NCBI GenBank assembly: GCA_032718475.1
Contig: JAUCBJ010000331.1
Location: 1 to 64,000, forward strand
DNA from: Nemertoderma westbladi
Lineage: Eukaryota > Animalia > Xenacoelomorpha
Length of the DNA: 64,000 nucleotides
Direction of reading: 5' to 3'
The position numbers and the translations under genes were made by a program. Positions 1 to 64,000 of this stretch are shown piece by piece. Every line of letters begins with the position of its first letter. Positions within the stretch are counted from its first letter, which is position 1. The notes beneath the pieces were generated by a model that saw nothing but the letters and a program-made list of their open reading frames with translations, was not told where the DNA came from and made no database searches.

Positions 1-350
1 CAATCGTTATTAGTAACCTTTCTCTCTTACCTTCGGTATATCAAGAATATTGGGTTGCGGGGTGATTTATCGTTATTCCAAATATAATAATTCATCAACC
101 ATATTATGAAGAACTGACAGCAAATAGCAGTATAAAACAACAACTGAACAGTTAGGTACATCGGTACATCAGTACCGGTATATCAGCAGTGAGATATTTA
201 CGGAGTGATATTTATCAGTCATCAGTTAAAGGATATATGCCCTTTATAATTAAACCTACCAGTGTACGACTAAAAAGCAGTACAGCACAAAATATTTCTA
301 AGCCGTTCTTTCTTTGGCTCAAGACTGAATGAAAACACTGCACATAGGCA

Positions 351-521
351 TTGCGTCATTTCTAGGAAATTCTCTGTACAAGGAGCCACAAAAACGCTCT
401 CATTGGCTGACTGAGCTGAGAGACGCCGTAGAACAAAGGAAATCAACACGTATGAATGTCAGCTGTTAACCGTAGTCATAGTAACTACTGTTCAAGAGTA
501 GCTATCACTCCTTTGCGTCAC
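351..521 (+). promoter_or_regulatory. Possible promoter elements upstream of the HMGB gene (reverse CCAAT box, two TTGCGTCA CRE/ATF-like sites)
   Basis: CATTGGCT at about 401 and TTGCGTCA at about 351 and 513. Short motifs only; the TSS is unknown. Confidence 0.2.
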
Positions 522-1264
522 AAATTGCCATAGAATCATAAAATATACCTTTCACAATACACATACGGAGGAAATAAGTCTTAGATCCTCTAAAAACACC
601 AATACAGTAATAATACGGTCTCTTACACTTATTAAATCAACTACAGAGTATTTTAATGTAAAAGATAATAAAAATAACAGGGCAATTCAGCAAAGGCTTT
701 TACAGATGGGCCTACCAGCCTACAGGCCTATGTCTGTATGTAGGTAGGCCTACTACTGTACTAAAGGGGGACATCTATTGGTTATTAATATATAACAGTA
801 TAATGAGGTTATTTCTATTTCCCGACAGACAGAGTGGCTGATTTCTGAGGTAGGCGAATCATTAACTTCATCATCTAAGGGCTAGTAAATAATTTTAGTC
901 GCAGGTAGTGTACATTGCTGCATTGCAGCATTGGGATTCAGTGATTGTACATTTGTACACTTATTTATACAGGATACACCAATTACAAATATACAGATAT
1001 AGTACAGTAGTACTGTAGTAAAGGCTGAAAGGTAAGGAAGGATAGATAATTAAACATAGGGAGGGCTAACTAAACTACCGGTACTAACTGTTAAATATCA
1101 CTGTAAATTCATAAATTTGTAGGCCTAATTAATTAATAAAATATAATAAATTAACTTGTAAATTCAGAAATTGTAGGCCTAGCTAGCGTAGCTGTCGCCT
1201 CACAGTCAGACACTATCTAAAAAGACTGAAGACATTAAAGCCCACCTTTTTCTTCACGTTCACA

Positions 1265-1798
1265 ATGAGTACCAAACAAGCAAAGAAAGCTGCGAAACCT
1301 GGTTCACACATTAAGCGGCCGTTGTCGGCCTATTTCTATTTCTCGAACCAACTGCGTGAGCAATATAAGAAGCAGGGCAAACAACTAGCTGTCACCGAAT
1401 TCGCCAAAGAATCTGGCGAGGAATGGAGGAGTTTGACACAGAATCAGAGGAAACCATTTGAACTCAAAGCTCAAACAGATAAAATGAGATACGAAACAGA
1501 GATGGCCCCATACAGAAAGGAAAAAGAAGATAAAGTTAAACGGCCTCCTTCCGCTTATATACTATTCACATCCGATTTCAGGAAGACACTAACTGTAAAG
1601 GAACGGAGCAAAGTTACCCAGGTGATTCGAGATGCGAGCGTCGCATGGAAGGCATTGGGGGCCACCGAGAAGAAGAAGTATGATACTAAAGCGGCGGAGT
1701 TGAAGGCGGCATGGAAGTCGGCCGGAGATTCTAAGGCTGTTACTAACGACATTAAAGATGAGGATGATGATGAGGATTCTGATGAATCAGACGAATAA
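1265..1798 (+). CDS. HMGB-type high-mobility-group protein: two HMG boxes and an acidic C-terminal tail, single coding exon
   Basis: Box 1: KRPLSAYFYF...EW..L....KPFE.KA..DK.RYE.EM..Y. Box 2: KRPPSAYILF...FR...AWKAL...EKKKY..KA..LK. The protein ends DEDDDEDSDESDE. The 177-aa ORF is intact. Confidence 0.9.
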   Translation: MSTKQAKKAAKPGSHIKRPLSAYFYFSNQLREQYKKQGKQLAVTEFAKESGEEWRSLTQNQRKPFELKAQTDKMRYETEMAPYRKEKEDKVKRPPSAYILFTSDFRKTLTVKERSKVTQVIRDASVAWKALGATEKKKYDTKAAELKAAWKSAGDSKAVTNDIKDEDDDEDSDESDE

Positions 1799-2039
1799 CT
1801 GAACCGAAACTCCGAGGATGTCTGTTATGTTATACTCAGTTTTATTTAGGCATATAGAAGTCCAGAAGTCAAGTGCAATGAAACTCAAGAGTGTTTACGT
1901 TTTGTATTCGGTTTAGAAAAGCTTCCAGCAAAGACACACAGTAAATATTTGCTACAAATATGCTGCTAATTGGATCGATATTAATTTTATTCTAAATAAG
2001 CACCATTTTTTTCAACAAAATGTCTGATAATTTAACTTT

Positions 2040-2840
2040 CAGACTTCCCGATTCTCCATAGTTGTCGCAATTTCGTTTCTCCCAAGTTCAGTATCCCTTT
2101 CAAGTTGATCTATATATGTTATGGCCAGTCGTCCACGACTAAGCTTTCCATGTGTTGGTTGCCAGACAAGTAGATCTTGTATGACCTCGTCTTTACTTCT
2201 CCAGCAGTGCCCACTGAACTGAATCTTAATTTGCGTTCACGGAGGGTGGTTGATACAGGTGGTATAGTACCATAGAGCTCGGCGTTTGTCATGTGTTGTC
2301 TCCAGCTGATGTTTAGGGCTGCCCTTAGTAGTCTTGTGTAGCAACCATCAATTCGTTGTTCAAGTGATTTAGTCAGTGTCCAGGTCTCACCCCCATACAC
2401 TTTCCACTGTGGCTCGAAAGAACTTAGTGTTCAGGTGCCTGGAGAGATCTGATTTCCAGATTAGAGAGCAGGGCGATGTCATCCGCAAAGTCGGTGTCTG
2501 TGACTGTAGTTGCCGGATATCTACTACTTCTGCGTTCTTGAAGTGTGAATCCCAGATCTTCACCCTTTGTGGGGGTCCTCATTGCGTAATCCAGCACAAT
2601 TACAAATAGTAATGGTGCTAATGTGTCACCTTGCAGTACGCCAGCCAGGATTGAGAAAACTCAGTTTCACCATCTGGTGAGAGTACCTGCGCTTCTGTGT
2701 CACAATATAACAATCCAATGCCAGCAACAATTACTTCTGGTATTCCATAAGCTCTTAGGATTTCAAGCATTTTATCTCTATGGATTGAGTCGAATGCCTT
2801 CATGAAGTCCACAAAAATCAAGACAGCGACAGCATTGAAC
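2040..2840 (-). mobile_element. Decayed RTE-clade LINE reverse-transcriptase fragment
   Basis: FVDFMKAFDSIHR...LRAYGIP, then a frameshifted GVLQGDTLAPLLF, then YGGETWTLTK...IDGCYTRLLRAALNISW..HMTNAELY. These are typical RTE RT and post-RT motifs, broken by frameshifts and deletions. Confidence 0.85.
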
Positions 2841-4031
2841 CTAATAATATTAATAGGATAAATTATCCATATAAAATAAACGAAACATAAATTTGTAGAC
2901 TTTTCGAAGGTTTGAATGATTTAGATAGTTTTATCCGGAAAACAGAAGGATCGCGAATAATTCTCTTCGGAAACAAAGATAATTTATCTGGTAAATGTTC
3001 TATATTTCCAATATCAATATCAGATAGATTTTTCATTAAACTATTTTAATATTTAATATATATATATATATATTATATGAACCGCGGTTGATGGCTGAAA
3101 ATATGATAAATTATATAAATAAATCAAATTCAAATTTGTTGACCATCACTCAAAGTTGCCATTGGATACCCTAATATCTGTATGGATTAAATATTTTTAT
3201 AATAATTAAATTAAAAAAAATGTTAAATTTTTTTTTATATTGATTAAATAAATATTTTTTCAGCCGTTTCCTAAACTAAGTTTATTGGATATCGTACTAC
3301 TACTAGGATCGGCATGCTGCATTGCAGCTGCATTTTTAATAATGCTGTGCCGGCTTGTCGACAAAATTGCGCCGCCACAACTCCGTATCACCCATTACAT
3401 TTGCTAGATCATCCGCATCTTCAAGGCCAGTGTCCTTTAAGATGCGTCTCAAGAAAGTCATGGGCTGTCCACTAGGGCGGTGCGTTTTTTACTTTTTTTC
3501 GATTTCATTGTTCTACCGGTGCACAAAAGTTGCCAAATGGTAAAAAAATAAGGAAAAAAAAATTTCTTTAAATTTCGTCTATATCTTCACGGATCCCAAG
3601 AGGGTTGAAATTTTGAGCCATCGCGATGCACCATAATGAAATTTATAGCAATATTACACATTAATGAAAGATCAATGACTCAAGAAATAACTTCCTGCAT
3701 GCATCAAATGTCATCAAATGGGTCCAAACTTAGTTAGATACCAAAGTTTATTTTTTGGATCAAGGGAACTAGTGCCACAGGCACATGGACAGAACCAACC
3801 ATTTGGCGCAAGTGATGATAATTCTCAATTTTCGCGATGGCCAACTTTGAATTCTCCTATTGCATTAATAATATGCTCATTAGAACCGCAATGGCCGATT
3901 TAGTGGGGGTAGACACCTTCGAAACAAACGTAGAGCGAATAGTTCTTGAGATATCGCAGAAAATGTGAAGTCCGGCACAAGTCTACATTACCGCCTTGAC
4001 GTGATATGAACAAATCCCCAAAAAAATTTAT

Positions 4032-4320
4032 TTTGAATTATCTCAAGGAATCAAGAATAGACATATCAGTGCAACAAATTGATTTAGTGTATACAGGCAC
4101 CTTCAAAATTAAAGAGTAGTCATTAATTCACTATAGTTTTTGTACAAAACGTGTGGAATGGGTCAACTCAATACCAAGTATTAATTGGTGGATATAGTCT
4201 TGACATTTTGTAAAATAACTTAAGAACTAATGACTCTACCCTTATTTTGAACGTGTATACACCCACTACATCGATCATTTCTGTGATGTGTATATTCTTG
4301 ATTCCTTGAGATAATTCAAA
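4032..4320. repeat. Imperfect long inverted repeat with ~120-bp arms, MITE/foldback-like
   Basis: TTTGAATTATCTCAAGGAATCAAGAATA at 4032 is the reverse complement of TATTCTTGATTCCTTGAGATAATTCAAA ending at 4320, and similarity continues inward. A related partial copy lies at about 3900-3968. Confidence 0.7.
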
Positions 4321-4719
4321 GTATCATTTTTACTGTAGGATATGGTAGGTACAGCCGTACATAGGGTACAGTAATTGTATAAGTAGTAGACTAACCAACC
4401 CTCCCCTATCCACCAGAGACATGCACAAGGCGAAGGAATGCCCAGTCATTGGACTCGTCTTAGTTCTCCCAAAAATGCTTTGTAAACTTCTAATCGTATG
4501 CCAGTAGTCTTATAAATGACGGATTTTTCTCGGTCAAAAAAGCGGACTTTAATCCGGAGAAGTTATCAGTCTATTAGCCGCCAAAATTCGTAGCAATTTT
4601 TTTGACTAATTCACGCTATGTCTTTGCTGAGCTCTGATAGGCTAAAAACTGTCAAAATACAAAGAGAATCGAGAATGGAACAGTGTTTTAATTTATTATT
4701 TCATGTTCAACATTTATCG

Positions 4720-5036
4720 GTGGTACCTACATTACATATATATGTGGTACCTACATTACATATATATGTGGTACCTACATTACATATATATGTGGTACCT
4801 ACATTACATATATATGTGGTACCTACATTACATATATATGTGGTACCTACATTACATATATATGTGGTACCTACATTACATATATATGTGGTACCTACAT
4901 TACATATATATGTGGTACCTACATTACATATATATGTGGTACCTACATTACATATATATGTGGTACCTACATTACATATATATGTGGTACCTACATTACA
5001 TATATATGTGGTACCTAACCTACATTACATATATAT
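4720..5036. repeat. 24-bp minisatellite (GTGGTACCTACATTACATATATAT), about 13 copies
   Basis: Directly visible near-perfect tandem array. Confidence 0.95.
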
Positions 5037-7649
5037 TGCCATTTTATATTTTAAAACCTAAACATTTTTTTTCATATTCACCGATTTTTTTATGATAAAG
5101 TAGTTAATTGTTTGTTTTCTAAATATAAGATTTAGTTATTTTATATTAAACCTGTAAATATTTATGGTAAATCTTATTCATTAAGTTTGATATTTGGAAT
5201 ATTTATTTACATTTGTTGACATTTTATTGCGAATTTAATTTGTCAGGTTAATTTTTTGTTCTATCTTATGTGTATTTAACGATGGAAGACCTTCCATGAT
5301 TAAACCGTGTCCAGGAATATTTAGCCGTTATTCAGTGACCGCGGAACGTATTGGAACACCAATTTTTTCTACAAATCAGAAACAGAGATAGTTCCACCTC
5401 CAGAATTGTTATTTTCGCTTTCATTCTTTACTAACAAGCGTTTTAAAAGGTTGTGACGGTATTGCTGCTGGCTATGCAAGGATACCAAATATGTAACACA
5501 AACTGAATTTGGTTGGAAAATAGATGAGGTATGGGAATGTTCCAGAATAGGATTTATTTATTAATTAAATATAATATAATAGCCTCGCGCTGATGCAAAA
5601 CCATGCAACTTTCGAACGCCCGCATCTCAGTTATTTTATGACGAAATTCAGATTGTGTTACATATTTGGAATCCTTTCGCGGCCAGCTTTATAACAGTAG
5701 CTACAAATTACTATAAGAATGAATAATAACTGCTGTGTAAAAACGATTGTATCTAAAGAGTGAAAGCGATAATAACAATTCTGGCTAACCCAGTAAGCGG
5801 CCGGGAGGTGAAACTATCTTATGTTTCAAATTTCATTCAATCTCATTTACGATTTGTAGAAAAATTTGGCGGGGAGTCCAGGTACGGTTCCTAAATACAG
5901 TAACGGCACTATATTCCAGAACATGGTGTTTACTTGTGTTTAATGTAAATTCTTCACCTAATGGGTACAGCCGTATGTATGTATGTATAATTTTTGAGGT
6001 AGCTGATAACTCGGATATTTTTACGCAAGTATTTTGTATAGATGTTGTACTACAGGAGAGACCACATGGCATGTTGGATTGCTGGTAACTTTTGCCTCAA
6101 AGAATATCAACCTAGCCACCTTCATTGTCTGTGTCGTTGTGTTTTGTTTTGAGTCTTATTAATTATAATATGTTTATTGAATACATTATTTTAACTTGCG
6201 CCGGGGGGGGGGGGTGGGTATTGATACAAATAATCCCATCTTGGTGGAGTGATTAACTAGTCTCGGCGAATTAACAATGTTAATTATCAATTAATTAAAT
6301 GAACTAACACTAAATTCAACTAGAAAGCCAGCAAGCTGGCTGGAAGGAGCCCGGGGGAAGAATCCTAGCCAAGACTATGACAAATGAACTATGTCAGTCA
6401 GCTGTAGGCCTAGTAAGTAGGCCTAAACTAAACAATTGTCTAAACTGTAAGGCGTGAGGCTAGCTGACTTTGTCGATCGTCCCACATAATAAAAAATTGA
6501 ACTTTGCTACCACTAACAAAAATATAATATGAAGCAAATAATTTCATTATCAAGCACGTTTACATGATTTAAGATTACCGAATATTTATGAAAAAATGCC
6601 CATGATGCACAACCAGGACACCGAGCGAGTGATGACCCTAAACCCACCATAGAACCCCATTTCCATACGAATATTACAACACCGGCTGCTAAGGCAATCA
6701 ACCAATGCTGCATTATAGAACAAAACTAACAATAGAAAGGGGTAGCTATAGTTACTAAAACTAAAACACAAACAAAGCGCAAATATCCTAGCTGTTCCAC
6801 ATTAGTGTCAGTAGCTCTAGTAAGATAATAATAGTGATATCAATTTCATTCAATTTTTTGAATAAATACAAATTATATAATATATTATAGAGCAAATGTA
6901 TAAACAAAAACTCAACTAATATATTATGAAAATTTAAGGTCTAAACAATATGAAACAAAATAATACATTATCAAAGACAAATTAAATTTTAGCATCACAA
7001 CAACTACTGTATATCCAAGAAATTTAACAAAACCGCAAATCAGTCAAAGTGAAAAGGAGGGACAGTTCCCCCCTTCAACCCCCCTTTAAATCAGCACAAA
7101 AGCAAAGTCGCACCCAGACCCAGTCAAGCAGAATAACCTATGGAGATAGATATTATGACAACACACCCGGTTCTTTTAAATTTGTGTGATTTGAGTTTTA
7201 TGTTCGCACCACTATTGAGTTTTATAATATTTGTAAGAAATGTTAAAACTTATCTTATGCCAATGTAGTAATGGTATTCAAATATAATTAAATTAATTTG
7301 CACTATTAATGCTTCAGCTAAAAAATGATGCTAATCCTACAGTATGTAATAAAAAAAATAAGAATATTATTTTTAAGAACTTTCTACATATATCATATAC
7401 AAAATAATCAGCGAATGATTCGTGGAGTAATAATATAATCCTACTGCAGTGGTATAATTTATTTTTTTTATTGACAACTCAACTATTTTCTGTCTATCCC
7501 TGAGAGCTGATAAAGGATGTGTAGACTCAGACAGCAGCCAGCAGCAGGAGGGGTGTAGTCAAGAAATTCTGCCTTGATGGAATTCTATCTCAGGTAGCCC
7601 TGTGCTCAACCATTACTACACAGCTAGCTGCTGCAGCAGCTCAGGGAGG

Positions 7650-7935
7650 AGTTGTTACTTTACCATTGCTTTTAATTTCGCGACAAAATAATTTCAAAAA
7701 AACGAAATATATCGAATACCACACATTGAATTGATCTGATATTTTGTAACGCGATTACGAACCACCAAAGCAATTTACTTGTAAAATTTCAACAAAGTCG
7801 CCAGGCAGGAAGTGCCTGAACCTAGATAATTATCAGTCAGTCAGTCAGTCAGTGTTATATATCCTGAGATTTTTACAGTAAGTATCCCGCAGATTTTTAC
7901 AGTAAGTATCCCGCCTGTCGAGCGGGCTCCTAATA
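7650..7935 (+). mobile_element. Possible non-autonomous Helitron/Helentron-type (DINE/HINE-like) element end
   Basis: (CAGT)n microsatellite at about 7834-7853, a 24-bp tandem duplication at about 7868-7915, and a GC hairpin CCCGC...GCGGG followed by CTAAT. Boundaries are uncertain. Confidence 0.3.
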
Positions 7936-9789
7936 ATAACAACAATTATAATTTTACTTTAATTGCTTGTTTACACTTTACTGTACTAACATTTTCTAAC
8001 ACTGCATGTAAAGTTACAACAAAGCGAATTGTTTTTTTATGTATTTTTTTATTTTTATTTATTGATAATTTCTATGGTATTTACTGCAATGATACTTATT
8101 AGCTTTACGAGCAAAAGTTAAGCCGTACCGGTAGCTTGTGGCATTGACTCTCGTTTATTGTATGTTAGTTTTCGTGCTGTGGTCCTTTTCTGGCCATTTT
8201 CTTGGCATTTCAATTTTTGGTGTTTGAAATTTTATGCTACTTGTATATTTCGTCCCACCATATAAGCACCAAAATGATACAGTAGTTGAGTTATACCTTT
8301 AATGATTTTTAAAGAGTTGTATCGTAATCACCGACCTTGAAAACCAGTATAGCTTTAGAATTACCCTACCAAAGGCCAAATATTAACAGTTTGTAATTTT
8401 TCCTACTTGTACTTTTCGTTCTGGGACACCAGAATGAAACCAAAAATGATGTTTGCATTACCGGAAATATTTTTAACTAGTTTCATCGTGATCAGCGACC
8501 TTGATTACACCTTCAGAATTATCAAAACAAACACAACAGTTTTCAGTTTGAAATTTTTTTACGGTAACTTTTCGTCCAGGGGGACAAGAATAGCTCCAAA
8601 TAGGCCTATGATGGTTACAATGCCATAAAATATTCTGAACAAGTTTTACTGTGATCAGCGACCCCGAAAACCCTTCAGTATTTTTAACTAAAACAATAAA
8701 AGAAAGTAGATTTCGACAGTAAGTGGAAGAAGCCGATTTCACCGTCAGTGTTTCTAACAAAAACCAAACTATATTTCGCAATTAAGGGATTTAACAGGTA
8801 GGAGAAGCACTCTGTAAATTAATTACGACATACAGCCTCAGTACTAAAATATTGTACAATGTGTACGTAACAGTTTAGTAGCGTAAAGTTGTTACTACCC
8901 TACCTACTGTACAGTTGCAGCTGTTATTTCCTGAAGAGTGGGGGGGGGGGGGGGGGGGGGGGGGTGACCGGGTTGAGAAGCGCCATATATTTTGGAGAGA
9001 AGTGACTGGGGAGGGGCGTGCATATAAAAATAGGCCTACTGTACGCATATTTGGCCTACCAATTGGGGTGACGTTTAGCCTGATTTAACATATCAATTTA
9101 ATTTCGCGAATATTTAATTTCGATATTCACCATTTAAGGTAACATTTAAGGTATTTAATGAAAGTGTAGGTCATAATGGCAGGCTATTCTAACCAAAACA
9201 ATAAACTAAATTTAGGAACACAGTTTACAGTAAAATTTTTACTTATACTGTAGCTATAGGCACTAATTGTTTAATATTAATTTAACATTAACTATGTTAA
9301 GGCTGAAATGAAACACCAATTTATTGGCTTTTTGCCTACTGTACTGTATATAAAGGTTAACGGGAAAAATACGCTATATAACTTATAAATAGAAAGTTAA
9401 GAAAATATAATATTTTTATATTATATAAAATTTATACAGTACAACACGACCAATGAAATAGGTGAATGCGAATAAATAAATTAACAAAAGAAAACAACTC
9501 AATCGTACAGTATAGTATGTATTAAGTAGACCTACTCTGATACAAATACACACACATAACGGCTTATCCTACTTGAGATTCCTCTTTGAAAATTTTGAAT
9601 GAATCTGATTGGATGATTATGACTAATTAAATTCCGATAGATGTCATTTTGTTCTGATAGAGCAGAAGTGTGAATAAATTTCTGATCAGAGAGTTTAAAT
9701 AATGTGTTTTGAGCTCAATTTATTTTTCGATACTTCCTTGAATTTATTTCTGCTCAAAGCAAGCAAATAGTCTGTCGAACCAGGAGGCG

Positions 9790-9975
9790 ACCCGAAGGCA
9801 CGACCTTTCGATAACTGCTATAACCGAAGGTATGGCGGTGGGCTACTCCTATAACAAGATTTCTTCCAGTAATTCAACTGATCCTCATTTTCTTGACCCC
9901 AGTGGATGAAAGACTTAGTATACCGGCGGGGCTCGTACTTTCAACCAATAGATTGTAAGCCCCGCGGCGCTCATG
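9790..9975 (-). mobile_element. Degenerate SINE-like element
   Basis: CTCATTTTCTTGACCCCAGTGGATGAAAGACTTAG followed by a reverse B-box-like GGGCTCGTAC resembles the reverse complement of tRNA-head SINEs. The match is degenerate. Confidence 0.35.
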
Positions 9976-10037
9976 GCTCTATCTATATTAAAATGTGTTA
10001 TTAATTTCGCATACTTATGAGAAATAAATTATTTGGG

Positions 10038-10312
10038 CCCATGTGAAGAAAACCAGACTTTCTGCCGTTATATTTCACTTTGCAGTTACCCCCATGTGAA
10101 GAATACCAGGTTTTAACCAAAAACACAGGTTTAGAGAAGGGCTGAATCTAGCCAAAACAATAAACGAATTAGTATATGTACAGGTTATAAGACAGAAATA
10201 AGCGCTATAAAACACTTAATAAAGACAAATAAAAAAAAATAAAAAATCTTTATAGATAAAATTCCAATAAAAGGTTGACCGAAAAGTGAAATCCTGGTAT
10301 TCTTCACATGGG
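10038..10312. repeat. Short inverted-repeat element (MITE-like)
   Basis: CCCATGTGAAGAA(A/T)ACCAG occurs at 10038 and about 10091, and its reverse complement CTGGTATTCTTCACATGGG ends at 10312. Confidence 0.55.
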
Positions 10313-10433
10313 CGATTCTTTGATCACATGAAACAATAAAATCCGAATAGTACTATTAATTATGAGAATGTAATAGCATTGAATAAAAATAACAAATTAC
10401 GTCACAGCAGTGTCTTTTTATCCACTATTTTAA

Positions 10434-10443
10434 TTTTGGCGGG
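10434..10443 (+). promoter_or_regulatory. E2F-like site upstream of the CKS gene
   Basis: TTTTGGCGGG about 740 bp upstream of the CKS ATG, with TTACGTCA nearby. It fits a cell-cycle gene but is only a short motif. Confidence 0.25.
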
Positions 10444-11176
10444 CTAATTAAAAGATCTGCTGATAAGAATCAGCTGTCAGCTGATCTCTCAGACACATGT
10501 CATCCCCATCTCAGTAAATCGGTGCCGTACAGCAGTACAGTGTCATCAGGTCAGACCACAGACAGTAAACAGGTAACAGGGTAAAGCTGTAAAGCTGTGT
10601 AAAGCCTCTCGCTCTCACCTGTCAGCCTGTACGCCAGTACCGGTACTACAGCGCCAGACAGCAGTTCTGGCAGTAGGCTCTGTCACTGTCACACTTTGAC
10701 ACTGCCCGATCCCTACCAGCCTACACCTGTACACCTGTACACTGCACACTCAGACACTGCCGCACTGTCTGACTGTATTGTCCAGTCGCCTTGCAGCCTT
10801 GTAGTACTGTAGTAGTCGTTCTACGTTGCAGGTCTCAGGTCTGCAGGTTGCCCAGTTGCCCTAGCACCTTGCTGCCTTGCTTGAACTATCTGCCTGTCGG
10901 TGTCGGTCTGTGTCAAGCTGTCAAGGTGTACGAAATAACACACAGTTATTTAGTACACCTTGATCTGTGTAGAGAAATTAACATTAAAAATACGAAATAA
11001 GCCAACTGCACTGCAACTGCTGTATCCTACAGTCCTACCCCTCAGTATAATTACCGGTACCAGTAGCGGAGTTCTGATATATCACTGTGTATCAGGAGGC
11101 CCCTGCATGTCAGCGTTCGCTCTGGCACTGGCGTTTCACCAGCATCAGGATATCCCATTGTAAACACAACGAAAAA

Positions 11177-11235
11177 ATGTCGGCAAAAAACATTTACTAT
11201 TCGGATAAATATACGGATGAGGAATATGAATATCG
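11177..11235 (+). CDS. CKS1: Cyclin-dependent kinase regulatory subunit (CKS1/Suc1 family), exon 1
   Basis: Encodes MSAKNIYYSDKYTDEEYEY(R). Ends CG|GTAAGT (phase 2). Confidence 0.95.
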
Positions 11236-11297
11236 GTAAGTTGAATATCGGTAAACTAAAGGCATAAAATTAACCTATTTCCTACTGCTGTACTTGT

Positions 11298-12047
11298 CAG
11301 GGATGTTAAGAGTTCTTTTTTATTCTCTTTTTCTTTATTATTTTAGGCCTATAATAAAAGAAAATTTTTATTTATATGATAATAATTTTAGCGAATTTAT
11401 TTATTGATCATGTTTTTTTATTTATTACTGAATTAGCCTAAACTAATTACTGTCCTAACTGCCTAATGCTTTAAATTGGAGTTTTTAAATTAAAATTAAA
11501 TTAATATTATAAATTTACATTAAAGCTACAGTGCTGCAGTGCTGCAATTGCAACAAATCTATTTCTCGTATTTTACTTCTAAATATATTTAAACTGCGCG
11601 CATTTACAACATCTGGGGGAAAACTATTCCAAATCGGCACTGCACGTTTGGTTCGCAAAACAATACTTGATAATTTGTAGTCTACAATGATTAAAAAATA
11701 ATTTAAGACCTTTGCCAAGGTATTATTACGGGAGGCACTAAAAAATTAATTGTTCGTTTAAAATAGAACTACTATAAAACTCCAAAAGTAGTGCATAATG
11801 AGAAAATGTAAGAGTAAGTGCTACTATTTTATTTCATTGCATGACCAAGGGTTGGAAGGGAGTGAAGGACACATAAACCTCTACAGTATTATTATATGTG
11901 ATGTGACCGCAATAACATAATCAATGATGTTTAGCTAACACACTTGATATTAACATAAATACATAAAAAAAATAATCTTATATGTTCTTTTATGGTCTTT
12001 TATATAAAATGAACAACCATTTAAAAATTATTATTTTAACATCCCTG
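11298..12047. mobile_element. hAT-like MITE in CKS intron 1
   Basis: 12-bp TIRs CAGGGATGTTAA / TTAACATCCCTG. The flanking 8-mers GTACTTGT and CTACTGGC match at 5 of 8 positions, as a decayed TSD would. Confidence 0.6.
11515..11660 (-). mobile_element. CR1/L2-type LINE 3'-end fragment nested in the MITE
   Basis: RAVPIWNSFPPDVVNARSLNIFRSKI matches the CR1-group ORF2 C-terminal pattern R...WN.LP..VV.A.SL..FK..L. Confidence 0.6.
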
Positions 12048-12174
12048 CTACTGGCAGACTAATTAAATTGAGTGGAATTTCTGACATTATCCATCCACAC
12101 TGCAGATAGGTACCGGTACAGAGCTATGGTTTAGGGTTCTGTCTGCTTTTACTAAATAAATTATTTATTTACAG

Positions 12175-12265
12175 CCACGTTATTCTTCCTAAAGATTTAG
12201 CTAAATTGGTTCCAAAATCACATTTAATGACAGAAACGGAATGGCGAAACATCGGTGTGCAACAG
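12175..12265 (+). CDS. CKS1: CKS1/Suc1 family, exon 2
   Basis: TTATTTACAG| acceptor with a TACTAA branch-like site upstream. Encodes (R)[30 protein letters not shown]. Ends CAG|GTGAGT (phase 0). The phases join exons 1 and 3 exactly. Confidence 0.95.
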
Positions 12266-15200
12266 GTGAGTGAACGGAATGGCGAAACATCGGTGTGCAA
12301 CAGGTGAGTGAATGGAATGGCGAAACTTCGGTGTGCAGCAGGTGAGTGAACGGAATGGCGAAACATCGGTGTGCAACAGGTGAGTGAACGGAATGGCGAA
12401 ACATCGGTGTGCAACAGGTGAGTGAACGGAATGGCGAAACATCGGTGTGCAGCAGGTGAGTGAACGGAATGGCGAAACATCGGTGTGCAACAGGTGAGTG
12501 AACGGAATGGCGAAACATTGGTGTGCAACAGGTGAGTGAATGGAATGGCGAAACATCGGTGTGCAGCAGGTGAGTGAACGGAATGGCGAAACATCGGTGT
12601 GCAGCAGGTGAGTGAACGGAATGGCGAAACATCGGTGTGCAGCAGGTGAGTGAACGGAGTGGCGAAACATCGGTGTGCAACAGGTGAGTGAACGGAATGG
12701 CGAAACATTGGTGTGCAACAGGTGAGTGAACGGAATGGCGAAACATCGGTGTGCAACAGGTGAGTGAACGGAATGGCGAAACATTGGTGTGCAACAGGTG
12801 AGTGAACGGAATGGCGAAACATCGGTGTGCAGCAGGTGAGTGAACGGAATGGCGAAACATTGGTGTGCAACAGGTGAGTGAATGGAATGGCGAAACATCG
12901 GTGTGCAGCAGGTGAGTGAACGGAATGGCGAAACATCGGTGTGCAGCAGGTGAGTGAACGGAATGGCGAAACATCGGTGTGCAGCAGGTGAGTGAACGGA
13001 ATGGCGAAACATTGGTGTGCAACAGGTGAGTGAACGGAATGGCGAAACATCGGTGTGCAACAGGTGAGTGAACGGAGTGGCGAAACATCGGTGTGCAGCA
13101 GGTGAGTGAACGGAATGGCGAAACATCGGTGTGCAGCAGGTGAGTGAACGGAATGGCGAAACATTGGTGTGCAACAGGTGAGTGAACGGAATGGCGAAAC
13201 ATCGGTGTGCAGCAGGTGAGTGAACGGAATGGCGAAACATCGGTGTGCAACAGGTGAGTGAACGGAATGGCGAAACATCGGTGTGCAACAGGTGAGTGAA
13301 CGGAATGGCGAAACATCGGTGTGCAACAGGTGAGTGAACGGAATGGCGAAACATTGGTGTGCAACAGGTGAGTGAACGGAGTGGCGAAACATCGGTGTGC
13401 AGCAGGTGAGTGAACGGAATGGCGAAACATCGGTGTGCAGCAGGTGAGTGAACGGAATGGCGAAACATTGGTGTGCAACAGGTGAGTGAACGGAATGGCG
13501 AAACATCGGTGTGCAGCAGGTGAGTGAACGGAATGGCGAAACATCGGTGTGCAACAGGTGAGTGAACGGAATGGCGAAACATCGGTGTGCAACAGGTGAG
13601 TGAACGGAATGGCGAAACATCGGTGTGCAACAGGTGAGTGAACGGAATGGCGAAACATCGGTGTGCAACAGGTGAGTGAACGGAATGGCGAAACATTGGT
13701 GTGCAACAGGTGAGTGAACGGAGTGGCGAAACATCGGTGTGCAGCAGGTGAGTGAACGGAATGGCGAAACATCGGTGTGCAGCAGGTGAGTGAACGGAAT
13801 GGCGAAACATTGGTGTGCAACAGGTGAGTGAACGGAATGGCGAAACATCGGTGTGCAGCAGGTGAGTGAACGGAATGGCGAAACATCGGTGTGCAACAGG
13901 TGAGTGAACGGAATGGCGAAACATCGGTGTGCAACAGGTGAGTGAACGGAATGGCGAAACATCGGTGTGCAACAGGTGAGTGAACGGAATGGCGAAACAT
14001 TGGTGTGCAACAGGTGAGTGAACGGAGTGGCGAAACATCGGTGTGCAGCAGGTGAGTGAACGGAATGGCGAAACATCGGTGTGCAACAGGTGAGTGAACG
14101 GAATGGCGAAACATCGGTGTGCAGCAGGTGAGTGAACGGAGTGGAGAAACATTGGTGTGCAACAGGTGAGTGAACGGAATGGCGAAACATCGGTGTGCAA
14201 CAGGTGAGTGAACGGAATGGCGAAACATCGGTGTGCAACAGGTGAGTGAACGGAATGGCGAAACATTGGTGTGCAACAGGTGAGTGAACGGAGTGGCGAA
14301 ACATCGGTGTGCAGCAGGTGAGTGAACGGAATGGCGAAACATCGGTGTGCAGCAGGTGAGTGAACGGAATGGCGAAACATTGGTGTGCAACAGGTGAGTG
14401 AACGGAATGGCGAAACATCGGTGTGCAACAGGTGAGTGAACGGAATGGCGAAACATCGGTGTGCAACAGGTGAGTGAACGGAATGGCGAAACATCGGTGT
14501 GCAACAGGTGAGTGAACGGAATGGCGAAACATCGGTGTGCAACAGGTGAGTGAACGGAATGGCGAAACATCGGTGTGCAACAGGTGAGTGAACGGAATGG
14601 CGAAACATCGGTGTGCAACAGGTGAGTGAACGGAATGGCGAAACATTGGTGTGCAACAGGTGAGTGAACGGAATGGCGAAACATCGGTGTGCAGCAGGTG
14701 AGTGAACGGAGTGGCGAAACATCGGTGTGCAGCAGGTGAGTGAACGGAATGGCGAAACATCGGTGTGCAGCAGGTGAGTGAACGGAATGGCGAAACATTG
14801 GTGTGCAACAGGTGAGTGAACGGAATGGCGAAACATCGGTGTGCAGCAGGTGAGTGAACGGAATGGCGAAACATCGGTGTGCAGCAGGTGAGTGAACGGA
14901 ATGGCGAAACATTGGTGTGCAACAGGTGAGTGAACGGAATGGCGAAACATCGGTGTGCAGCAGGTGAGTGAACGGAATGGCGAAACATCGGTGTGCAACA
15001 GGTGAGTGAACGGAATGGCGAAACATCGGTGTGCAGCAGGTGAGTGAACGGAATGGCGAAACATCGGTGTGCAACAGGTGAGTGAACGGAATGGCGAAAC
15101 ATCGGTGTGCAGCAGGTGAGTGAACGGAATGGCGAAACATCGGTGTGCAGCAGGTGAGTGAACGGAATGGCGAAACATCGGTGTGCAACAGGTGAGTGAA

Positions 15201-18200
15201 CGGAATGGCGAAACATCGGTGTGCAGCAGGTGAGTGAACGGAATGGCGAAACATCGGTGTGCAGCAGGTGAGTGAACGGAATGGCGAAACATCGGTGTGC
15301 AGCAGGTGAGTGAACGGAATGGCGAAACATCGGTGTGCAGCAGGTGAGTGAACGGAATGGCGAAACATCGGTGTGCAGCAGGTGAGTGAACGGAATGGCG
15401 AAACATTGGTGTGCAACAGGTGAGTGAACGGAATGGCGAAACATCGGTGTGCAGCAGGTGAGTGAACGGAATGGCGAAACATCGGTGTGCAGCAGGTGAG
15501 TGAACGGAGTGGCGAAACATCGGTGTGCAACAGGTGAGTGAACGGAATGGCGAAACATCGGTGTGCAACAGGTGAGTGAACGGAATGGCGAAACATTGGT
15601 GTGCAACAGGTGAGTGAACGGAATGGCGAAACATCGGTGTGCAGCAGGTGAGTGAACGGAATGGCGAAACATCGGTGTGCAGCAGGTGAGTGAACGGAAT
15701 GGCGAAACATTGGTGTGCAACAGGTGAGTGAACGGAATGGCGAAACATCGGTGTGCAGCAGGTGAGTGAACGGAATGGCGAAACATCGGTGTGCAACAGG
15801 TGAGTGAACGGAATGGCGAAACATCGGTGTGCAGCAGGTGAGTGAACGGAATGGCGAAACATCGGTGTGCAACAGGTGAGTGAACGGAATGGCGAAACAT
15901 CGGTGTGCAACAGGTGAGTGAACGGAATGGCGAAACATCGGTGTGCAACAGGTGAGTGAACGGAATGGCGAAACATTGGTGTGCAACAGGTGAGTGAACG
16001 GAGTGGCGAAACATCGGTGTGCAGCAGGTGAGTGAACGGAATGGCGAAACATCGGTGTGCAACAGGTGAGTGAACGGAATGGCGAAACATCGGTGTGCAG
16101 CAGGTGAGTGAACGGAGTGGCGAAACATCGGTGTGCAGCAGGTGAGTGAACGGAATGGCGAAACATCGGTGTGCAGCAGGTGAGTGAACGGAATGGCGAA
16201 ACATTGGTGTGCAACAGGTGAGTGAACGGAATGGCGAAACATCGGTGTGCAGCAGGTGAGTGAACGGAATGGCGAAACATCGGTGTGCAGCAGGTGAGTG
16301 AACGGAATGGCGAAACATCGGTGTGCAACAGGTGAGTGAACGGAATGGCGAAACATCGGTGTGCAGCAGGTGAGTGAACGGAGTGGCGAAACATCGGTGT
16401 GCAACAGGTGAGTGAACGGAGTGGCGAAACATCGGTGTGCAGCAGGTGAGTGAACGGAATGGCGAAACATCGGTGTGCAGCAGGTGAGTGAACGGAATGG
16501 CGAAACATTGGTGTGCAACAGGTGAGTGAACGGAATGGCGAAACATCGGTGTGCAGCAGGTGAGTGAACGGAATGGCGAAACATCGGTGTGCAGCAGGTG
16601 AGTGAACGGAATGGCGAAACATCGGTGTGCAACAGGTGAGTGAACGGAATGGCGAAACATTGGTGTGCAACAGGTGAGTGAACGGAATGGCGAAACATCG
16701 GTGTGCAGCAGGTGAGTGAACGGAATGGCGAAACATTGGTGTGCAACAGGTGAGTGAACGGAATGGCGAAACATCGGTGTGCAACAGGTGAGTGAACGGA
16801 GTGGCGAAACATCGGTGTGCAGCAGGTGAGTGAACGGAATGGCGAAACATCGGTGTGCAGCAGGTGAGTGAACGGAATGGCGAAACATCGGTGTGCAACA
16901 GGTGAGTGAACGGAATGGCGAAACATTGGTGTGCAACAGGTGAGTGAACGGAATGGCGAAACATCGGTGTGCAGCAGGTGAGTGAACGGAATGGCGAAAC
17001 ATTGGTGTGCAACAGGTGAGTGAACGGAATGGCGAAACATCGGTGTGCAGCAGGTGAGTGAACGGAATGGCGAAACATCGGTGTGCAACAGGTGAGTGAA
17101 CGGAGTGGCGAAACATCGGTGTGCAACAGGTGAGTGAACGGAATGGCGAAACATCGGTGTGCAGCAGGTGAGTGAACGGAATGGCGAAACATTGGTGTGC
17201 AACAGGTGAGTGAACGGAATGGCGAAACATCGGTGTGCAGCAGGTGTGTTAACGGAGTGGCGAAACATCGGTGTGCAACAGGTGAGTGAACGGAATGGCG
17301 AAACATCGGTGTGCAACAGGTGAGTGAACGGAGTGGCGAAACATCGGTGTGCAGCAGGTGAGTGAACGGAGTGGCGAAACATCGGTGTGCAGCAGGTGAG
17401 TGAACGGAATGGCGAAACATCGGTGTGCAGCAGGTGAGTGAACGGAATGGCGAAACATCGGTGTGCAGCAGGTGAGTGAACGGAATGGCGAAACATCGGT
17501 GTGCAACAGGTGAGTGAACGGAATGGCGAAACATCGGTGTGCAGCAGGTGAGTGAACGGAATGGCGAAACATCGGTGTGCAACAGGTGAGTGAACGGAAT
17601 GGCGAAACATCGGTGTGCAACAGGTGAGTGAACGGAATGGCGAAACATCGGTGTGCAACAGGTGAGTGAACGGAATGGCGAAACATCGGTGTGCAACAGG
17701 TGAGTGAACGGAATGGCGAAACATCGGTGTGCAACAGGTGAGTGAACGGAATGGCGAAACATCGGTGTGCAGCAGGTGAGTGAACGGAATGGCGAAACAT
17801 TGGTGTGCAACAGGTGAGTGAACGGAATGGCGAAACATCGGTGTGCAGCAGGTGAGTGAACGGAATGGCGAAACATCGGTGTGCAACAGGTGAGTGAACG
17901 GAATGGCGAAACATCGGTGTGCAGCAGGTGAGTGAACGGAATGGCGAAACATCGGTGTGCAACAGGTGAGTGAACGGAATGGCGAAACATCGGTGTGCAA
18001 CAGGTGAGTGAATGGAATGGCGAAACATCGGTGTGCAACAGGTGAGTGAACGGAATGGCGAAACATCGGTGTGCAACAGGTGAGTGAACGGAGTGGCGAA
18101 ACATCGGTGTGCAACAGGTGAGTGAACGGAGTGGCGAAACATCGGTGTGCAACAGGTGAGTGAACGGAGTGGCGAAACATTGGTGTGCAACAGGTGAGTG

Positions 18201-19729
18201 AACGGAGTGGCGAAACATCGGTGTGCAACAGGTGAGTGAACGGAGTGGCGAAACATCGGTGTGCAACAGGTGAGTGAACGGAGTGGCGAAACATCGGTGT
18301 GCAGCAGGTGAGTGAACGGAATGGCGAAACATCGGTGTGCAACAGGTGAGTGAACGGAATGGCGAAACATCGGTGTGCAGCAGGTGAGTGAACGGAATGG
18401 CGAAACATCGGTGTGCAACAGGTGAGTGAACGGAATGGCGAAACATCGGTGTGCAACAGGTGAGTGAACGGAATGGCGAAACATCGGTGTGCAACAGGTG
18501 AGTGAACGGAGTGGCGAAACATTGGTGTGCAACAGGTGAGTGAACGGAGTGGCGAAACATCGGTGTGCAACAGGTGAGTGAACGGAGTGGCGAAACATCG
18601 GTGTGCAACAGGTGAGTGAACGGAGTGGCGAAACATCGGTGTGCAGCAGGTGAGTGAACGGAATGGCGAAACATCGGTGTGCAACAGGTGAGTGAACGGA
18701 ATGGCGAAACATCGGTGTGCAACAGGTGAGTGAACGGAGTGGCGAAACATTGGTGTGCAACAGGTGAGTGAACGGAGTGGCGAAACATCGGTGTGCAACA
18801 GGTGAGTGAACGGAGTGGCGAAACATCGGTGTGCAACAGGTGAGTGAACGGAGTGGCGAAACATCGGTGTGCAGCAGGTGAGTGAACGGAATGGCGAAAC
18901 ATCGGTGTGCAACAGGTGAGTGAACGGAATGGCGAAACATCGGTGTGCAACAGGTGAGTGAACGGAGTGGCGAAACATTGGTGTGCAACAGGTGAGTGAA
19001 CGGAGTGGCGAAACATCGGTGTGCAACAGGTGAGTGAACGGAGTGGCGAAACATCGGTGTGCAACAGGTGAGTGAACGGAGTGGCGAAACATCGGTGTGC
19101 AGCAGGTGAGTGAACGGAATGGCGAAACTTCGGTGTGCAGCAGGTGAGTGAACGGAATGGCGAAACATCGGTGTGCAACAGGTGAGTGAACGGAATGGCG
19201 AAACATCGGTGTGCAACAGGTGAGTGAACGGAATGGCGAAACATCGGTGTGCAACAGGTGAGTGAACGGAGTGGCGAAACATTGGTGTGCAACAGGTGAG
19301 TGAACGGAGTGGCGAAACATCGGTGTGCAACAGGTGAGTGAACGGAGTGGCGAAACATCGGTGTGCAGCAGGTGAGTGAACGGAATGGCGAAACATTGGT
19401 GTGCAACAGGTGAGTGAACGGAATGGCGAAACATCGGTGTGCAACAGGTGAGTGAACGGAGTGGCGAAACATTGGTGTGCAACAGGTGAGTGAACGGAGT
19501 GGCGAAACATCGGTGTGCAACAGGTGAGTGAACGGAGTGGCGAAACATCGGTGTGCAACAGGTGAGTGAACGGAGTGGCGAAACATCGGTGTGCAGCAGG
19601 TGAGTGAACGGAATGGCGAAACATTGGTGTGCAACAGGTGAGTGAACGGAATGGCGAAACATCGGTGTGCAGCAGGTGAGTGAACGGAGTGGCGAAACAT
19701 TGGTGTGCAACAGGTGAGTGAACGGAATG
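12235..19729 (+). repeat. 38-bp satellite made of the last 31 nt of CKS exon 2 plus the first 7 nt of intron 2; 197 full units and a partial unit
   Basis: Unit AACGGA(A/G)TGGCGAAACAT(C/T)GGTGTGCA(A/G)CAG|GTGAGTG. The distance 19721-12235 = 7486 = 197 x 38, so there is no net indel. Confidence 0.97.
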
Positions 19730-19731
19730 AG

Positions 19732-22700
19732 TGATCCTACTTACCTACTTATGATCCTACTCAGCTACTTATGATCCTACTTACCTACTTATGATCCTAC
19801 TTACCTACTTATGATCCTACTTACCTACTTATGATCCTACTTACCTACTTATGATCCTACTTACCTACTTATGATCCTACTTACCTACTTATGATCCTAC
19901 TTACCTACTTATGATCCTACTTACCTACTTATGATCCTACTTACCTACTTATGATCCTACTCAGCTACTTATGATCCTACTTACCTACTTATGATCCTAC
20001 TTACCTACTTATGATCCTACTCAGCTACTTATGATCCTACTTACCTACTTATGATCCTACTCAGCTACTTATGATCCTACTTACCTACTTATGATCCTAC
20101 TCATCTACTTATGATCCTACTTACCTACTTATGATCCTACTTACCTACTTATGATCCTACTCTGCTACTTATGATCCTACTTACCTACTTATGATCCTAC
20201 TTACCTACTTATGATCCTACTTACCTACTTATGATCCTACTTACCTACTTATGATCCTAATTACCTACTTATGATCCTACTTACCTACTTATGATCCTAC
20301 TTACCTACTTATGATCCTACTCAGCTACTTATGATCCTACTTACCTACTTATGATCCTACTTACCTACTTATGATCCTACTCAGCTACTTATGATCCTAC
20401 TTACCTACTTATGATCCTACTTACCTACTTATGATCCTACTTACCTACTTATGATCCTACTTACCTACTTATGATCCTACTTACCTACTTATGATCCTAC
20501 TTACCTACTTATGATCCTACTCTGCTACTTATGATCCTACTTACCTACTTATGATCCTACTTACCTACTTATGATCCTACTTACCTACTTATGATCCTAC
20601 TTACATACTTATGATCCTACTTACCTACTTATGATCCTACTCAGCTACTTATGATCCTACTTACCTACTTATGATCCTACCCAGCTACTTATGATCCTAC
20701 TCAGCTACTTATGATCCTACATTCCTACTTATGATCCTACTCAGCTACTTATGATCCTACTTACCTACTTATGATCCTACTCAGCTACTTATGATCCTAC
20801 TTACCTACTTATGATCCTACGTACCTACTTATGATCCTACTCAGCTACTTATGATCCTACTTACCTACTTATGATCCTACTCAGCTACTTATGATCCTAC
20901 TTACCTACTTATGATCCTACTTACCTACTTATGATCCTACTCATCTACTTATGATCCTACTTACCTACTTATGATCCTACTTATGATCCTACTTACCTAC
21001 TTATGATCCTACTTACCTACTTATGATCCTACTTACCTACTTATGATCCTACTTACCTACTTATGATCCTACTTACCTACTTATGATCCTACTTACCTAC
21101 TTATGATCCTACTTACCTACTTATGATCCTACTTACCTACTTATGATCCTACTTACCTACTTATGATCATACTTACCTACTTATGATCCTACTTACCTAC
21201 TTATGATCCTACTTACCTACTTATGATCCTACTTACCTACTTATGATCCTACTTACCTACTTATGATCCTACTTACCTACTTATGATCCTACTTACCTAC
21301 TTATGATCCTACTCATCTACTTATGATCCTAATTACCTACTTATGATCCTACTCATCTACATATGATCCTACTTACCTACATATGATCCTACTTACCTAC
21401 TTATGATCCTACTTACCTACTTATGATCCTACTTACCTACTTATGATCCTACTTACCTACTTATGATCCTACTTACCTACTTATGATCCTACTTACCTAC
21501 TTATGATCCTACTTACCTACTTATGATCCTACTTACCTACTTATGATCCTACTTACCTACTTATGATCCTACTTACCTACTTATGATCCTACTTACCTAC
21601 TTATGATCCTACTTACCTACTTATGATCCTACTTAGCTACTTATGATCCTACTTACCTACTTATGATCCTACTTACCTACTTATGATCCTACTTACCTAC
21701 TTATGATCCTACTTACCTACTTATGATCCTACTTACCTACTTATGATCCTACTTACCTACTTATGATCCTACTTACCTACTTATGATCCTACTTACCTAC
21801 TTATGATCCTACTTACCTACTTATAATCCTACTTACCTACTTATGATCCTACTTACCTACTTATGATCCTACTTACCTACTTATGATCCCACTTACCTAC
21901 TTATGATCCTACTTACCTACTTATGATCCTACTTACCTACTTATGATCCTACTCAGCTACTTATGATCCTACTTACCTACTTATGATCCTACTTACCTAC
22001 TTATGATCCTACACAGCTACTTATGATCCTACTTACCTACTTATGATCCTACTTACCTACTTATGATCCTACTTACCTACTTATGATCCTACTTACCTAC
22101 TTATGATCCTACTTACCTACTTATGATCCTACTTACCTACTTATGATCCTACTTACCTACTTATGATCCTACTTACCTACTTATGATCCTACTTACCTAC
22201 TTATGATCCTACTTACCTACTTATGATCCTACTTACCTACTTATGATCCTACTCACCTACTTATGATCCTACTTACCTACTTATGATCCTACTTACCTAC
22301 TTATGATCCTACTTACCTACTTATGATCCTACTTACCTACTTATGATCCTACTTACCTACTTATGATCCTACTTACCTACTTATGATCCTACTCACCTAC
22401 TTATGATCCTACTTACCTACTTATGATCCTACTTACCTACTTATGATCCCACTTACCTACTTATGATCCTACTTACCTACTTATGATCCTACTTACCTAC
22501 TTATGATCCTACTTACCTACTTATGATCCTACTCAGCTACTTATGATCCTACTCAGCTACTTATGATCCTACTTACCTACTTATGATCCTACTTACCTAC
22601 TTATGATCCTACTTACCTACTTATGATCCTACTTACCTACTTATGATCCTACTTACCTACTTATGATCCTACTTACCTACTTATGATCCTACTTACCTAC

Positions 22701-25700
22701 TTATGATCCTACTCAGCTACTTATGATCCTACTCAGCTACTTATGATCCTACTTACCTACTTATGATCCTACTTACCTACTTATGATCCTACTTACCTAC
22801 TTATGATCCTACTTACCTACTTATGATCCTACTTACCTACTTATGATCCTACTTACCTACTTATGATCCTACTTACCTACTTATGATCCTACTCAGCTAC
22901 TTATGATCCTACTTACCGACTTATGATCCTACTCAGCTACTTATGATCCTACTTACCTACTTATGATCCTACTTACCTACTTATGATCCTACTTACCTAC
23001 TTATGATCCTACTTACCTACTTATGATCCTACTTACCTACTTATGATCCTACTTACCTACTTATGATCCTACTTACCTACTTATGATCCTACTTACCTAC
23101 TTATGATCCTACTTACCTACTTATGATCCTACTTACCTACTTATGATCCTACTTACCTACTTATGATCCTACTTACCTACTTATGATCCTACACAGCTAC
23201 TTATGATCCTACTTACCTACTTATGATCCTACTTACCTACTTATGATCCTACTTACCTACTTATGATCCTACTTACCTACTTATGATCCTACTTACCTAC
23301 TTATGATCCTACTTACCTACTTATGATCCTACTTACCTACTTATGATCCTACTTACCTACTTATGATCCTACTTACCTACTTATGATCCTACTTACCTAC
23401 TTATGATCCTACTTACCTACTTATGATCCTACTCAGCTACTTATGATCCTACTTACCTACTTATGATCCTACTTACCTACTTATGATCCTACTTACCTAC
23501 TTATGATCCTACTTACCTACTTATGATCCTACTTACCTACTTATGATCCTACTTACCTACTTATGATCCTACTTACCTACTTATGATCCTACTTACCTAC
23601 TTATGATCCTACTCAGCTACTTATGATCCTACTTACCGACTTATGATCCTACTCAGCTACTTATGATCCTACTTACCTACTTATGATCCTACTTACCTAC
23701 TTATGATCCTACTTACCTACTTATGATCCTACTTACCTACTTATGATCCTACTTACATACTTATGATCCTACTTACCTACTTATGATCCTACTTACCTAC
23801 TTATGATCCTACTCAGCTACTTATGATCCTACTTACCTACTTATGATCCTACTCAGCTACTTATGATCCTACTTACCTACTTATGATCCTACATACCTAC
23901 TTATGATCCTACTCAGCTACTTATGATCCTACTTACCTACTTATGATCCTACTTACCTACTTATGATCCTACTCAGCTACTTATGATCCTACTTACCTAC
24001 TTATGATCCTACTTACCTACTTATGATCCTACTTACCTACTTATGATCCTACTTACATACTTATGATCCTACTTACCTACTTATGATCCTACTTACCTAC
24101 TTATGATCCTACTTACCTACTTATGATCCTACTTACCTACTTATGATCCTACTCATCTACTTATGATCCTACTTACCTACTTATGATCCTACTTAGGATC
24201 CTACTTACCTACTTATGATCCTACTTACCTACTTATGATCCTACTTACCTACTTATGATCCTACTTACCTACTTATGATCCTACTTACCTACTTATGATC
24301 CTACTTACCTACTTATGATCCTACTTACCTACTTATGATCCTACTTACCTACTTATGATCCTACTTACCTACTTATGATCCTACTTACCTACTTATGATC
24401 CTACTTACCTACTTATGATCCTACTTACCTACTTATGATCCTACTTACCTACTTATGATCCTACTTACCTACTTATGATCCTACTCAGCTACTTATGATC
24501 CTACTTACCTACTTATGATCCTACTCAGCTACTTATGATCCTACTTACCTACTTATGATCCTACATACCTACTTATGATCCTACTCAGCTACTTATGATC
24601 CTACTTACCTACTTATGATCCTACTTACCTACTTATGATCCTACTCAGCTACTTATGATCCTACTTACCTACTTATGATCCTACTTACCTACTTATGATC
24701 CTACTTACCTACTTATGATCCTACTTACATACTTATGATCCTACTTACCTACTTATGATCCTACTTACCTACTTATGATCCTACTTACCTACTTATGATC
24801 CTACTTACCTACTTATGATCCTACTCATCTACTTATGATCCTACTTACCTACTTATGATCCTATTTAGGATCCTACTTACCTACTTATGATCCTACTTAC
24901 CTACTTATGATCCTACTTACCTACTTATGATCCTACTTACCTACTTATGATCCTACTTACCTACTTATGATCCTACTTACCTACTTATGATCCTACTTAC
25001 CTACTTATGATCCTACTTACCTACTTATGATCCTACTTACCTACTTATGATCCTACTTACCTACTTATGATCCTACTTACCTACTTATGATCCTACTTAC
25101 CTACTTATGATCCTACTCATCTACTTATGATCCTACTTACCTACTTATGATCCTACTCATCTACTTATGATCCTACTTACCTACTTATGATCCTACTCAG
25201 CTACTTATGATCCTACTTACCTACTTATGATCCTACTTACCTACTTATGATCCTACTTACCTACTTATGATCCTACTTACCTACTTATGATCCTACTTAC
25301 CTACTTATGATCCTACTTACCTACTTATGATCCTACTTACCTACTTATGATCCTACTCAGCTACTTATGATCCTACTTACCCACTTATGATCCTACTTAC
25401 CTACTTATGATCCTACTTACCTACTTATGATCCTACTTACCTACTTATGATCCTACTTACCTACTTATGATCCTACTCAGCTACTTATGATCCTACTTAC
25501 CTACTTATGATTCTACTTACCTACTTATGATCCTACTCAGCTACTTATGATCCTACTTACCTACTTATGATCCTACTTACCTACTTATGATCCTACTTAT
25601 CTACTTATGATCCTACTTACCTACTTATGATCCTACTTACCTACTTATGATCCTACTTACCTACTTATGATCCTACTTACCTACTTATGATCCTACTTAC

Positions 25701-28700
25701 CTACTTATGATCCTACTTACCTACTTATGATCCTACTTACCTACTTATGATCCTACTCAGCTACTTATGATCCTACTTACCTACTTATGATCCTACTTAC
25801 CTACTTATGATCCTACTTACCTACTTATGATCCTACTTACCTACTTATGATCCTACTTACCTACTTATGATCCTACTCATCTACTTATGATCCTACTTAC
25901 CTACTTATGATCCTACTCATCTACTTATGATCCTACTTACCTACTTATGATCCTACTTACCTACTTATAATCCTACTTACCTACTTATGATCCTACTCAT
26001 CTACTTATGATCCTACTTACCTACTTATGATCCTACTCATCTACTTATGATCCTACTTACCTACTTATGATCCTACTTACCTACTTATGATCCTACTCAG
26101 CTACTTATGATCCTACTTACCTACTTATGATCCTACTTACCTACTTATGATCCTACTTACCTACTTATGATCCTACTTACCTACTTATGATCCTACTTAC
26201 CTACTTATGATCCTACTTACCTACTTATGATCCTACTCATCTACTTATGATCCTACTTACCTACTTATGATCCTACTCATCTACTTATGATCCTACTTAC
26301 CTACTTACCTACGGTCACCCTTCACAAAACTCACCTGTCTAAGGAAGAGTTCCGCGACGCTCTGTGTCTGCGCTACGGCTGGCAACCGAAGTCGCTCCCT
26401 TCTCGTTGTGTCTGTGGGGAACGATTTTCCCCTTCACACGTCCTGTCGTGCCCCACCGGGGGTTATCCCTCGATAAGGCACAACGAGATACGCGATTTCG
26501 TTGCCGACGCGCTAACTGAAGTAGCCCACAACGTCGCAGTAGAGCCAGCACTCCAGCCTCTTAACAGGTGAGGAGTTCACCCACAGATCCACCTCCACAG
26601 AAGATCAGGCGAGGTTGGACGTCTCTGTCAGCGGGTTCTGGGGTGGCCGGTTCGAGAAGACTTACTTCGACGTCTCGGTCTACAACCCTCTAGCGGCCAC
26701 CAACGCAGCCATGACCACCGAGGGCGCTTATTCCCACCACGAGGCGCGGAAACGCCTGAAGTACGAGGAGCGCATCCGAGAGGTCGAACTGTCGTCGTTT
26801 GTGCCTCTGATACTTTCAGCCTTTGGTGGTACCGCGCCAGCGATGCAACAGTTCGTTAAGCGTTTATCGCTTAAACTCTCGGATCGTCGCGACCTCAGCT
26901 ACTCTGAGTGTATCTGCTGGACGCGGAGGAAGATAAGCTTCGCGCTTCTCCGCTCCAGTTTGATGTGTCTCCGTGGAGCGAGATCCGCCACCAAACGCCC
27001 TGTTTATCATCAGGTGTCCGCAGACTCGATTCGCCTGACTAACGCTGATACCAACACCGGCTAGACTGACTGTCAGTGGTAGTCATAGGCCTCTAAACAG
27101 GCCCTTCTTTCTTTATTTATTATTTTTTTTTATTATCGGTATCGGTGTAGGAATTATTCATTTTGTTCTATTAATAAAGTGCCTGTAAAAGAGTTATGCT
27201 GATATTGTGCAAATTATATAATAAACTAGTAACTTAAAAAAAAAAAAAAACTTACCTACTTATGATCCTACTCAGCTACTTATGATCCTACTTACCTACT
27301 TATGATCCTACTTACCTACTTATGATCCTACTTACCTACTTATGATCCTACTTACCTACTTATGATCCTACTTACCTACTTATGATCCTAATTACCTACT
27401 TATGATCCTACTTACCTACTTATGATCCTACTTACCTACTTATGATCCTACTCACCTACTTATGATCCTACTTACCTACTTATGATCCTACTTACCTACT
27501 TATGATCCTACTCAGCTACTTATGATCCTACTTACCTACTTATGATCCTACTTACCTACTTATGATCCTACTTACCTACTTATGATCCTACTTACCTACT
27601 TATGATCCTACTTACCTACTTATGATCCTACTTACCTACTTATGATCCTACTTACCTACTTATGATCCTACTTACCTACTTATGATCCTACTTACCTACT
27701 TATGATCCTACTTACCTACTTATGATCCTACTTACCTACTTATGATCCTACTTACCTACTTATGATCCTACTCATCTACTTATGATCCTACTTACCTACT
27801 TATGATCCTACTCATCTACTTATGATCCTACTTACCTACTTATGATCCTACTCAGCTACTTATGATCCTACTTACCTACTTATGATCCTACTTACCTACT
27901 TATGATATCCTACTTACCTACTTATGATCCTACTTACCTACTTATGATCCTACTTACCTACTTATGATCCTACTTACCTACTTATGATCCTACTTACCTA
28001 CTTATGATCCTACTTACCTACTTATGATCCTACTCACCTACTTATGATCCTACTTACCTACTTATGATCCTACTTACCTACTTATGATCCTACTTACCTA
28101 CTTATGATCCTACTCACCTACTTATGATCCTACTTACCTACTTATGATCCTACTCGGCTACTTATGATCCTACTTACCTACTTATGATCCTACTCATCTA
28201 CTTATGATCCTACTTACCTACTTATGATCCTACTTACCTACTTATAATCCTACTTACCTACTTATGATCCTACTCATCTACTTATGATCCTACTTACCTA
28301 CTTATGATCCTACTCATCTACTTATGATCCTACTTACCTACTTATGATCCTACTTACCTACTTATGATCCTACTCAGCTACTTATGATCCTACTTACCTA
28401 CTTATGATCCTACTTACCTACTTATGATCCTACTCAGCTACTTATGATCCTACTTACCTACTTATGATCCTACTTACCTACTTATGATCCTACTTACCTA
28501 CTTATGATCCTACTTACCTACTTATGATCCTACTTACCTACTTATGATCCTACTCAGCTACTTATGATCCTACTTACCTACTTATGATCCTACATTCCTA
28601 CTTACCTACTTATGATCCTACTTGCCTACTTATGATCCTACTCAGCTACTTATGATCCTACTTACCTACTTATGATCCTACTTACCTACTTATGATCCTA

Positions 28701-31700
28701 CTTACCTACTTATGATCCTACTTACCTACTTATGATCCTACTTACCTACTTATGATCCTACTTACCTACTTATGATCCTACTTACCTACTTATGATCCTA
28801 CTTACCTACTTATGATCCTACTTACCTACTTATGATTCTACTTACCTACTTATGATCCTACTTATGATCCTACTTACCTACTTATGATCCTACTTACCTA
28901 CTTATGATCCTACTTACCTACTTATGATCCTACTTACCTACTTATGATCCTACTTACCTACTTATGATCCTACTTACCTACTTATGATCCTACTTACCTA
29001 CTTATGATCCTACTTACCTACTTATAATTCTACTTACCTACTTATGATCCTACTTATGATCCTACTTACCTACTTATGATCCTACTTACCTACTTATGAT
29101 CCTACTTACCTACTTATGACCCTACTTACCTACTTATGATCCTAATTACCTACTTATGATCCTACTCATCTACTTATGATCCTACTTACCTACTTATGAT
29201 CCTACTTACCTACTTATGATCCTACTTACCTACTTATGATCCTACTTACCTACTTATGATCCTACTTACCTACTTATGATCCTACTTATGATCCTACTTA
29301 CCTACTTATGATCCTACTTACCTACTTATGATCCTACTTACCTACTTATGATCCTACTTACCTACTTATGATCCTACTTACCTACTTATGATCCTACTTT
29401 CCTACTTATGATCCTACTTACCTACTTATGATCCTACTCAGCTACTTATGATCCTACTTACCTACTTATGATCCTACTTACCTACTTATGATCCTACTAC
29501 AGCTACTTATGATCCTACTTACCTACTTATGATCCTACTTACCTACTTATGATCCTACTTACCTACTTATGATCCTACTTACCTACTTATGATCCTACTT
29601 ACCTACTTATGATCCTACTTACCTACTTATGATCCTACTTACCTACTTATGATCCTACTTACCTACTTATGATCCTACTTACCTACTTATGATCCTACTT
29701 ACCTACTTATGATCCTACTCAGCTACTTATGATCCTACTTACCTACTTATGATCCTACTCACCTACTTATGATCCTACTTACCTACTTATGATCCTACTT
29801 ACCTACTTATGATCCTACTTACCTACTTATGATCCTACTTACCTACTTATGATCCTACTCAGCTACTTATGATCCTACTTACCTACTTATGATCCTACTT
29901 ACCTACTTATGATCCTACTTACCTACTTATGATCCTACTTACCTACTTATGATCCTACTTACCTACTTATGATCCTACTTACCTACTTATGATCCTACTT
30001 ACCTACTTATGATCCTACTCAGCTACTTATGATCCTACTTACCTACTTATGATCCTACTTACCTACTTATGATCCTACTTACCTACTTATGATCCTACTT
30101 ACCTACTTATGATCCTACTTACCTACTTATGATCCTACGTACCTACTTATGATCATAATCAGCTACTTATGATCCTACTTACCTACTTATGATCCTACTT
30201 ACCTACTTATGATCCTACTCAGCTACTTATGATCCTACTTACCTACTTATGATCCTACTTACCTACTTACCTACTTATGATCCTACTTACCTACTTATGA
30301 TCCTACTTATGATCCTACTTACCTACTTATGATCCTACTTACCTACTTATGATCCTACTTACCTACTTATGATCCTACTTATGATCCTACTTACCTACTT
30401 ATGATCCTACTCAGCTACTTATGATCCTACTTACCTACTTATGATCCTACTTACCTACTTATGATCCTACTTACCTACTTATGATCCTACTTACCTACTT
30501 ATGATCCTACTCACCTACTTATGATCCTACTTACCTACTTATGATCCTACTCATCTACTTATGATCCTACTTACCTACTTATGATCCTACTTACCTACTT
30601 ATGATCCTACTTACCTACTTATGATCCTACTTACCTACTTATGATCCTACTTACCTACTTATGATCCTACTTACCTACTTATGATCCTACTTACCTACTT
30701 ATGATCCTACTTACCTACTTATGATCCTACTTACCTACTTATGATCCTACTCACCTACTTATGATCCTACTTACCTACTTATGATCCTACTCAGCTACTT
30801 ATGATCCTACTTACCTACTTATGATCCTACTTACCTACTTATGATCCTACTTACCTACTTATGATCCTACTTACCTACTTATGATCCTACTTACCTACTT
30901 ATGATCCTACTTACCTACTTATGATCCTACTTACCTACTTATGATCCTACTTACCTACTTATGATCCTACTTACCTACTTATGATCCTACTTACCTACTT
31001 ATGATCCTACTTACCTACTTATGATCCTACTTACCTACTTATGATCCTACTCACCTACTTATGATCCTACTTACCTACTTATGATCCTACTCCTACTTAT
31101 GATCCTACTTACCTACTTATGATCCTACTCATCTACTTATGATCCTACTTACCTACTTATGATCCTACTTACCTACTTATGATCCTACTTACCTACTTAT
31201 GATCCTACTCACCTACTTATGATCCTACTTACCTACTTATGATCCTACTCATCTACTTATGATCCTACTTACCTACTTATGATCCTACTTACCTACTTAT
31301 GATCCTACTCACCTACTTATGATCCTACTTACCTACTTATGATCCTACTTACCTACTTATGATCCTACTCAGCTACTTATGATCCTACTTACCTACTTAT
31401 GATCCTACTTACCTACTTATGATCCTACTTACCTACTTATGATCCTACTTACCTACTTATGATCCTACTTACCTACTTATGATCCTACTCAGCTACTTAT
31501 GATCCTACTTACCTACTTATGATCCTACATTCCTACTTACCTACTTATGATCCTACTTACCTACTTATGATCCTACTCAGCTACTTATGATCCTACTTAC
31601 CTACTTATGATCCTACTTACCTACTTATGATCCTACTTACCTACTTATGATCCTACTTACCTACTTATGATCCTACTTACCTACTTATGATCCTACTTAC

Positions 31701-34700
31701 CTACTTATGATCCTACTTACCTACTTATGATCCTACTTACCTACTTATGATCCTACTTACCTACTTATGATTCTACTTACCTACTTATGATCCTACTTAT
31801 GATCCTACTTACCTACTTATGATCCTACTTACCTACTTATGATCCTACTTACCTACTTATGACCCTACTTACCTACTTATGATCCTACTTACCTACTTAT
31901 GATCCTACTTACCTACTTATGATCCTACTTACCTACTTATGATCCTACTTACCTACTTATAATTCTACTTACCTACTTATGATCCTACTTATGATCCTAC
32001 TTACCTACTTATGATCCTACTTACCTACTTATGATCCTACTTACCTACTTATGACCCTACTTACCTACTTATGATCCTACTTACCTACTTATGATCCTAC
32101 TCATCTACTTATGATCCTACTTACCTACTTATGATCCTACTTACCTACTTATGATCCTACTTACCTACTTATGATCCTACTTACCTCCTTATGATCCTAC
32201 TTACCTACTTATGATCCTACTTATGATCCTACTTACCTACTTATGATCCTACTTACCTACTTATGATCCTACTTACCTACTTATGATCCTACTTACCTAC
32301 TTATGATCCTACTTACCTACTTATGATCCTACTTTCCTACTTATGATCCTACTTACCTACTTATGATCCTACTCAGCTACTTATGATCCTACTTACCTAC
32401 TTATGATCCTACTTACCTACTTATGATCCTACACAGCTACTTATGATCCTACTTACCTACTTATGATCCTACTTACCTACTTATGATCCTACTTACCTAC
32501 TTATGATCCTACTTACCTACTTATGATCCTACTTACCTACTTATGATCCTACTTACCTACTTATGATCCTACTTACCTACTTATGATCCTACTTACCTAC
32601 TTATGATCCTACTTACCTACTTATGATCCTACTTACCTACTTATGATCCTACTCAGCTACTTATGATCCTACTTACCTACTTATGATCCTACTCAGCTAC
32701 TTATGATCCTACTTACCTACTTATGATCCTACTTACCTACTTATGATCCTACTTACCTACTTATGATCCTACTTACCTACTTATGATCCTACTCAGCTAC
32801 TTATGATCCTACTTACCTACTTATGATCCTACTTACCTACTTATGATCCTACTTACCTACTTATGATCCTACTTACCTACTTATGATCCTACTTACCTAC
32901 TTATGATCCTACTTACCTACTTATGATCCTACTTACCTACTTATGATCCTACTCAGCTACTTATGATCCTACTTACCTACTTATGATCCTACTTACCTAC
33001 TTATGATCCTACTTACCTACTTATGATCCTACTTACCTACTTATGATCCTACTTACCTACTTATGATCCTACGTACCTACTTATGATCATAATCAGCTAC
33101 TTATGATCCTACTTACCTACTTATGATCCTACTTACCTACTTATGATCCTACTCAGCTACTTATGATCCTACTTACCTACTTATGATCCTACTTACCTAC
33201 TTACCTACTTATGATCCTACTTACCTACTTATGATCCTACTTATGATCCTACTTACCTACTTATGATCCTACTTACCTACTTATGATCCTACTTACCTAC
33301 TTATGATCCTACTTATGATCCTACTTACCTACTTATGATCCTACTCAGCTACTTATGATCCTACTTACCTACTTATGATCCTACTTACCTACTTATGATC
33401 CTACTTACCTACTTATGATCCTACTTACCTACTTATGATCCTACTCATCTACTTATGATCCTACTTACCTACTTATGATCCTACTCATCTACTTATGATC
33501 CTACTTACCTACTTATGATCCTACTTACCTACTTATAATCCTACTTACCTACTTATGATCCTACTCATCTACTTATGATCCTACTTACCTACTTATGATC
33601 CTACTCATCTACTTATGATCCTACTTACCTACTTATGATCCTACTTACCTACTTATGATCCTACTCAGCTACTTATGATCCTACTTACCTACTTATGATC
33701 CTACTTACCTACTTATGATCCTACTTACCTACTTATGATCCTACTTACCTACTTATGATCCTACTTACCTACTTATGATCCTACTTACCTACTTATGATC
33801 CTACTTACCTACTTATGATCCTACTTATGATCCTACTTACCTACTTATGATCCTACTTACCTACTTATGATCCTACTTACCTACTTATGATCCTACTTAC
33901 CTACTTATGATCCTACTTACCTACTTATGATCCTACTTACCTACTTATGATCCTACTTACCTACTTATGATCCTACTCATCTACTTATGATCCTACTTAC
34001 CTACTTATGATCCTACTCATCTACTTATGATCCTACTTACCTACTTATGATCCTACTCAGCTACTTATGATCCTACTTACCTACTTATGATCCTACTTAC
34101 CTACTTATGATCCTACTTACCTACTTATGATCCTACTTACCTACTTATGATCTTACTTACCTACTTATGATCCTACTTACCTACTTATGATCCTACTTAC
34201 CTACTTATGATCCTACTTACCTACTTATGATCCTACTCAGCTACTTATGATCCTACTTACCTACTTATGATCCTACTTACCTACTTATGATCCTACTTAC
34301 CTACTTATGATCCTACTTACCTACTTATGATCCTACTTACCTACTTATGATCCTACTCAGCTACTTATGATCCTACTTACCTACTTATGATCCTACTTAC
34401 CTACTTATGATCCTACTTACCTACTTATGATCCTACTTACCTACTTATGATCCTACTTACCTACTTATGATCCTACTTACCTACTTATGATCCTACTTAC
34501 CTACTTATGATCCTACTCAGCTACTTATGATCCTACTTACCTACTTATGATCCTACTTACCTACTTATGATCCTACTTACCTACTTATGATCCTACTTAC
34601 CTACTTATGATCCTACTTACCTACTTATGATCCTACTTACCTACTTATGATCCTACTTACCTACTTATGATCCTACTTACCTACTTATGATCCTACTTAT

Positions 34701-34860
34701 CTACTTATGATCCTACTTACCTACTTATGATCCTACTTACCTACTTATGATCCTACTTACCTACTTATAATCCTACTTACCTACTTATGATCCTACTTAC
34801 CTACTTATAATCCTACTTACCTACTTATGATCCTACTTACCTACTTATGATCCTACTTAC
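19732..34860 (+). repeat. 20-bp satellite (TGATCCTACTTACCTACTTA), roughly 700 units, within CKS intron 2
   Basis: Directly visible. The unit is TGAT plus two copies of CCTACTTA. Variants are TCAGCT, TCATCT or TCACCT in place of TTACCT, with occasional 12-bp and 28-bp units. Confidence 0.97.
26308..27250 (+). mobile_element. 5'-truncated non-LTR retrotransposon with restriction-like endonuclease (CRE-clade-like), inserted in the 20-bp satellite
   Basis: EFRDALCLRYG, a CCHC knuckle (CVCG...HVLSC), RHNEIRD, RLDV..SGFW...YFDV, E..KR.KY and FVPLILSAFGG. One frameshift near 26565 and a stop at 27064. AATAAA at about 27173, a 15-nt poly(A) ending 27250, and CTTACCTAC on both flanks. Confidence 0.88.
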
Positions 34861-35043
34861 TTGGTTAGGAAACACCGTCAATGTAACCTGCTCCTTCCCC
34901 TTAATGGTTTAATTTCAATAAATTTATATTTTTTCAAATAATTGCAATTCCGAAATCTAGAAATCGTTATGACGTCATTATAATTGATAGCTAGATTTCT
35001 CGAAGGGCCGCCGTTTAGTAATTTAGTTTTTTTTTTATTCCAG

Positions 35044-35166
35044 AGCCAAGGCTGGATCCATTACATGATGCATGAACCGGAACCCCATATCCTGTTGTTC
35101 CGCAGAGCAGCTCCGGGTCAAACAGCTGCTCAATCAAAGCAATCAGTCGTGCAGAAAGTCCATTAA
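35044..35166 (+). CDS. CKS1: CKS1/Suc1 family, exon 3
   Basis: Strong acceptor (T-run then ATTCCAG|). Encodes [21 protein letters not shown]...VH*. The spliced CDS is 59+91+123 = 273 nt, giving 90 aa. Confidence 0.95.
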
Positions 35167-36066
35167 AGCCAACAAATAACCCGGTCGCAATAATTGTATA
35201 TTGTGGACAGCCCACCATATATTATACTCGATGTTCGTTCGCTTTGTGATTAATAACTAAATACATTATAAATAATACGTTAATATTTACAATAAACTTT
35301 CCTAGTTTACTTTACTGTGTTTGCTTATTGTTTCCGTTATACTTTACTATGCATCTTCGACTTACACAAACATGTCGTTATAGTTGTGTATTAAATAATA
35401 CACGTGTAAATATATTTAGCAAAGTTATTGTTTGTGAGTTATATTTTTATTAAATCTTATTAAATATTGAATTACATTCTGGTCGTGATACTCAACTATA
35501 TATTTCTTTTCCCCAACTGTATAAACCATATAACTTAATGTGTCTTTTGCTACTAAACTTTTACATTTTAATAAGACATTTGTATGCATCTTCATTTGAT
35601 AATTTCCTATTTACGCACGTCAGTGTAAAATAACACTTTGAGTGAAACACCGAAAAGTTGCCAAAAAGCTCCATAAATGTTAGACAATGTATAATTCCAC
35701 TTCTACTAATCGAAATTTCATAAAATAAAGTTCATACGATGCCTTAAATTCTAAACAATATTGGACACCACATCTGTGCAGCATATTATAAAAGTATAGT
35801 TTCGTAATTAACTCTTGAATGCAAAAAATATAGGAAAAATGCAATTTTCACATCAATGTAGTGATCATTTCATTGATTTAAATGTTATTCTTTATATATT
35901 AATATTTCAAAAGGTATGGATGCTGATACAGTATAACAATAGCGACAAAATAAGAAAGCTAAGGGGGGAGGGTGGGTGTGTAAGTTAGTCTGTTTCATTG
36001 GGGAGGGGGGGTATGTAAGTCCTTTCCGTCGGGTGGGGGGGGGGGGGGGGGGGGGGTGGTGGAGTA

Positions 36067-36310
36067 TTAGGGGCCATTAATGAGTGAGGGGTCCACGGTC
36101 CCCGTAATGGAGGCCGCATTGCCGACCAGGATGGCGATTGCCAGCCTTTGCAGGAGGAAGCGGTGAGATCGAGGCTCCTGGGGGACAGAGTGGAGTCTTG
36201 CCCCGATCTCCTTCAGGAACTCGGATGCTTCAGGGCCGGGGCGGCCCAAGGTCTCGTAGGCTACCGGATGGAAGAGGTAGCCCCGGTCTATGAGTTCCTG
36301 GTACTTTCAT
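36067..36310 (-). mobile_element. 3'-terminal fragment of a second RLE-type (CRE-like) non-LTR retrotransposon
   Basis: KYQEL..GYLFHPVAYETLG..GPEA.EFLKEIG.RL...EPRS..FLLQRLAIAI..GNAASI.GT is the typical C-terminus of this group. Confidence 0.75.
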
Positions 36311-37496
36311 TGATTTAATGGCCTATTGGAATTATAATAGTGTATAAGTGTTATATACCACTAGAAAGCCCGTTAAATTTGGAGTCAAACAGTGTACTGT
36401 ACTCACGAACATGATTACATAGCTACACGGAACTTGATGAGCCACAAAAGCCTGATTTTTAATTTATAGCTAAAAATTGTGCTCCAAGAGAATTGTGAGG
36501 TAAAAAAAAACCCCTTTACTTTTTTACGTTCGAATTAATTATTTTTGAAATCACAGCAGTTTATGCAGCAGAATTATGAAAATAAAATTGAATCAAATTA
36601 ATTTAATAGCTTTGAAGTTACAGGTTGATAAGTATCTCCAAACATGGGTGTCCGACCATAAATGTCCATCCCTGTGACCAGGGTATGCAAACACAGAACT
36701 GCAAATTTGTTTGAACTAGATTCTAGGAACCATGACCATATTTAGATCACCCTGCCTGGCAAGCTTTCTAATGGTATATAATACACGTACCCTCATATAA
36801 TTCCATCGCCTGTGTAAACCAATGCATACCATAAAACGTCCCCCCACCTGTAACCGCCTGTAACCAGGCTCTCATTACATTTACACGGAAGGTTACAGAA
36901 GGACAAATGTCCCACGCCTTTAACCAATTATCCTATTAAAATAATGGTTACAGGCAGTGGACAGGAAGGGACAAGCAGTATATTTTTTTACAGATCATAT
37001 TTAAGCTCGCACAATACTTGTACTGAATTCTACACAGACTCTGAGCTTTCAGAATATATATGGTTTGTTAGGTTTTGGGAAACTTTATATTTTGCTAAAT
37101 AATGTCTCCAATTTGGCAACTTTTCTGTGTTTTCACCCTTTATACTTTGTGGTAATCCGGTATTTTATTCCACAAACAAACATAGTGAGTAATGTGATTT
37201 GTTCTCTAAGTCAAATCAATACCGGCAAACACAGGCCTTAATCACCCCACAAGTTACAGTATAATTAATACGTGATTGGGAAGGGACTAACGTTTCTCCA
37301 ACGAGCGGGGTTCTGTGGTAATTTATTCTAACCAAAACAACAATAATGAGTGTCAATAGAACATATTAGGCCTACAGTTAAATTTTTAACGGGACGAAGT
37401 GGGAGCACCCCCCCCCCCCCCCCTGATGGCCACTTTCGGACCTTGGAGCCAATACGTTTATTACATAAGTGACTGGTCTTTGGTGAAATTACGACT

Positions 37497-40400
37497 GTCT
37501 GTAACTGATCTGATCTGTAACTGCTCTGGACTGTAAGAACTGCTCTGGACTGTAACTGCTCTGGTCTGTAACTGCTCTGGTCTGCAACTGCTCTGGTCTG
37601 TAACTGCTCTGATCTGTAACTGCTCTGGTCTGTAACTGCTCTGGTCTGTAACTGCTCTGGTCTGTAACTGCTCTGGTCTGTAACTGCTCTGGTCTGTAAC
37701 TGCTCTGATCTGTAACTGCTCTGGTCTGTAACTGCCCTGGTCTGTAACTGCCTTGGTCTGTAACTGCTCTGGTCTATAACTGCTCTGATCTGTAACTGCT
37801 CTGGTCTGTAACTGCCCTGGTCTGTAACTGCCTTGGTCTGTAACTGCTCTGGTCTATAACTGCTCTGGTCTGTAACTGATCTGGTCTGGTCTGTAACTGC
37901 ACTGGTTTGTAACTGCTCTGGACTGTAACTGCACTGCTCTGTAACTGCTTTAGTCGGTAACTGCCCTGGTCTGTAACTGCTCTGGTCTGTTACTGCTCTG
38001 GTCTGTAACTGCTCTGGTCTGTAACTGCTCTGGTCTGTAACTGCTCTGGTCTGTAACTGCTCTGGTCTGTAACTGCTCTGATCTGTAACTGCTCTGGTCT
38101 GTAACTGCCCTGGTCTGTAACTGCCCTGGTCTGTAACTGCTCTGGTCTATAACTGCTCTGGTCTGTAACTGCACTGGTTTGTAACTGCTCAGGACTGTAA
38201 CTGCACTGGTCTGTAACTGCTCTAGTCTGTAACTGCCCTGGTCTGTAACTGCTCTGGTCTGTAACTGCTCTGGTCTGTAACTGCTCTGGTCTGTAACTGC
38301 TCTGGTCTGTAACTGCTTTGGTCTGTAACTGCTCTGGTCTGTAACTGATCTGGTCTGGTCTGTAACTGCTCTGGTCTGTAACTGCTCTGGTCTGTAACTG
38401 CTCTGGTCTGTAACTGCTCTGATCTGTAACTACTCTGGTCTGTAACTGCTCTGGTCTGTAACTGCCCTGGTCTGTAACTGCCCTGGTCTGTAACTGCTCT
38501 GGTCTATAACTGCTCTGGTCTGTAACTGCTCTGGTCTGTAACTGATCTGGTCTGGTCTGTAACTGCTCTGGTCTGTAACTGCTCTGGTCTGTAACTGCTC
38601 TGGTCTGTAACTGCTCTAGTCTGTAACTGCCCTGGTCTGTAACTGCTCTGGTCTGTTACTGCTCTGGTCAGTAACTGCTCTGGTCTGTAACTGCCCAGGT
38701 CTGTAACTACCCTGGTCTGTAACTGCTCTGGTCTGTAACTGCTCTGGTCTGTAACTGCTCTGGTCTGTAACTGCCCTGGTCTGTAACTGCCCTGGTCTGT
38801 AACTGCTCTGGTCTATAACTGCTCTGGTCTGTAACTACCCTGGTCTGTAACTGCTCTGGTCTGTAACTGCTCTGGTCTGTAACTGCTCTGGTCTGTAACT
38901 GCCCTGGTCTGTAACTGCCCTGGTCTGTAACTGCTCTGGTCTATAACTGCTCTGGTCTGTAACTACCCTGGTCTGTAACTGCTCTGGTCTATAACTGCTC
39001 TGGTCTGTAACTACCCTGGTCTGTAACTGCTCTGGTCTGTAACTGCTCTGGTCTATAACTGCTCTGGTCTGTAACTGCCCTGGTCTGTAACTGCTCTGGT
39101 CTATAACTGCTCTGGTCTGTAACTACCCTGGTCTGTAACTGCTCTGGTCTATAACTGCTCTGGTCTGTAACTACCCTGGTCTGTAACTGCTCTGGTCTGT
39201 AACTGCCCTGGTCTGTAACTGCCCTGGTCTGTAACTGCTCTGGTCTATAACTGCTCTGGTCTGTAACTGCCCTGGTCTGTAACTGCTCTGGTCTATAACT
39301 GCTCTGGTCTGTAACTACCCTGGTCTGTAACTGCTCTGGTCTGTAACTGCTCTGGTCTGTAACTGCTCTGGTCTGTAACTGCCCTGGTCTATAACTGCCC
39401 TGGTCTGTAACTGCTCTGGTCTATAACTGCCCTGGTCTGTAACTGCCCTGGTCTGTAACTGCTCTGGTCTATAACTGCCCTGGTCTGTAACTACCCTGGT
39501 CTGTAACTGCTCTGGTCTGTAACTGCTCTGGTCTGTAACTGCTCTGGTCTGTAACTGCCCTGGTCTGTAACTGCCCTGGTCTGTAACTGCTCTGGTCTAT
39601 AACTGCTCTGGTCTGTAACTGCTCTGGTCTGTAACTGATCTGGTCTGGTCTGTAACTGCTCTGGTCTGTAACTGCTCTGGTCTGTAACTGCTCTGGTCTG
39701 TAACTGCTCTAGTCTGTAACTGCCCTGGTCTGTAACTGCTCTGGTCTGTTACTGCTCTGGTCAGTAACTGCTCTGGTCTGTAACTGCCCTGGTCTGTAAC
39801 TACCCTGGTCTGTAACTGCTCTGGTCTGTAACTGCTCTGGTCTGTAACTGCTCTGGTCTGTAACTGCTCTGGTCTGTAACTGCTCTGGTCTGTAACTGCT
39901 CTGGTCTGTAACTGCTCTGGTCTGTAACTGCTCTAGTCTGTAACTGCCCTGGTCTGTAACTGCTCTGGTCTGTAACTGCTCTGGTCAGTAACTGCTCTGG
40001 TCTGTAACTGCCCTGGTCTGTAACTACCCTGGTCTGTAACTGCTCTGGTCTGTAACTGCTCTGGTCTGTAACTACCCTGGTCTGTAACTGCCCTGGTCTG
40101 TAACTACCCTGGTCTGTAACTGCCCTGGTCTGTAACTACCCTGGTCTGTAACTGCCCTGGTCTGTAACTGCTTTGGTCTGTAACTACCCTGGTCTGTAAC
40201 TACTCTGGTCTGTAACTGCTCTGGTCTGTAACTGCTTTGGTCTGTAACTGCTCTGGTCTGTAACTGCTCTGGTCTGTAACTGCTCTGGTCTGTAACTGAT
40301 CTGGTCTGGTCTGTAACTGCTCTGGTCTGTAACTGCTCTGGTCAGTAACTGCTCTGGTCTGTAACTGCTCTGGTCTGTAACTGATCTGGTCTGTAACTGC

Positions 40401-43400
40401 TCTAATCTGTAACTGCTCTGGTCTGTAACTGCTCTGGTCTGTAACTGCTCTGGTCTGTAACTGATCTGGTCTGTAACTGCTCTGGTCTGTAACTGCTCTG
40501 GTCAGTAACTGCTCTGGTCTGTAACTGCTCTGGTCTGTAACTGATCTGGTATGTAACTGCTCTAATCTGTAACTGCTCTGGTCTGTAACTGCTCTGGTCT
40601 GTAACTGCTCTGGTCTGTAACTGATCTGGTCTGGTCTGTAACTGCTCTGGTCTGTAACTGCTCTGGTCAGTAACTGATCTGGTCTGTAACTGCTCTAATC
40701 TGTAACTGCTCTGGTCTGTAACTGCTCTGGTCTGTAACTGCTCTGGTCTGTAACTGATCTGGTCTGGTCTGTAACTGCTCTGGTCTGTAACTGCTCTGGT
40801 CAGTAACTGATCTGGTCTGTAACTGCTCTAATCTGTAACTGCTCTGGTCTGTAACTGCTCTGGTCTGTAACTGCTCTGGTCTGTAACTGATCTGGTCTGG
40901 TCTGTAACTGCTCTAGTCTGTAACTGCCCTGGTCTGTAACTGCTCTGGTCTGTAACTGCTCTGGTCTGTAACTGCTCTGGTCTGTAACTGCTCTGGTCAG
41001 TAACTGCTCTGGTCTGTAACTGCTCTGGTCTGTAACTGATCTGGTCTGTAACTGCTCTAATCTGTAACTGCTCTGGTCTGTAACTGCTCTGGTCTGTAAC
41101 TGCTCTGGTCTGTAACTGATCTGGTCTGGTCTGTAACTGCTCTGGTCTGTAACTGCTCTGGTCAGTAACTGCTCTGGTCTGTAACTACCCTGGTCTGTAA
41201 CTGCTTTGGTCTGTAACTGCTCTGGTCTGTAACTGCTCTGGTCTGTAACTGCCCTGGTCTGTAACTACCCTGGTCTGTAACTGCCCTGGTCTGTAACTGC
41301 TTTGGTCTGTAACTACCCTGGTCTGTAACTGCTCTGGTCTGTAACTGCTCTGGTCTGTAACTGCTTTGGTCTGTAACTGCTCTGGTCTGTAACTGCTCTG
41401 GTCTGTAACTGCTCTGGTCTGTAACTACCCTGGTCTGTAACTGCCCTGGTCTGTAACTGCTTTGGTCTGTAACTGCTCTGGTCTGTAACTGCTCTGGTCT
41501 GTAACTGCCCTGGTCTGTAACTACCCTGGTCTGTAACTGCCCTGGTCTGTAACTGCTTTGGTCTGTAACTACCCTGGTCTGTAACTGCTCTGGTCTGTAA
41601 CTGCTCTGGTCTGTAACTGCTTTGGTCTGTAACTGCTCTGGTCTGTAACTGCTCTGGTCTGTAACTGCTCTGGTCTATAACTGATCTGGTCTGTAACTGC
41701 TCTGCTGTAACTGCCCTGGTCTGTAACTGCACTGGTTTGTAACTTTGCTCTGGACTGTAACTGCACTGGTCTGTAACTGCTCTGGTCTGTAACTGCTTTG
41801 GTCTGTAACTGCTCTGGTCTGTAACTGCTCTGGTCTGTAACTGCTCTGGTCTATAACTGATCTGGTCTGTAACTGCTCTGCTGTAACTGCCCTGGTCTGT
41901 AACTGCACTGGTTTGTAACTTTGCTCTGGACTGTAACTGCACTGGTCTGTAACTACCCTGGTCTGTAACTGCCCTGGTCTGTAACTGCTTTGGTCTGTAA
42001 CTACCCTGGTCTGTAACTGCTCTGGTCTGTAACTGCTCTGGTCTGTAACTGCTTTGGTCTGTAACTGCTCTGGTCTGTAACTGCTCTGGTCTGTAACTGC
42101 TCTGGTCTATAACTGATCTGGTCTGTAACTGCTCTGCTGTAACTGCCCTGGTCTGTAACTGCACTGGTTTGTAACTTTGCTCTGGACTGTAACTGCACTG
42201 GTCTGTAACTGCTCTGGTCTGTAACTGCCCTGGTCTGTAACTACCCTGGTCTGTAACTGCCCTGGTCTGTAACTGCTTTGGTCTGTAACTACCCTGGTCT
42301 GTAACTGCTCTGGTCTGTAACTGCTCTGGTCTGTAACTGCTTTGGTCTGTAACTGCTCTGGTCTGTAACTGCTCTGGTCTGTAACTGCTCTGGTCTATAA
42401 CTGATCTGGTCTGTAACTGCTCTGCTGTAACTGCCCTGGTCTGTAACTGCACTGGTTTGTAACTTTGCTCTGGACTGTAACTGCACTGGTCTGTAACTGC
42501 CCTGGTCTGTAACTGCACTGGTTTGTAACTTTGCTCTGGACTGTAACTGCTCTGGTCTGTAACTGCTCTGGTCTGTAACTGATCTGGTCTGGTCTGTAAC
42601 TGCTCTGGTCTGTAACTGCTCTGGTCTGTAACTGCTCTGGTCTGTAACTGCTTTGGTCTGTAACTGCTCTGGTCTGTAACTGCTCTGGTCTGTAACTGCT
42701 CTGGTCTATAACTGATCTGGTCTGTAACTGCTCTGCTGTAACTGCCCTGGTCTGTAACTGCACTGGTTTGTAACTTTGCTCTGGACTGTAACTGCACTGG
42801 TCTGTAACTGCCCTGGTCTGTAACTGCACTGGTTTGTAACTTTGCTCTGGACTGTAACTGCTCTGGTCTGTAACTGCTCTGGTCTGTAACTGATCTGGTC
42901 TGGTCTGTAACTGCTCTGGTCTGTAACTGCTCTGGTCTGTAACTGATCTGGTCTGTAACTGCTCTAATCTGTAACTGCTCTGGTCTGTAACTGCTCTGGT
43001 CTGTAACTGCTCTGGTCTGTAACTGATCTGGTCTGGTCTGTAACTGCTCTGGTCTGTAACTGCTCTGGTCAGTAACTGCTCTGGTCTGTAACTGCTCTGG
43101 TCTGTAACTGCTCTGGTCTGTAACTGCTCTGGTCTGTAACTGCCCTGGTCTGTAACTACCCTGGTCTGTAACTGCCCTGGTCTGTAACTGCTTTGGTCTG
43201 TAACTACCCTGGTCTGTAACTGCTCTGGTCTGTAACTGCTCTGGTCTGTAACTGCTTTGGTCTGTAACTGCTCTGGTCTGTAACTGCTCTGGTCTGTAAC
43301 TGCTCTGGTCTATAACTGATCTGGTCTGTAACTGCTCTGCTGTAACTGCCCTGGTCTGTAACTGCACTGGTTTGTAACTTTGCTCTGGACTGTAACTGCC

Positions 43401-43502
43401 CTGGTCTGTAACTGCTTTGGTCTGTAACTACCCTGGTCTGTAACTGCTCTGGTCTGTAACTGCTCTGGTCTGTAACTGCTTTGGTCTGTAACTGCTCTGG
43501 TC
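37497..43502. repeat. 16-bp satellite (CTGTAACTGCTCTGGT), about 370 units with higher-order blocks
   Basis: Directly visible. Variants include GCCC, ACCC, GCTT, GATC and GCAC. Blocks with the same variant order recur at 41.3-43.4 kb. Confidence 0.97.
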
Positions 43503-43581
43503 GGGTGGTCCAAGCTGAGTACAATACCTACGAGGAACTGTTTTACGACATCGCGTATCTAGCCATCGACGAGGCGTTACA

Positions 43582-46137
43582 ATGACAACAAATAACGTAT
43601 CCGATACCGACGAGATGGATCACCACACAGACTCGGAAGCCGACGAGGTACCAAACGTCAACAACATGACCCGTCGGTTAGGGGCTCTTAAAGGCGGAGT
43701 ATCCCGAGCGTATCAACGGATGGAGAAACAACTCAAGGGAGTCAAAACCCCCCTCAATGAGGTACAAACTCAGCTTCAAAGTATCCGAAATATCCTACAG
43801 CGGTACGAAAGAATGATACAGGCGTACCAAGAGCTCGTTCCCCCCACCGATCTGGAAAACTACCCCAAGTTGGAAGAACATGTTGTACATCTAGATGGGT
43901 TCCGCAAACAACACCGGAGGACCCTCAGCCTTGTGAGAGGCTATGAGGAACAGTATTACAAGAGGGCTGAAAGAACAGACGCGGAATCAGTACGATCCTC
44001 GAGCATCAGGACAGCAGTACATCGAAAGAGAACGGGGTCCGTTAGAAATCAGCACTCCAGCGCTAGGAGCGAGATATCCGGCTCAGCGCGCAGTTCTCAA
44101 GGGGCGCCGCCACTCCGAGACCAACTGCGAGAACGGAAGGCATTAGCCCTCAAAGCTCGGATGGAAGATGAGTATATTCAACTGCAAGCCGAGCAAGATG
44201 TATTAGCCGCCGAAACACAAAAGCGAGAGGCCGAACAAGCGGCCGAACGGCAGGCCGAACAACGCGAACAGGAGGCCGAACAACATAGACGAGAGGCCGA
44301 ACGGCAGGCCGAACAACGCAAACAGGAGGCCGAACAACATAGACGAGAGGCCGAACGGCAGGCCGAACAACGCAAACAGGAGGCCGAACAACGCGGACGA
44401 GAGGCCGAACGAGAGATTGAACAACGTAAATGGGAAGCGGAAATGCGTAAACAACACGCCGAGGCCCAAGCAATTCTCATCCACAAAAAGAATGCGGATA
44501 TTGCAAAACTCGCAGAATACGAAGCCGCACTTATAGAACGAGATATTCAACTCTACGAGGACTGGGAAAGGGATATAGATCAGGAATATGAACCAATTCC
44601 GGTACCGGAGTTAGAAAAGTCATTTACACCAACAGCGGCGAAACCTCCGAAACCCGAGATCCCGCCTACCAAACAGTCTACGCTATCGGCACAAGCCCTG
44701 GTGTTCCATCCCCCACCGGCTACGCTAAAGAATGAGGAACCTTATTTCCCATCCAACACCACGACAGCGAGTGTACCCAAGTACGAGCCTGAAAAGGACT
44801 CGGAACGGGACGCCACTCCCCGATCGAACAACCCATTTACATCAACACCACAAACTCGTAGCCGCGTCATTATTAAAACTCCACCTATTATTGATCCATC
44901 AAGTATGGGAGTGAGTGCCAATAACTATAACCCTCCGAGTCACTCCAGTTCAGATGACGTCAGCATCATCCGGGTGTTGGAGAACCGCCTTGCCATGCCT
45001 AAGATGGAGATTCGCACCTTCGAAGGAGATCCCGTCGATTACCTCAGATTCAAGAAACGGTTCTTTGCGCAGATCGGATCAACGGACATAGCCGACGCAC
45101 AGAAATTGGTATATTTATCACAATACCTGGGTGACAAACCACGCAGAATTATTGCATGTTTTGAAGGAGGTTCTCATGAGGCATACTATGACGCATGGAA
45201 AACTCTGGATAAAAGATACGGAAATACCGGAACTATAATTAATAAAACTCTAGAGAGACTGATACAGGACGCGGGATCACTAGGGGAACCACAGAACATA
45301 CAGGAATTCTCCGACTCTATGAAGGATGCCTACTATACTCTGAAACCCTTAAATAAGGAGGACCAGGTGAACAACATTCTAAACCTCCGACAGATCGCCA
45401 AGAAGTTCCCCGGATGGTTACAAAGTAAGTGGGCTTATAAATGTGTAGATCTCCGGCGCAGACATCCAGATCGAGATCCTAGCTTCCTTGAAATGTCGGC
45501 ATTCCTAGACGATATCTCCGAAGCCATGAATGACTCAATGTTTTCAAAACAAAGTCTCGCAAAGTTGGACGGAATAGAGAGCAACTCCAGGAGTAAGATA
45601 ACCCCTCCGAAACCGAGATTCCGCCCCCCACCGGTAAGTACGATGGCCATTACCATGGCCGAGGATTCCGACGACGAAGACTACGAGGAACCGACATCCG
45701 CCGAGGAATGGGCATGTTATCTCGCGAATTGGGCACCCGAAAGGGAAGGCATCACAAATTCCCTGCTCTGTCTCTTCTGTGGGGAGAAACATAAAGTGGA
45801 ATTCTGCAGAAAGTTTCAGTTCGCCGAACTCGTCCCACGCTTCGAGGCAATAATGAAACACCGAGGATGCTTCCGGTGTCTTGGAACAGGTCACTATGTT
45901 CGGGAGTGCGACCAAAGATCATGCTGTGCTGTCTGTAACGACCAACGCCATCACACGCTCCTCCACATCCCCACGAACTTCGATTTTACTACCCTCCCCT
46001 TTCGGATCGAAGCCAGGCGAAGAGGAGAAACAAACCACATCTTCAAAGGAACCCGGACAACCCAACGGAGAGAAACCAACCCGTTTAAAATCTCCACCGA
46101 TACACCACAAGTAACCAATATTTCTGGCCACGATTAA
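43582..46137 (+). CDS. gag: BEL/Pao Gag, 851 aa
   Basis: Coiled coil with 54-nt tandem repeats. MPKMEIRTFEGDP.DY..F...F...I and KL.YL.QYL...P..II...Y..AW..L..RYG (DUF1759-like). Three knuckles: CLFC..KH....C, CFRC...GH....C, CAVC...HHTLLH. Confidence 0.92.
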   Translation: MTTNNVSDTDEMDHHTDSEADEVPNVNNMTRRLGALKGGVSRAYQRMEKQLKGVKTPLNEVQTQLQSIRNILQRYERMIQAYQELVPPTDLENYPKLEEHVVHLDGFRKQHRRTLSLVRGYEEQYYKRAERTDAESVRSSSIRTAVHRKRTGSVRNQHSSARSEISGSARSSQGAPPLRDQLRERKALALKARMEDEYIQLQAEQDVLAAETQKREAEQAAERQAEQREQEAEQHRREAERQAEQRKQEAEQHRREAERQAEQRKQEAEQRGREAEREIEQRKWEAEMRKQHAEAQAILIHKKNADIAKLAEYEAALIERDIQLYEDWERDIDQEYEPIPVPELEKSFTPTAAKPPKPEIPPTKQSTLSAQALVFHPPPATLKNEEPYFPSNTTTASVPKYEPEKDSERDATPRSNNPFTSTPQTRSRVIIKTPPIIDPSSMGVSANNYNPPSHSSSDDVSIIRVLENRLAMPKMEIRTFEGDPVDYLRFKKRFFAQIGSTDIADAQKLVYLSQYLGDKPRRIIACFEGGSHEAYYDAWKTLDKRYGNTGTIINKTLERLIQDAGSLGEPQNIQEFSDSMKDAYYTLKPLNKEDQVNNILNLRQIAKKFPGWLQSKWAYKCVDLRRRHPDRDPSFLEMSAFLDDISEAMNDSMFSKQSLAKLDGIESNSRSKITPPKPRFRPPPVSTMAITMAEDSDDEDYEEPTSAEEWACYLANWAPEREGITNSLLCLFCGEKHKVEFCRKFQFAELVPRFEAIMKHRGCFRCLGTGHYVRECDQRSCCAVCNDQRHHTLLHIPTNFDFTTLPFRIEARRRGETNHIFKGTRTTQRRETNPFKISTDTPQVTNISGHD

Positions 46138-46156
46138 TCTTATAAATCGCCGCTAC

Positions 46157-49100
46157 ATGGTTTTCGCAAAGGTAATCCCAGTAAGGATCCAAGGAGTCGG
46201 CAAATCTTTGACGACACTCGTGTTCCTCGATAACGGGTCTGACGGAACCATCATCGACCGGGATTTCCTCGAGCAACTCGGCCTAGAATATGAACCTTGT
46301 AAACGGCCCATACAAACCATCACCGATAACAGAGAAGTAGAGTCCGGGGAGGTACAACTCCAGATGGAAGGAGTGATGAAGGGCTACGAAACGGCTAAGT
46401 TAACCATCAAGAACGCCTTGTTACACACAGACCTCCGGGTGCGGTTCCGACAATCAGCCGAGTATGCCCCCCTCATACAATTGGACCGAGACGATGTAGA
46501 CCTGAGGTGTCCGCAGTTGGACGTGAACCGTATCACCCTACTGATCGGACTTGATATACTGGAACTACACATCCCCACCGGAGATATCGCTCGATCTATA
46601 AACCAGGATGATGGATTTTATGCTGAACGAACAATAATGGGATGGACACTCTGCGGCATTAAGGAGGAAACTACGGACACCTATACCTACCTTCCTAAAT
46701 GTCAGATTAAAGAGAATGTAACCTCTGTGGGTTATTGCTCAGCTTCGGATCTCGACGAGGATTTGTTTCTGGAAACCGAGAAAACCCAACGAGAGATGAC
46801 GAAATATTTTAATTTGGAGACCCAGGAGTTCGCGGAAAAGGACGAAAACCCATCCGAAGAGGACCAATATTGTATGGACGTTCTCGACCAGGCCACGTTT
46901 AAAGACGGACATTGGTGTTCACCTATGTTATGGAAGGATCCAAACAAACCAATGGCAAACAACGCCAGCATGGCACTTAGGCGACTTAAAGGGATTCTAC
47001 GCCGGCTGACTGACCAACCCGAGATAAAGGAGAAATATAATACCGTAATCCAAGGATATCTCGATGATGGATTAGCAGAAATGGTACCACGGAATGAACT
47101 GCAAGGTGGTGAAAGAACATATTATCTCCCAACCCACTATGTAGTAGAAGCCCGCAAAGGTGGGAAAATCCGAGTGGTAAATGATGCTGCCGCTATGTAC
47201 CAGGGCGAATCCCTAAACAGTCAGCTTTACACGGGACCCAACATATATAGTACACTCATCGGCGTATTGATCAGGTTCAGGGAAAACCGGGTAGCATTCA
47301 CCTGTGACATCAAGGCCATGTTTCATCAAGTTCGTACGTTACCAAGAGACTCGGACTGTCTACGTATCCTATGGACGGATAAAACGCTTACTCAACAGGA
47401 GATTAGCCAACTCACGATCAAGGACGTAGACGTAATGCGTATGGTCGTCAGGATCTTCGGCGCTAAGGACTCGCCGGTAGCATGCAGTAACATGCTAAAG
47501 AGGACAGCAACTATGTGCGAAAACGAGTTCCCTCCAACCGTCATAGAAACCATTCAACGATGCTTCTATGTGGACGACGGATGCGCTGGCGCGGATAATG
47601 TGGATGAGGCATATCGGCTAGCAATGGGGATGGTAGAATGTCTGAAGAAAGGAGGGTTTCCGCTCGTGAAGTTCAGATCCCACGACAAAACACTTATGGA
47701 AAAGTTTCCAGAGGACATCCGGCTGGAAAATAACAAAATGTATTCGGAGGATGTGGAACATCGTGTACTTGGGATTGAATGGGACATAGAATCAGACGAA
47801 TTCATCTTCAAATATAAACCCCTACCCAAGCCTATGACAAAAAGGGGATGTTTGTCGATAAAAAGCGCCATCTTCGACCCACTAAATTTCATATCTCCAG
47901 TAACCTTGGCCGGAATGAACCTGATTAAGGAAATGTGGATAGAAGGACTGGGATGGGACGAAGAGCTCCCCCCATACCTCAGCGTCAAATGGAGAAAATG
48001 GACGGAGCAGCTCGAACACCTACACCTTATGCGGATACCTAGACCGTTCTTCCTCGATAAATTGCCCACCGATATCTTCCAGCTCCACACCTTTTCGGAT
48101 GCTTCGAATACCGGAATCGGCGTAGTCACCTTCCTACGGAGACTAAGTAACGATGGAAACGGCGATACAAGCTTCTTATTCTCCAAAGCAAAGACAGTAT
48201 CCGGGGAATTCGTAGCAACGATCCCGAGACTCGAGCTACAAGCTGCAGTTTGGGCAGTAAGACAGAATCGCATGGTCATGCGGAATCTACGGATCCCCAT
48301 AGAATCTCAACACTTCTGGGTAGATTCGAGTATAGTTCTCTATTATCTCCACTCTCCATCACGGCGTCACACCACATTTGTTGCAAACCGAGCCACGGAG
48401 ATTAAACAGTGTACCGGCCGAGAACAGTGGCATCACGTGAATGGGAAGGAAAACCCAGCGGACTTATCAAGCCGAGGCGCCACCCCAAAACAACTCGGTA
48501 AAAGTAAACTCTGGCTTACAGGCCCGGAATTCCTACGGCAGCCACAATTAACATGGAGTACCCGATTCGACCCCGAGCTCGATAGCGGAAAATACTCCGA
48601 GGACGATAAAGAGATCCGTAAAATCCATCGAAGCAACGCGGTGGAAATTTATAGTTGTCTGACTGAGCCTGCAAAGGACTCGGGCAGGCACTATAACGTC
48701 GCGACGATCACTCAACTAGCGGCGTCTTTACATCGGTTGATCGAGCGAACTTCATCCATGAGACGGCTCGTCCACTACGTTATAACCCTTCGCAACTTCC
48801 TACGGTGGAAAAACAACAAACCGATAGTTCAACGGAATATACAAGAACTTATTATCGCGGAGAAGTGTATTGTTAGATATGTCCAGAAAGAAAGTTTCCC
48901 CGATGAATGGGAACAACTTAGTGCGGGCAAAACGTTGAAACCGGACAGCCCAGTCTACCAACTGAGACCAATGATGGGAGAGGACGGACTGATCCGACTG
49001 AATACCCGGATGGCAAACGCCCCGGTCGAATATGAGGTTAAATACCCGGCGCTTCTGCCCGGAACGTCGACACTAGCTAAGCTATTAATTCTACAATGTC

Positions 49101-50272
49101 ACGAGGACAACCACCACGCAGGACAGAATTGGATTATAGCTAATATAAGACAAAGATATTGGATCACCCACATCCAGCCACTGATCCGGAAAGTGTTGAA
49201 ACGTTGCTTCACCTGCAGACGTTACCTAGCGCCACCAATCACCCAAAAGATGGCCGACTTACCAGCCACCCGTCTACAAGCGGATTCCCCACCATTCTAC
49301 GTCACCGGAGTGGACTGTTTCGGACCGTTCACGGTTATTGAACGACGATCCAACATCAAATGCTGGGGAGCCATCTTCACCTGCCTAAGGTCTAGGGCAA
49401 TTTACCTAGATATCGTGGTAAATCTGACACAACACGCATTCATCAACGCTCTGCGTCGATTCGTGGCGAACAACGGGACATGCCGCCACATGTATTCCGA
49501 TAACGGTACAAACTTTGTGGGAGGAGAAAGAGAACTTAGAGAGGCGATCGAGGGATGGTTTACCGATAACACCGCATCCCAAGTCTGGAAGGAACACCAG
49601 ATACAGTGGCACTTCCAGACCCCCTTAGCACCCCATACGAGCGGGGTATGGGAGAAACTGATCGACCTAGTGAAACGATCCATGCGCGTCGCTCTAGGCG
49701 ATACCCGGGTAACCCATGACACCCTCCGCACAACATTCTGCGAGATCACGGCTACCCTGAACAACCGACCCATTGTTCCTATCCGCGACGACCCCACAGA
49801 CCTGGAGCCCCTCACTCCTAACCACTTACTGGGGAGACCCAAAACCCACGTCCTCCCGGAAACCATGTTCCCGGATCCCAACGAGATCGCGAAACATACA
49901 AACTGGAAAAAGGCCCAAGCGTTGGCAGCGCATTGGTGGAGAATTTGGGCCCAGGAGTATCTCATAACCCTCCGGACCAGGAGGAAATGGAACAACACCT
50001 ACAGGAACGTCGCAGTTGGCGACATGGTACTAGTTAGAGAAGATCTCAAAGACCGCGTTCACTGGCCTGTGGCGCGGGTCGTGACCATACACCCAAGCAA
50101 AGACGGACTTGCGAGGACTGTGACGATACGAACGAAATCGGGCCACTACCAACGCCCCATCCAAAAGCTGTGCCTTCTTGAAGGCAATGATAGCGGTGAC
50201 TCTACGAGAGGTGATAAGTTCCCTACTCAAGATCCTGCTGCAGACATCGGTGACAATTATAAATGCGTTTGA
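46157..50272 (+). CDS. pol: BEL/Pao Pol (protease, RT, RNase H, integrase), 1371 aa, uninterrupted
   Basis: Protease FLDNGSDGT. RT DIKAMFHQV and FYVDD. RNase H FSDAS, IPRLEL and NPADLSSRG. Integrase HHCC, VDCFGP, SDNGTNF, GVWEKLI and LTPNHLL. Confidence 0.95.
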   Translation: MVFAKVIPVRIQGVGKSLTTLVFLDNGSDGTIIDRDFLEQLGLEYEPCKRPIQTITDNREVESGEVQLQMEGVMKGYETAKLTIKNALLHTDLRVRFRQSAEYAPLIQLDRDDVDLRCPQLDVNRITLLIGLDILELHIPTGDIARSINQDDGFYAERTIMGWTLCGIKEETTDTYTYLPKCQIKENVTSVGYCSASDLDEDLFLETEKTQREMTKYFNLETQEFAEKDENPSEEDQYCMDVLDQATFKDGHWCSPMLWKDPNKPMANNASMALRRLKGILRRLTDQPEIKEKYNTVIQGYLDDGLAEMVPRNELQGGERTYYLPTHYVVEARKGGKIRVVNDAAAMYQGESLNSQLYTGPNIYSTLIGVLIRFRENRVAFTCDIKAMFHQVRTLPRDSDCLRILWTDKTLTQQEISQLTIKDVDVMRMVVRIFGAKDSPVACSNMLKRTATMCENEFPPTVIETIQRCFYVDDGCAGADNVDEAYRLAMGMVECLKKGGFPLVKFRSHDKTLMEKFPEDIRLENNKMYSEDVEHRVLGIEWDIESDEFIFKYKPLPKPMTKRGCLSIKSAIFDPLNFISPVTLAGMNLIKEMWIEGLGWDEELPPYLSVKWRKWTEQLEHLHLMRIPRPFFLDKLPTDIFQLHTFSDASNTGIGVVTFLRRLSNDGNGDTSFLFSKAKTVSGEFVATIPRLELQAAVWAVRQNRMVMRNLRIPIESQHFWVDSSIVLYYLHSPSRRHTTFVANRATEIKQCTGREQWHHVNGKENPADLSSRGATPKQLGKSKLWLTGPEFLRQPQLTWSTRFDPELDSGKYSEDDKEIRKIHRSNAVEIYSCLTEPAKDSGRHYNVATITQLAASLHRLIERTSSMRRLVHYVITLRNFLRWKNNKPIVQRNIQELIIAEKCIVRYVQKESFPDEWEQLSAGKTLKPDSPVYQLRPMMGEDGLIRLNTRMANAPVEYEVKYPALLPGTSTLAKLLILQCHEDNHHAGQNWIIANIRQRYWITHIQPLIRKVLKRCFTCRRYLAPPITQKMADLPATRLQADSPPFYVTGVDCFGPFTVIERRSNIKCWGAIFTCLRSRAIYLDIVVNLTQHAFINALRRFVANNGTCRHMYSDNGTNFVGGERELREAIEGWFTDNTASQVWKEHQIQWHFQTPLAPHTSGVWEKLIDLVKRSMRVALGDTRVTHDTLRTTFCEITATLNNRPIVPIRDDPTDLEPLTPNHLLGRPKTHVLPETMFPDPNEIAKHTNWKKAQALAAHWWRIWAQEYLITLRTRRKWNNTYRNVAVGDMVLVREDLKDRVHWPVARVVTIHPSKDGLARTVTIRTKSGHYQRPIQKLCLLEGNDSGDSTRGDKFPTQDPAADIGDNYKCV

Positions 50273-50549
50273 ACCCTTCTCATCATGTTGACAAACTCTT
50301 TTTAACTGTGATTTACTGACAATGAGTTATGGACCCCCCTTAAACCAACTGTAACCACGCAATGGTATTTGTGTTTCCTCGTGTGTTATGTGGAGTCCAG
50401 CATCACCCTGCAGATGTTTCGACTGACGCAGGGTCGTTTATGTTTTGTTTACCCTGATTTTGGTCATCAGGACCTACGATATTGGATTATTGGAGATGGA
50501 AAAGATTTGAAGTGGAATTCATTGTATTCATCGCAGTATGTTATGTTGT

Positions 50550-50970
50550 CCGTTGCGTGTGCAGTTCGGGGCGTAGGCGGTGTAACGAGTCCAGCTGTAG
50601 ATCCCGGATTGCCGCGCAACACCCCCTCTATCCCGTTATTCTGGTGGGTCCATGGTGCATCCACATGACTTCGACGATAGAGGGTTTTATGTTTCTCAGT
50701 CGCGTTATTCTGGTGGGACCGTTGCGTGGATTTTGGGGCGTAGGCGGTGTAACGAGTCCAGCTGTAGATCCCAGAATGTTGCGTAACCCCATCCCACATG
50801 ACTTCGTCGACTGAGCTTTATGTTGTTGGGAGTGTTATTCTGGTGGGTCCATGGTGCATCCACGTGACTTCACTCCCAGTGTCGTCATTGTCCGTTACGT
50901 GCGCAGTTTGGGGCGTAGGCGGTGTAACGAGTCCAGCTGTAGATCCCGGATTGCCGCGTAACACCCCTTC
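50550..50970 (+). repeat. Triplicated structured-RNA-like modules between pol and ORF3
   Basis: GGGGCGTAGGCGGTGTAACGAGTCCAGCTGTAGATCCC starts at 50568, 50735 and 50910. GTTATTCTGGTGGG...CCAC(A/G)TGAC starts at 50635, 50704 and 50834. Confidence 0.85.
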
Positions 50971-51497
50971 CACGACAAAGATTAACCAAAGAAAATGATT
51001 GAATATAGTTGGAAACGATGAAAAGGATCAGACAACTCTACTATAAACCTGAATGATGATGCGTATGCTGATGAAAATGAAATGATGCGCACCCTGGTGC
51101 TGCGCTTATAACAATGATGATAGCCGGGGGGCTATAAACCCAATGATGATGTGGAAATAAATAAATGTGAAATAAATGGTGGAAATAAATATGTTGAAAT
51201 ATGTGGAAATAAATGAAATGAGATGAAATAATAATGAAATGAAAAAAGACAAAAAAAAGGTATAAAAAGGTCTAAGAAAAGAATTGGAAAAAAGAAAGGA
51301 CAAAAAAGTCATAAAAAACTGGTTGGATATTAATGTATAGTTATAGTAACTGTAAATGCTGAATGTATTAGCAATAAGATGATAGATGCCTATATAGCAA
51401 TGTTATTAATAAACTGAATTAAATAAAAAACTGAATCATTCTGCTATCGCTATAGTTTCAGACTTTCTGGACTTATAATTAACTGATCTAATTTGTA

Positions 51498-54116
51498 ATG
51501 GATATAATCGTAAATATGGACCCAAATCGCCAAATTATCGGCGAATTACGTAACACGGTAGATCTACTGGAATATTCGCAACCCGGATCCCCTGACTTTG
51601 ATACAAATTGGAGCACCCTTCTAAATGAGAACGTGCGAGTCATTAAATTCACCGGGCGAGAGGGACCGGATTCTAAGAATCTACGAGCCCTCCGGTTAGC
51701 CGATGCTAGTACGAGACTGAAAAGAACTCGGAACGCAAAGGCAACCGGAGGGGACGATCCGTCGTTTTGGGAAACGTTCCGGCAGAGCGTCTACAGATCC
51801 CGATGTTTGATCTACGACAACGAGGGAAACGCGACGCCCACCTCGAAAGCGATTACGTTGGCGAGATGTCAAAGTTTCGTCGACGACAAGAGTACGTACC
51901 TCGCCCACTGGGGAAACCTTTCGGAGTGTACGGCGACGCTTCGAGAGGAACGCATATCGATTATCCAAAACCGAGACGACTACCAGGAAAAGTACGGGGC
52001 GAAAGAATACGGTCGATCCTTAGTCGTCGTCCTCGGAACCCTGGACGGTTTGGTACTGGTGTGCCGATTATTCCCGACACCCAGACAGGAAGTGCAGGCA
52101 GCCGGAGCGATCTGGTTGCTGCCTCCGGAAATCCAAAAGATCCTCTTCGACTTCGACGTCATTAAAATCGGGTCGGATATCAAGGCAGACGTCCGGAACG
52201 ACTACGCGAACGCTCCTGCAGGAAGAAACCGACGAGACGACCTCAACGCCCTTAGCCATTGCATCGACACTCAAACGCTACTAGCCTGGTTACGATTCGC
52301 CGAGTTCATGCGAGGATTCCAAGAGGTGAGACCGACGAAATCCGGGATCGGCTACCTCGCTGTGCTAAACGGCGGCATCGACTTCAAACCCCAGAAATTC
52401 CGGGACTATAATAAAATATACGGTGGATACCCGGGATTGGAAATAAAGAGCGAGCGAGAGGGTCGATGGAAGGACGTTGATCGGAAGTGGACGATACACC
52501 AAAGATGGGAGAATCCCGATCGACGGAACTACGTTTACGTCATTATGGAATGCTACACCGTCGCTAAGTTTATCTGTAAAACTCTCGATAATCTTATTAC
52601 GGCGGTCCCCCTTTCCTTCGTCGACTACGACTGGAACGAGGTTATAAACCACGCGTTTAAAGCGGTCGAGAACATTACACCGGGAGAATCGAAAACGCCC
52701 GCCGTTATCGATTCCTGGGACGAGAGCGGACCTTACGACATCCCTACGATTACCGAACTTCTCGGTGCGGAGGAGCCTCTGATCTCCTCGGAAGGGGAAG
52801 AGATATGGCTAAACGAGGGTGTTCTACTCTCCACCCCGAAGCGACAACTCGAGCCGGAGGCCGCGTATGGACCGGCCGCCAAACGGGTTGCCTCGGCCGA
52901 ACCGATGAAGAGAGCAGGCGTTTACACCCCACGCGGCTCCGGTAGCCCCGCGAGGGAGGTAGCCACTACAGCTGCATTGAGCGACTTCGGCGACATATGC
53001 CAACGGTTATCCCCGTATCCTTTCCCGGGTGGCGAAGATTGGTCGTCGGAGATTCCGAGTACCAGCCACCAACGGACCCGCTCAGCGATACTGGTCGAGG
53101 AGGGCCCCAGCGATGCGCCGACCCCCGACGATCTCCTCGGTATCCCTCCGTCTAAAACCCCGGCACCTCTTCGCCTACCAGCGGTGCCTACTACACCCGC
53201 CGTTCCTCAGGACCCTATGCGACTAACCCGTTGGTACGCCGAGCAAACTGAATGGATCCACCGCCAGAAACGGTCATCCGAGTTAAGACCAGCGGGACAC
53301 AAAGAAGGTTATCGGAGCGAGAACCTACTACGCAAAAGCCTAGCATTCCGCGGGCTACCGACCACCGAGAATATTCCGAAGAGCGACCGACGACTCGAAT
53401 ACTACGTCGGCGTCCCGATTCCGATATTTCCTGGTCGAGAGATGCAGTTGGAGGTATGCGGCGACTGTGGTTCGGAGCAGTGCCCACGCGGCAGAAGGAA
53501 TCGGGTTACCGATTCATGCCTCCAGCTCCTCGGGATACTCTATTGCCCTTACTGCGCGACATCGGGCCACGACGTTTCCGTCTGCCCGATCCTTTATAAC
53601 CTCTGCACCACGTGCGGTTTCCGTGGACATTCCTCTAGCCCCCGCTGCTATATCAAATGTCCAACCAAAGACGTTACCGCTATGGGAAATATGGTCATGT
53701 TTGAAACGTACGCAAACAGCCACTTAAAGACCAAGGTTCGGAGAAACGCTCGGAATATCGCGCAGGAGATGGCGTGCGGATATTTCTCCTTCCCGGAACG
53801 CCTCCACACGTCGGCCACGCTACCCTTCCATTACGTGGATCTGCTACTGAGCGCCGGATTATTCGGTCCATTCGAAGTCATTAGACGATTATATTCGTAT
53901 AAAGAGGAGTTCGGTGACGGAGAGTGGTTCCTAGAGGCACGCAAATCTGAGTTGGAAAGACGAACCGACATGATCCCTATGCCATCGAAAGGAAGAGCCG
54001 CCAGGAGACAAGCCGAAGCGTTACTCACGATGGATGTGGACGCTCCCCTACCAGCCATAGCGATCGATGAGAGTCGACGGGCGAAGAGACAAAAGGCGTA
54101 TCAGAGAAAGAAATAG
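51498..54116 (+). CDS. Extra ORF3 of BEL element 1: DEDDy/WRN-EXD-like 3'-5' exonuclease domain, Pro-rich linker and Cys/His zinc knuckles (872 aa)
   Basis: ExoI-like IYDNEG; ExoII-like LPPEIQKILFD..VIKIGSDIKAD; CIDTQ; GIGYLA; ExoIII-like W...YVIME. C-terminal CGDC, CPYC...GH....C and CTTC..RGH.....C. The ORF itself is clear; the domain call is by eye. Confidence 0.7.
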   Translation: MDIIVNMDPNRQIIGELRNTVDLLEYSQPGSPDFDTNWSTLLNENVRVIKFTGREGPDSKNLRALRLADASTRLKRTRNAKATGGDDPSFWETFRQSVYRSRCLIYDNEGNATPTSKAITLARCQSFVDDKSTYLAHWGNLSECTATLREERISIIQNRDDYQEKYGAKEYGRSLVVVLGTLDGLVLVCRLFPTPRQEVQAAGAIWLLPPEIQKILFDFDVIKIGSDIKADVRNDYANAPAGRNRRDDLNALSHCIDTQTLLAWLRFAEFMRGFQEVRPTKSGIGYLAVLNGGIDFKPQKFRDYNKIYGGYPGLEIKSEREGRWKDVDRKWTIHQRWENPDRRNYVYVIMECYTVAKFICKTLDNLITAVPLSFVDYDWNEVINHAFKAVENITPGESKTPAVIDSWDESGPYDIPTITELLGAEEPLISSEGEEIWLNEGVLLSTPKRQLEPEAAYGPAAKRVASAEPMKRAGVYTPRGSGSPAREVATTAALSDFGDICQRLSPYPFPGGEDWSSEIPSTSHQRTRSAILVEEGPSDAPTPDDLLGIPPSKTPAPLRLPAVPTTPAVPQDPMRLTRWYAEQTEWIHRQKRSSELRPAGHKEGYRSENLLRKSLAFRGLPTTENIPKSDRRLEYYVGVPIPIFPGREMQLEVCGDCGSEQCPRGRRNRVTDSCLQLLGILYCPYCATSGHDVSVCPILYNLCTTCGFRGHSSSPRCYIKCPTKDVTAMGNMVMFETYANSHLKTKVRRNARNIAQEMACGYFSFPERLHTSATLPFHYVDLLLSAGLFGPFEVIRRLYSYKEEFGDGEWFLEARKSELERRTDMIPMPSKGRAARRQAEALLTMDVDAPLPAIAIDESRRAKRQKAYQRKK

Positions 54117-54281
54117 TGGATCGGGATATTCCAGGAACATTTATCGAACATTTATTTTTATACAAACTCTAGGCCAAATTAATTAAAAACTATGCAATAT
54201 TAAATTTGGGTTTTTTATATTGGGAATGACCTACGCAAACTCAATCGACCGACAGACTTCACGAAGGTCATTGGGGGGGAC

Positions 54282-55100
54282 TGTTCGCGGTATTTCAACT
54301 TTCCATAACGCGAGTTGAATATTTTTGTATTTATTTAAAATTGATTATTCTGATATTACTACTGGGTGCGGGACCATGGGTTTTGGGCACATTTAATAAA
54401 CTGGGGGCGATTTATGGGCGAACTTTGGGGCAACTTACAGGGTACGGGAATAATTTCATAGTTATAAGGGCCAGGGGGGGATGGAAAATGCAAGCAGTAT
54501 TCAGGTTAGCCTGAGTACTATTAGGCCCTGGCCAACTTCCTGCTGCCTGTAGGGGTGGATTTGGTAATGCGCCAGGCCTAAAGGACAAGGACTGCCCTTA
54601 GCGGTCCCTGGCCAACAGCAGCCATTACGAGCCTGAAAAGAACTCGGACCGCTGACTGCTTGTGTCAGGGATTTGCGACGGGAAACGACGGCCCCTTAGT
54701 AGCCAAGCCGTTCTGGTTCTCGATGATCGAACCCTTCGGGGTTCGTGAGGGGTGGAGCGGACACGCGAACAGGTGGCCAACTAACGACTGCCCCCTGAGC
54801 TAAGCCGTACTGGTTCTCGATGACCGATCCCTTCGGGGTTCGCGAGGGGTGGGACAGACATGCGAAAGGGCTGGCCACAGGACGGGTTTGACGAGAACTG
54901 CCCTTAGCGGTCTCTGGTCAACGGCAGCTACTACGAGACTGAAAAGAACTCGGAACGCTGACTGCTTGTACTGGGATTTGCGACGGGAACCGACGACAGA
55001 CCCCTTAGCCAAGCCGTACTGGTTCTCGATGATCGTTCCCTTCGGGGTTCGTGAGGGGTGGAACGGACACGCGATGGGGTCGAAACCCACAGTGCGGGAA
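54282..55100 (+). repeat. Probable 3' LTR of BEL element 1 with internal ~305-bp and ~100-bp duplications
   Basis: Starts TGTT directly after a PPT-like G tract. 54590-54770 resembles 54897-55075. The end cannot be set without a 5' LTR. Confidence 0.5.
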
Positions 55101-55800
55101 AGACAAGCTGGCTACCATTGAAATGAATAGGGGAAGGATAATATGGTGTGTTCGTGTTCCCATCCTAATAATGTCTGTCGTCTTGGCTCAGCTAAGCTTA
55201 AACAGAGCCACAGCCTACAATAGAGCTTTACCTAAATACACTTCCAGTGAGCCAAGCAGTAGTGGCGGCGGGTTAGCTCCAAAATGCCCATGTAGGATTT
55301 CTTCGAAAAAGGACCAATTGGTTGAGTTACGAGTTACAGTGAAAAAGTATTCATGATTAGATTTTGCTTTGAACAGGAGAAACAGATGGAATATATATAG
55401 GTCATCTAATTATTTGTTTAAAGATTAGCAAACAATACAGTGTAATTGAATTGATGAAATCCATAAATAAAACTTGGATACAAAATCTAAAATCGGGATG
55501 AAAAATATAAATTTCTGAGCTAAGAAAGGGAAATTGGATACTGTTGGAGAGGGAATGTGAGAATTGGATACTGTGGGGGTTGGGGAGGGAATGTCCGGAA
55601 ATCGAAGCCTTTTTCTATCTGCCAACATCCTGGGCTTTACTTACACTCAGCCTCCATTCACTGGCTGTGATTGACAAGCTAACGTGCCTCAGAAGTTCCT
55701 TTCATGAATGCCGCAATTTATATTTGGCCATTTTGGTCGTTTTGGCCGCCAAAATGACCAAATTAATGTTTATTGGGATTGGGACTGTATGGGCCCTAAC

Positions 55801-58800
55801 ATGGTAACATCAACCCCAATACCAAATAGGGTGACATTCCCCCATTACAATATCAGCAATATACCCAACCAAGACCAAGAACAAAAACCCCAAACCCCTT
55901 GGACCAAAATAAATCGTGTGATACCGAGATATGGAGGGGACTGTTACCCCCAATGATATATCCAACGCAGAAGAGGTTGACAGGCCCGACGGGCGAACCA
56001 CACCCAGCAGCAGGGGAATCTGGACAGCACCCATCGAGCCCACTAGAAGTACAGGCAATGGGAATGGCAACACTCATCGATGCGCTTAAGACCAGGATCG
56101 AGCTGCCACCAGTGGAACCGTTCAAATTCGATGGAAGCAGACCGGAAGAATACCTGCAATTCCAACGCATGTACAGTAATGAAATATTAACAAAGAACTT
56201 GACACAGGCAGAGTGCCTAAAATATTTACAAGTTTACACAGGGGGCCCAGCATACGACATCGTAAGGCAGTATCAAGGTATCGAAGGTGGATTCACAACT
56301 GCATGGCGGTCCCTAGACAGGGAATACGGGCATCCTGCTAAGATCATCCGACAAACCTTAACGGGAATTACATCAGGCGGACTACAGGACAACTCTGTCA
56401 GCATTAAGACTTTCGCGAATAAAGTCGAAAAGGCGCTGATTGTGCTGAAGACCTTAGATGCGCCTTACGAACTCAATGCATCGAACAACATCACCACAAT
56501 AGCGCAGGCACTGCTGATCTGGCTAAGAAACAAGTGGAGGAAGATTGCCTTCTCCACCCGGGAGAAGAAAGGTGCGGAACCAGGCCTAGAGGAAATGTCG
56601 AACTTCCTCAATTACGAGGCGGAATTGATAACGGACCCAGTCTACAGCGAGGATAGTCTGGGGAGGGCGCCGAGGACCGAATACAACAGGCCAAAACCAG
56701 AACATAGTGCGGCAAATGCGTTACCAAAGTTAAGACAATCGCTACCATACGCGGCGATGCAGGGGACTGCTAGTCCACAGATAGCCGGGGGTAGGGCCAC
56801 ACTGTGGCATGAACAGGGACAAAATAATAACACAAAAAAATACAACCCCAACATGCCCAGTAGGCCAAACCCAAATAATAAGAACGCTAGACAGCTAAGC
56901 ATGAATATACGTGCAATACGCAATGCACTGTATAGAGAAGGCTATAATCCGAGAAACAAATGCCAATTACACTCGAACGCACTCCATCAGACTATGAAAT
57001 GCAAGTATTTACAGGCGTTTCCCAAACAAGATCAGGTAGAATACGCGAACAGAAGTGGAATCTGTCATCGATGTGTGGTAGGCGGACACAAGGTTGAACA
57101 GTGTAAGGAGACGCCAATAAAATTCGGTCAAGGCAAAGGCCAAACAATGGCGACAAGCACCATAGGAGCGAAGAAAAGGGGAACGGAACTACTTGGGGTG
57201 GTACCGGTGAGGGTGATGGGAGAAAGCAGTCGATCAGTCACGACATTGATGCTTGTCGACAGCGGAGCAGCCTTCACGCTGGTGGAGAATTAGGTGGCCG
57301 AGGAGATGAGGTTACAGACCAGGCCGAGTAGGATGGCGGTAACTACTATCTCGAGCAAGGATGAGGTCCTGGAGATGAGAACGGGACGGTGCGAGATATC
57401 AGCAATAGCACCAGGATGTGATTATGGGGTGACCATCGACCCCATTCAGATAATAGAATCGATTAATATAAACGCCAAGCGACCCACAAGGATCGAGGTC
57501 GAGCAATATCGGGTCCTGGACGATATCGATTTCTCAATACCGGAAGTGGACGTTTCGGAGGTATCCATTATAGTCGGAATGGATTGTCCGACAGCCCACG
57601 AGAGGATATGGACCATATTCGGAGAGAATAAGCAGCACGATCCGATGGTGATTCTCACGCCATTCGGATGGACGCTTAGCGGCCCAATTGAGACCAAGAT
57701 TCCATTCAGGGTGTCGGAGACATCAGGGTGCATGTTCGCAGGTACAATGAGGGAGATGGAGGACGAAGGAGCAGAAGAGCAACTTAAGAGGCTGCTGCGG
57801 CAGGACTTCGAAGGATTAAAGGAGGCCGGGGTCGGAACCTCGGTAGAAGATAAACAAGCGATAGAGAGCGTAAAGGAGTCGATGAAGTGCAAAGGGGGAC
57901 GGTACACCATAGGGATGGTGTGGAGACAACCAAAGCTGCCGTTGCCAGATAACAAAGGGATGGTACTCACGAGGCTTCGCAAACTGAAGGAGACACTCAG
58001 ACGGAGCCCCGAGAAGGACGAGTACATCCACAGGACAATCAAGAAATACGTTGAGAAGGGATGGGCCATGGAGTTACCGGTCGACGAGCCAAACACGGAC
58101 AGGACCTACTATCTGCCACTGCACATGGCTTTAGATCCAAAGAAGGGTAAACTGCGGATGGTGGTCGACGCGTCAGCCAAAATGAATGGCAAGAGCCTAA
58201 ACGACTATCTGCTGGAGGGCCCCAATATCTATAACTCCGGGATAGAGGTCTTGTTGAGATTCAGAACTGGGAGGCACGCCTTCACGTGCGACATTGAAGG
58301 CATGTTCAACCAAGTCCATGTGACGGAAGAAGACAGCGATAGTCAGCGCTTCTTATGGTATAACGGCGACGAAATGTTGGTGCAAAACATGGGGGCCAAG
58401 TCGTCCTCATTTACAACGACTACGGCTGTGAGAGATACGGTAGAGGGTAAGGAAGGAGAGCATAGTACGAAGGTGATCGATATGATTCCACACGATTTCT
58501 ATGTAGACGATGGGATGGGATCTGGAAACATGGTTGAAGAAATACTGGAGATAGGGCGCGAGGTTTGAGACATCCTAAAAGGATCCTTGTTCAACCTCAC
58601 TAAGTTCCAGTCCAGCTCCGAGGAATTCATGAAAGCCATAGAAGACAAGCAACCAGAGTCGACCATGGACAACCCCACAACAGCAAAGGGACAGGATCTG
58701 GCGAACAAGAGAGTTGAGTCTCAGCAAAAGGCACTAGGGATCGTGTGGTCCCGGGAAATGGACGAGTTGGAGTATCAACTGAGCCAAGAGGGTGCAGAGA

Positions 58801-60655
58801 TCCACACTAAGCGGGGCTATGTATCGTACATAGCAAGGATATATGATCCCCTAGGCCTAGCATCCCCACTGTTAGTCACGGGGAAGCAACTATTAAAGAA
58901 AGTATACAAGTTAAAGGATGAATGGGATACAGAAGTCCCGGAAGAAATAAGTAGACAGTGGAGCAAGTGGACGTGGAGTCTAGAGGAGATGGGGACGTAC
59001 AGCATGCCACGCGTGTATTTCCCGGACGGAGACATGACGGACCTGGATCTACACATGTTTTCCGATGCATCTTTGGAAGCATATGGAGCGGCACTTTATT
59101 TGGTACAGCGAAAGGGGGCTCATAAGCCCAGACTTGCATTTAGTAAAGCAAAGTTGACGCCACCAGATTCAGCATCAGTGCCGAAACTCGAGCTGACAGC
59201 TGCGAGGTTAGGAGCAAGGGCCACAGCTTACTTGAGGGACACTATACCTAACATAGTGGAGACACACTACTGGACGGACTCCATGGTTGTGTTAGGGTGG
59301 CTACATAACGAGAAGACGAGATACCCTATATTCGTCGCGAATAGGATAAACGAGATAAGGGCGACGACTGACCTAGAAAGGTGGCATTATTGCCCTACCG
59401 ACGAGATTCCAGCAGATCTGTTATCGAGGCGCGTTGCACGCTGCACCTTTTCGAAGAAGGAAGAGTTGTGGCAACACGGGCCACACTTCCTTAATGATAG
59501 ATCAGCATGGCCACCAATGAGGAAGGTGGACCCTGGCTCAGAGGAAGTAGTAGCAGAAGAGGAGGGGAAAGATCCAGAAGGGGAAGAGATATATAGCCAG
59601 TTGGAGAGGGAGATCAAGGAAGTGCCACCGAGATCAGAAGATCCATGTGATAATCCAACAGATAGGTTTCTCAGTTACAGCTCCAGCTGGTAGCATATTG
59701 GAGGGCCTACGGGGATTTCCTTAGGGGAGTTGGCAAGGATGCCAAAAGGAAACCAACCATCGATCTGGAAGGAGCGGCTATAGCCATAATGCGATACGAG
59801 CAAAGAAAGGAGTACGCTGACGAAGTGGACAGAGTTAGCAAGCAACAACACCTTCGTCGAGACAGCGAACTCAAAACGCTGTCCCCGCAGTTGAACGAGG
59901 ACGGGATTCTGGTGATGAATTCCAGAGTGGTGAACAATAACAGCTTAGTTATCCCACCAAAACCCATAATAATCCCCAATAAATCACCAATAGTCCACCA
60001 GATCATATGGGACTCGCATAAATCGATACTACACGGAGGCACGAATCAGATACGAAGATACGAAGGACCTTCTGGATCACCCAACTTAGGAAGAAGGTGA
60101 AGGCGGTAGTGGGGCAGTGCCAGACCTGCCGACGGACGAGAAAGGAGAGGGCCGTACAGGAGATGGCGCCATTACCGGCCAACAGAGTGAGACAACACGA
60201 CCCGCCATTCACGCACTGCGGCGTGGACATGTTCGTGCCGATTAAGATAAAGGTGATGCGGCATACGGAGAAACGCTACGGCATTATCTTTGTCTGCAAC
60301 AACACAAGAGCGGTGGGAATAGAACTTGCGCAGGGCTACGGCATCGGCATTTATTAATGCCTTAGAAAGATTTGTAAGCCACAAAGGGGGAACACTCAAG
60401 GTGATATATTCAGATAATGGGACCAACTTCGTGTGAGCGGAGAATGAGTTGAAGAAGGGTGACTTGGTAATCGTCACTGACGACACAATTTTCAATAACC
60501 AATGGAGACTAGCGAGAGTGGTAGATACTTACCCCGACGAGGGCGGAAGAGTCCGGTTGTTGGAAGTGAGGATAGGAGGCAAGATAGGGGCCAAAGATAG
60601 GAAGACATACAGGAGGGCTGTGGGAAAGTGCTGCCTATTGGAAGGGGCACCTTAG
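55801..60655 (+). pseudogene. BEL/Pao LTR retrotransposon 2: decayed gag-pol
   Basis: Gag LPPVEPFKFDG and knuckles; PR LVDSGA; RT FYVDD; RH FSDAS and VPKLEL; IN GVDMF and SDNGTNF. In-frame stops at 57291, 58566 and 59691, several frameshifts, and a large integrase deletion near 60450. Confidence 0.9.
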
Positions 60656-60811
60656 AGTTTAGATGTCCAATATGTTGGACTGAGGGGGGTGGAATGAGGG
60701 CAAGACGCCCTTCCCACACACCAAAAAACACAAAAAAATAATAAAATAAGAAGTGAGATAGTAGAAAGTTAGAAAGTAATAGTAGTAGATAATAAGATAG
60801 TAAGTAGCACT

Positions 60812-61378
60812 AGTTAGAAGTTAGGGAGTGTGGTATATAGACATACCACGAGAGTAGTAGCAGGGTACATAGTACCGGAGTAGTAGGGTACATAGTACCG
60901 TAAGAAGCTAGAAGTTAAAAGTTAGGGAGTGTGGTATATTATTGACATACCACGAGAGTAGTAGCGGGGTACATAGTACCGGAGTAGTAGGGTACATAGT
61001 ACCATTAGTAGTAGTTAGAAGTTAGGGAGTGTGGTATATGGACATACCACGAGAGTAGTAGCAGGGTACATAGTACCGGAGTAGCAGGGTACATAGTACC
61101 GTTAGTAGTAGTTAGAAGTTAGAGAGTGTGGTATATAGACATACCACGAGAGTAGTAACAGGGTACATAGTACCGGGGTAGCAGGGTACATAGTACCGTA
61201 AGAGGCAGAGGTTAGAAGTTAGGGAGTGTGGTATATAGACATACCACGAGAGTAATAGTAGGGTACATAGTACCGTAAGAGTTAGAAATTAGAGTTAGTA
61301 GAAGTTAGTAGTAAGAGAGTAGAGAGTATGGTATATAGGTATACCATAAGATTAGTAGTAGGGTACATAGTACCGTAG
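60812..61378 (+). repeat. ~100-bp tandem modules of small hairpins downstream of BEL2 pol
   Basis: About five to six copies of GTGGTAT-loop-ATACCAC, each followed by one or two copies of GGTAC-ATA-GTACC. Confidence 0.85.
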
Positions 61379-61912
61379 AGGCTGTGGGCATTGAGAGCGC
61401 CCTGAAAGGGAGAGGGGGGCATATGGGTACAGCAGGATAGACCGTGTAGGCCGCACGAGACAGACTACTGTACTGCACAGCCCATAGTGTAAGTCTAGGA
61501 TGTTTGTTACAGTGCCAGGAAGTTGCCTGGTATGAAACTAGCACAGTAGAGAATAGCTAGTTTTCCCTGTATACAAACTACAGGGGTTATCTAGGTAGAA
61601 ATAACCCACCATAACCAATAATAGCACACTAAGAGAGAATAAAATAGTATTAGGAGCAAAATTTAATAAATTACGGCAACAGTAGGCAAAGGATTCTAGA
61701 ATCATAATTAAAGTAACGGACAGATTTGTAAAATTTAGGAAAATTGGCACTTTGGGGGACGTATAGGTATACTTAAAATTATACCACAAAATTAGGGTTT
61801 TTAGGAGGTAGGCCATTACTGAACAAATACACACCATCTTATTAAACGTCACTCATCTAATTGAGCCTTGGTAAGGCACCACCAATAAGGTGAGCGCGCA
61901 AGAAAGTTCGTA

Positions 61913-63001
61913 ATGGTGGAGAGACTAGTTAAGAAGAGAAAGATGGAGAGGAGTGGAAAGGAGATACTAGTGGACTTCACGCAAAGGCATCCGGAGGAAA
62001 GGACGAGGGAATACTACAAGCCGCTACTGAAGGGTCACAAAGTGCGAGCGCTGCAGGACCACTTTAGGGAGATGCACTAGAGAGGACTGGTCGGGACCTA
62101 CAGGATGCCGTCGTTGGACAACGCGATCCTCGAGGATTTTCGCTACATAGTGAAGGGAGACGAAGTGAAGTTCGGGATACCGAAGTATCCGGGGGAACCA
62201 CCGAGAAATGAATGGAGGAGGTTTGTAGAGTCTGTGAGTAGGGGTGGATATGGATACATGGTCCTAGACGACGAAGGGACTGTGGAGGATGACGAGGGCT
62301 CAAGAAGAGGGTCGGTGGGATCAGCTAGAACCCTACTACTGCATTTGGCCTCGCCAAATGGAGACATCTTTCTATTCGATCTGGGAACCTATGGGAAGAA
62401 GAGCGGGCCGAAGTTAAACCGGTTGCCAAGGGCGGAGCAGGACCTAGTGAGGGAGAAGACTACAGTGAAGGTGGGATCGGCGATCCGCGACGACGCGGAG
62501 AGGATCGTTGGACCGGAAACTCCCAACCTCCTGGACATGCAAGCGGTCTATATGGCCATGATGGGGCCAGACGGGTTGGGATTGGTAGAGAACACAGTAC
62601 ATTGCGGAGCAGTGGCGATAGGTCAGCTCATGGGGCTCGTCTGCCACAAGCCGATGGACTGGGGTAAGTTCCGGGAGGAGTACGGAGCGGAACTGGTGAA
62701 CTCGCTGAAATGGGGAGTGAGGCCAGGGAAACAGGAGGTGTACCAGTTCCGAAGGGGAGCGATAAAGATATATCAGAAGAGATATATCCTACAGGAGGAT
62801 TGGATAATGATAGGTTTACTAAACCTATTCATGGCCGTGGTTATCGGAGGAGAGCCAACAGCGTTTCTGCTATCAGGAGCACCTCTAAACTACAGAAGAG
62901 CCTTTAACCCTGTAAAAGCTTCTGTGGGATATAACTGGCCCCTTTTGCTTCGCAATCCAGTTTCCCCCCAGGCGCTGGAATACTCTAAAAAGGTTCTCTA
63001 A
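61913..63001 (+). pseudogene. Exonuclease-like extra ORF associated with BEL element 2 (homolog of ORF3), with one in-frame stop and probable 3' truncation
   Basis: The ATG at 61913 is in frame with 62105, with a TAG near 62078. Motifs VLDDEG, LP...QDLV.EK..VKVGSAIRDD, LLDMQ, KP..W..F...YG and YILQE line up in order with ORF3. Confidence 0.65.
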
Positions 63002-63560
63002 CTGTATATATATTCCCCTCGCCCGCAAGGTACCGTTACAGGTGTTTTAACGGACATAAAAGTCATTCTGCTATATACGTGTTTTAGCGGACATGGTAAG
63101 GCAAAAAACCTGCAATGCACCAAATACCTTTCACAGCTTAGCCGTGATGATTCATATTACGACATCTAACAGCTGGTTGCTGACATGGAAACAGCCATTG
63201 GATGCATGGTTCTTTGTTTGGCTTGAGCCAATCAGAGCGTTTTTTCCTGTCGACGTGTAGCTTTTCGGCCGATCATAAGGAGAGTGTTCAGTCTTACTGT
63301 TTTTACTTGATACTTTGTTGTTATTGCTGTCTAAGCTAGAAACACCGGCTCTAAGAACTCTAGTAAAACTGCTTAGATTATAGAAAGTATAACTGTTACC
63401 GGCGGTGTTACCTCACTTAATTTAACTGCACTAATCATATTGTTTGTACTGCTATTTACCGTCAGTTATTAATTGTATCTATTTGTTGATGGAAATATTG
63501 CTCTTTGGAGAATACGGATAAATCACCCAAAATTCCCAATTTTCTTGATACACTACAGGT

Positions 63561-64000
63561 TAGGGGCCGTCCAAGTATGACGTCAGCACTTTAGGGGGGG
63601 TAGGGGGGTTGGGAAAATCTGATGACGTGCTGATGAGGGGAGGGGAGGGGGTCAGCCAAAATCTGACGTCAGCATGTTCATTTATAGGTGCTAGAAGAGA
63701 TATAGCAGAAGAGTAAATAGCTTGCCTATTTTAATTGTTCGAAGGCCCCTACTGCCCTAGCACAACCTTCTGTTTCAGTTACCAGTCACCATGTTTCAGT
63801 GATTAGGACGCGTGCTACTGGGGTACTGCGGTACTGGGGTTCGCCTGAAAATGAAACATCTTCATAATAAAAAAAAATAAAATAAAAAAATTTTTGTAAT
63901 AAACTATTAAGTTTATTACAAATTTTTTTTTAATCTGATTTAGGGGGGGGGGGGGGGGTCAACGCCTATCTGATGACATCTGATTTAGGGGAGGGAGGGG
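63561..64000. mobile_element. MITE-like DNA element running off the window end
   Basis: Starts TAGGGGCCGTCCAAGTATGACGTCAGCA, with repeated TGACGTCAG and CTGATGAC motifs and G tracts that recur near 63930-64000. Confidence 0.4.

Follow-up and report, generated by a model that had tools for sequence, protein, structure and literature searches.

The window, that is, the whole 64,000-nucleotide stretch of Nemertoderma westbladi contig JAUCBJ010000331.1 that was analysed, carries a gene in which the end of a coding exon and its 5' splice site (donor) form the first unit of a long tandem array; tandem arrays make up 44% of the window. The features of the locus are as follows:

10491–10580, plus strand: 5' UTR exon sequence of the CKS gene, matched by loose ends of X3 contigs, with probable limits
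11177–11235, plus strand: coding exon 1, 59 nt, ATG at 11177
12175–12265, plus strand: coding exon 2, 91 nt, with a Pfam CKS match, covered by RNA-type contigs
12263–12272, plus strand: donor 1, CAG/GT, GT at 12266, used in the spliced contigs found
12235–19729, plus strand: array 1, 197 units of 38 bp with a donor copy in each (TRF, sequence)
19721–19733, plus strand: partial last unit, probably one that lacks 25 internal nt, abutting array 2 directly
19732–34860, plus strand: array 2, about 710 units of 20 bp net of an insertion (TRF, sequence)
26313–27250, plus strand (gene sense): truncated, frameshifted retroelement, presumably of non-LTR type, within array 2
35044–35498, plus strand: last CKS exon (exon 3, Pfam CKS), stop at 35164–35166, poly(A) after 35498

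Contigs of four sequencing runs were used, X1 (DNA, possibly the source), X2 (DNA, another sample and study), X3 and X4. The last two, labelled "DNA?" and "?", respectively, were treated as RNA on their behaviour, since contigs of both join exons 1 and 2 across a 939-nt GT..AG intron and a poly(A) end is present.

Coding exon 2 and the last exon reach 44.3 and 39.6 bits, respectively, against the Pfam CKS model, with a cut-off of 27 bits, and exon 2 is identical to a Ciona CKS at 22 of 30 positions. With both exons above the cut-off and an intact open frame (273 nt, 90 amino acids, GT..AG introns), the gene is, as judged from its sequence, a member of the CKS family (PF01111). Matches to exon 3 are generic CKS sequences, mostly animal among the named ones. 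The first-pass annotation had spoken of "CKS1 exon 2"; the family assignment holds by Pfam, but the exon is the second coding one, and further 5' UTR exon sequence lies upstream at about 10491–10580. In the 5' UTR, two likely alternative donors after positions 10513 and 10580 (GT present at both) join acceptors at 11033 and 11046 (AG present at both). The last exon is covered by an X4 contig and by an X3 contig that reaches 35498 with a poly(A) loose end. A neighbouring HMG gene has best matches that are 37–40% identical.

TRF calls array 1 at 12235–19729 with a period of 38, 197.2 copies and 96% matches, and the motif CAGGT occurs in it 197 times, with all 196 spacings exactly 38 nt. The donor reads CAG/GTGAGT in 196 of the 197 units, the sole deviant being CAG/GTGTGT with its GT at 17244. 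Unit 1 (12235–12272) consists of the final 31 nt of coding exon 2 followed by 7 intron nucleotides. The copy number, the single exception and the origin of the first unit in the coding end of exon 2 with its donor, all proposed from the letters alone, are thus confirmed. Sixty-three units match unit 1 exactly, and any two units differ on average at 1.23 of 38 positions, a likeness far beyond chance.

The array is not an assembly artefact, the first objection that had been raised against it: two DNA runs contain the unit in many copies, among them X2, whose sample is not flagged as a possible source. Both X1 and X2 hold the 38-bp unit at summed depths hundreds of times that of the flank, which gives rough bounds of 66–1309 units for X1 and 16–320 for X2, with a lower relative summed depth in X2 than in X1, summed contig depth being no copy number.

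The CKS gene is intact and expressed, and the second objection, an untranscribed locus, fails on the X3 and X4 contigs, in which the locus is transcribed and spliced. Donor 1 (12265) is used in all three contigs linking exons 2 and 3, as far as assembled contigs, from which minor forms are unmeasurable, can tell; two come from X3 and one from X4, they represent two samples, and they start in exon-unique letters. The loose ends behind 12265 carry exon-3 letters in two X3 contigs and one X4 contig, and a 535-nt X4 contig spans exons 1, 2 and 3. No X3 or X4 contig covers the units beyond 12265, which is not proof of absence since contigs drop rare variants. The X3 depth of 1166.7 in the bin 12260–12304 is fully explained by exon letters. 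Rare side forms are retained by X3 elsewhere on the CKS transcript, at a depth of 11 beside 7000; a later-donor form would be a loop on a high-depth path, and contig assembly may lose such forms. The RNA and DNA runs come from different samples, and the alleles of the RNA donors may carry shorter arrays.

The problem of donor choice posed by the first-pass annotation is real, as each of the later donors computed would yield a defective protein. By computation, use of donor 2 shifts the frame and ends the product after 70 amino acids in the last exon, and donors 3–7 (those computed) lead to a stop after 63 amino acids; the HxxEPH/LLFRR part is lost in each case. Truncation before this part had been expected from a stop in unit 2, which is not included when donor 2 is used, the frame shift taking its place. 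The stop of the donor 3 product lies 34 nt before the junction and that of the donor 2 product in the last exon; by the 50–55-nt rule of NMD, these two would not be targets, and products of donor 4 onward fit the rule.

Six main unit types, built from three common variants (in 77, 44 and 38 units), make up array 1. All three common variants are synonymous in the exon frame, for which the chance against random exonic transitions is 0.027 in this post hoc comparison; among all distinct exonic variants, two of six are non-synonymous (in 4 and 2 units). Distinct changes number 2 in the 7 intron nucleotides of the unit and 6 in the 31 exon nucleotides, which gives no sign of selection to keep the donors. 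Higher-order blocks recur along the array, the order of unit types is non-random over the 197 units, two of the three pairs of variable sites show all four combinations, and one variant becomes commoner towards the 3' end. Few differences between units, recurring blocks and reshuffled variants together indicate concerted evolution. At position 12262, where the most frequent variant lies, exon-specific X3 contigs carry two letters (depths 6000 and 1122), the second being probably G; the exon contig of X2 ends just short of this position. Thus, one common unit variant likely segregates in exon 2 itself. Unit 1 may exchange sequence with other units or with exon alleles, and the common variants would be silent in the exon frame because of this trade.

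Array 2 follows array 1 directly in the same intron and is absent from the first-pass annotation. Its 20-mer is made up of an 8-mer present twice and 4 further nt. The complementary 8-mer appears in 0.33% of shuffles of the 20-mer; 559 units contain a 9-mer complementary to the consensus donor, and 11 contain the exact complement of the CKS donor. At the right end, X1 and X2 contigs connect the array to the side of exon 3, by no more than 30 letters, and its right flank is a dispersed repeat; no antisense exon is evident at this end, though the minus strand reads donor-like. In X3, the 20-bp repeat is found at a depth of 330, yet without array-1 words, a mismatch for which transcription from a second locus, alleles of shorter length or pruning by the assembler could each account. 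The retroelement has two AATAAA signals, a poly(A) tail and a 9–10-nt target-site duplication; its class is taken from Cys/His-RHN and DV motifs, and similar sequences in the Atlas are eukaryotic proteins without names. Metagenome contigs scanned for an exact 30-nt match yielded 0 hits.

Exon 3 begins with AGC and has its own T-rich acceptor, which does not fit intron gain by the Rogers model (a tandem AG/GT exon piece). Intron 2 likely predates array 1.

The closest precedent that we found is the 37-bp VNTR in intron 7 of human F7 (Borensztajn et al. 2006, PMC1557585), in which, according to the portion of that paper available, the first unit likewise spans the exon–intron boundary, identical donors repeat in the intron and the most upstream donor is used. 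The unit is nearly equal in size (37 versus 38 bp), but F7 has 5–9 units against 197 in CKS, its unit has 4 nt of exon and 33 nt of intron against 31 and 7 nt, and its donor is middling (CV 74), whereas that of CKS is a perfect CAG/GTGAGT (F7 data from the same excerpt). In F7 minigenes, pseudo-sites of the CAG/gtgagt type took approximately 70–90% of splicing from a weaker first site, and the accessible text describes no donor-complementary array for F7 such as that found in CKS (PMC1557585). The same text gives as further human precedents the minisatellites of CBS intron 13, interferon-inducible 6-16, LAMIN B2 and PDGF, which, like CKS, have donor-bearing units behind an authentic donor, in 10–26 copies, far fewer than in CKS; in CBS and 6-16, one or two of the additional donors are used as well, and no such form is found among the CKS contigs. 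Among invertebrates, the amphioxus "mirage" minisatellites of Adh3 and globin genes resemble the CKS array in lying over exon–intron boundaries and in their concerted evolution, have units of 10–160 bp and are compatible with normal splicing without harm reported in the part of PMC3087553 available. The globin mirage has 3–6 units, compared with 197 in CKS, and length instability is shown for the mirages but only hinted at for CKS (PMC3087553, as excerpted). Comparable in size is the 25-bp VNTR of human ABCA7 intron 18, with more than 200 copies in some people and located right at the donor; in the available part of PMC13747324, it is described as adjoining the donor, not spanning it, and is linked to read-through and disease.

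On these grounds, we regard array 1, with a probability of about three in four, as a minisatellite that spans the donor, drifts and is tolerated, of the same kind as those of F7/CBS and the amphioxus "mirages", and not as a control device; within this repeat type, already described in human and lancelet genes, it is likely a case of exceptional size. Several marks of this kind are found here: unit 1 spans the boundary 12265/12266, which is used in RNA-type contigs, its donor is repeated in the following units, and the most upstream copy is still the one used in the contigs found. The array may go back to one duplication that spanned the boundary of exon 2 and intron 2 and then, in a region prone to repeats, multiplied through slippage and unequal exchange. 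According to the general mechanism of donor commitment, donor 1 would be made first, would close the 91-nt exon against the intron-1 acceptor and would be committed minutes ahead of the synthesis of the intron-2 acceptor, which lies 22.8 kb away. Donor 1 would win because it is made first and pairs with the intron-1 acceptor across the exon, and the array would be tolerated because the most upstream donor wins, leaving the remaining 196 donors competent but unused, as shown for the F7 pseudo-sites. By comparison of donor strengths, the mammalian precedent would be no guarantee of silence, since the donors here are a perfect consensus. Moreover, drift alone does not predict an adjacent, donor-complementary 20-bp array.

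It is improbable that the array works as a copy-number rheostat, in which some transcripts would use later donors and be lost by NMD or truncation, so that array length tunes the CKS dose. All later donors computed truncate the product, those from donor 4 onward fit the NMD rule, and alternative donors are used in the 5' UTR of the same gene, but all contigs joining exon 2 to exon 3 use donor 1, the products of donors 2 and 3 should escape NMD, and the donors bear no sign of selection. The extra donors of human 6-16 and CBS (PMC1557585) and the link between ABCA7 VNTR length and read-through with intronic donor use (PMC13747324) would favour such tuning, but F7 splicing is the same with one to twelve units (PMC1557585, all three statements as given in the parts available). 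For the tuning of expression through NMD that had been suggested, we found nothing in support.

Slightly more doubtful still is a compensating pair of arrays, in which the 20-mer masked the sole donor, a 38-bp duplication freed a working one, and the arrays then grew as decoys and masks: 197 donors opposed by about 710 U1-like anti-donors, with some 700 masks, at similarly low odds, helping to silence 196 decoys in nascent RNA. The end of array 1 looks like a deleted unit running into array 2, and the ancestral intron accordingly likely began with the donor and then the 20-mer at once. When such a single-unit ancestor is modelled, a 9-bp hairpin with a 4-nt loop forms over the donor, and its predicted opening cost is 10.4 kcal/mol, versus 2.6 for donor 1 and 8.1 for donor 197, a value reached by 3.2% of 1000 shuffled 20-mers in a post hoc test. 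Burial of the donor in this modelled hairpin is a lead only; the whole ancestor fold is matched by 26% of shuffles, and the fold of the real array junction (z = −0.68) is unremarkable, as are local folds. Pairing with the donor alone is matched by 6.6% of 2000 shuffles, but the duplex between the arrays is matched by 38% of 1000 and, at −11.9, is weaker than that of the U1 11-mer (−13.5). The 559 units with the complementary 9-mer and the 11 exact complements speak for the pair, but the tests are post hoc, transcription has to run 7.5 kb past donor 1 before it reaches array 2, and the 20-mer could represent a satellite spread through the genome, or else a fold-back copy, its perfect words occurring in X1 at 680–1500 times single-copy depth versus approximately 437 copies in the window.

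A ratchet collapse, in which each CAG/GT acts as both acceptor and donor and internal splices shorten the array stepwise to donor 1, with a donor restored at every step, is very unlikely. A YAG stands directly before GT in every unit, which is the layout of recursive splice sites, but the pyrimidine tract of such sites is absent, with 6 of 17 pyrimidines before the unit CAG versus 14 of 17 at the intron-2 acceptor (9 of 17 at that of intron 1). There is an equally slight chance that the array exists with an inflated or misjoined length: 31-letter contigs cannot bridge exon 2 and array 1 or arrays 1 and 2, but the six unit types stand in non-random order over 197 units, and the X1 summed depth, a rough figure and no copy number, needs at least about 66–84 units and allows 197. 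Least likely of all, and supported by no test, is a role of the array as a sink that soaks up U1 snRNP in trans or as a runway that shields the intron from early polyadenylation at the retroelement, for although 196 consensus donors are predicted to be accessible (median opening cost 2.6 kcal/mol) and two AATAAA lie within the sense insertion, a few nascent transcripts with 197 sites each are tiny against the U1 pool, whose abundance far exceeds them, and the insertion lies 7 kb past the last donor copy; the U1 titration proposed earlier thus finds no backing.

If functional, the donor-complementary array would be a new way for repeats to police splicing, and our literature searches on donor-complementary intronic arrays returned nothing relevant or alike; two opposed arrays, if true, would mean that two satellites within an essential gene are engaged in an arms race at the RNA level. 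Judging by the pattern of silent variants, a satellite in an intron may pass sequence on to a coding exon, and the unit variants serve as barcodes that show which donor was used. Taken as a tolerated minisatellite, the CKS array puts 5' splice-site choice to an extreme test in nature, with 196 perfect, equal donors spread over 7.5 kb behind the working one, in a core cell-cycle gene whose normal mRNA is still made. The rule that the most upstream donor wins, seen in F7 minigenes with at most 12 middling sites, is thereby stretched to about 200 perfect ones.

The first-pass annotation had described the end of coding exon 2 of the CKS gene and its 5' splice site as amplified into 197 tandem copies, and this description is correct. 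Tandem Repeats Finder gives a period of 38 with 197.2 copies and 96% matches; CAGGT occurs 197 times, spaced by exactly 38 in 196/196 intervals, and the donor reads CAG/GTGAGT in 196 of the 197 units, the exception being CAG/GTGTGT with its GT at 17244. Each unit joins 31 nt of the 3' end of coding exon 2 to 7 nt of the 5' end of intron 2; 63/197 units are identical to unit 1, and pairwise differences average 1.23 per 38 positions. The features of the window are as follows.

1265–1798: intronless two-box HMG (HMGB-like) gene; best matches 37–40% identical, no close relative found in the homology search
11177–11235, + strand: CKS coding exon 1, from sequence and reading frame
12175–12265, + strand: CKS coding exon 2, passing the Pfam CKS cut-off
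12235–19729, + strand: array 1, 38-bp units
19732–34860: array 2, a 20-bp repeat directly after array 1, about 710 units without a 938-nt retroelement insertion
26313–27250: truncated, frameshifted non-LTR-type retroelement of 938 nt, lying within array 2 in the orientation of CKS and carrying two AATAAA motifs and poly(A)
35044–35166, + strand: coding part of the last CKS coding exon (exon 3), passing the Pfam CKS cut-off
37497–43502: 16-bp array of 371 units, running straight into the BEL/Pao element
43519–50272: BEL/Pao LTR retrotransposon that contains two long open reading frames
51492–54116: 874-aa open frame, no Pfam match at E 0.01
about 55830–60100: second Pao element, broken
62081–63001: 306-aa open frame, likewise no Pfam match

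The joined CKS exons form a 273-nt frame of 90 aa with a single terminal stop; both introns are GT..AG (939 and 22,778 nt). Those CKS matches that carry a name are mostly animal; together with the Pao elements and the lack of a close relative for the HMG gene, they suggest an invertebrate animal as the likely source. Exon 3 lies in one long contig in each of the DNA sequencing runs X1 and X2, with no sign there of a second near-identical CKS gene. It is present in 4/8 listed runs of the organism, none of the four recorded as RNA; X3 and X4 are taken as RNA by their behaviour, since they connect exon 1 to exon 2 across a GT..AG intron and X3 has a poly(A) end at 35498. Exons 2 and 3 are connected in three contigs: X3 contributes two, at depths of 6000 and 1122, and X4 one (535 nt, exons 1-2-3). 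All three begin in sequence found only in exon 2 and leave it at 12265, which places the splice at donor 1 (GT at 12266), and the possibility that the locus is untranscribed, raised at first pass, falls away. This evidence comes from assembled contigs, in which minor forms are unmeasurable, and from different samples than the one that probably yielded the window; the arrays of those animals may be shorter. X3 also carries 5' UTR exon sequence near 10491–10580, with two likely donors (10514, 10581), likely acceptors at 11033 and 11046, and an unspliced contig (10491–11046). A 15-bp duplication with 2 mismatches (11223–11252) spans the exon 1/intron 1 donor, creating a weaker second donor 15 nt downstream; the RNA contigs splice at the first.

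We read the observed anatomy and donor-1 splicing as those of a drifting minisatellite, tolerated since donor 1 comes first and is committed early (probability about 0.74). Donor 1 would be transcribed before the others, would define the normal 91-nt exon together with the upstream acceptor, and would be committed well ahead of the appearance of the intron-2 acceptor; the array may be tolerated for these reasons. We infer the amplification route, the exchange with the exon and the donor commitment.

The three common variants of array 1 (77, 44 and 38 of 197 units) are all synonymous in the exon 2 frame, with a post hoc chance of 0.027 against exonic transitions and 0.009 against all exonic changes. 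Among the rarer variants, two alter the amino acid (4 and 2 units) and another is synonymous (1 unit), and there are two intronic changes in one unit; the spectrum gives no sign of special retention of donors. At 12262, the site of the commonest variant, exon-specific X3 contigs carry two letters (the second is not displayed and is inferred to be G; RNA editing is possible for X3 taken alone), and the exon contig stops at 12261 in X2 against 12264 in X1, which points to exonic DNA polymorphism. All four allele combinations occur at 2/3 pairs of variable sites. Probably either unit 1 and the array trade sequence or the array was assembled from several exon alleles. The CKS region is repeat-prone: tandem arrays account for 44% of the window, and 13.8 kb of non-array DNA holds nine short adjacent duplications (one across the intron-1 donor) versus 0–1 per 7.1 kb shuffled. 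A 24-bp array (4720–5017; 12.4 units, 100% matches) is likely very recent.

Use of later donors was predicted to truncate the protein. The stop in unit 2 expected at first pass holds for donors 3–7 (63 aa), but splicing from donor 2 would cause a frameshift and a product of 70 aa that terminates in the last exon. Nonsense-mediated decay (NMD) generally acts on stops more than 50–55 nt before a junction; with distances of 34 nt for donor 3 and at least 72 nt from donor 4 onward, only donor 4 and later would yield targets. That later-donor transcripts are lost and array length thereby sets CKS dose is improbable, if the best placed of the alternatives.

Array 2 fills most of intron 2, and 559 of its units contain a 9-mer with complementarity to the consensus donor, a motif that we take to match the U1 5' end; the 8-mer core of this motif occurs in 0.33% of shuffled units. 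Taken on the minus strand, every unit reads as a consensus donor, and the array starts there at a GTAAGT. The last stretch of array 1 can be read as one unit from which 25 nt were deleted; on that reading the 20-mer probably followed the donor directly at the start of the ancestral intron. In the modelled ancestor a predicted 9-bp hairpin covers the donor, costing 10.4 kcal/mol to open (reached by 3.2% of 1000 shuffles). The corresponding cost is 2.6 for the real donor 1, with the same median among internal donors, and 8.1 at donor 197. This and the 559 complementary units would suit a history in which the 20-mer masked the sole donor, duplication freed it and the arrays grew as decoys versus masks. 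We consider this slightly less probable still: array-to-array pairing is matched by 38% of shuffles (donor alone 6.6%) and is weaker than the U1 motif, neither the whole modelled fold (26% of shuffles) nor the real junction (z −0.68) stands out, a doubled 8-mer makes up most of the 20-mer, and a fold-back copying error would account for the complementarity without function. Perfect 20-mer words also reach 680–1500 times single-copy depth in X1 versus about 437 within the window, an excess that may come from additional loci or from a longer allele. The retroelement, a possible early polyadenylation site, has a 9–10-nt target-site duplication on the donor-complementary motif; its Atlas look-alikes are unnamed eukaryotic proteins. 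A dispersed-repeat fragment (34861–34914; summed depth in thousands in X1 and X2, many differing flanks) adjoins array 2; on visual inspection, comparable ends lie near 9189, 10151 and 37330.

The array 1 unit has a summed depth of 33,021 in X1, the possible source of the window, and 10,490 in X2, a different sample and study, against 18–34 in the flank, although such sums are, by the tool's own warning, no copy number; rough arithmetic gives minima of about 66–84 and 16–21 units. The position and exact length of the array rest on the assembly, since no 31-letter contig can link exon 2 to it. An existing array overstated in length or misjoined is very unlikely: six unit types form an ordered mix with recurring blocks, unlike the expected product of a collapsed or padded assembly. 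Equally unlikely is stepwise shortening by internal splices at unit CAG/GT, where a pyrimidine tract is absent, and absorption of U1 snRNP in trans, or its loading on the long intron, is the least probable.

In human F7 intron 7, according to PMC1557585, donor-bearing units likewise stand behind the authentic donor: there are 5–9 units of 37 bp, the first donor alone is used, and varying the number from one to twelve has no effect. Pseudo-sites changed to CAG/gtgagt, the CKS donor, captured about 70–90% of splicing from the weaker F7 first site, whereas the CKS first site is equally perfect. The introduction of PMC1557585 gives 10–26 units for CBS, 6-16, LAMIN B2 and PDGF; excerpts of PMC3087553 offer an invertebrate precedent in amphioxus 'mirages', those of PMC13747324 an ABCA7 VNTR of >200 copies adjoining a donor, and those of a catalogue of splicing-linked repeats (PMC10078293) no nearer parallel. 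Two extra features accompany the CKS array, the silent variants and the donor-complementary neighbour array. Overall, the CKS array is real and belongs to a known donor-spanning kind, in which it is extreme in size and donor strength.

Follow-up and report, generated by a model that had tools for sequence, protein, structure and literature searches.

The plus strand of the window (the whole 64-kb stretch of DNA analysed here) holds one CKS gene, and a tandem array of 38-bp units begins within its second coding exon. Only the first of the units is translated. All three variants that are common among the 197 full units are silent in the CKS reading frame, and the missense variants are rare. We lean towards the reading that the untranslated units are filtered at second hand, probably by two-way exchange with the translated unit 1, on which selection acts.

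A minisatellite at the end of CKS exon 2

Four of the six runs listed for one organism (X1, X2, X4 and X6) were compared with the window over positions 11000–12272. X2 is a DNA run and possibly the source of the window, while X4 is a spliced run from another study (P3). Though not on record as RNA, X4 and X6 behave as spliced cDNA, with cover on the exons and a GT..AG joint 11234>12174. The features of the locus are as follows.

10491–10513, plus strand: putative untranslated short exon 1 of CKS, with a GT donor at 10514; probable, from one run
11177–11235, plus strand: first coding exon part (MSAKNIYYSDKYTDEEYEYR), with donor GTAAGT; joined to exon 2 in X4 and X6
11227–11254, plus strand: duplication with a 15-bp period, two copies (13-base match), across the first coding donor
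12175–12265, plus strand: CKS coding exon 2 (PF01111, E 2e-11), both ends spliced in X4 and X6
12235–12272, plus strand: unit 1, with 31 coding bases (the third base of a Glu codon, then ten codons) and 7 intronic bases; it holds the donor in use
12262, plus strand: final base of a CAA codon of the real exon, the branch point of the exon contig in X2 and X4 and the site of the commonest array variant
12273–19729, plus strand: units 2–197 and a 9-base partial unit, intronic, in which the donor 9-mer recurs unchanged 195 times and altered once
19732–34860, no strand assigned: 20-bp array, unrelated to the 38-bp unit, taking up most of the remaining intron, with a 975-bp interruption at 26288
35044–35166, plus strand: final coding exon of CKS, up to the stop codon (PF01111, E 5.9e-10)

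The letters left unaligned ahead of 11033 in X4 correspond to 10491–10513 of the window, and those past 12265 in X4 and X6 to the last coding exon. Exons 2 and 3 score 44.3 and 39.6 bits against Pfam PF01111, above the cut-off of 27, which places the gene in the CKS family. In a search with the last exon, 41 of the 42 candidates were CKS proteins, and those that are named come from animals. The gene model and reading frame proposed by the first-pass annotation, in which the three frequent variants are synonymous, were thereby upheld.

The second coding intron is 22.8 kb long and nearly filled by the 38-bp array and the 20-bp array. The former spans 12235–19729 (197.2 copies, of which 197 are full units with zero indels), and its unit consists of the last 31 bases of CKS exon 2 and the first 7 bases of the intron. 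The unit therefore spans the exon–intron boundary, the splice signal is reiterated within the intron (the donor CAG/GTGAGT is found in 196 of the 197 units and altered in one) and the most upstream donor is the one spliced; by these features the array is an exon-boundary ('mirage') minisatellite whose first unit holds the authentic splice site. There are 12 unit types, the commonest of which (63/197) is identical to unit 1. Repeated blocks of 9, 11 and 12 units occur along the array, whereas the longest match in 200 shuffles was at most 9.

An assembly artefact is unlikely, given 197 units without an indel and the high depth of array words in X1 and X2. These words support the array and, of the variants, the rare ATG one, which is visible in the contigs of both runs. 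The summed depths over the start of the array (20639 versus 23 in X1, 6695 versus 34 in X2) are not a measure of copy number. A search of metagenome contigs with a degenerate pattern of the unit gave no matches.

Unit 1 alone contributes to the protein. Splicing from donors 2 and 3 would shift the frame and donor 4 would include stops, and with a period of 38 one or the other holds for each of donors 2–7. Moreover, 195 of the 196 later units have an in-frame TGA as the codon whose last base is unit position 1. In both runs with spliced contigs (X4 and X6), 12265 of unit 1 is followed directly by exon 3; as rare forms are lost from contigs, these data are compatible with minor use of later donors. 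Translation or alternative splicing of the later units was rejected on account of the frameshifts, the stops and the in-frame TGA, and the array is not a coding tandem repeat, in which the units are translated. Because the later units are untranslated, any filter on units 2–197 must act by DNA exchange with unit 1.

Silent and missense variants among the units

Tabulation of all 197 full units bore out every count and position of the variants reported at first pass. The commonest variant is CAA>CAG (unit position 28, A>G; 77/197 units), followed by GAA>GAG (position 7, A>G; 44/197) and ATC>ATT (position 19, C>T; 38/197), all of them silent. The rare variants are ACG>ATG (position 3, C>T; Thr>Met) in four units, at 12313, 12541, 12883 and 18013, ATC>TTC (position 17, A>T; Ile>Phe) in two, at 12327 and 19129, and the silent CGA>AGA (position 11, C>A) in one, at 14145. 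The nonsense change CGA>TGA is absent from all 197 units. This agrees with the first-pass list of changes in the exonic part of the unit; that list missed two changes within the intronic part of unit 132 (17247 and 17250). Thus, three of the three common exonic-part variants are silent, compared with one of the three rare ones. One reverse-strand frame likewise reads the three common variants as silent, a consequence of shared third positions that adds nothing to the pattern.

The exonic part of the unit allows 31 transitions, 10 of which are silent, and 93 single changes, 20 of which are silent. With transition weights of 1–1000 and CpG weights of 1–1000, the probability that the top three variants are all silent is 0.008–0.026; conditioned on the observed mutation types (two A>G changes, of which 4/11 are silent, and one CpG transition, 2/6 silent), it is 0.036. 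The weights are apt, since the neighbouring arrays have a transition-rich spectrum (7/16 and 7/11 distinct changes). An earlier rough estimate of 1–2% was thus about right, if slightly optimistic. As block duplication inflates copy counts, the test rests on three origin events only, and the silent pattern had been picked by eye, from a repeat-rich genome, before the p of 0.01–0.04 was computed.

Comparison of 41 homologues showed that 8 of the 11 residues are at least 90% invariant and that three codons are variable. Both missense variants (in codons for Thr and Ile) fall among the variable codons, which together hold 21 of the 73 non-silent changes, and neither Met nor Phe occurs at the two positions among the 41 homologues. 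In a post-hoc test, chosen with the data already seen, the probability that all six variants spare the eight near-invariant residues was 0.003–0.011.

The variants are also unevenly arranged. ATT and CAG never share a unit (0/38, with about 15 expected; p 7e-10 under an independence of units that does not hold). GAG shows no linkage to either and is concentrated at the far end of the array, with a frequency of about 0.55 in units 151–197 versus 0.08–0.16 earlier. The repulsion of ATT and CAG and the accumulation of GAG fit distinct source alleles or infrequent switching within 9 bases; they do not discriminate between the models considered below. Missense changes occur in five units, three of which are units 3, 9 and 18; unit 3, which lies 76 bases from the exon, carries both missense changes.

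Proposed exchange with the translated unit

In the mechanism that we propose, unequal crossover or conversion, within and between homologues, would overwrite unit 1 with a random unit at a rate c. A damaging variant present in a fraction p of the units would then generate damaged CKS alleles at a rate of about c times p, and fitness would be lost in proportion. Where the product of population size and c far exceeds 1, damaging variants would be kept at few copies, while silent variants could drift to high frequency and would also turn up in the real exon. A split into silent common variants and rare missense ones is what such a filter model would predict. The missense units adjoining the exon are awkward for it if exchange is local, as purging should be strongest there, unless changes at variable residues are mild.

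A trace of such exchange may be found in the exon itself. Words starting at 12235 or later are common to the array, and an unbranched exon contig from DNA is thus expected to end at 12264. The exon contig does end there in X1, but in X2 and X4 its end is at 12261. Once the main and paralogue contigs of X4 are subtracted, the remaining depth matches a single span, 12232–12265 (summed depth 7122), and three records continue from 12265 into exon-3 letters (the CKS paralogue and two short pieces; one X4 record is 95–99% alike). All 31-mers within the contigs of a run are described as distinct (10.1101/2024.07.30.605881), so the two X4 pieces starting at 12232 should differ at 12262. Judging by contig ends and depth tables only, the real exon probably has a second allele at 12262, where the commonest variant of the array also lies, and a branch at this base is what exon–array exchange predicts.

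The branch appears in two of the four runs compared (X2 and X4), as a contig break that carries neither the letter nor the depth of a second path. No branch was seen at 12262 in X6, where the depth is 2, or in X1, nor at the other two silent sites of the real exon in the runs compared. The unaligned part at the X4 branch is 26 letters long versus 27 for a simple bubble, and a retained error, A-to-I editing (in X4) or a library chimera with the array (in X2) could mimic a branch. Because differences near alignment ends are left out, the difference table lists nothing within unit 1 for any run or for the paralogue (8 of its 15 differences are displayed).

Whether selection on one copy could govern the whole array was explored by a toy simulation of 200 chromosomes with whole-unit copying, 10 silent and 21 damaging sites and selection on unit 1 only, in 3–8 replicates; samples along one run are not independent. 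With 197 units, 5% between-homologue exchange and a population-scaled exchange rate (2Nc) of 20–60, common variants were 98–99% silent (85% at s = 0.05), rare variants were 34–53% silent, and the probability of the top three being silent was 0.73–0.96. A repeat of the simulation gave 0.96 and 0.90 for the silent share of common variants and the top-three probability, respectively. These values fell to 0.79 and 0.22 at a 2Nc of 4, and to 0.41 and 0.03 without selection. With 30 units, the silent share of common variants was 0.38–0.56 at a 2Nc of at most 2 and 0.70–0.88 with local copying at 20–60; without between-homologue exchange, common variants were scarce. A first simulation, with too many mutations per array, gave only 0.35–0.62 at every rate and was left out of the estimate. 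Within this model, selection on unit 1 alone can yield the observed pattern above an exchange threshold of about 20 or more, and has a weak effect at low rates. Minisatellite turnover rates and invertebrate population sizes make a population-scaled exchange of 20 plausible here. Shared polymorphism, a standard sign of gene conversion (PMC3924837), would mark exchange and not filtering, as in the simulation it also arises without selection (0.86–0.97 at a 2Nc of at least 2).

The alternatives differ in what they make of the same observations. Neutral drift by block duplication could have raised three early mutations that happen to be silent, in which case any passage of CAG into the exon would be a consequence and not a cause. 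The probability of the pattern goes no lower than 0.008–0.036 and refers to three events selected by eye, copy counts are inflated by block duplication, variants at frequencies of at least 3% number 3 and 8 in the adjacent non-coding arrays of 20-bp and 16-bp units, and the missense units adjoin the exon, all of which would suit drift. Yet chance would have to account for the sparing of the invariant residues by all six variants and for a frequency split that matches the filter model, while the branch at 12262 suggests that unit 1 takes part in exchange at a rate that matters. We consider chance a rather unlikely explanation.

Improbable, in our view, is a one-way history in which silent exon alleles passed into the array, at a stage when it was still short or as it grew in a polar manner from its exon side, and the exon itself was never overwritten. 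ATT and CAG never share a unit, as if they came from two source alleles, the pile-up of GAG at the far end is in keeping with this history, and missense units near the exon would be harmless. In the simulation, however, an exon acting as donor only gave a small enrichment at equal weight (0.44 silent, replicates 0.03–0.71) or at 2% of events (0.63). At 10% of all events it reached 0.96, but common variants then nearly vanished (0.28 common versus 10.5 rare variants per array), unlike the three common and three rare ones observed; moreover, there is no evident reason for homologous exchange to run one way. Conversion from a CKS paralogue with mostly silent differences could also have imported silent variants, and X4 indeed contains another CKS transcript, which shares the limits of exon 2 and differs at 15 of 92 bases. 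A single donor would bring coupling, whereas the repulsion between ATT and CAG is complete and GAG is linked to neither, and an identity of 84% is low for gene conversion; this origin appears highly improbable.

Of the two routes offered by the first-pass annotation, swapping of units into the coding position therefore works in simulation, and passive seeding does so only with a strongly privileged exon donor. Its broader claim of protein-level filtering has gained from the untranslatable later units, the branch at 12262 and the workable simulation; it is weakened by the small number of events (three) and by the missense units next to the exon. If filtering by two-way exchange holds, the 7.5-kb array may, as a tentative extension, be regarded as a gene pool with 197 copies of ten codons from an essential gene, which regularly rewrites the end of the exon and in which selection on the translated copy governs all untranslated ones.

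Known systems and significance

The architecture is already known, and the new part is the proposed protein-level filtering of untranslated boundary units. The original study of an Adh mirage is reportedly that of Canestro et al. 2002. In amphioxus, mirage minisatellites are described in Adh3 and in the globins BflGb6 and BflGb9 (PMC3087553). Like the CKS array, they consist of tandem exon–intron boundary copies with reiterated splice signals and retain normal splicing, and their concerted evolution within a cluster is counted here as a further likeness (PMC3087553). The globin mirages have 3–6 units of 150–160 bp, compared with 197 units of 38 bp in CKS, and their boundary units are described as excluded from homogenisation, whereas unit 1 of CKS is of the commonest type (PMC3087553). 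By analogy, this exclusion would count against the reading of two-way exchange.

Human minisatellites whose first monomer spans a donor are described in F7 intron 7 (37 bp, 5–9 copies), CBS intron 13, 6-16, LAMIN B2 and PDGF (PMC1557585). They share with the CKS array an authentic donor that lies in the first monomer and precedes a series of identical pseudo-sites, with the most upstream site used; the F7 monomer has 4 exonic bases versus 31 (ten codons) in the CKS unit, and the pseudo-sites number up to about 25 versus 196 (PMC1557585). That study treats splice-site choice, and the words 'evolution' and 'conversion' are absent from its main text (PMC1557585). Variable internal tandem repeats in human paralogues are likewise minisatellites with units of about 30 bp at exon–intron boundaries; they have about four units on average and are discussed for intron gain and alternative splicing (PMC2812944). 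The word 'synonymous' is absent from both the amphioxus globin paper (PMC3087553) and the human paralogue paper (PMC2812944). Closer in mechanism is interlocus gene conversion between a gene and its duplicate or pseudogene, in which polymorphism is shared, damaging changes are carried into the functional copy and selection acts through conversion (PMC3924837). In CKS, by comparison, the non-functional partners are 196 sub-exon units in the gene's own intron, and selection on one copy is claimed to shape them all. A search of open-licence PMC and bioRxiv texts found no report of silent-biased variation or protein-level filtering in intronic boundary units.

If the proposed filtering is true, selection on a protein extends, by recombination load alone, to DNA that is neither translated nor regulatory. 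One could then no longer assume that intronic repeats are neutral, and a codon-like pattern in repeats would be no proof of translation. Furthermore, each exon-derived array would offer a direct test of the extent to which a tandem array in concerted evolution is controlled by selection on a single copy. If the phenomenon is general, the exon-boundary minisatellites of invertebrates would be untranslated DNA under protein-level selection and, at the same time, a mutational hazard to their host exons; they would also make it easy to gauge the product of population size and exchange rate. The CKS locus is simple to test, with ten codons, three silent markers and one translated unit.

The CKS gene at its first exons and in a further transcript

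Two further features were placed on the CKS gene.

10491-10513, + strand: probable untranslated first exon of CKS, 23 bases, present as loose letters in X4 (a run from another study that behaves as spliced cDNA) and spliced to 11033
11227-11254, + strand: tandem duplication across the first coding donor of CKS, two copies with a period of 15

As the first coding donor is also duplicated tandemly across its boundary, both coding donors of the gene carry such a duplication. Over 12174-12265, X4 additionally holds a further CKS transcript, in which the limits of exon 2 are identical and 15 of the 92 bases differ; its depth in this run is 201 vs 4885.

Tandem arrays inside and outside the intron

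Tandem repeat makes up about 45% of the window. For the rare missense unit of the 38-bp array (12235-19729), in which ACG is replaced by ATG, the contig depth, a context-dependent measure, was 149 vs 23 for unique DNA in the DNA run X1 and 7 vs 34 in a second DNA run, X2. These values hint weakly that the copy number of this unit differs between samples.

On the minus strand, each unit of the 20-bp array (19732-34860) contains one canonical donor, TAG/GTAAGT, and the right end of the array reads CAA/GTAAGT. An antisense transcript could have this array as its boundary repeat, or the donor-like letters could be due to chance. The array is interrupted by a segment which we take to resemble the 3' end of a putative restriction-like-endonuclease non-LTR retrotransposon.

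26288-27263: interruption of 975 bp, flanked on either side by array letters; it ends in poly(A) and contains an open frame with a frameshift
4720-5017: tandem array, 24 bp x 12.4, variant-free
37497-43502: tandem array, 16 bp x 371

Open frames beyond the CKS gene

The long open frames of 43519-60100, which contain gag- and pol-like motifs, presumably belong to putative LTR retrotransposons of the BEL/Pao type.

43519-50272: putative BEL/Pao-type element, near intact
At 51492: related open frame, 874 aa
55830-60100: putative BEL/Pao-type element, broken
At 62081: related open frame, 306 aa

An intronless open frame was also recognized.

1265-1795: open frame with two HMG boxes (PF00505, E 4e-28) and an acidic tail

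Follow-up and report, generated by a model that had tools for sequence, protein, structure and literature searches.

Intron 2 of a CKS gene carries two adjoining satellites, a 38-mer array of repeated splice donors followed by a 20-mer array complementary to them, and we consider it fairly probable that a single short inverted repeat at the CKS donor gave rise to both, each arm being amplified on its own; the likeness of the 20-mer to U1 would then be a by-product and not a trait selected for masking. A single hairpin ancestor would provide one cause for both the complementarity of the arrays and their abutment. The single-copy form of this ancestor is a reconstruction, searches having found no relative that shares the intron, and this counts against the otherwise best explanation. 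All coordinates (Table 1) refer to the window, the whole 64,000-nucleotide stretch of DNA that was analysed.

Table 1. Features of the CKS locus and its two satellite arrays in the window.
Feature	Position	Strand	Basis
CKS exon 1, coding part	11177..11235	+	gene model
CKS exon 2, ending at donor 1 (the donor used)	12175..12265	+	gene model; Pfam; spliced contigs with copy-1 context
38-mer array, left arm of the inferred hairpin	12235..19729	+	TRF; unit counts; collapsed model
Array junction: 38-mer short by 25 nt, donor +4 to +7, 4-nt loop, first U1-like nonamer (19738-19746)	19721..19751	+	sequence
20-mer array, left part	19732..26312	+	TRF; unit counts
3' end of a non-LTR retroelement, 938 nt, 5'-truncated, frame-broken	26313..27250	+	poly(A), 9-nt target duplication
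20-mer array, right part; last unit a 12-mer plus C	27251..34860	+	sequence; distal end in X1/X2 contigs
Left-truncated copy of a high-copy dispersed repeat	34861..34910	+	many contigs with other flanks
CKS exon 3 and 3' UTR to poly(A) site; stop at 35166	35044..35498	+	gene model; Pfam

The CKS gene and its donor array

CKS is a cell-cycle gene, modelled here with three coding exons that encode a 90-residue protein, exons 2 and 3 of which match the Pfam CKS family (PF01111); its poly(A) site appears as a loose end at 35498 in a contig of run X3. Intron 2 (12266-35043, 22.8 kb) holds the 38-mer array and then the 20-mer array. None of 50 metagenome CKS loci, one of them unreadable, has an intron at this position: 38 read through it in the standard code and 11 more do so with stops where Gln is expected. 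Intron 2 looks lineage-specific, because 15 of the 50 loci begin at about residue 20, which would suit a split at intron 1, and continue past the intron-2 position. Protein searches found no close relative, with best matches of about 40% for an HMG-box protein and matches from many animal groups for CKS exon 3.

The 38-mer array comprises 197 full units, each made of the last 31 nt of exon 2 and intron positions +1 to +7, and 196 of them hold an intact donor motif. Donor-spanning minisatellites are reported from human F7 IVS7 (a 37-bp VNTR), CBS IVS13, IFI6 (6-16), LMNB2 and PDGF (PMC1557585), and the CKS array resembles the F7 type in that its first monomer crosses the exon-intron boundary, identical pseudo-donors follow in the intron and the most upstream donor is the one used. 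It differs in having 196 donors rather than the 5-25 copies of the human arrays, in a unit that is mostly exon, and in being followed by a complementary satellite, which the accessible part of that report does not describe for F7-type genes, just as it mentions no antidote for F7, where the first donor is used.

Donor use is read from one contig of run X4 and two of run X3, in which exon 2 in its copy-1 context is spliced to exon 3; the two runs were taken as cDNA given the exon-exon joins in both and the poly(A) end in X3, and the use of donor 1 is seen rather than necessarily exclusive. No X3 contig covers the intronic stretch of the 38-mer array or shows the context of a later donor, although rare forms are lost from contigs and NMD would keep such products from view. 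Donors 2-5 yield truncated proteins by computation. Because spliced transcripts use the first donor, CKS splicing probably does not need a U1-mimic antidote. Neutral or not, the locus puts donor choice to an extreme natural test: its 22.8-kb intron contains 196 identical donors and roughly 560 exact copies of the anti-donor motif, yet mRNA is still made from donor 1.

The 20-mer array and its likeness to U1

The 20-mer family counts 711 units, of which 527 match the consensus exactly; the unit is composed of TGAT and an 8-mer present twice, with the U1-like nonamer spanning the 8-mer junction. TRF gives 758 copies, which is too many because the 938-nt insertion, overlooked in the earlier note, splits the array. 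All 559 occurrences of the nonamer TACTTACCT in the window, both strands considered, fall in the array, while ACTCACCT is found 12 times. These counts bear out an earlier note on this DNA, which had described about 700 copies antisense to the donors, most of them U1-like. Slippage by 8 nt is ongoing in the array, where units of 12 and 28 nt are also present. A 26-nt piece of the array had no match in metagenome contigs. Contigs of X1 and X2, runs from two studies, connect the distal end of the array to unique intron DNA; among the matches listed, no 20-mer contig has a foreign flank, but flank contigs share only 30 nt with the repeat, so such contigs would escape. In X1 the consensus 20-mer contig has a depth of 15,750 against 10.4 for the unique flank, depth being no copy number, and the window carries about 437 copies of each consensus 31-mer of the array.

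Recomputation gave the helix as the earlier note stated it, the consensus nonamer pairing with the 38-mer donor over 9 bp (7 Watson-Crick and 2 G.U), and 596 of the 690 full-length units retain it unbroken while 94 break it. This complementarity exceeds chance, at about 1e-3 to 1e-4. Among shuffled cyclic 20-mers, the 9-bp donor helix appeared in 993 of 50,000 and the U1 9-mer in 834 of 400,000; 19,236 background 20-mers held 21 and 2, respectively, and Markov estimates for the U1 9-mer in a 20-mer are 1.4-3.3e-4.

The array matches the U1 5' end over 9 nt 559 times, over 10 nt once and over 11 nt never, and the 11-mer quoted in the earlier note is absent from it. We rejected a U1 snRNA fragment, variant or pseudogene as the origin of the 20-mer: it shares 9 consecutive nt of the U1 5' end, but lacks an 11-nt match, any Rfam match (none in the window at the gathering score, nor at E<=10 around both array ends) and, in the Rfam search, the stem-loops and Sm site of a U1 body. 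Since every near-consensus donor, once inverted, resembles U1, the term U1 mimic adds nothing beyond "inverted near-consensus donor", and the latter is accounted for by a local hairpin.

It is unlikely that the nonamer instead arose by chance and slippage, through an 8-nt duplication within a pyrimidine-rich 12-mer at the head of the intron, with neither inverted copy nor function. The build of the unit from TGAT and two identical 8-mers, the terminal 12-mer and the recurring 12- and 28-mers would suit such an origin, as would a 7-bp stem on +1 to +7 at 126 of 19,236 background positions and the 1.9-fold enrichment of CCTAC in the unique DNA of the window. However, the U1 9-mer is expected in so few 20-mers, and a model keeping only the 12-mer, the final 3 nt of which could be part of the dispersed repeat, still forms a 10-bp stem from -3 to +7.

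On the minus strand, every consensus 20-mer reads AG/GTAAGTA, and the distal array boundary likewise begins GTAAGTA. The array might on this basis have grown from the donor of a transcript or element on the minus strand, mirroring the 38-mer, and the repeated motif at 7867 together with the duplication of the intron-1 donor suggests local duplication of donor-like sites; no minus-strand exon was identified, though, and we give this reading very little credence. The same holds for the abutment being an assembly join, given that the junction has donor +4 to +7 in register, which is unexpected for an artefact, and that the distal connection recurs in two studies.

The array junction and a probable hairpin ancestor

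At the junction, donor bases +4 to +7 are followed by a 4-nt spacer and then the complementary nonamer. The arrays do abut as had been claimed, but the supposed 2-nt gap is better understood as a deletion of 25 nt from the final 38-mer, between two TG microhomologies, and the donor's +6/+7 bases would therefore be common to both arrays. The abutment is seen in the window alone, because among the matches listed for X1, X2 and X5 no contig bridges the junction. Both repeat breakpoints lie at the hairpin loop, that of the 38-mer at +7/+8, the edge of arm and loop, and that of the 20-mer at +5/+6.

In a collapsed model with one copy per array, the donor is taken up in a stem of 9 bp capped by a 4-nt loop (-9.6 kcal/mol), with a donor pairing of 0.82-1.0, and only 6 of 19,236 background positions give a stem and loop of this kind. 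Such a stem is like TSL2 of SMN exon 7, where cis pairing reportedly covers the U1-binding site (PMC1802598); a local stem over the used donor is present only in the collapsed model and not at the locus, where the arms, now multiplied, lie 7.5 kb apart for the true donor. The short, adjacent and hairpin-forming reverse-complement copy of the collapsed model may also be compared with the hairpins made by template switching (PMC8794818), but the CKS arms are identical at only 7 of 9 positions, and each would then have seeded a satellite.

We propose that a single-copy intron began with the donor, a 4-nt loop and an inverted donor, possibly formed by replication template switching while the donor was nearer consensus, which would have produced the match to the U1 5' end automatically. 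Slippage or breakage at the hairpin tip may then have duplicated 38 nt leftward and 12 or 20 nt rightward, unequal exchange would have grown the arrays to 7.5 kb (38-mer) and 14.2 kb (20-mer), and the retroelement would have inserted later. In the finished intron, exon definition and 5'-to-3' order would commit donor 1 ahead of the others, with products of later donors having frameshifts or early stops, and fold-back may occur but would be incidental. The scheme suggests, in concrete terms, how paired satellites could be born, each arm of a small palindrome giving rise to one of them.

The arrays might conversely have arisen in answer to one another: expansion of the 20-mer beside the true donor would have inhibited that donor, and a 38-mer array would then have been favoured as spacer and sponge, holding the anti-donor copies at a distance from donor 1. 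Stems covering a donor are reported to inhibit U1 recruitment (PMC1802598), the true donor is fully sequestered in the collapsed model, and donor 1 (12266) now lies 7.47 kb from the first motif (19738), with the 38-mer array and its 195 further identical targets in between. We nevertheless find this order of events highly improbable, as an ordinary donor-spanning minisatellite suffices to explain the 38-mer array and the order is unreadable from the data.

Modelled fold-back and the possible masking of decoy donors

In an equilibrium model of 6 donors and 12 20-mers, donor masking reached 0.92, compared with a total pairing of 0.28 without the 20-mers; 70 background 20-mers amplified for comparison all stayed below 0.8, and 4 of 60 same-composition shuffles masked donors equally well. 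Modelled fold-back thus masks decoys as the earlier note proposed, but its energy is unremarkable: the -41 kcal/mol obtained is the median, equalled or exceeded by 31 of the 60 shuffles, and an unrelated 16-mer satellite gave -39. The proposed register of two 20-mers per 38-mer (40 nt to 38 nt) is present in the model fold, while the arrays themselves hold 3.6 20-mers per donor.

Variation in the 20-mer array is concentrated in the motif, with 254 variant letters inside and 25 outside, counts that reflect shared descent and not independent events. Of the possible alleles, 13 of 27 were seen inside the motif versus 8 of 33 outside (Fisher p=0.063), and helix-breaking alleles were seen in 9 of 20 cases versus 4 of 7 for non-breaking ones, so to judge from sequence purifying selection has left no sign in the motif. 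The most frequent substitution, in 115 units, strengthens pairing to the donor, however, and a second common one retains it by wobble, and both appear to count against a neutral reading. So does the modelled masking, which ranks within the top 7% of shuffles and exceeds that of every one of the 70 background units, and the two differences between the arms, both G.U-compatible, would fit a constraint on the RNA no less than decay of a DNA copy.

The earlier note suggested that the satellites could form a pair of decoy and antidote. If such a pair had been selected, the 20-mer array would have been kept or expanded because its fold-back, as the remaining 15 kb of intron is being transcribed, removes U1 from decoys not yet committed and so protects donor-1 splicing. 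The modelled masking in its 2:1 register, the helix kept in most units, an acceptor made only after the whole 20-mer array, and a consensus 20-mer contig, of either strand, in the RNA-like run X3 agree with this account, and decoys could carry a cost, given that donor-rich tandem repeat RNA of chicken LL2R is reported to recruit snRNPs (10.64898/2026.03.19.712899). LL2R resembles the CKS arrays as a transcribed tandem array with surplus donor sites that may load U1, but is noncoding with large monomers and, in the accessible portion of that report, has no anti-donor array.

Against selection stand the median energy, the four shuffles that mask equally well and the variants lying mostly inside the motif. 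The nonamer duplex (-11.2) is also weaker than U1's own (-13.5), although two flanking 20-mers give -13.7, and the motif, which pairs just as well with the true donor, cannot spare donor 1 by sequence. Decoys on the junction side are nearest the motifs, whereas the proximal decoys, reported as the known competitors in human genes, are farthest, 7.4 kb from the first motif, and first-donor use in F7 is described as following scanning (PMC1557585). We consequently regard the antidote account as quite improbable. It is rather doubtful, too, that a donor-masking hairpin grew into co-evolving satellites, a 196-copy donor sponge and a 700-copy anti-donor array, whose relative lengths tune CKS splicing by long-range fold-back, which would make the satellite an antisense acting in cis on splice donors. 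Going by titles and abstract openings, we found no donor/anti-donor satellite pair in the literature; fold-back, if shown to matter, would be a new splicing role for satellite RNA.

Retroelement insertion and the distal flank

The retroelement fragment that splits the 20-mer array contains AATAAA at 27173 and 27220. Judging by its motifs, it may be of the restriction-like endonuclease type; a Pfam search of the fragment returned no match, and the atlas placed it at 0.97 to unnamed eukaryote clusters. At the distal flank, the end motif of the dispersed repeat has 4 look-alikes in the window against 0.06 expected.

A donor satellite followed by a complementary satellite in CKS intron 2

The CKS gene model in the window has three exons on the plus strand and encodes a 90-aa product. 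Its second intron (22,778 nt) begins with 197 copies of a 38-mer, 196 with an intact donor, each comprising the final 31 nt of exon 2 and intron positions +1 to +7. The 38-mer belongs to the F7-type donor-spanning minisatellites and, like the F7 VNTR, has a unit that crosses the exon-intron boundary, although its copy number is roughly tenfold that cited for the class in the excerpted F7 study (PMC1557585). Downstream lies a pyrimidine-rich 20-mer family of 711 units, and beyond it ~180 nt of other DNA that opens with a truncated copy of a dispersed repeat. Among the short-read runs X1-X5, both arrays were found in contigs of X1, X2 and X5 (X2 and X5 being a single sample, and X1 possibly being the run from which the window came), and contigs of X1 and X2 connect the distal end of the 20-mer array to intron DNA. 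Homologue searches suggest that the source is an animal with no close relatives in the database. This donor/anti-donor architecture is real and unusual, and no such satellite pair was listed in the literature searched (judged by titles and abstract openings, with few subscription papers).

Features of the 64,000-nt window
Feature	Position	Strand	Remarks
Double HMG-box ORF	1265-1798		single exon; ~40% identity to best matches
Small tandem array, 24 nt	4720-5017
High-copy dispersed repeat, end motif	34861-34910; 8684, 9189, 10148, 37328
CKS coding part, exon 1	11177-11235	+	gene model
CKS coding part, exon 2	12175-12265	+	gene model; Pfam CKS match
38-mer array	12235-19729
20-mer array	19732-34860
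Retroelement fragment, 938 nt	26313-27250	+	poly(A)-tailed; interrupts 20-mer array
CKS coding part, exon 3	35044-35166	+	gene model; Pfam CKS match
Third satellite, 16-mer	37497-43502		371 copies; folding control
BEL/Pao-type LTR retrotransposon ORF	43519-50272		Pfam-supported
874-aa ORF	51492-54116		no Pfam match
BEL/Pao-type LTR retrotransposon ORF	55830-60100		fragmented
Small tandem array, about 97-100 nt	60800-61378

The U1-like nonamer and its origin

An earlier note had described a U1-like repeat in the 20-mer array that forms nine base pairs with the donor (seven Watson-Crick, two G.U). A unit-by-unit count bears out both observations: TACTTACCT was counted 559 times in the array and is absent from the rest of the window, and 596 of 690 full units retain an unbroken helix to the donor. 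Of 400,000 shuffles, 834 contained a U1 9-mer, as did 2 of 19,236 background 20-mers, and a 9-bp helix to the donor was formed by 993 of 50,000 shuffles and 21 of 19,236 background 20-mers; taken as one trial, a chance match to U1 and the donor is unlikely. An alternative to the hairpin origin set out below is chance combined with 8-nt slippage, which would fit the make-up of the 20-mer, four bases and two identical 8-mers. A U1-derived origin was rejected, as the full U1 11-mer is absent (0 matches) and Rfam gave no match, either across the window at gathering score or near the two array ends at E<=10.

On balance, the architecture most probably arose as a by-product when a single hairpin, whose single-copy ancestor we reconstructed from sequence, was amplified. 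At the array junction, donor bases +4 to +7 are followed by four bases and then the first nonamer; the last 38-mer reads as a unit shortened by 25 nt between TG microhomologies. When each array is collapsed to a single copy, donor and nonamer become the arms of a 9-bp hairpin (-9.6 kcal/mol) whose loop is 4 nt long, and a comparable stem occurs at 6 of 19,236 background positions. Collapse with the terminal 12-mer alone gives a 10-bp stem, three of its bases possibly being dispersed-repeat sequence. The 38-mer's boundary falls at the edge of arm and loop, and the 20-mer's two bases within the arm. A single short inverted repeat would be a common source of both the complementarity and the abutment, and could plausibly have caused local instability. 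Because the reverse complement of the consensus donor is by definition the U1 5' end, a near-consensus donor copied in inverted orientation resembles U1. Such hairpins can be produced in a single step by template switching, as described in an excerpted study (PMC8794818). The 20-mer would act like the donor-covering SMN stem TSL2, as excerpted from PMC1802598, only in the collapsed state. An intron at the intron-2 position was seen in none of 50 CKS loci from metagenomes, 49 of which read through and one of which was unreadable.

Variant letters number 254 across the nonamer's nine positions versus 25 across the other 11, with 13 of 27 possible alleles seen inside and 8 of 33 outside (p=0.063). 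Helix-breaking and harmless alleles appear at similar rates (9/20 and 4/7). Two changes speak for the masking reading of the earlier note: the commonest nonamer change strengthens donor pairing, and another preserves it by wobble. A third, in 75 units, breaks it. Since the units share descent, these counts weigh little for or against selection.

Fold-back and donor choice

In equilibrium, protein-free partition-function models of 0.5 kb (the last six donors joined to the first 12 units of the 20-mer array), pairing of donors with 20-mers was 0.92, compared with a total donor pairing of 0.28 without them, and in the best fold each 38-mer takes two 20-mers. Of 70 amplified background 20-mers, one was equally stable and none reached masking of at least 0.8, while same-composition shuffles were equally stable in 31 of 60 cases and masked donors equally well in 4 of 60; in a dimer test, 20% of 5,000 shuffles were equally stable. 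The unrelated 16-mer satellite 3' of the gene gave -39 kcal/mol and a masking of 0.63. The proposed cofolding stands out from background units but not from same-composition shuffles. Much of the attraction therefore comes from the contact of purine-rich sequence in one array with pyrimidine-rich sequence in the other. Duplex strengths were -11.2 for nonamer-donor, -13.5 for U1-donor and -13.7 for two joined 20-mers.

The same note had suggested that the arrays could be a decoy-plus-antidote pair, the 20-mers masking decoy donors of the 38-mer array. We treated X3 and X4 as cDNA on the basis of exon joins in both and a poly(A) end in X3, rather than by their run records. An X4 contig splices exon 3 to exon 2 in a context unique to copy 1, the 38-mer spanning the true exon end, and the same join is carried by two contigs of X3, at depths of 6,000 and 1,122, assigned to copy 1 because their three upstream letters mismatch the repeat. 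Truncated proteins are predicted from donors 2-5. For the 37-bp donor-spanning VNTR of human F7, the excerpted study describes use of only the most upstream functional site in about 50 constructs, its authors having found no masking structure, and some leakage to proximal pseudo-sites in 6-16 and CBS (PMC1557585). In CKS intron 2, the proximal decoys are those most distant from the 20-mer motifs, and the motif has no means of telling donor 1 from decoys; together with splicing at donor 1, these points disfavour the antidote. Masking is still conceivable because the entire 20-mer array is transcribed ahead of the acceptor. Donor-rich repeat RNA can recruit snRNPs, according to an excerpted report (10.64898/2026.03.19.712899). 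Taken together, functional versions of the array pair appear rather improbable.

Further observations

The CKS intron-1 donor (11227-11254) likewise has a tandem duplicate, with a period of 15 and 13 nt identical, one of just two such duplications within 14.5 kb of non-satellite DNA. The second (7860-7914, period 24) includes a GTAAGT donor-like motif, with no exon identified there. Donor-like sites in this genome may be duplication-prone.

Read in the exon-2 frame, each of the three common variants of the 38-mer (in 44, 38 and 77 units) is synonymous; synonymous transitions are 10 of the 31 possible, giving an all-synonymous trio ~3% of the time by chance. One common variant is also the exon-2 allele of a spliced X3 contig, and repeat units may pass back and forth between the exon and the array. 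Variants of the 20-mer form higher-order blocks that recur at spacings from tens of units up to around a hundred, the pattern that unequal exchange would be expected to leave.

The retroelement 3' end within the 20-mer array is sense-oriented, with two AATAAA motifs and a poly(A) run, and is a possible site of premature polyadenylation or oligo-dT priming, which could be why X3 contains a 20-mer contig. By eye, an apparent second retroelement 3' fragment lies on the minus strand at approximately 36110-36310, adjoining a long G run.

What the first reader, a model, noticed from the sequence alone, without database searches (positions are those of the whole stretch)
51498..54116. BEL/Pao retrotransposon carrying an intact extra ORF with a DEDDy exonuclease-like domain and zinc knuckles
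Seen in the sequence: an 872-aa uninterrupted ORF between pol and the PPT/LTR, in the position where env lies in env-bearing elements. It has no evident signal peptide or transmembrane segment. It has DxE (YDNEG), LP..I..IL.D..V.KIG..I..D and a late Y...E motif, plus three Cys/His clusters. Established: this motif order is typical of WRN-exo/EXD2/EXD1/Mut-7 (DnaQ-like DEDDy) nucleases, several of which act in piRNA/siRNA pathways. I do not know of this cargo in BEL/Pao elements, but I could not search. Inference: it may be an anti-silencing nuclease that trims small RNAs, or a cDNA-processing or proofreading factor.
Basis: partly seen in the sequence, partly recalled or inferred. Interest (0 to 1): 0.85.

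Follow-up and report, generated by a model that had tools for sequence, protein, structure and literature searches.

The report
BEL/Pao retrotransposons carry conserved exonuclease gene
Two distantly related BEL/Pao jumping genes in this animal genome each carry, after their usual two genes, a related third gene predicted to encode an RNA-trimming enzyme, which in the intact copy is joined to RNA-gripping zinc knuckles and likely helps the element blunt host RNA defences, a cargo our searches found described only for other kinds of jumping genes.

Summary
The 872-aa ORF (51498-54116) is real. It sits between a BEL/Pao pol and a polypurine tract plus LTR. It has no Pfam match, and both AlphaFold models failed. 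Sequence profiles still place aa ~86-375 with EXD2/WRN-type DEDDy exonucleases: the best PDB hit is EXD2 (E 7e-4), and the Atlas points to PF01612 clusters. D107, E109, D231, Y347 and E351 occupy the catalytic positions; the last acid is E rather than D, and there is a ~45-aa insert. C-terminal CCHC knuckles resemble retroviral nucleocapsid. New evidence: a second, decayed BEL/Pao element in the same window (pol 31% identical) has a homologous gene after pol (62081-63001; profile E 2e-13). A diverged copy shows purifying selection (24 synonymous of 34 listed changes). A hairpin motif recurs in gag, pol, ORF3 and twice in the LTR. No paired LTRs are present, and no contig spans pol to ORF3. Activity, expression and target are untested. 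DEDDy third genes are published for rotifer Juno/Vesta elements and Terminons; nine literature searches found none for BEL/Pao. Verdict: new variant of a known kind.

The parts
43582..46137 (+). gag of BEL/Pao element 1 (851 aa from ATG)
   Evidence: DUF1759 E 8.6e-15, zf-CCHC
46115..50272 (+). pol of element 1; in this copy in a different frame from gag, overlapping it by 23 nt
   Evidence: Peptidase_A17 E 4.9e-38, DUF5641 E 1.6e-28, Integrase_H2C2
50546..50973 (+). three copies of a long predicted hairpin with an identical 38-nt core, in the pol-ORF3 spacer
   Evidence: z -3.1, -2.2, -1.1; no Rfam match
51431..51461 (+). candidate splice acceptor (pyrimidine-rich, ends TTTCAG) 37 nt before the ORF3 ATG
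   Evidence: sequence only; untested
51498..54116 (+). ORF3, 872 aa: DEDDy-type exonuclease domain, Pro-rich linker, zinc knuckles, basic tail
51753..52622 (+). EXD2/WRN-like exonuclease domain (aa ~86-375): D107 51816, E109 51822, D231 52188, Y347 52536, E351 52548; ~45-aa insert after ExoI
53457..53852 (+). Cys cluster, two CCHC knuckles and a conserved tail shared with P0001
   Evidence: BLASTP to P0001 E 7e-10 for this part; P0001 knuckles hit HIV-1 nucleocapsid E 1e-4
54075..54113 (+). basic C-terminal tail, predicted nuclear localisation signal
   Evidence: sequence; P0001 also ends in a basic run; untested
54273..54280 (+). polypurine tract
54282..55085 (+). 3' LTR (right end uncertain: other copies diverge from the window at 55074-55085); holds a duplicated 185-nt unit and three UUCG hairpins
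   Evidence: depth step and loose ends; self-comparison
44782..44807 (+). shared GNRA hairpin motif, copy in gag
48665..48683 (+). shared hairpin motif, copy in pol
51708..51736 (+). shared hairpin motif, copy in ORF3 (another reading frame than the gag copy)
54624..54958 (+). two copies of the shared hairpin motif in the LTR (54629, 54935)
55830..60655 (+). gag and fragmented pol of a second, decayed BEL/Pao element
   Evidence: DUF1759, Peptidase_A17 E 2e-42, DUF5641; 31% identity to pol 1 over 817 columns
61913..63001 (+). ORF3b of element 2: homologous exonuclease gene, broken by an in-frame stop near 62078 and ending before any knuckles; D 62267, E 62273, D 62492, Y 62783, E 62795
   Evidence: profile E 1.8e-13; Atlas 0.95 to a WRN-like PF01612 cluster

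Best explanation
ORF3 is the third gene of a BEL/Pao retrotransposon and is predicted to encode an active EXD2/WRN-type 3'-5' exonuclease tethered to nucleocapsid-like zinc knuckles, which likely serves as a counter-defence enzyme against host RNA silencing. Shown: position, open frame, family membership by profile, conserved acidic residues, a homologue after pol in a second BEL family, excess synonymous change. Inferred: (1) it is made from a spliced subgenomic RNA (candidate acceptor at 51461); (2) the basic tail takes it to the nucleus or nuage; (3) the knuckles hold single-stranded RNA while the two-metal site shortens its 3' end; (4) the substrates are the small RNAs, their precursors or the antisense transcripts that would silence the element. 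Confidence by layer: real element-borne gene 0.9; DEDDy fold 0.9; catalytically active 0.65; counter-defence role given activity about 0.55.
For: Profile of ORF3 and its four homologues: best of 177,635 PDB sequences is the EXD2 exonuclease domain 6K17, E 7.2e-4, then Egalitarian, E 0.12 (E 1.3e-3). Atlas: aa 85-400 scores 0.92 to a cluster that is 92% PF01612; ORF3b scores 0.95 to a WRN-like cluster (38% PF01612). All 5 of 5 family members keep DxE, a D/E after KxG and YxxxE/D. A profile of the other four puts D107/E109 and Y347/E351 in those columns. A profile of P0001-3 alone finds ORF3 (E 5e-23) and ORF3b (E 2e-13) among 465 six-frame segments, with the next hit at E 0.29. P0001 has the same exonuclease-linker-knuckle-tail layout. 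Diverged copy: 23 of 34 listed changes at third positions, 24 synonymous against 10 non-synonymous, pN/pS about 0.14-0.19. Counter-defence is preferred by inference: DEDDy cargo recurs in elements with unlike replication (LTR elements and Terminons, PMC5408684; Dada DNA transposons, PMC3706591), and arenavirus ExoN is said to suppress innate signalling (bioRxiv 2021.02.01.429129, start of abstract only).
Against: No Pfam hit for ORF3 or its parts above noise; P0001 reaches PF01612 only at E 0.2. A four-row profile gave EXD2 only E 0.047. MAFFT L-INS-i on all five rows does not align D107 with ExoI; E-INS-i does, and the ExoI segment alone scores c-E 0.04. The last acid is E in 4 of 5 members, and the ~45-aa insert is unique to ORF3. 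Direct ORF3/ORF3b similarity is marginal (BLASTP E 0.21; 12-41 of 1000 shuffles score as well). No paired LTRs; no listed contig spans pol to ORF3. Even depth is weak support, since element 2's gag has similar depth in run X1. In run X4, ORF3 depth (102-311) exceeds gag depth (24-52). Nothing here bears directly on the substrate. The rotifer authors favour 3'-end processing of the element's own RNA (PMC5408684).
Confidence: 0.42

Rival explanations
1. Active nuclease that works on the element's own nucleic acid: it trims 3' ends of genomic RNA or reverse-transcription intermediates, or proofreads cDNA, guided by the knuckles and perhaps by the repeated hairpin.
For: The knuckles resemble retroviral nucleocapsid. 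A hairpin is repeated five times along the element. This is the role proposed for rotifer ORF3 (PMC5408684) and for Dada (PMC3706591).
Against: Most BEL/Pao elements replicate with gag and pol alone (PMC8742986). ORF3 is a separate gene with no evident packaging link. The hairpin pattern is absent from element 2.
Confidence: 0.28
2. Catalytically weak or dead RNA-binding adaptor, like Egalitarian or EXD1, that exports, localises or shields the element's RNA by binding the repeated hairpins (Rev/RRE-like).
For: Second PDB hit is Egalitarian. The final D is E, there is a large insert, and the tail is basic. Structured repeats lie in the spacers of both elements.
Against: All four acidic positions and the Tyr are kept in 5 of 5 members at about 20-30% identity. 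Dead DEDD proteins usually lose them (recalled).
Confidence: 0.17
3. ORF3 is an unrelated neighbour, or a recently captured host gene riding passively.
For: No paired LTRs in the window and no contig bridging pol to ORF3. The genomic context of P0001-3 is unknown.
Against: A homologue lies at the same position in a second BEL family with 31% pol identity. The ORF is intron-free and multi-copy, with purifying selection between subfamilies. It shares a hairpin motif with gag, pol and LTR. It lies before the purine tract and LTR.
Confidence: 0.06

Closest known systems
DEDDy exonuclease ORF3 of bdelloid rotifer LTR retrotransposons Juno and Vesta, shared with Athena/Terminon elements (PMC5408684)
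   Same: Non-env third ORF after pol; DEDDy-type 3'-5' exonuclease with a D-to-E change in the motif; function untested there too.
   Different: The host elements are not BEL/Pao (the main text names Juno, Vesta, TelKA and Mag; that they are gypsy-like is recalled). The motif there is given as DEED; here the fourth acid is E. No C-terminal nucleocapsid-like knuckles are described there. That paper found neutral intragenomic variation in env and GDSL ORF3s, whereas purifying selection is seen here. Sequence kinship with the rotifer ORFs was not tested.
EXD2 exonuclease domain (PDB 6K17), WRN-exo family, Pfam PF01612
   Same: Best structural-database sequence match; ExoI, ExoII and ExoIII columns align.
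   Different: Below Pfam's cut-off; ~45-aa insert; YxxxE; mobile-element context; linker and knuckles.
Belpaoviridae (BEL/Pao) with an env-like third gene (PMC8742986, PMC3118150)
   Same: gag, pol domain set, purine tract, LTR, third gene slot.
   Different: The slot holds a nuclease-knuckle gene rather than env. The element spans more than 11.5 kb without its 5' LTR, against the 4.2-10 kb stated.
Dada DNA transposons with a DEDDy domain (PMC3706591)
   Same: DEDDy exonuclease carried by a transposon.
   Different: Inserted inside a DDE transposase; proposed to process DNA ends.

Membership tests
BEL/Pao (Belpaoviridae) | Gag plus Pol with PR-RT-RH-IN order and BEL-specific families | tested here: met
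   DUF1759; Asp_protease, Peptidase_A17, Integrase_H2C2, DUF5641 in order
BEL/Pao (Belpaoviridae) | Polypurine tract of about 10 nt before the 3' LTR starting TG | tested here: met
   8 purines at 54273-54280, TG at 54282, depth step
BEL/Pao (Belpaoviridae) | Paired LTRs, target-site duplication, tRNA primer-binding site | tested here: inconclusive
   5' end replaced by a satellite array; no second LTR copy in the window; no genome held
DEDDy 3'-5' exonucleases (PF01612; EXD2/WRN) | Significant profile similarity | tested here: met
   EXD2 E 7e-4; Atlas 0.92 and 0.95; below the Pfam cut-off
DEDDy 3'-5' exonucleases (PF01612; EXD2/WRN) | ExoI DxE, ExoII D, ExoIII YxxxD | tested here: met
   D107/E109, D231, Y347/E351 (E in place of D); the ExoI alignment depends on method. 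That these EXD2 columns are the catalytic ones is recalled.
DEDDy 3'-5' exonucleases (PF01612; EXD2/WRN) | DnaQ/RNase H-like three-dimensional fold | tested here: inconclusive
   Models too poor to test (pLDDT 32, 36)
DEDDy 3'-5' exonucleases (PF01612; EXD2/WRN) | Metal-dependent 3'-5' exonuclease activity | not testable with these tools
   needs an assay
Env-like ORF3 | Signal peptide, transmembrane anchor, likeness to a viral glycoprotein | tested here: not met
   One hydrophobic window (aa 174-192) that maps on exonuclease strands; no C-terminal anchor; no glycoprotein match
Rotifer Juno/Vesta DEDDy ORF3 clade | Groups with these ORFs in a tree | not tested
CCHC zinc knuckle | CX2CX4HX4C | tested here: met
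   C683-C696 exact; C703-C717 is CX2CX4HX5C; the C654 cluster lacks the His

The most novel reading that the evidence does not exclude
An old BEL/Pao clade encodes its own exonuclease-knuckle effector together with an RNA barcode: a GNRA hairpin written into gag, pol, ORF3 (in different reading frames) and twice into the LTR. The knuckles read this hairpin to tell element RNA from other RNA, so that the element shields its own transcripts while destroying the host small RNAs aimed at them.
Probability: 0.12. Interest if true: 0.88.

Novelty: new variant of a known kind. Interest (0 to 1): 0.6.

Why it matters
BEL/Pao is a major animal LTR superfamily whose only described third gene is env-like (PMC8742986). 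A selected exonuclease gene, shared by two families as distant as 31% in Pol, would show that nuclease cargo is an old, recurrent strategy across retroelement superfamilies rather than a rotifer oddity. The intact 872-aa gene offers a natural substrate-finding test of a long-standing question: do animal retrotransposons encode suppressors of piRNA/siRNA silencing?

Tried and rejected
Whole genome: none held, so copies between paired LTRs could not be counted. Word-indexed protein searches: no hit for full ORF3 or aa 85-401; the five-row profile returned only P0001. Single-sequence PDB searches were uninformative. Related-locus scans found nothing: viral contigs and JGI metagenomes; two alignments were too diverse to scan. 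The context of P0001-3 (unnamed ENA singletons on 9.4, 2.7 and 2.2 kb contigs) stays unknown. tblastn of P0001 against plasmids and phages gave noise only; NCBIfam gave noise. AlphaFold failed on the single sequence and on a 4-row alignment whose ends I chose so that the motifs lined up; Foldseek and VIA gave no meaningful match (best Z 4.7, helices only), which neither supports nor excludes the fold. Rfam: no match for the hairpins. Expression: no RNA holder listed; run X6 is only guessed to be RNA and is shallow, so it was not used. RDDYQ (aa 160-164) as ExoI was rejected: block score 1.25 against 10.25 for CLIYDNEG. Knuckles copied from the element's own Gag: not supported (2.6-3.8 bits). 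The Atlas call on the C-terminal part gave no answer. The search term 'bel pao' does not match the slash spelling (0 counts in BEL/Pao papers), so searches are weak for BEL; searches used other spellings. PMC5348765 holds no exonuclease mention. A joint 46198-52484 in one X4 contig suggests an internally deleted copy, but its short side is under 30 letters, so it was not counted.

Full report
OBSERVATION. The + strand holds gag (43582-46137), pol (46115-50272) and a third ORF of 872 codons (51498-54116). Gag carries DUF1759 and a zinc knuckle; Pol carries Asp_protease, Peptidase_A17 (E 4.9e-38), Integrase_H2C2 and DUF5641; ORF3 matches 0 Pfam families at E up to 1. In this copy gag and pol are in different frames. 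After ORF3 come a purine run (54273-54280) and TG at 54282. A 16-bp satellite (37497-43502) abuts the leader, and no second LTR copy exists in the window. No whole genome is held.

IS ORF3 PART OF THE ELEMENT? Contigs of four public runs were laid on 43000-56500. In X1, summed depth is 17-28 thousand over gag and pol bins, 16-31 thousand over ORF3 bins and 69-84 thousand over 54275-55176. In X3 the figures are 14-27, 20-28 and 71-94 thousand. This fits one repeated unit with an LTR from 54282. The tool warns that depth is no copy number; element 2's gag reaches similar depth in X1; and X4 is uneven (gag 24-52, ORF3 102-311, one pol bin 0). One X4 contig spans the spacer into ORF3 (51116-52216); no listed contig spans pol to ORF3. 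Three other lines are stronger. First, a second, decayed BEL/Pao element lies at 55830-60655, with Pol 31% identical to the first over 817 columns. It is followed by a frame at 62081-63001 with the same motif order, an upstream ATG at 61913, an in-frame stop near 62078 and no knuckles. A profile built only from P0001-3 finds ORF3 (E 5.4e-23) and this ORF3b (E 1.8e-13) among 465 six-frame segments; the next hit is E 0.29, and the best of 2000 shuffles scores 6.5 bits against 46.5. Direct pairwise similarity of the two is only marginal. Second, a 17-nt hairpin pattern occurs 5 times, all on the + strand inside element 1: gag 44785, pol 48665, ORF3 51713, LTR 54629 and 54935; 0.00 are expected by chance (the pattern was derived from these copies). 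The gag and ORF3 copies lie in different reading frames. Third, selection. One diverged X4 contig differs at 76 of about 455 letters in 51761-52214. Forty rows were shown and 31 hidden; I dropped 6 that belong to the close contig. Of the remaining 34, 23 are at third positions and 24 are synonymous against 10 non-synonymous (expected synonymous share 0.25-0.32; p < 1e-5; pN/pS about 0.14-0.19). This covers only aa ~100-182, and each site was scored singly. The window copy is 1.8% from five long X4 contigs (76 of 4323 letters). Of 9 well-supported differences listed in ORF3, 6 are synonymous, as for pol (6 of 9; gag 4 of 12).

WHAT THE PROTEIN IS. Word-indexed searches found nothing. A full HMMER scan of 1.84 billion representatives with aa 1-401 gave 3 hits: P0001 (E 1.1e-6), P0002 and P0003, all unnamed ENA singletons. 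P0001 (648 aa) has the whole layout: exonuclease-like domain, low-complexity linker, three CCHC knuckles and a conserved tail (BLASTP E 5e-14 and 7e-10 for the two parts). The five-row profile's best hit among 177,635 PDB sequences is the EXD2 exonuclease domain (6K17; E 7.2e-4), then Egalitarian (E 0.12). The full-length profile adds HIV-1 nucleocapsid for the knuckles; P0001 alone hits it at E 1e-4. The Atlas gives 0.92 for aa 85-400 to a 92% PF01612 cluster, behind unnamed fungal clusters at 0.93, and 0.95 for ORF3b to a 'Werner syndrome-like exonuclease' cluster. All five proteins have hhDxE, KxGxxI/VxxD/E, a DT/DM/DV motif, G, KP and YxxxE/D. For ORF3 these are D107/E109, D231 and Y347/E351. 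The ExoI assignment needs a ~45-aa insert: E-INS-i aligns it, L-INS-i on five rows does not. A profile and block scores from the other four sequences favour CLIYDNEG (10.25 against 1.25 for the alternative) and the Y347/E351 register (6.75 against 5.5). That the matching EXD2 columns are catalytic is recalled knowledge. Structure prediction failed twice (pLDDT 32 and 36) and fold searches were uninformative, so the fold rests on sequence profiles alone.

MECHANISM. I commit to an active RNA 3'-5' exonuclease, made from a spliced message, held on single-stranded RNA by its knuckles and used against host silencing RNAs. The gene's reality, linkage and family are shown to the extent above. Splicing, localisation, activity and substrate are inferred. 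Counter-defence is preferred because this cargo recurs in elements with different replication chemistry. Processing of the element's own RNA or cDNA is a close rival, and a non-catalytic adaptor a weaker one. No result here separates them.

COMPARISON WITH WHAT IS KNOWN. PMC5408684 (main text read) reports DEDDy ORF3s, motif DEED, in rotifer Juno and Vesta LTR elements and in Terminons; it does not mention BEL/Pao in the parts read. PMC6431247 and PMC5718144 (passages) and PMC6338049 (passages) repeat this. PMC3706591 (passages) reports a DEDDy domain in Dada DNA transposons. The ICTV profile PMC8742986 (whole text) lists gag, pol and env only and 4.2-10 kb for Belpaoviridae. PMC3118150 and PMC8556966 (passages) have 0 occurrences of 'exonuclease' in the main text. 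Nine searches (listings only unless named above) showed no paper on a BEL/Pao exonuclease gene. The phrase 'bel pao' misses the slash spelling, no supplements were read, and Repbase, Dfam, GyDB and most subscription journals could not be searched, so absence from print is not established. Earlier unchecked notes of this scan describe Gypsy elements with Rrp6-like exonuclease-knuckle or dead DEDDh third genes; none matched BEL/Pao words or these sequences.

VERDICT. A real, selected accessory gene in at least two BEL/Pao families: a new variant of a known kind (exonuclease ORF3 of LTR retrotransposons), in a superfamily and with an EXD2-like, knuckle-bearing form for which I found no description. 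Interest 0.6.

Noticed in passing
window 44776-44812, 48655-48692, 51704-51740, 54620-54656, 54926-54962: Five-copy hairpin with a GNRA loop (GAAA or GCAA). All five fold alike (z -1.4 to -4.2). In the gag and ORF3 copies the flanks read AGUA and GAA, which recalls the bulged-G (sarcin-ricin/loop E) motif; this is recalled and untested. Possibly a protein-binding or packaging signal.
   Followed up: partly
window 50546-50973: Three long hairpins with an identical 38-nt core and varying outer stems in the pol-ORF3 spacer; no Rfam match. X4 depth peaks here.
   Followed up: partly
window 60812-61275: 97-nt tandem repeat (4.7 copies) in the pol-ORF3b spacer of element 2, folding into hairpins (z -3.0, -2.6). 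Both elements thus have structured repeats before their third gene.
   Followed up: partly
window 54584-55074: The LTR holds a duplicated 185-nt unit and three C(UUCG)G hairpins; other copies appear to vary in unit number (joints).
   Followed up: no
window 12235-43502: Three large satellite arrays of 38, 20 and 16 bp periods (12235-19729, 19732-34860, 37497-43502). The last abuts the element where its 5' LTR would be.
   Followed up: no
window 1187-1798: Intronless two-box HMG protein ORF (HMG_box E 3e-27), HMGB-like, perhaps a retrocopy.
   Followed up: no
window 2119-2920 (- strand): Fragments that look like a non-LTR reverse transcriptase (by eye).
   Followed up: no
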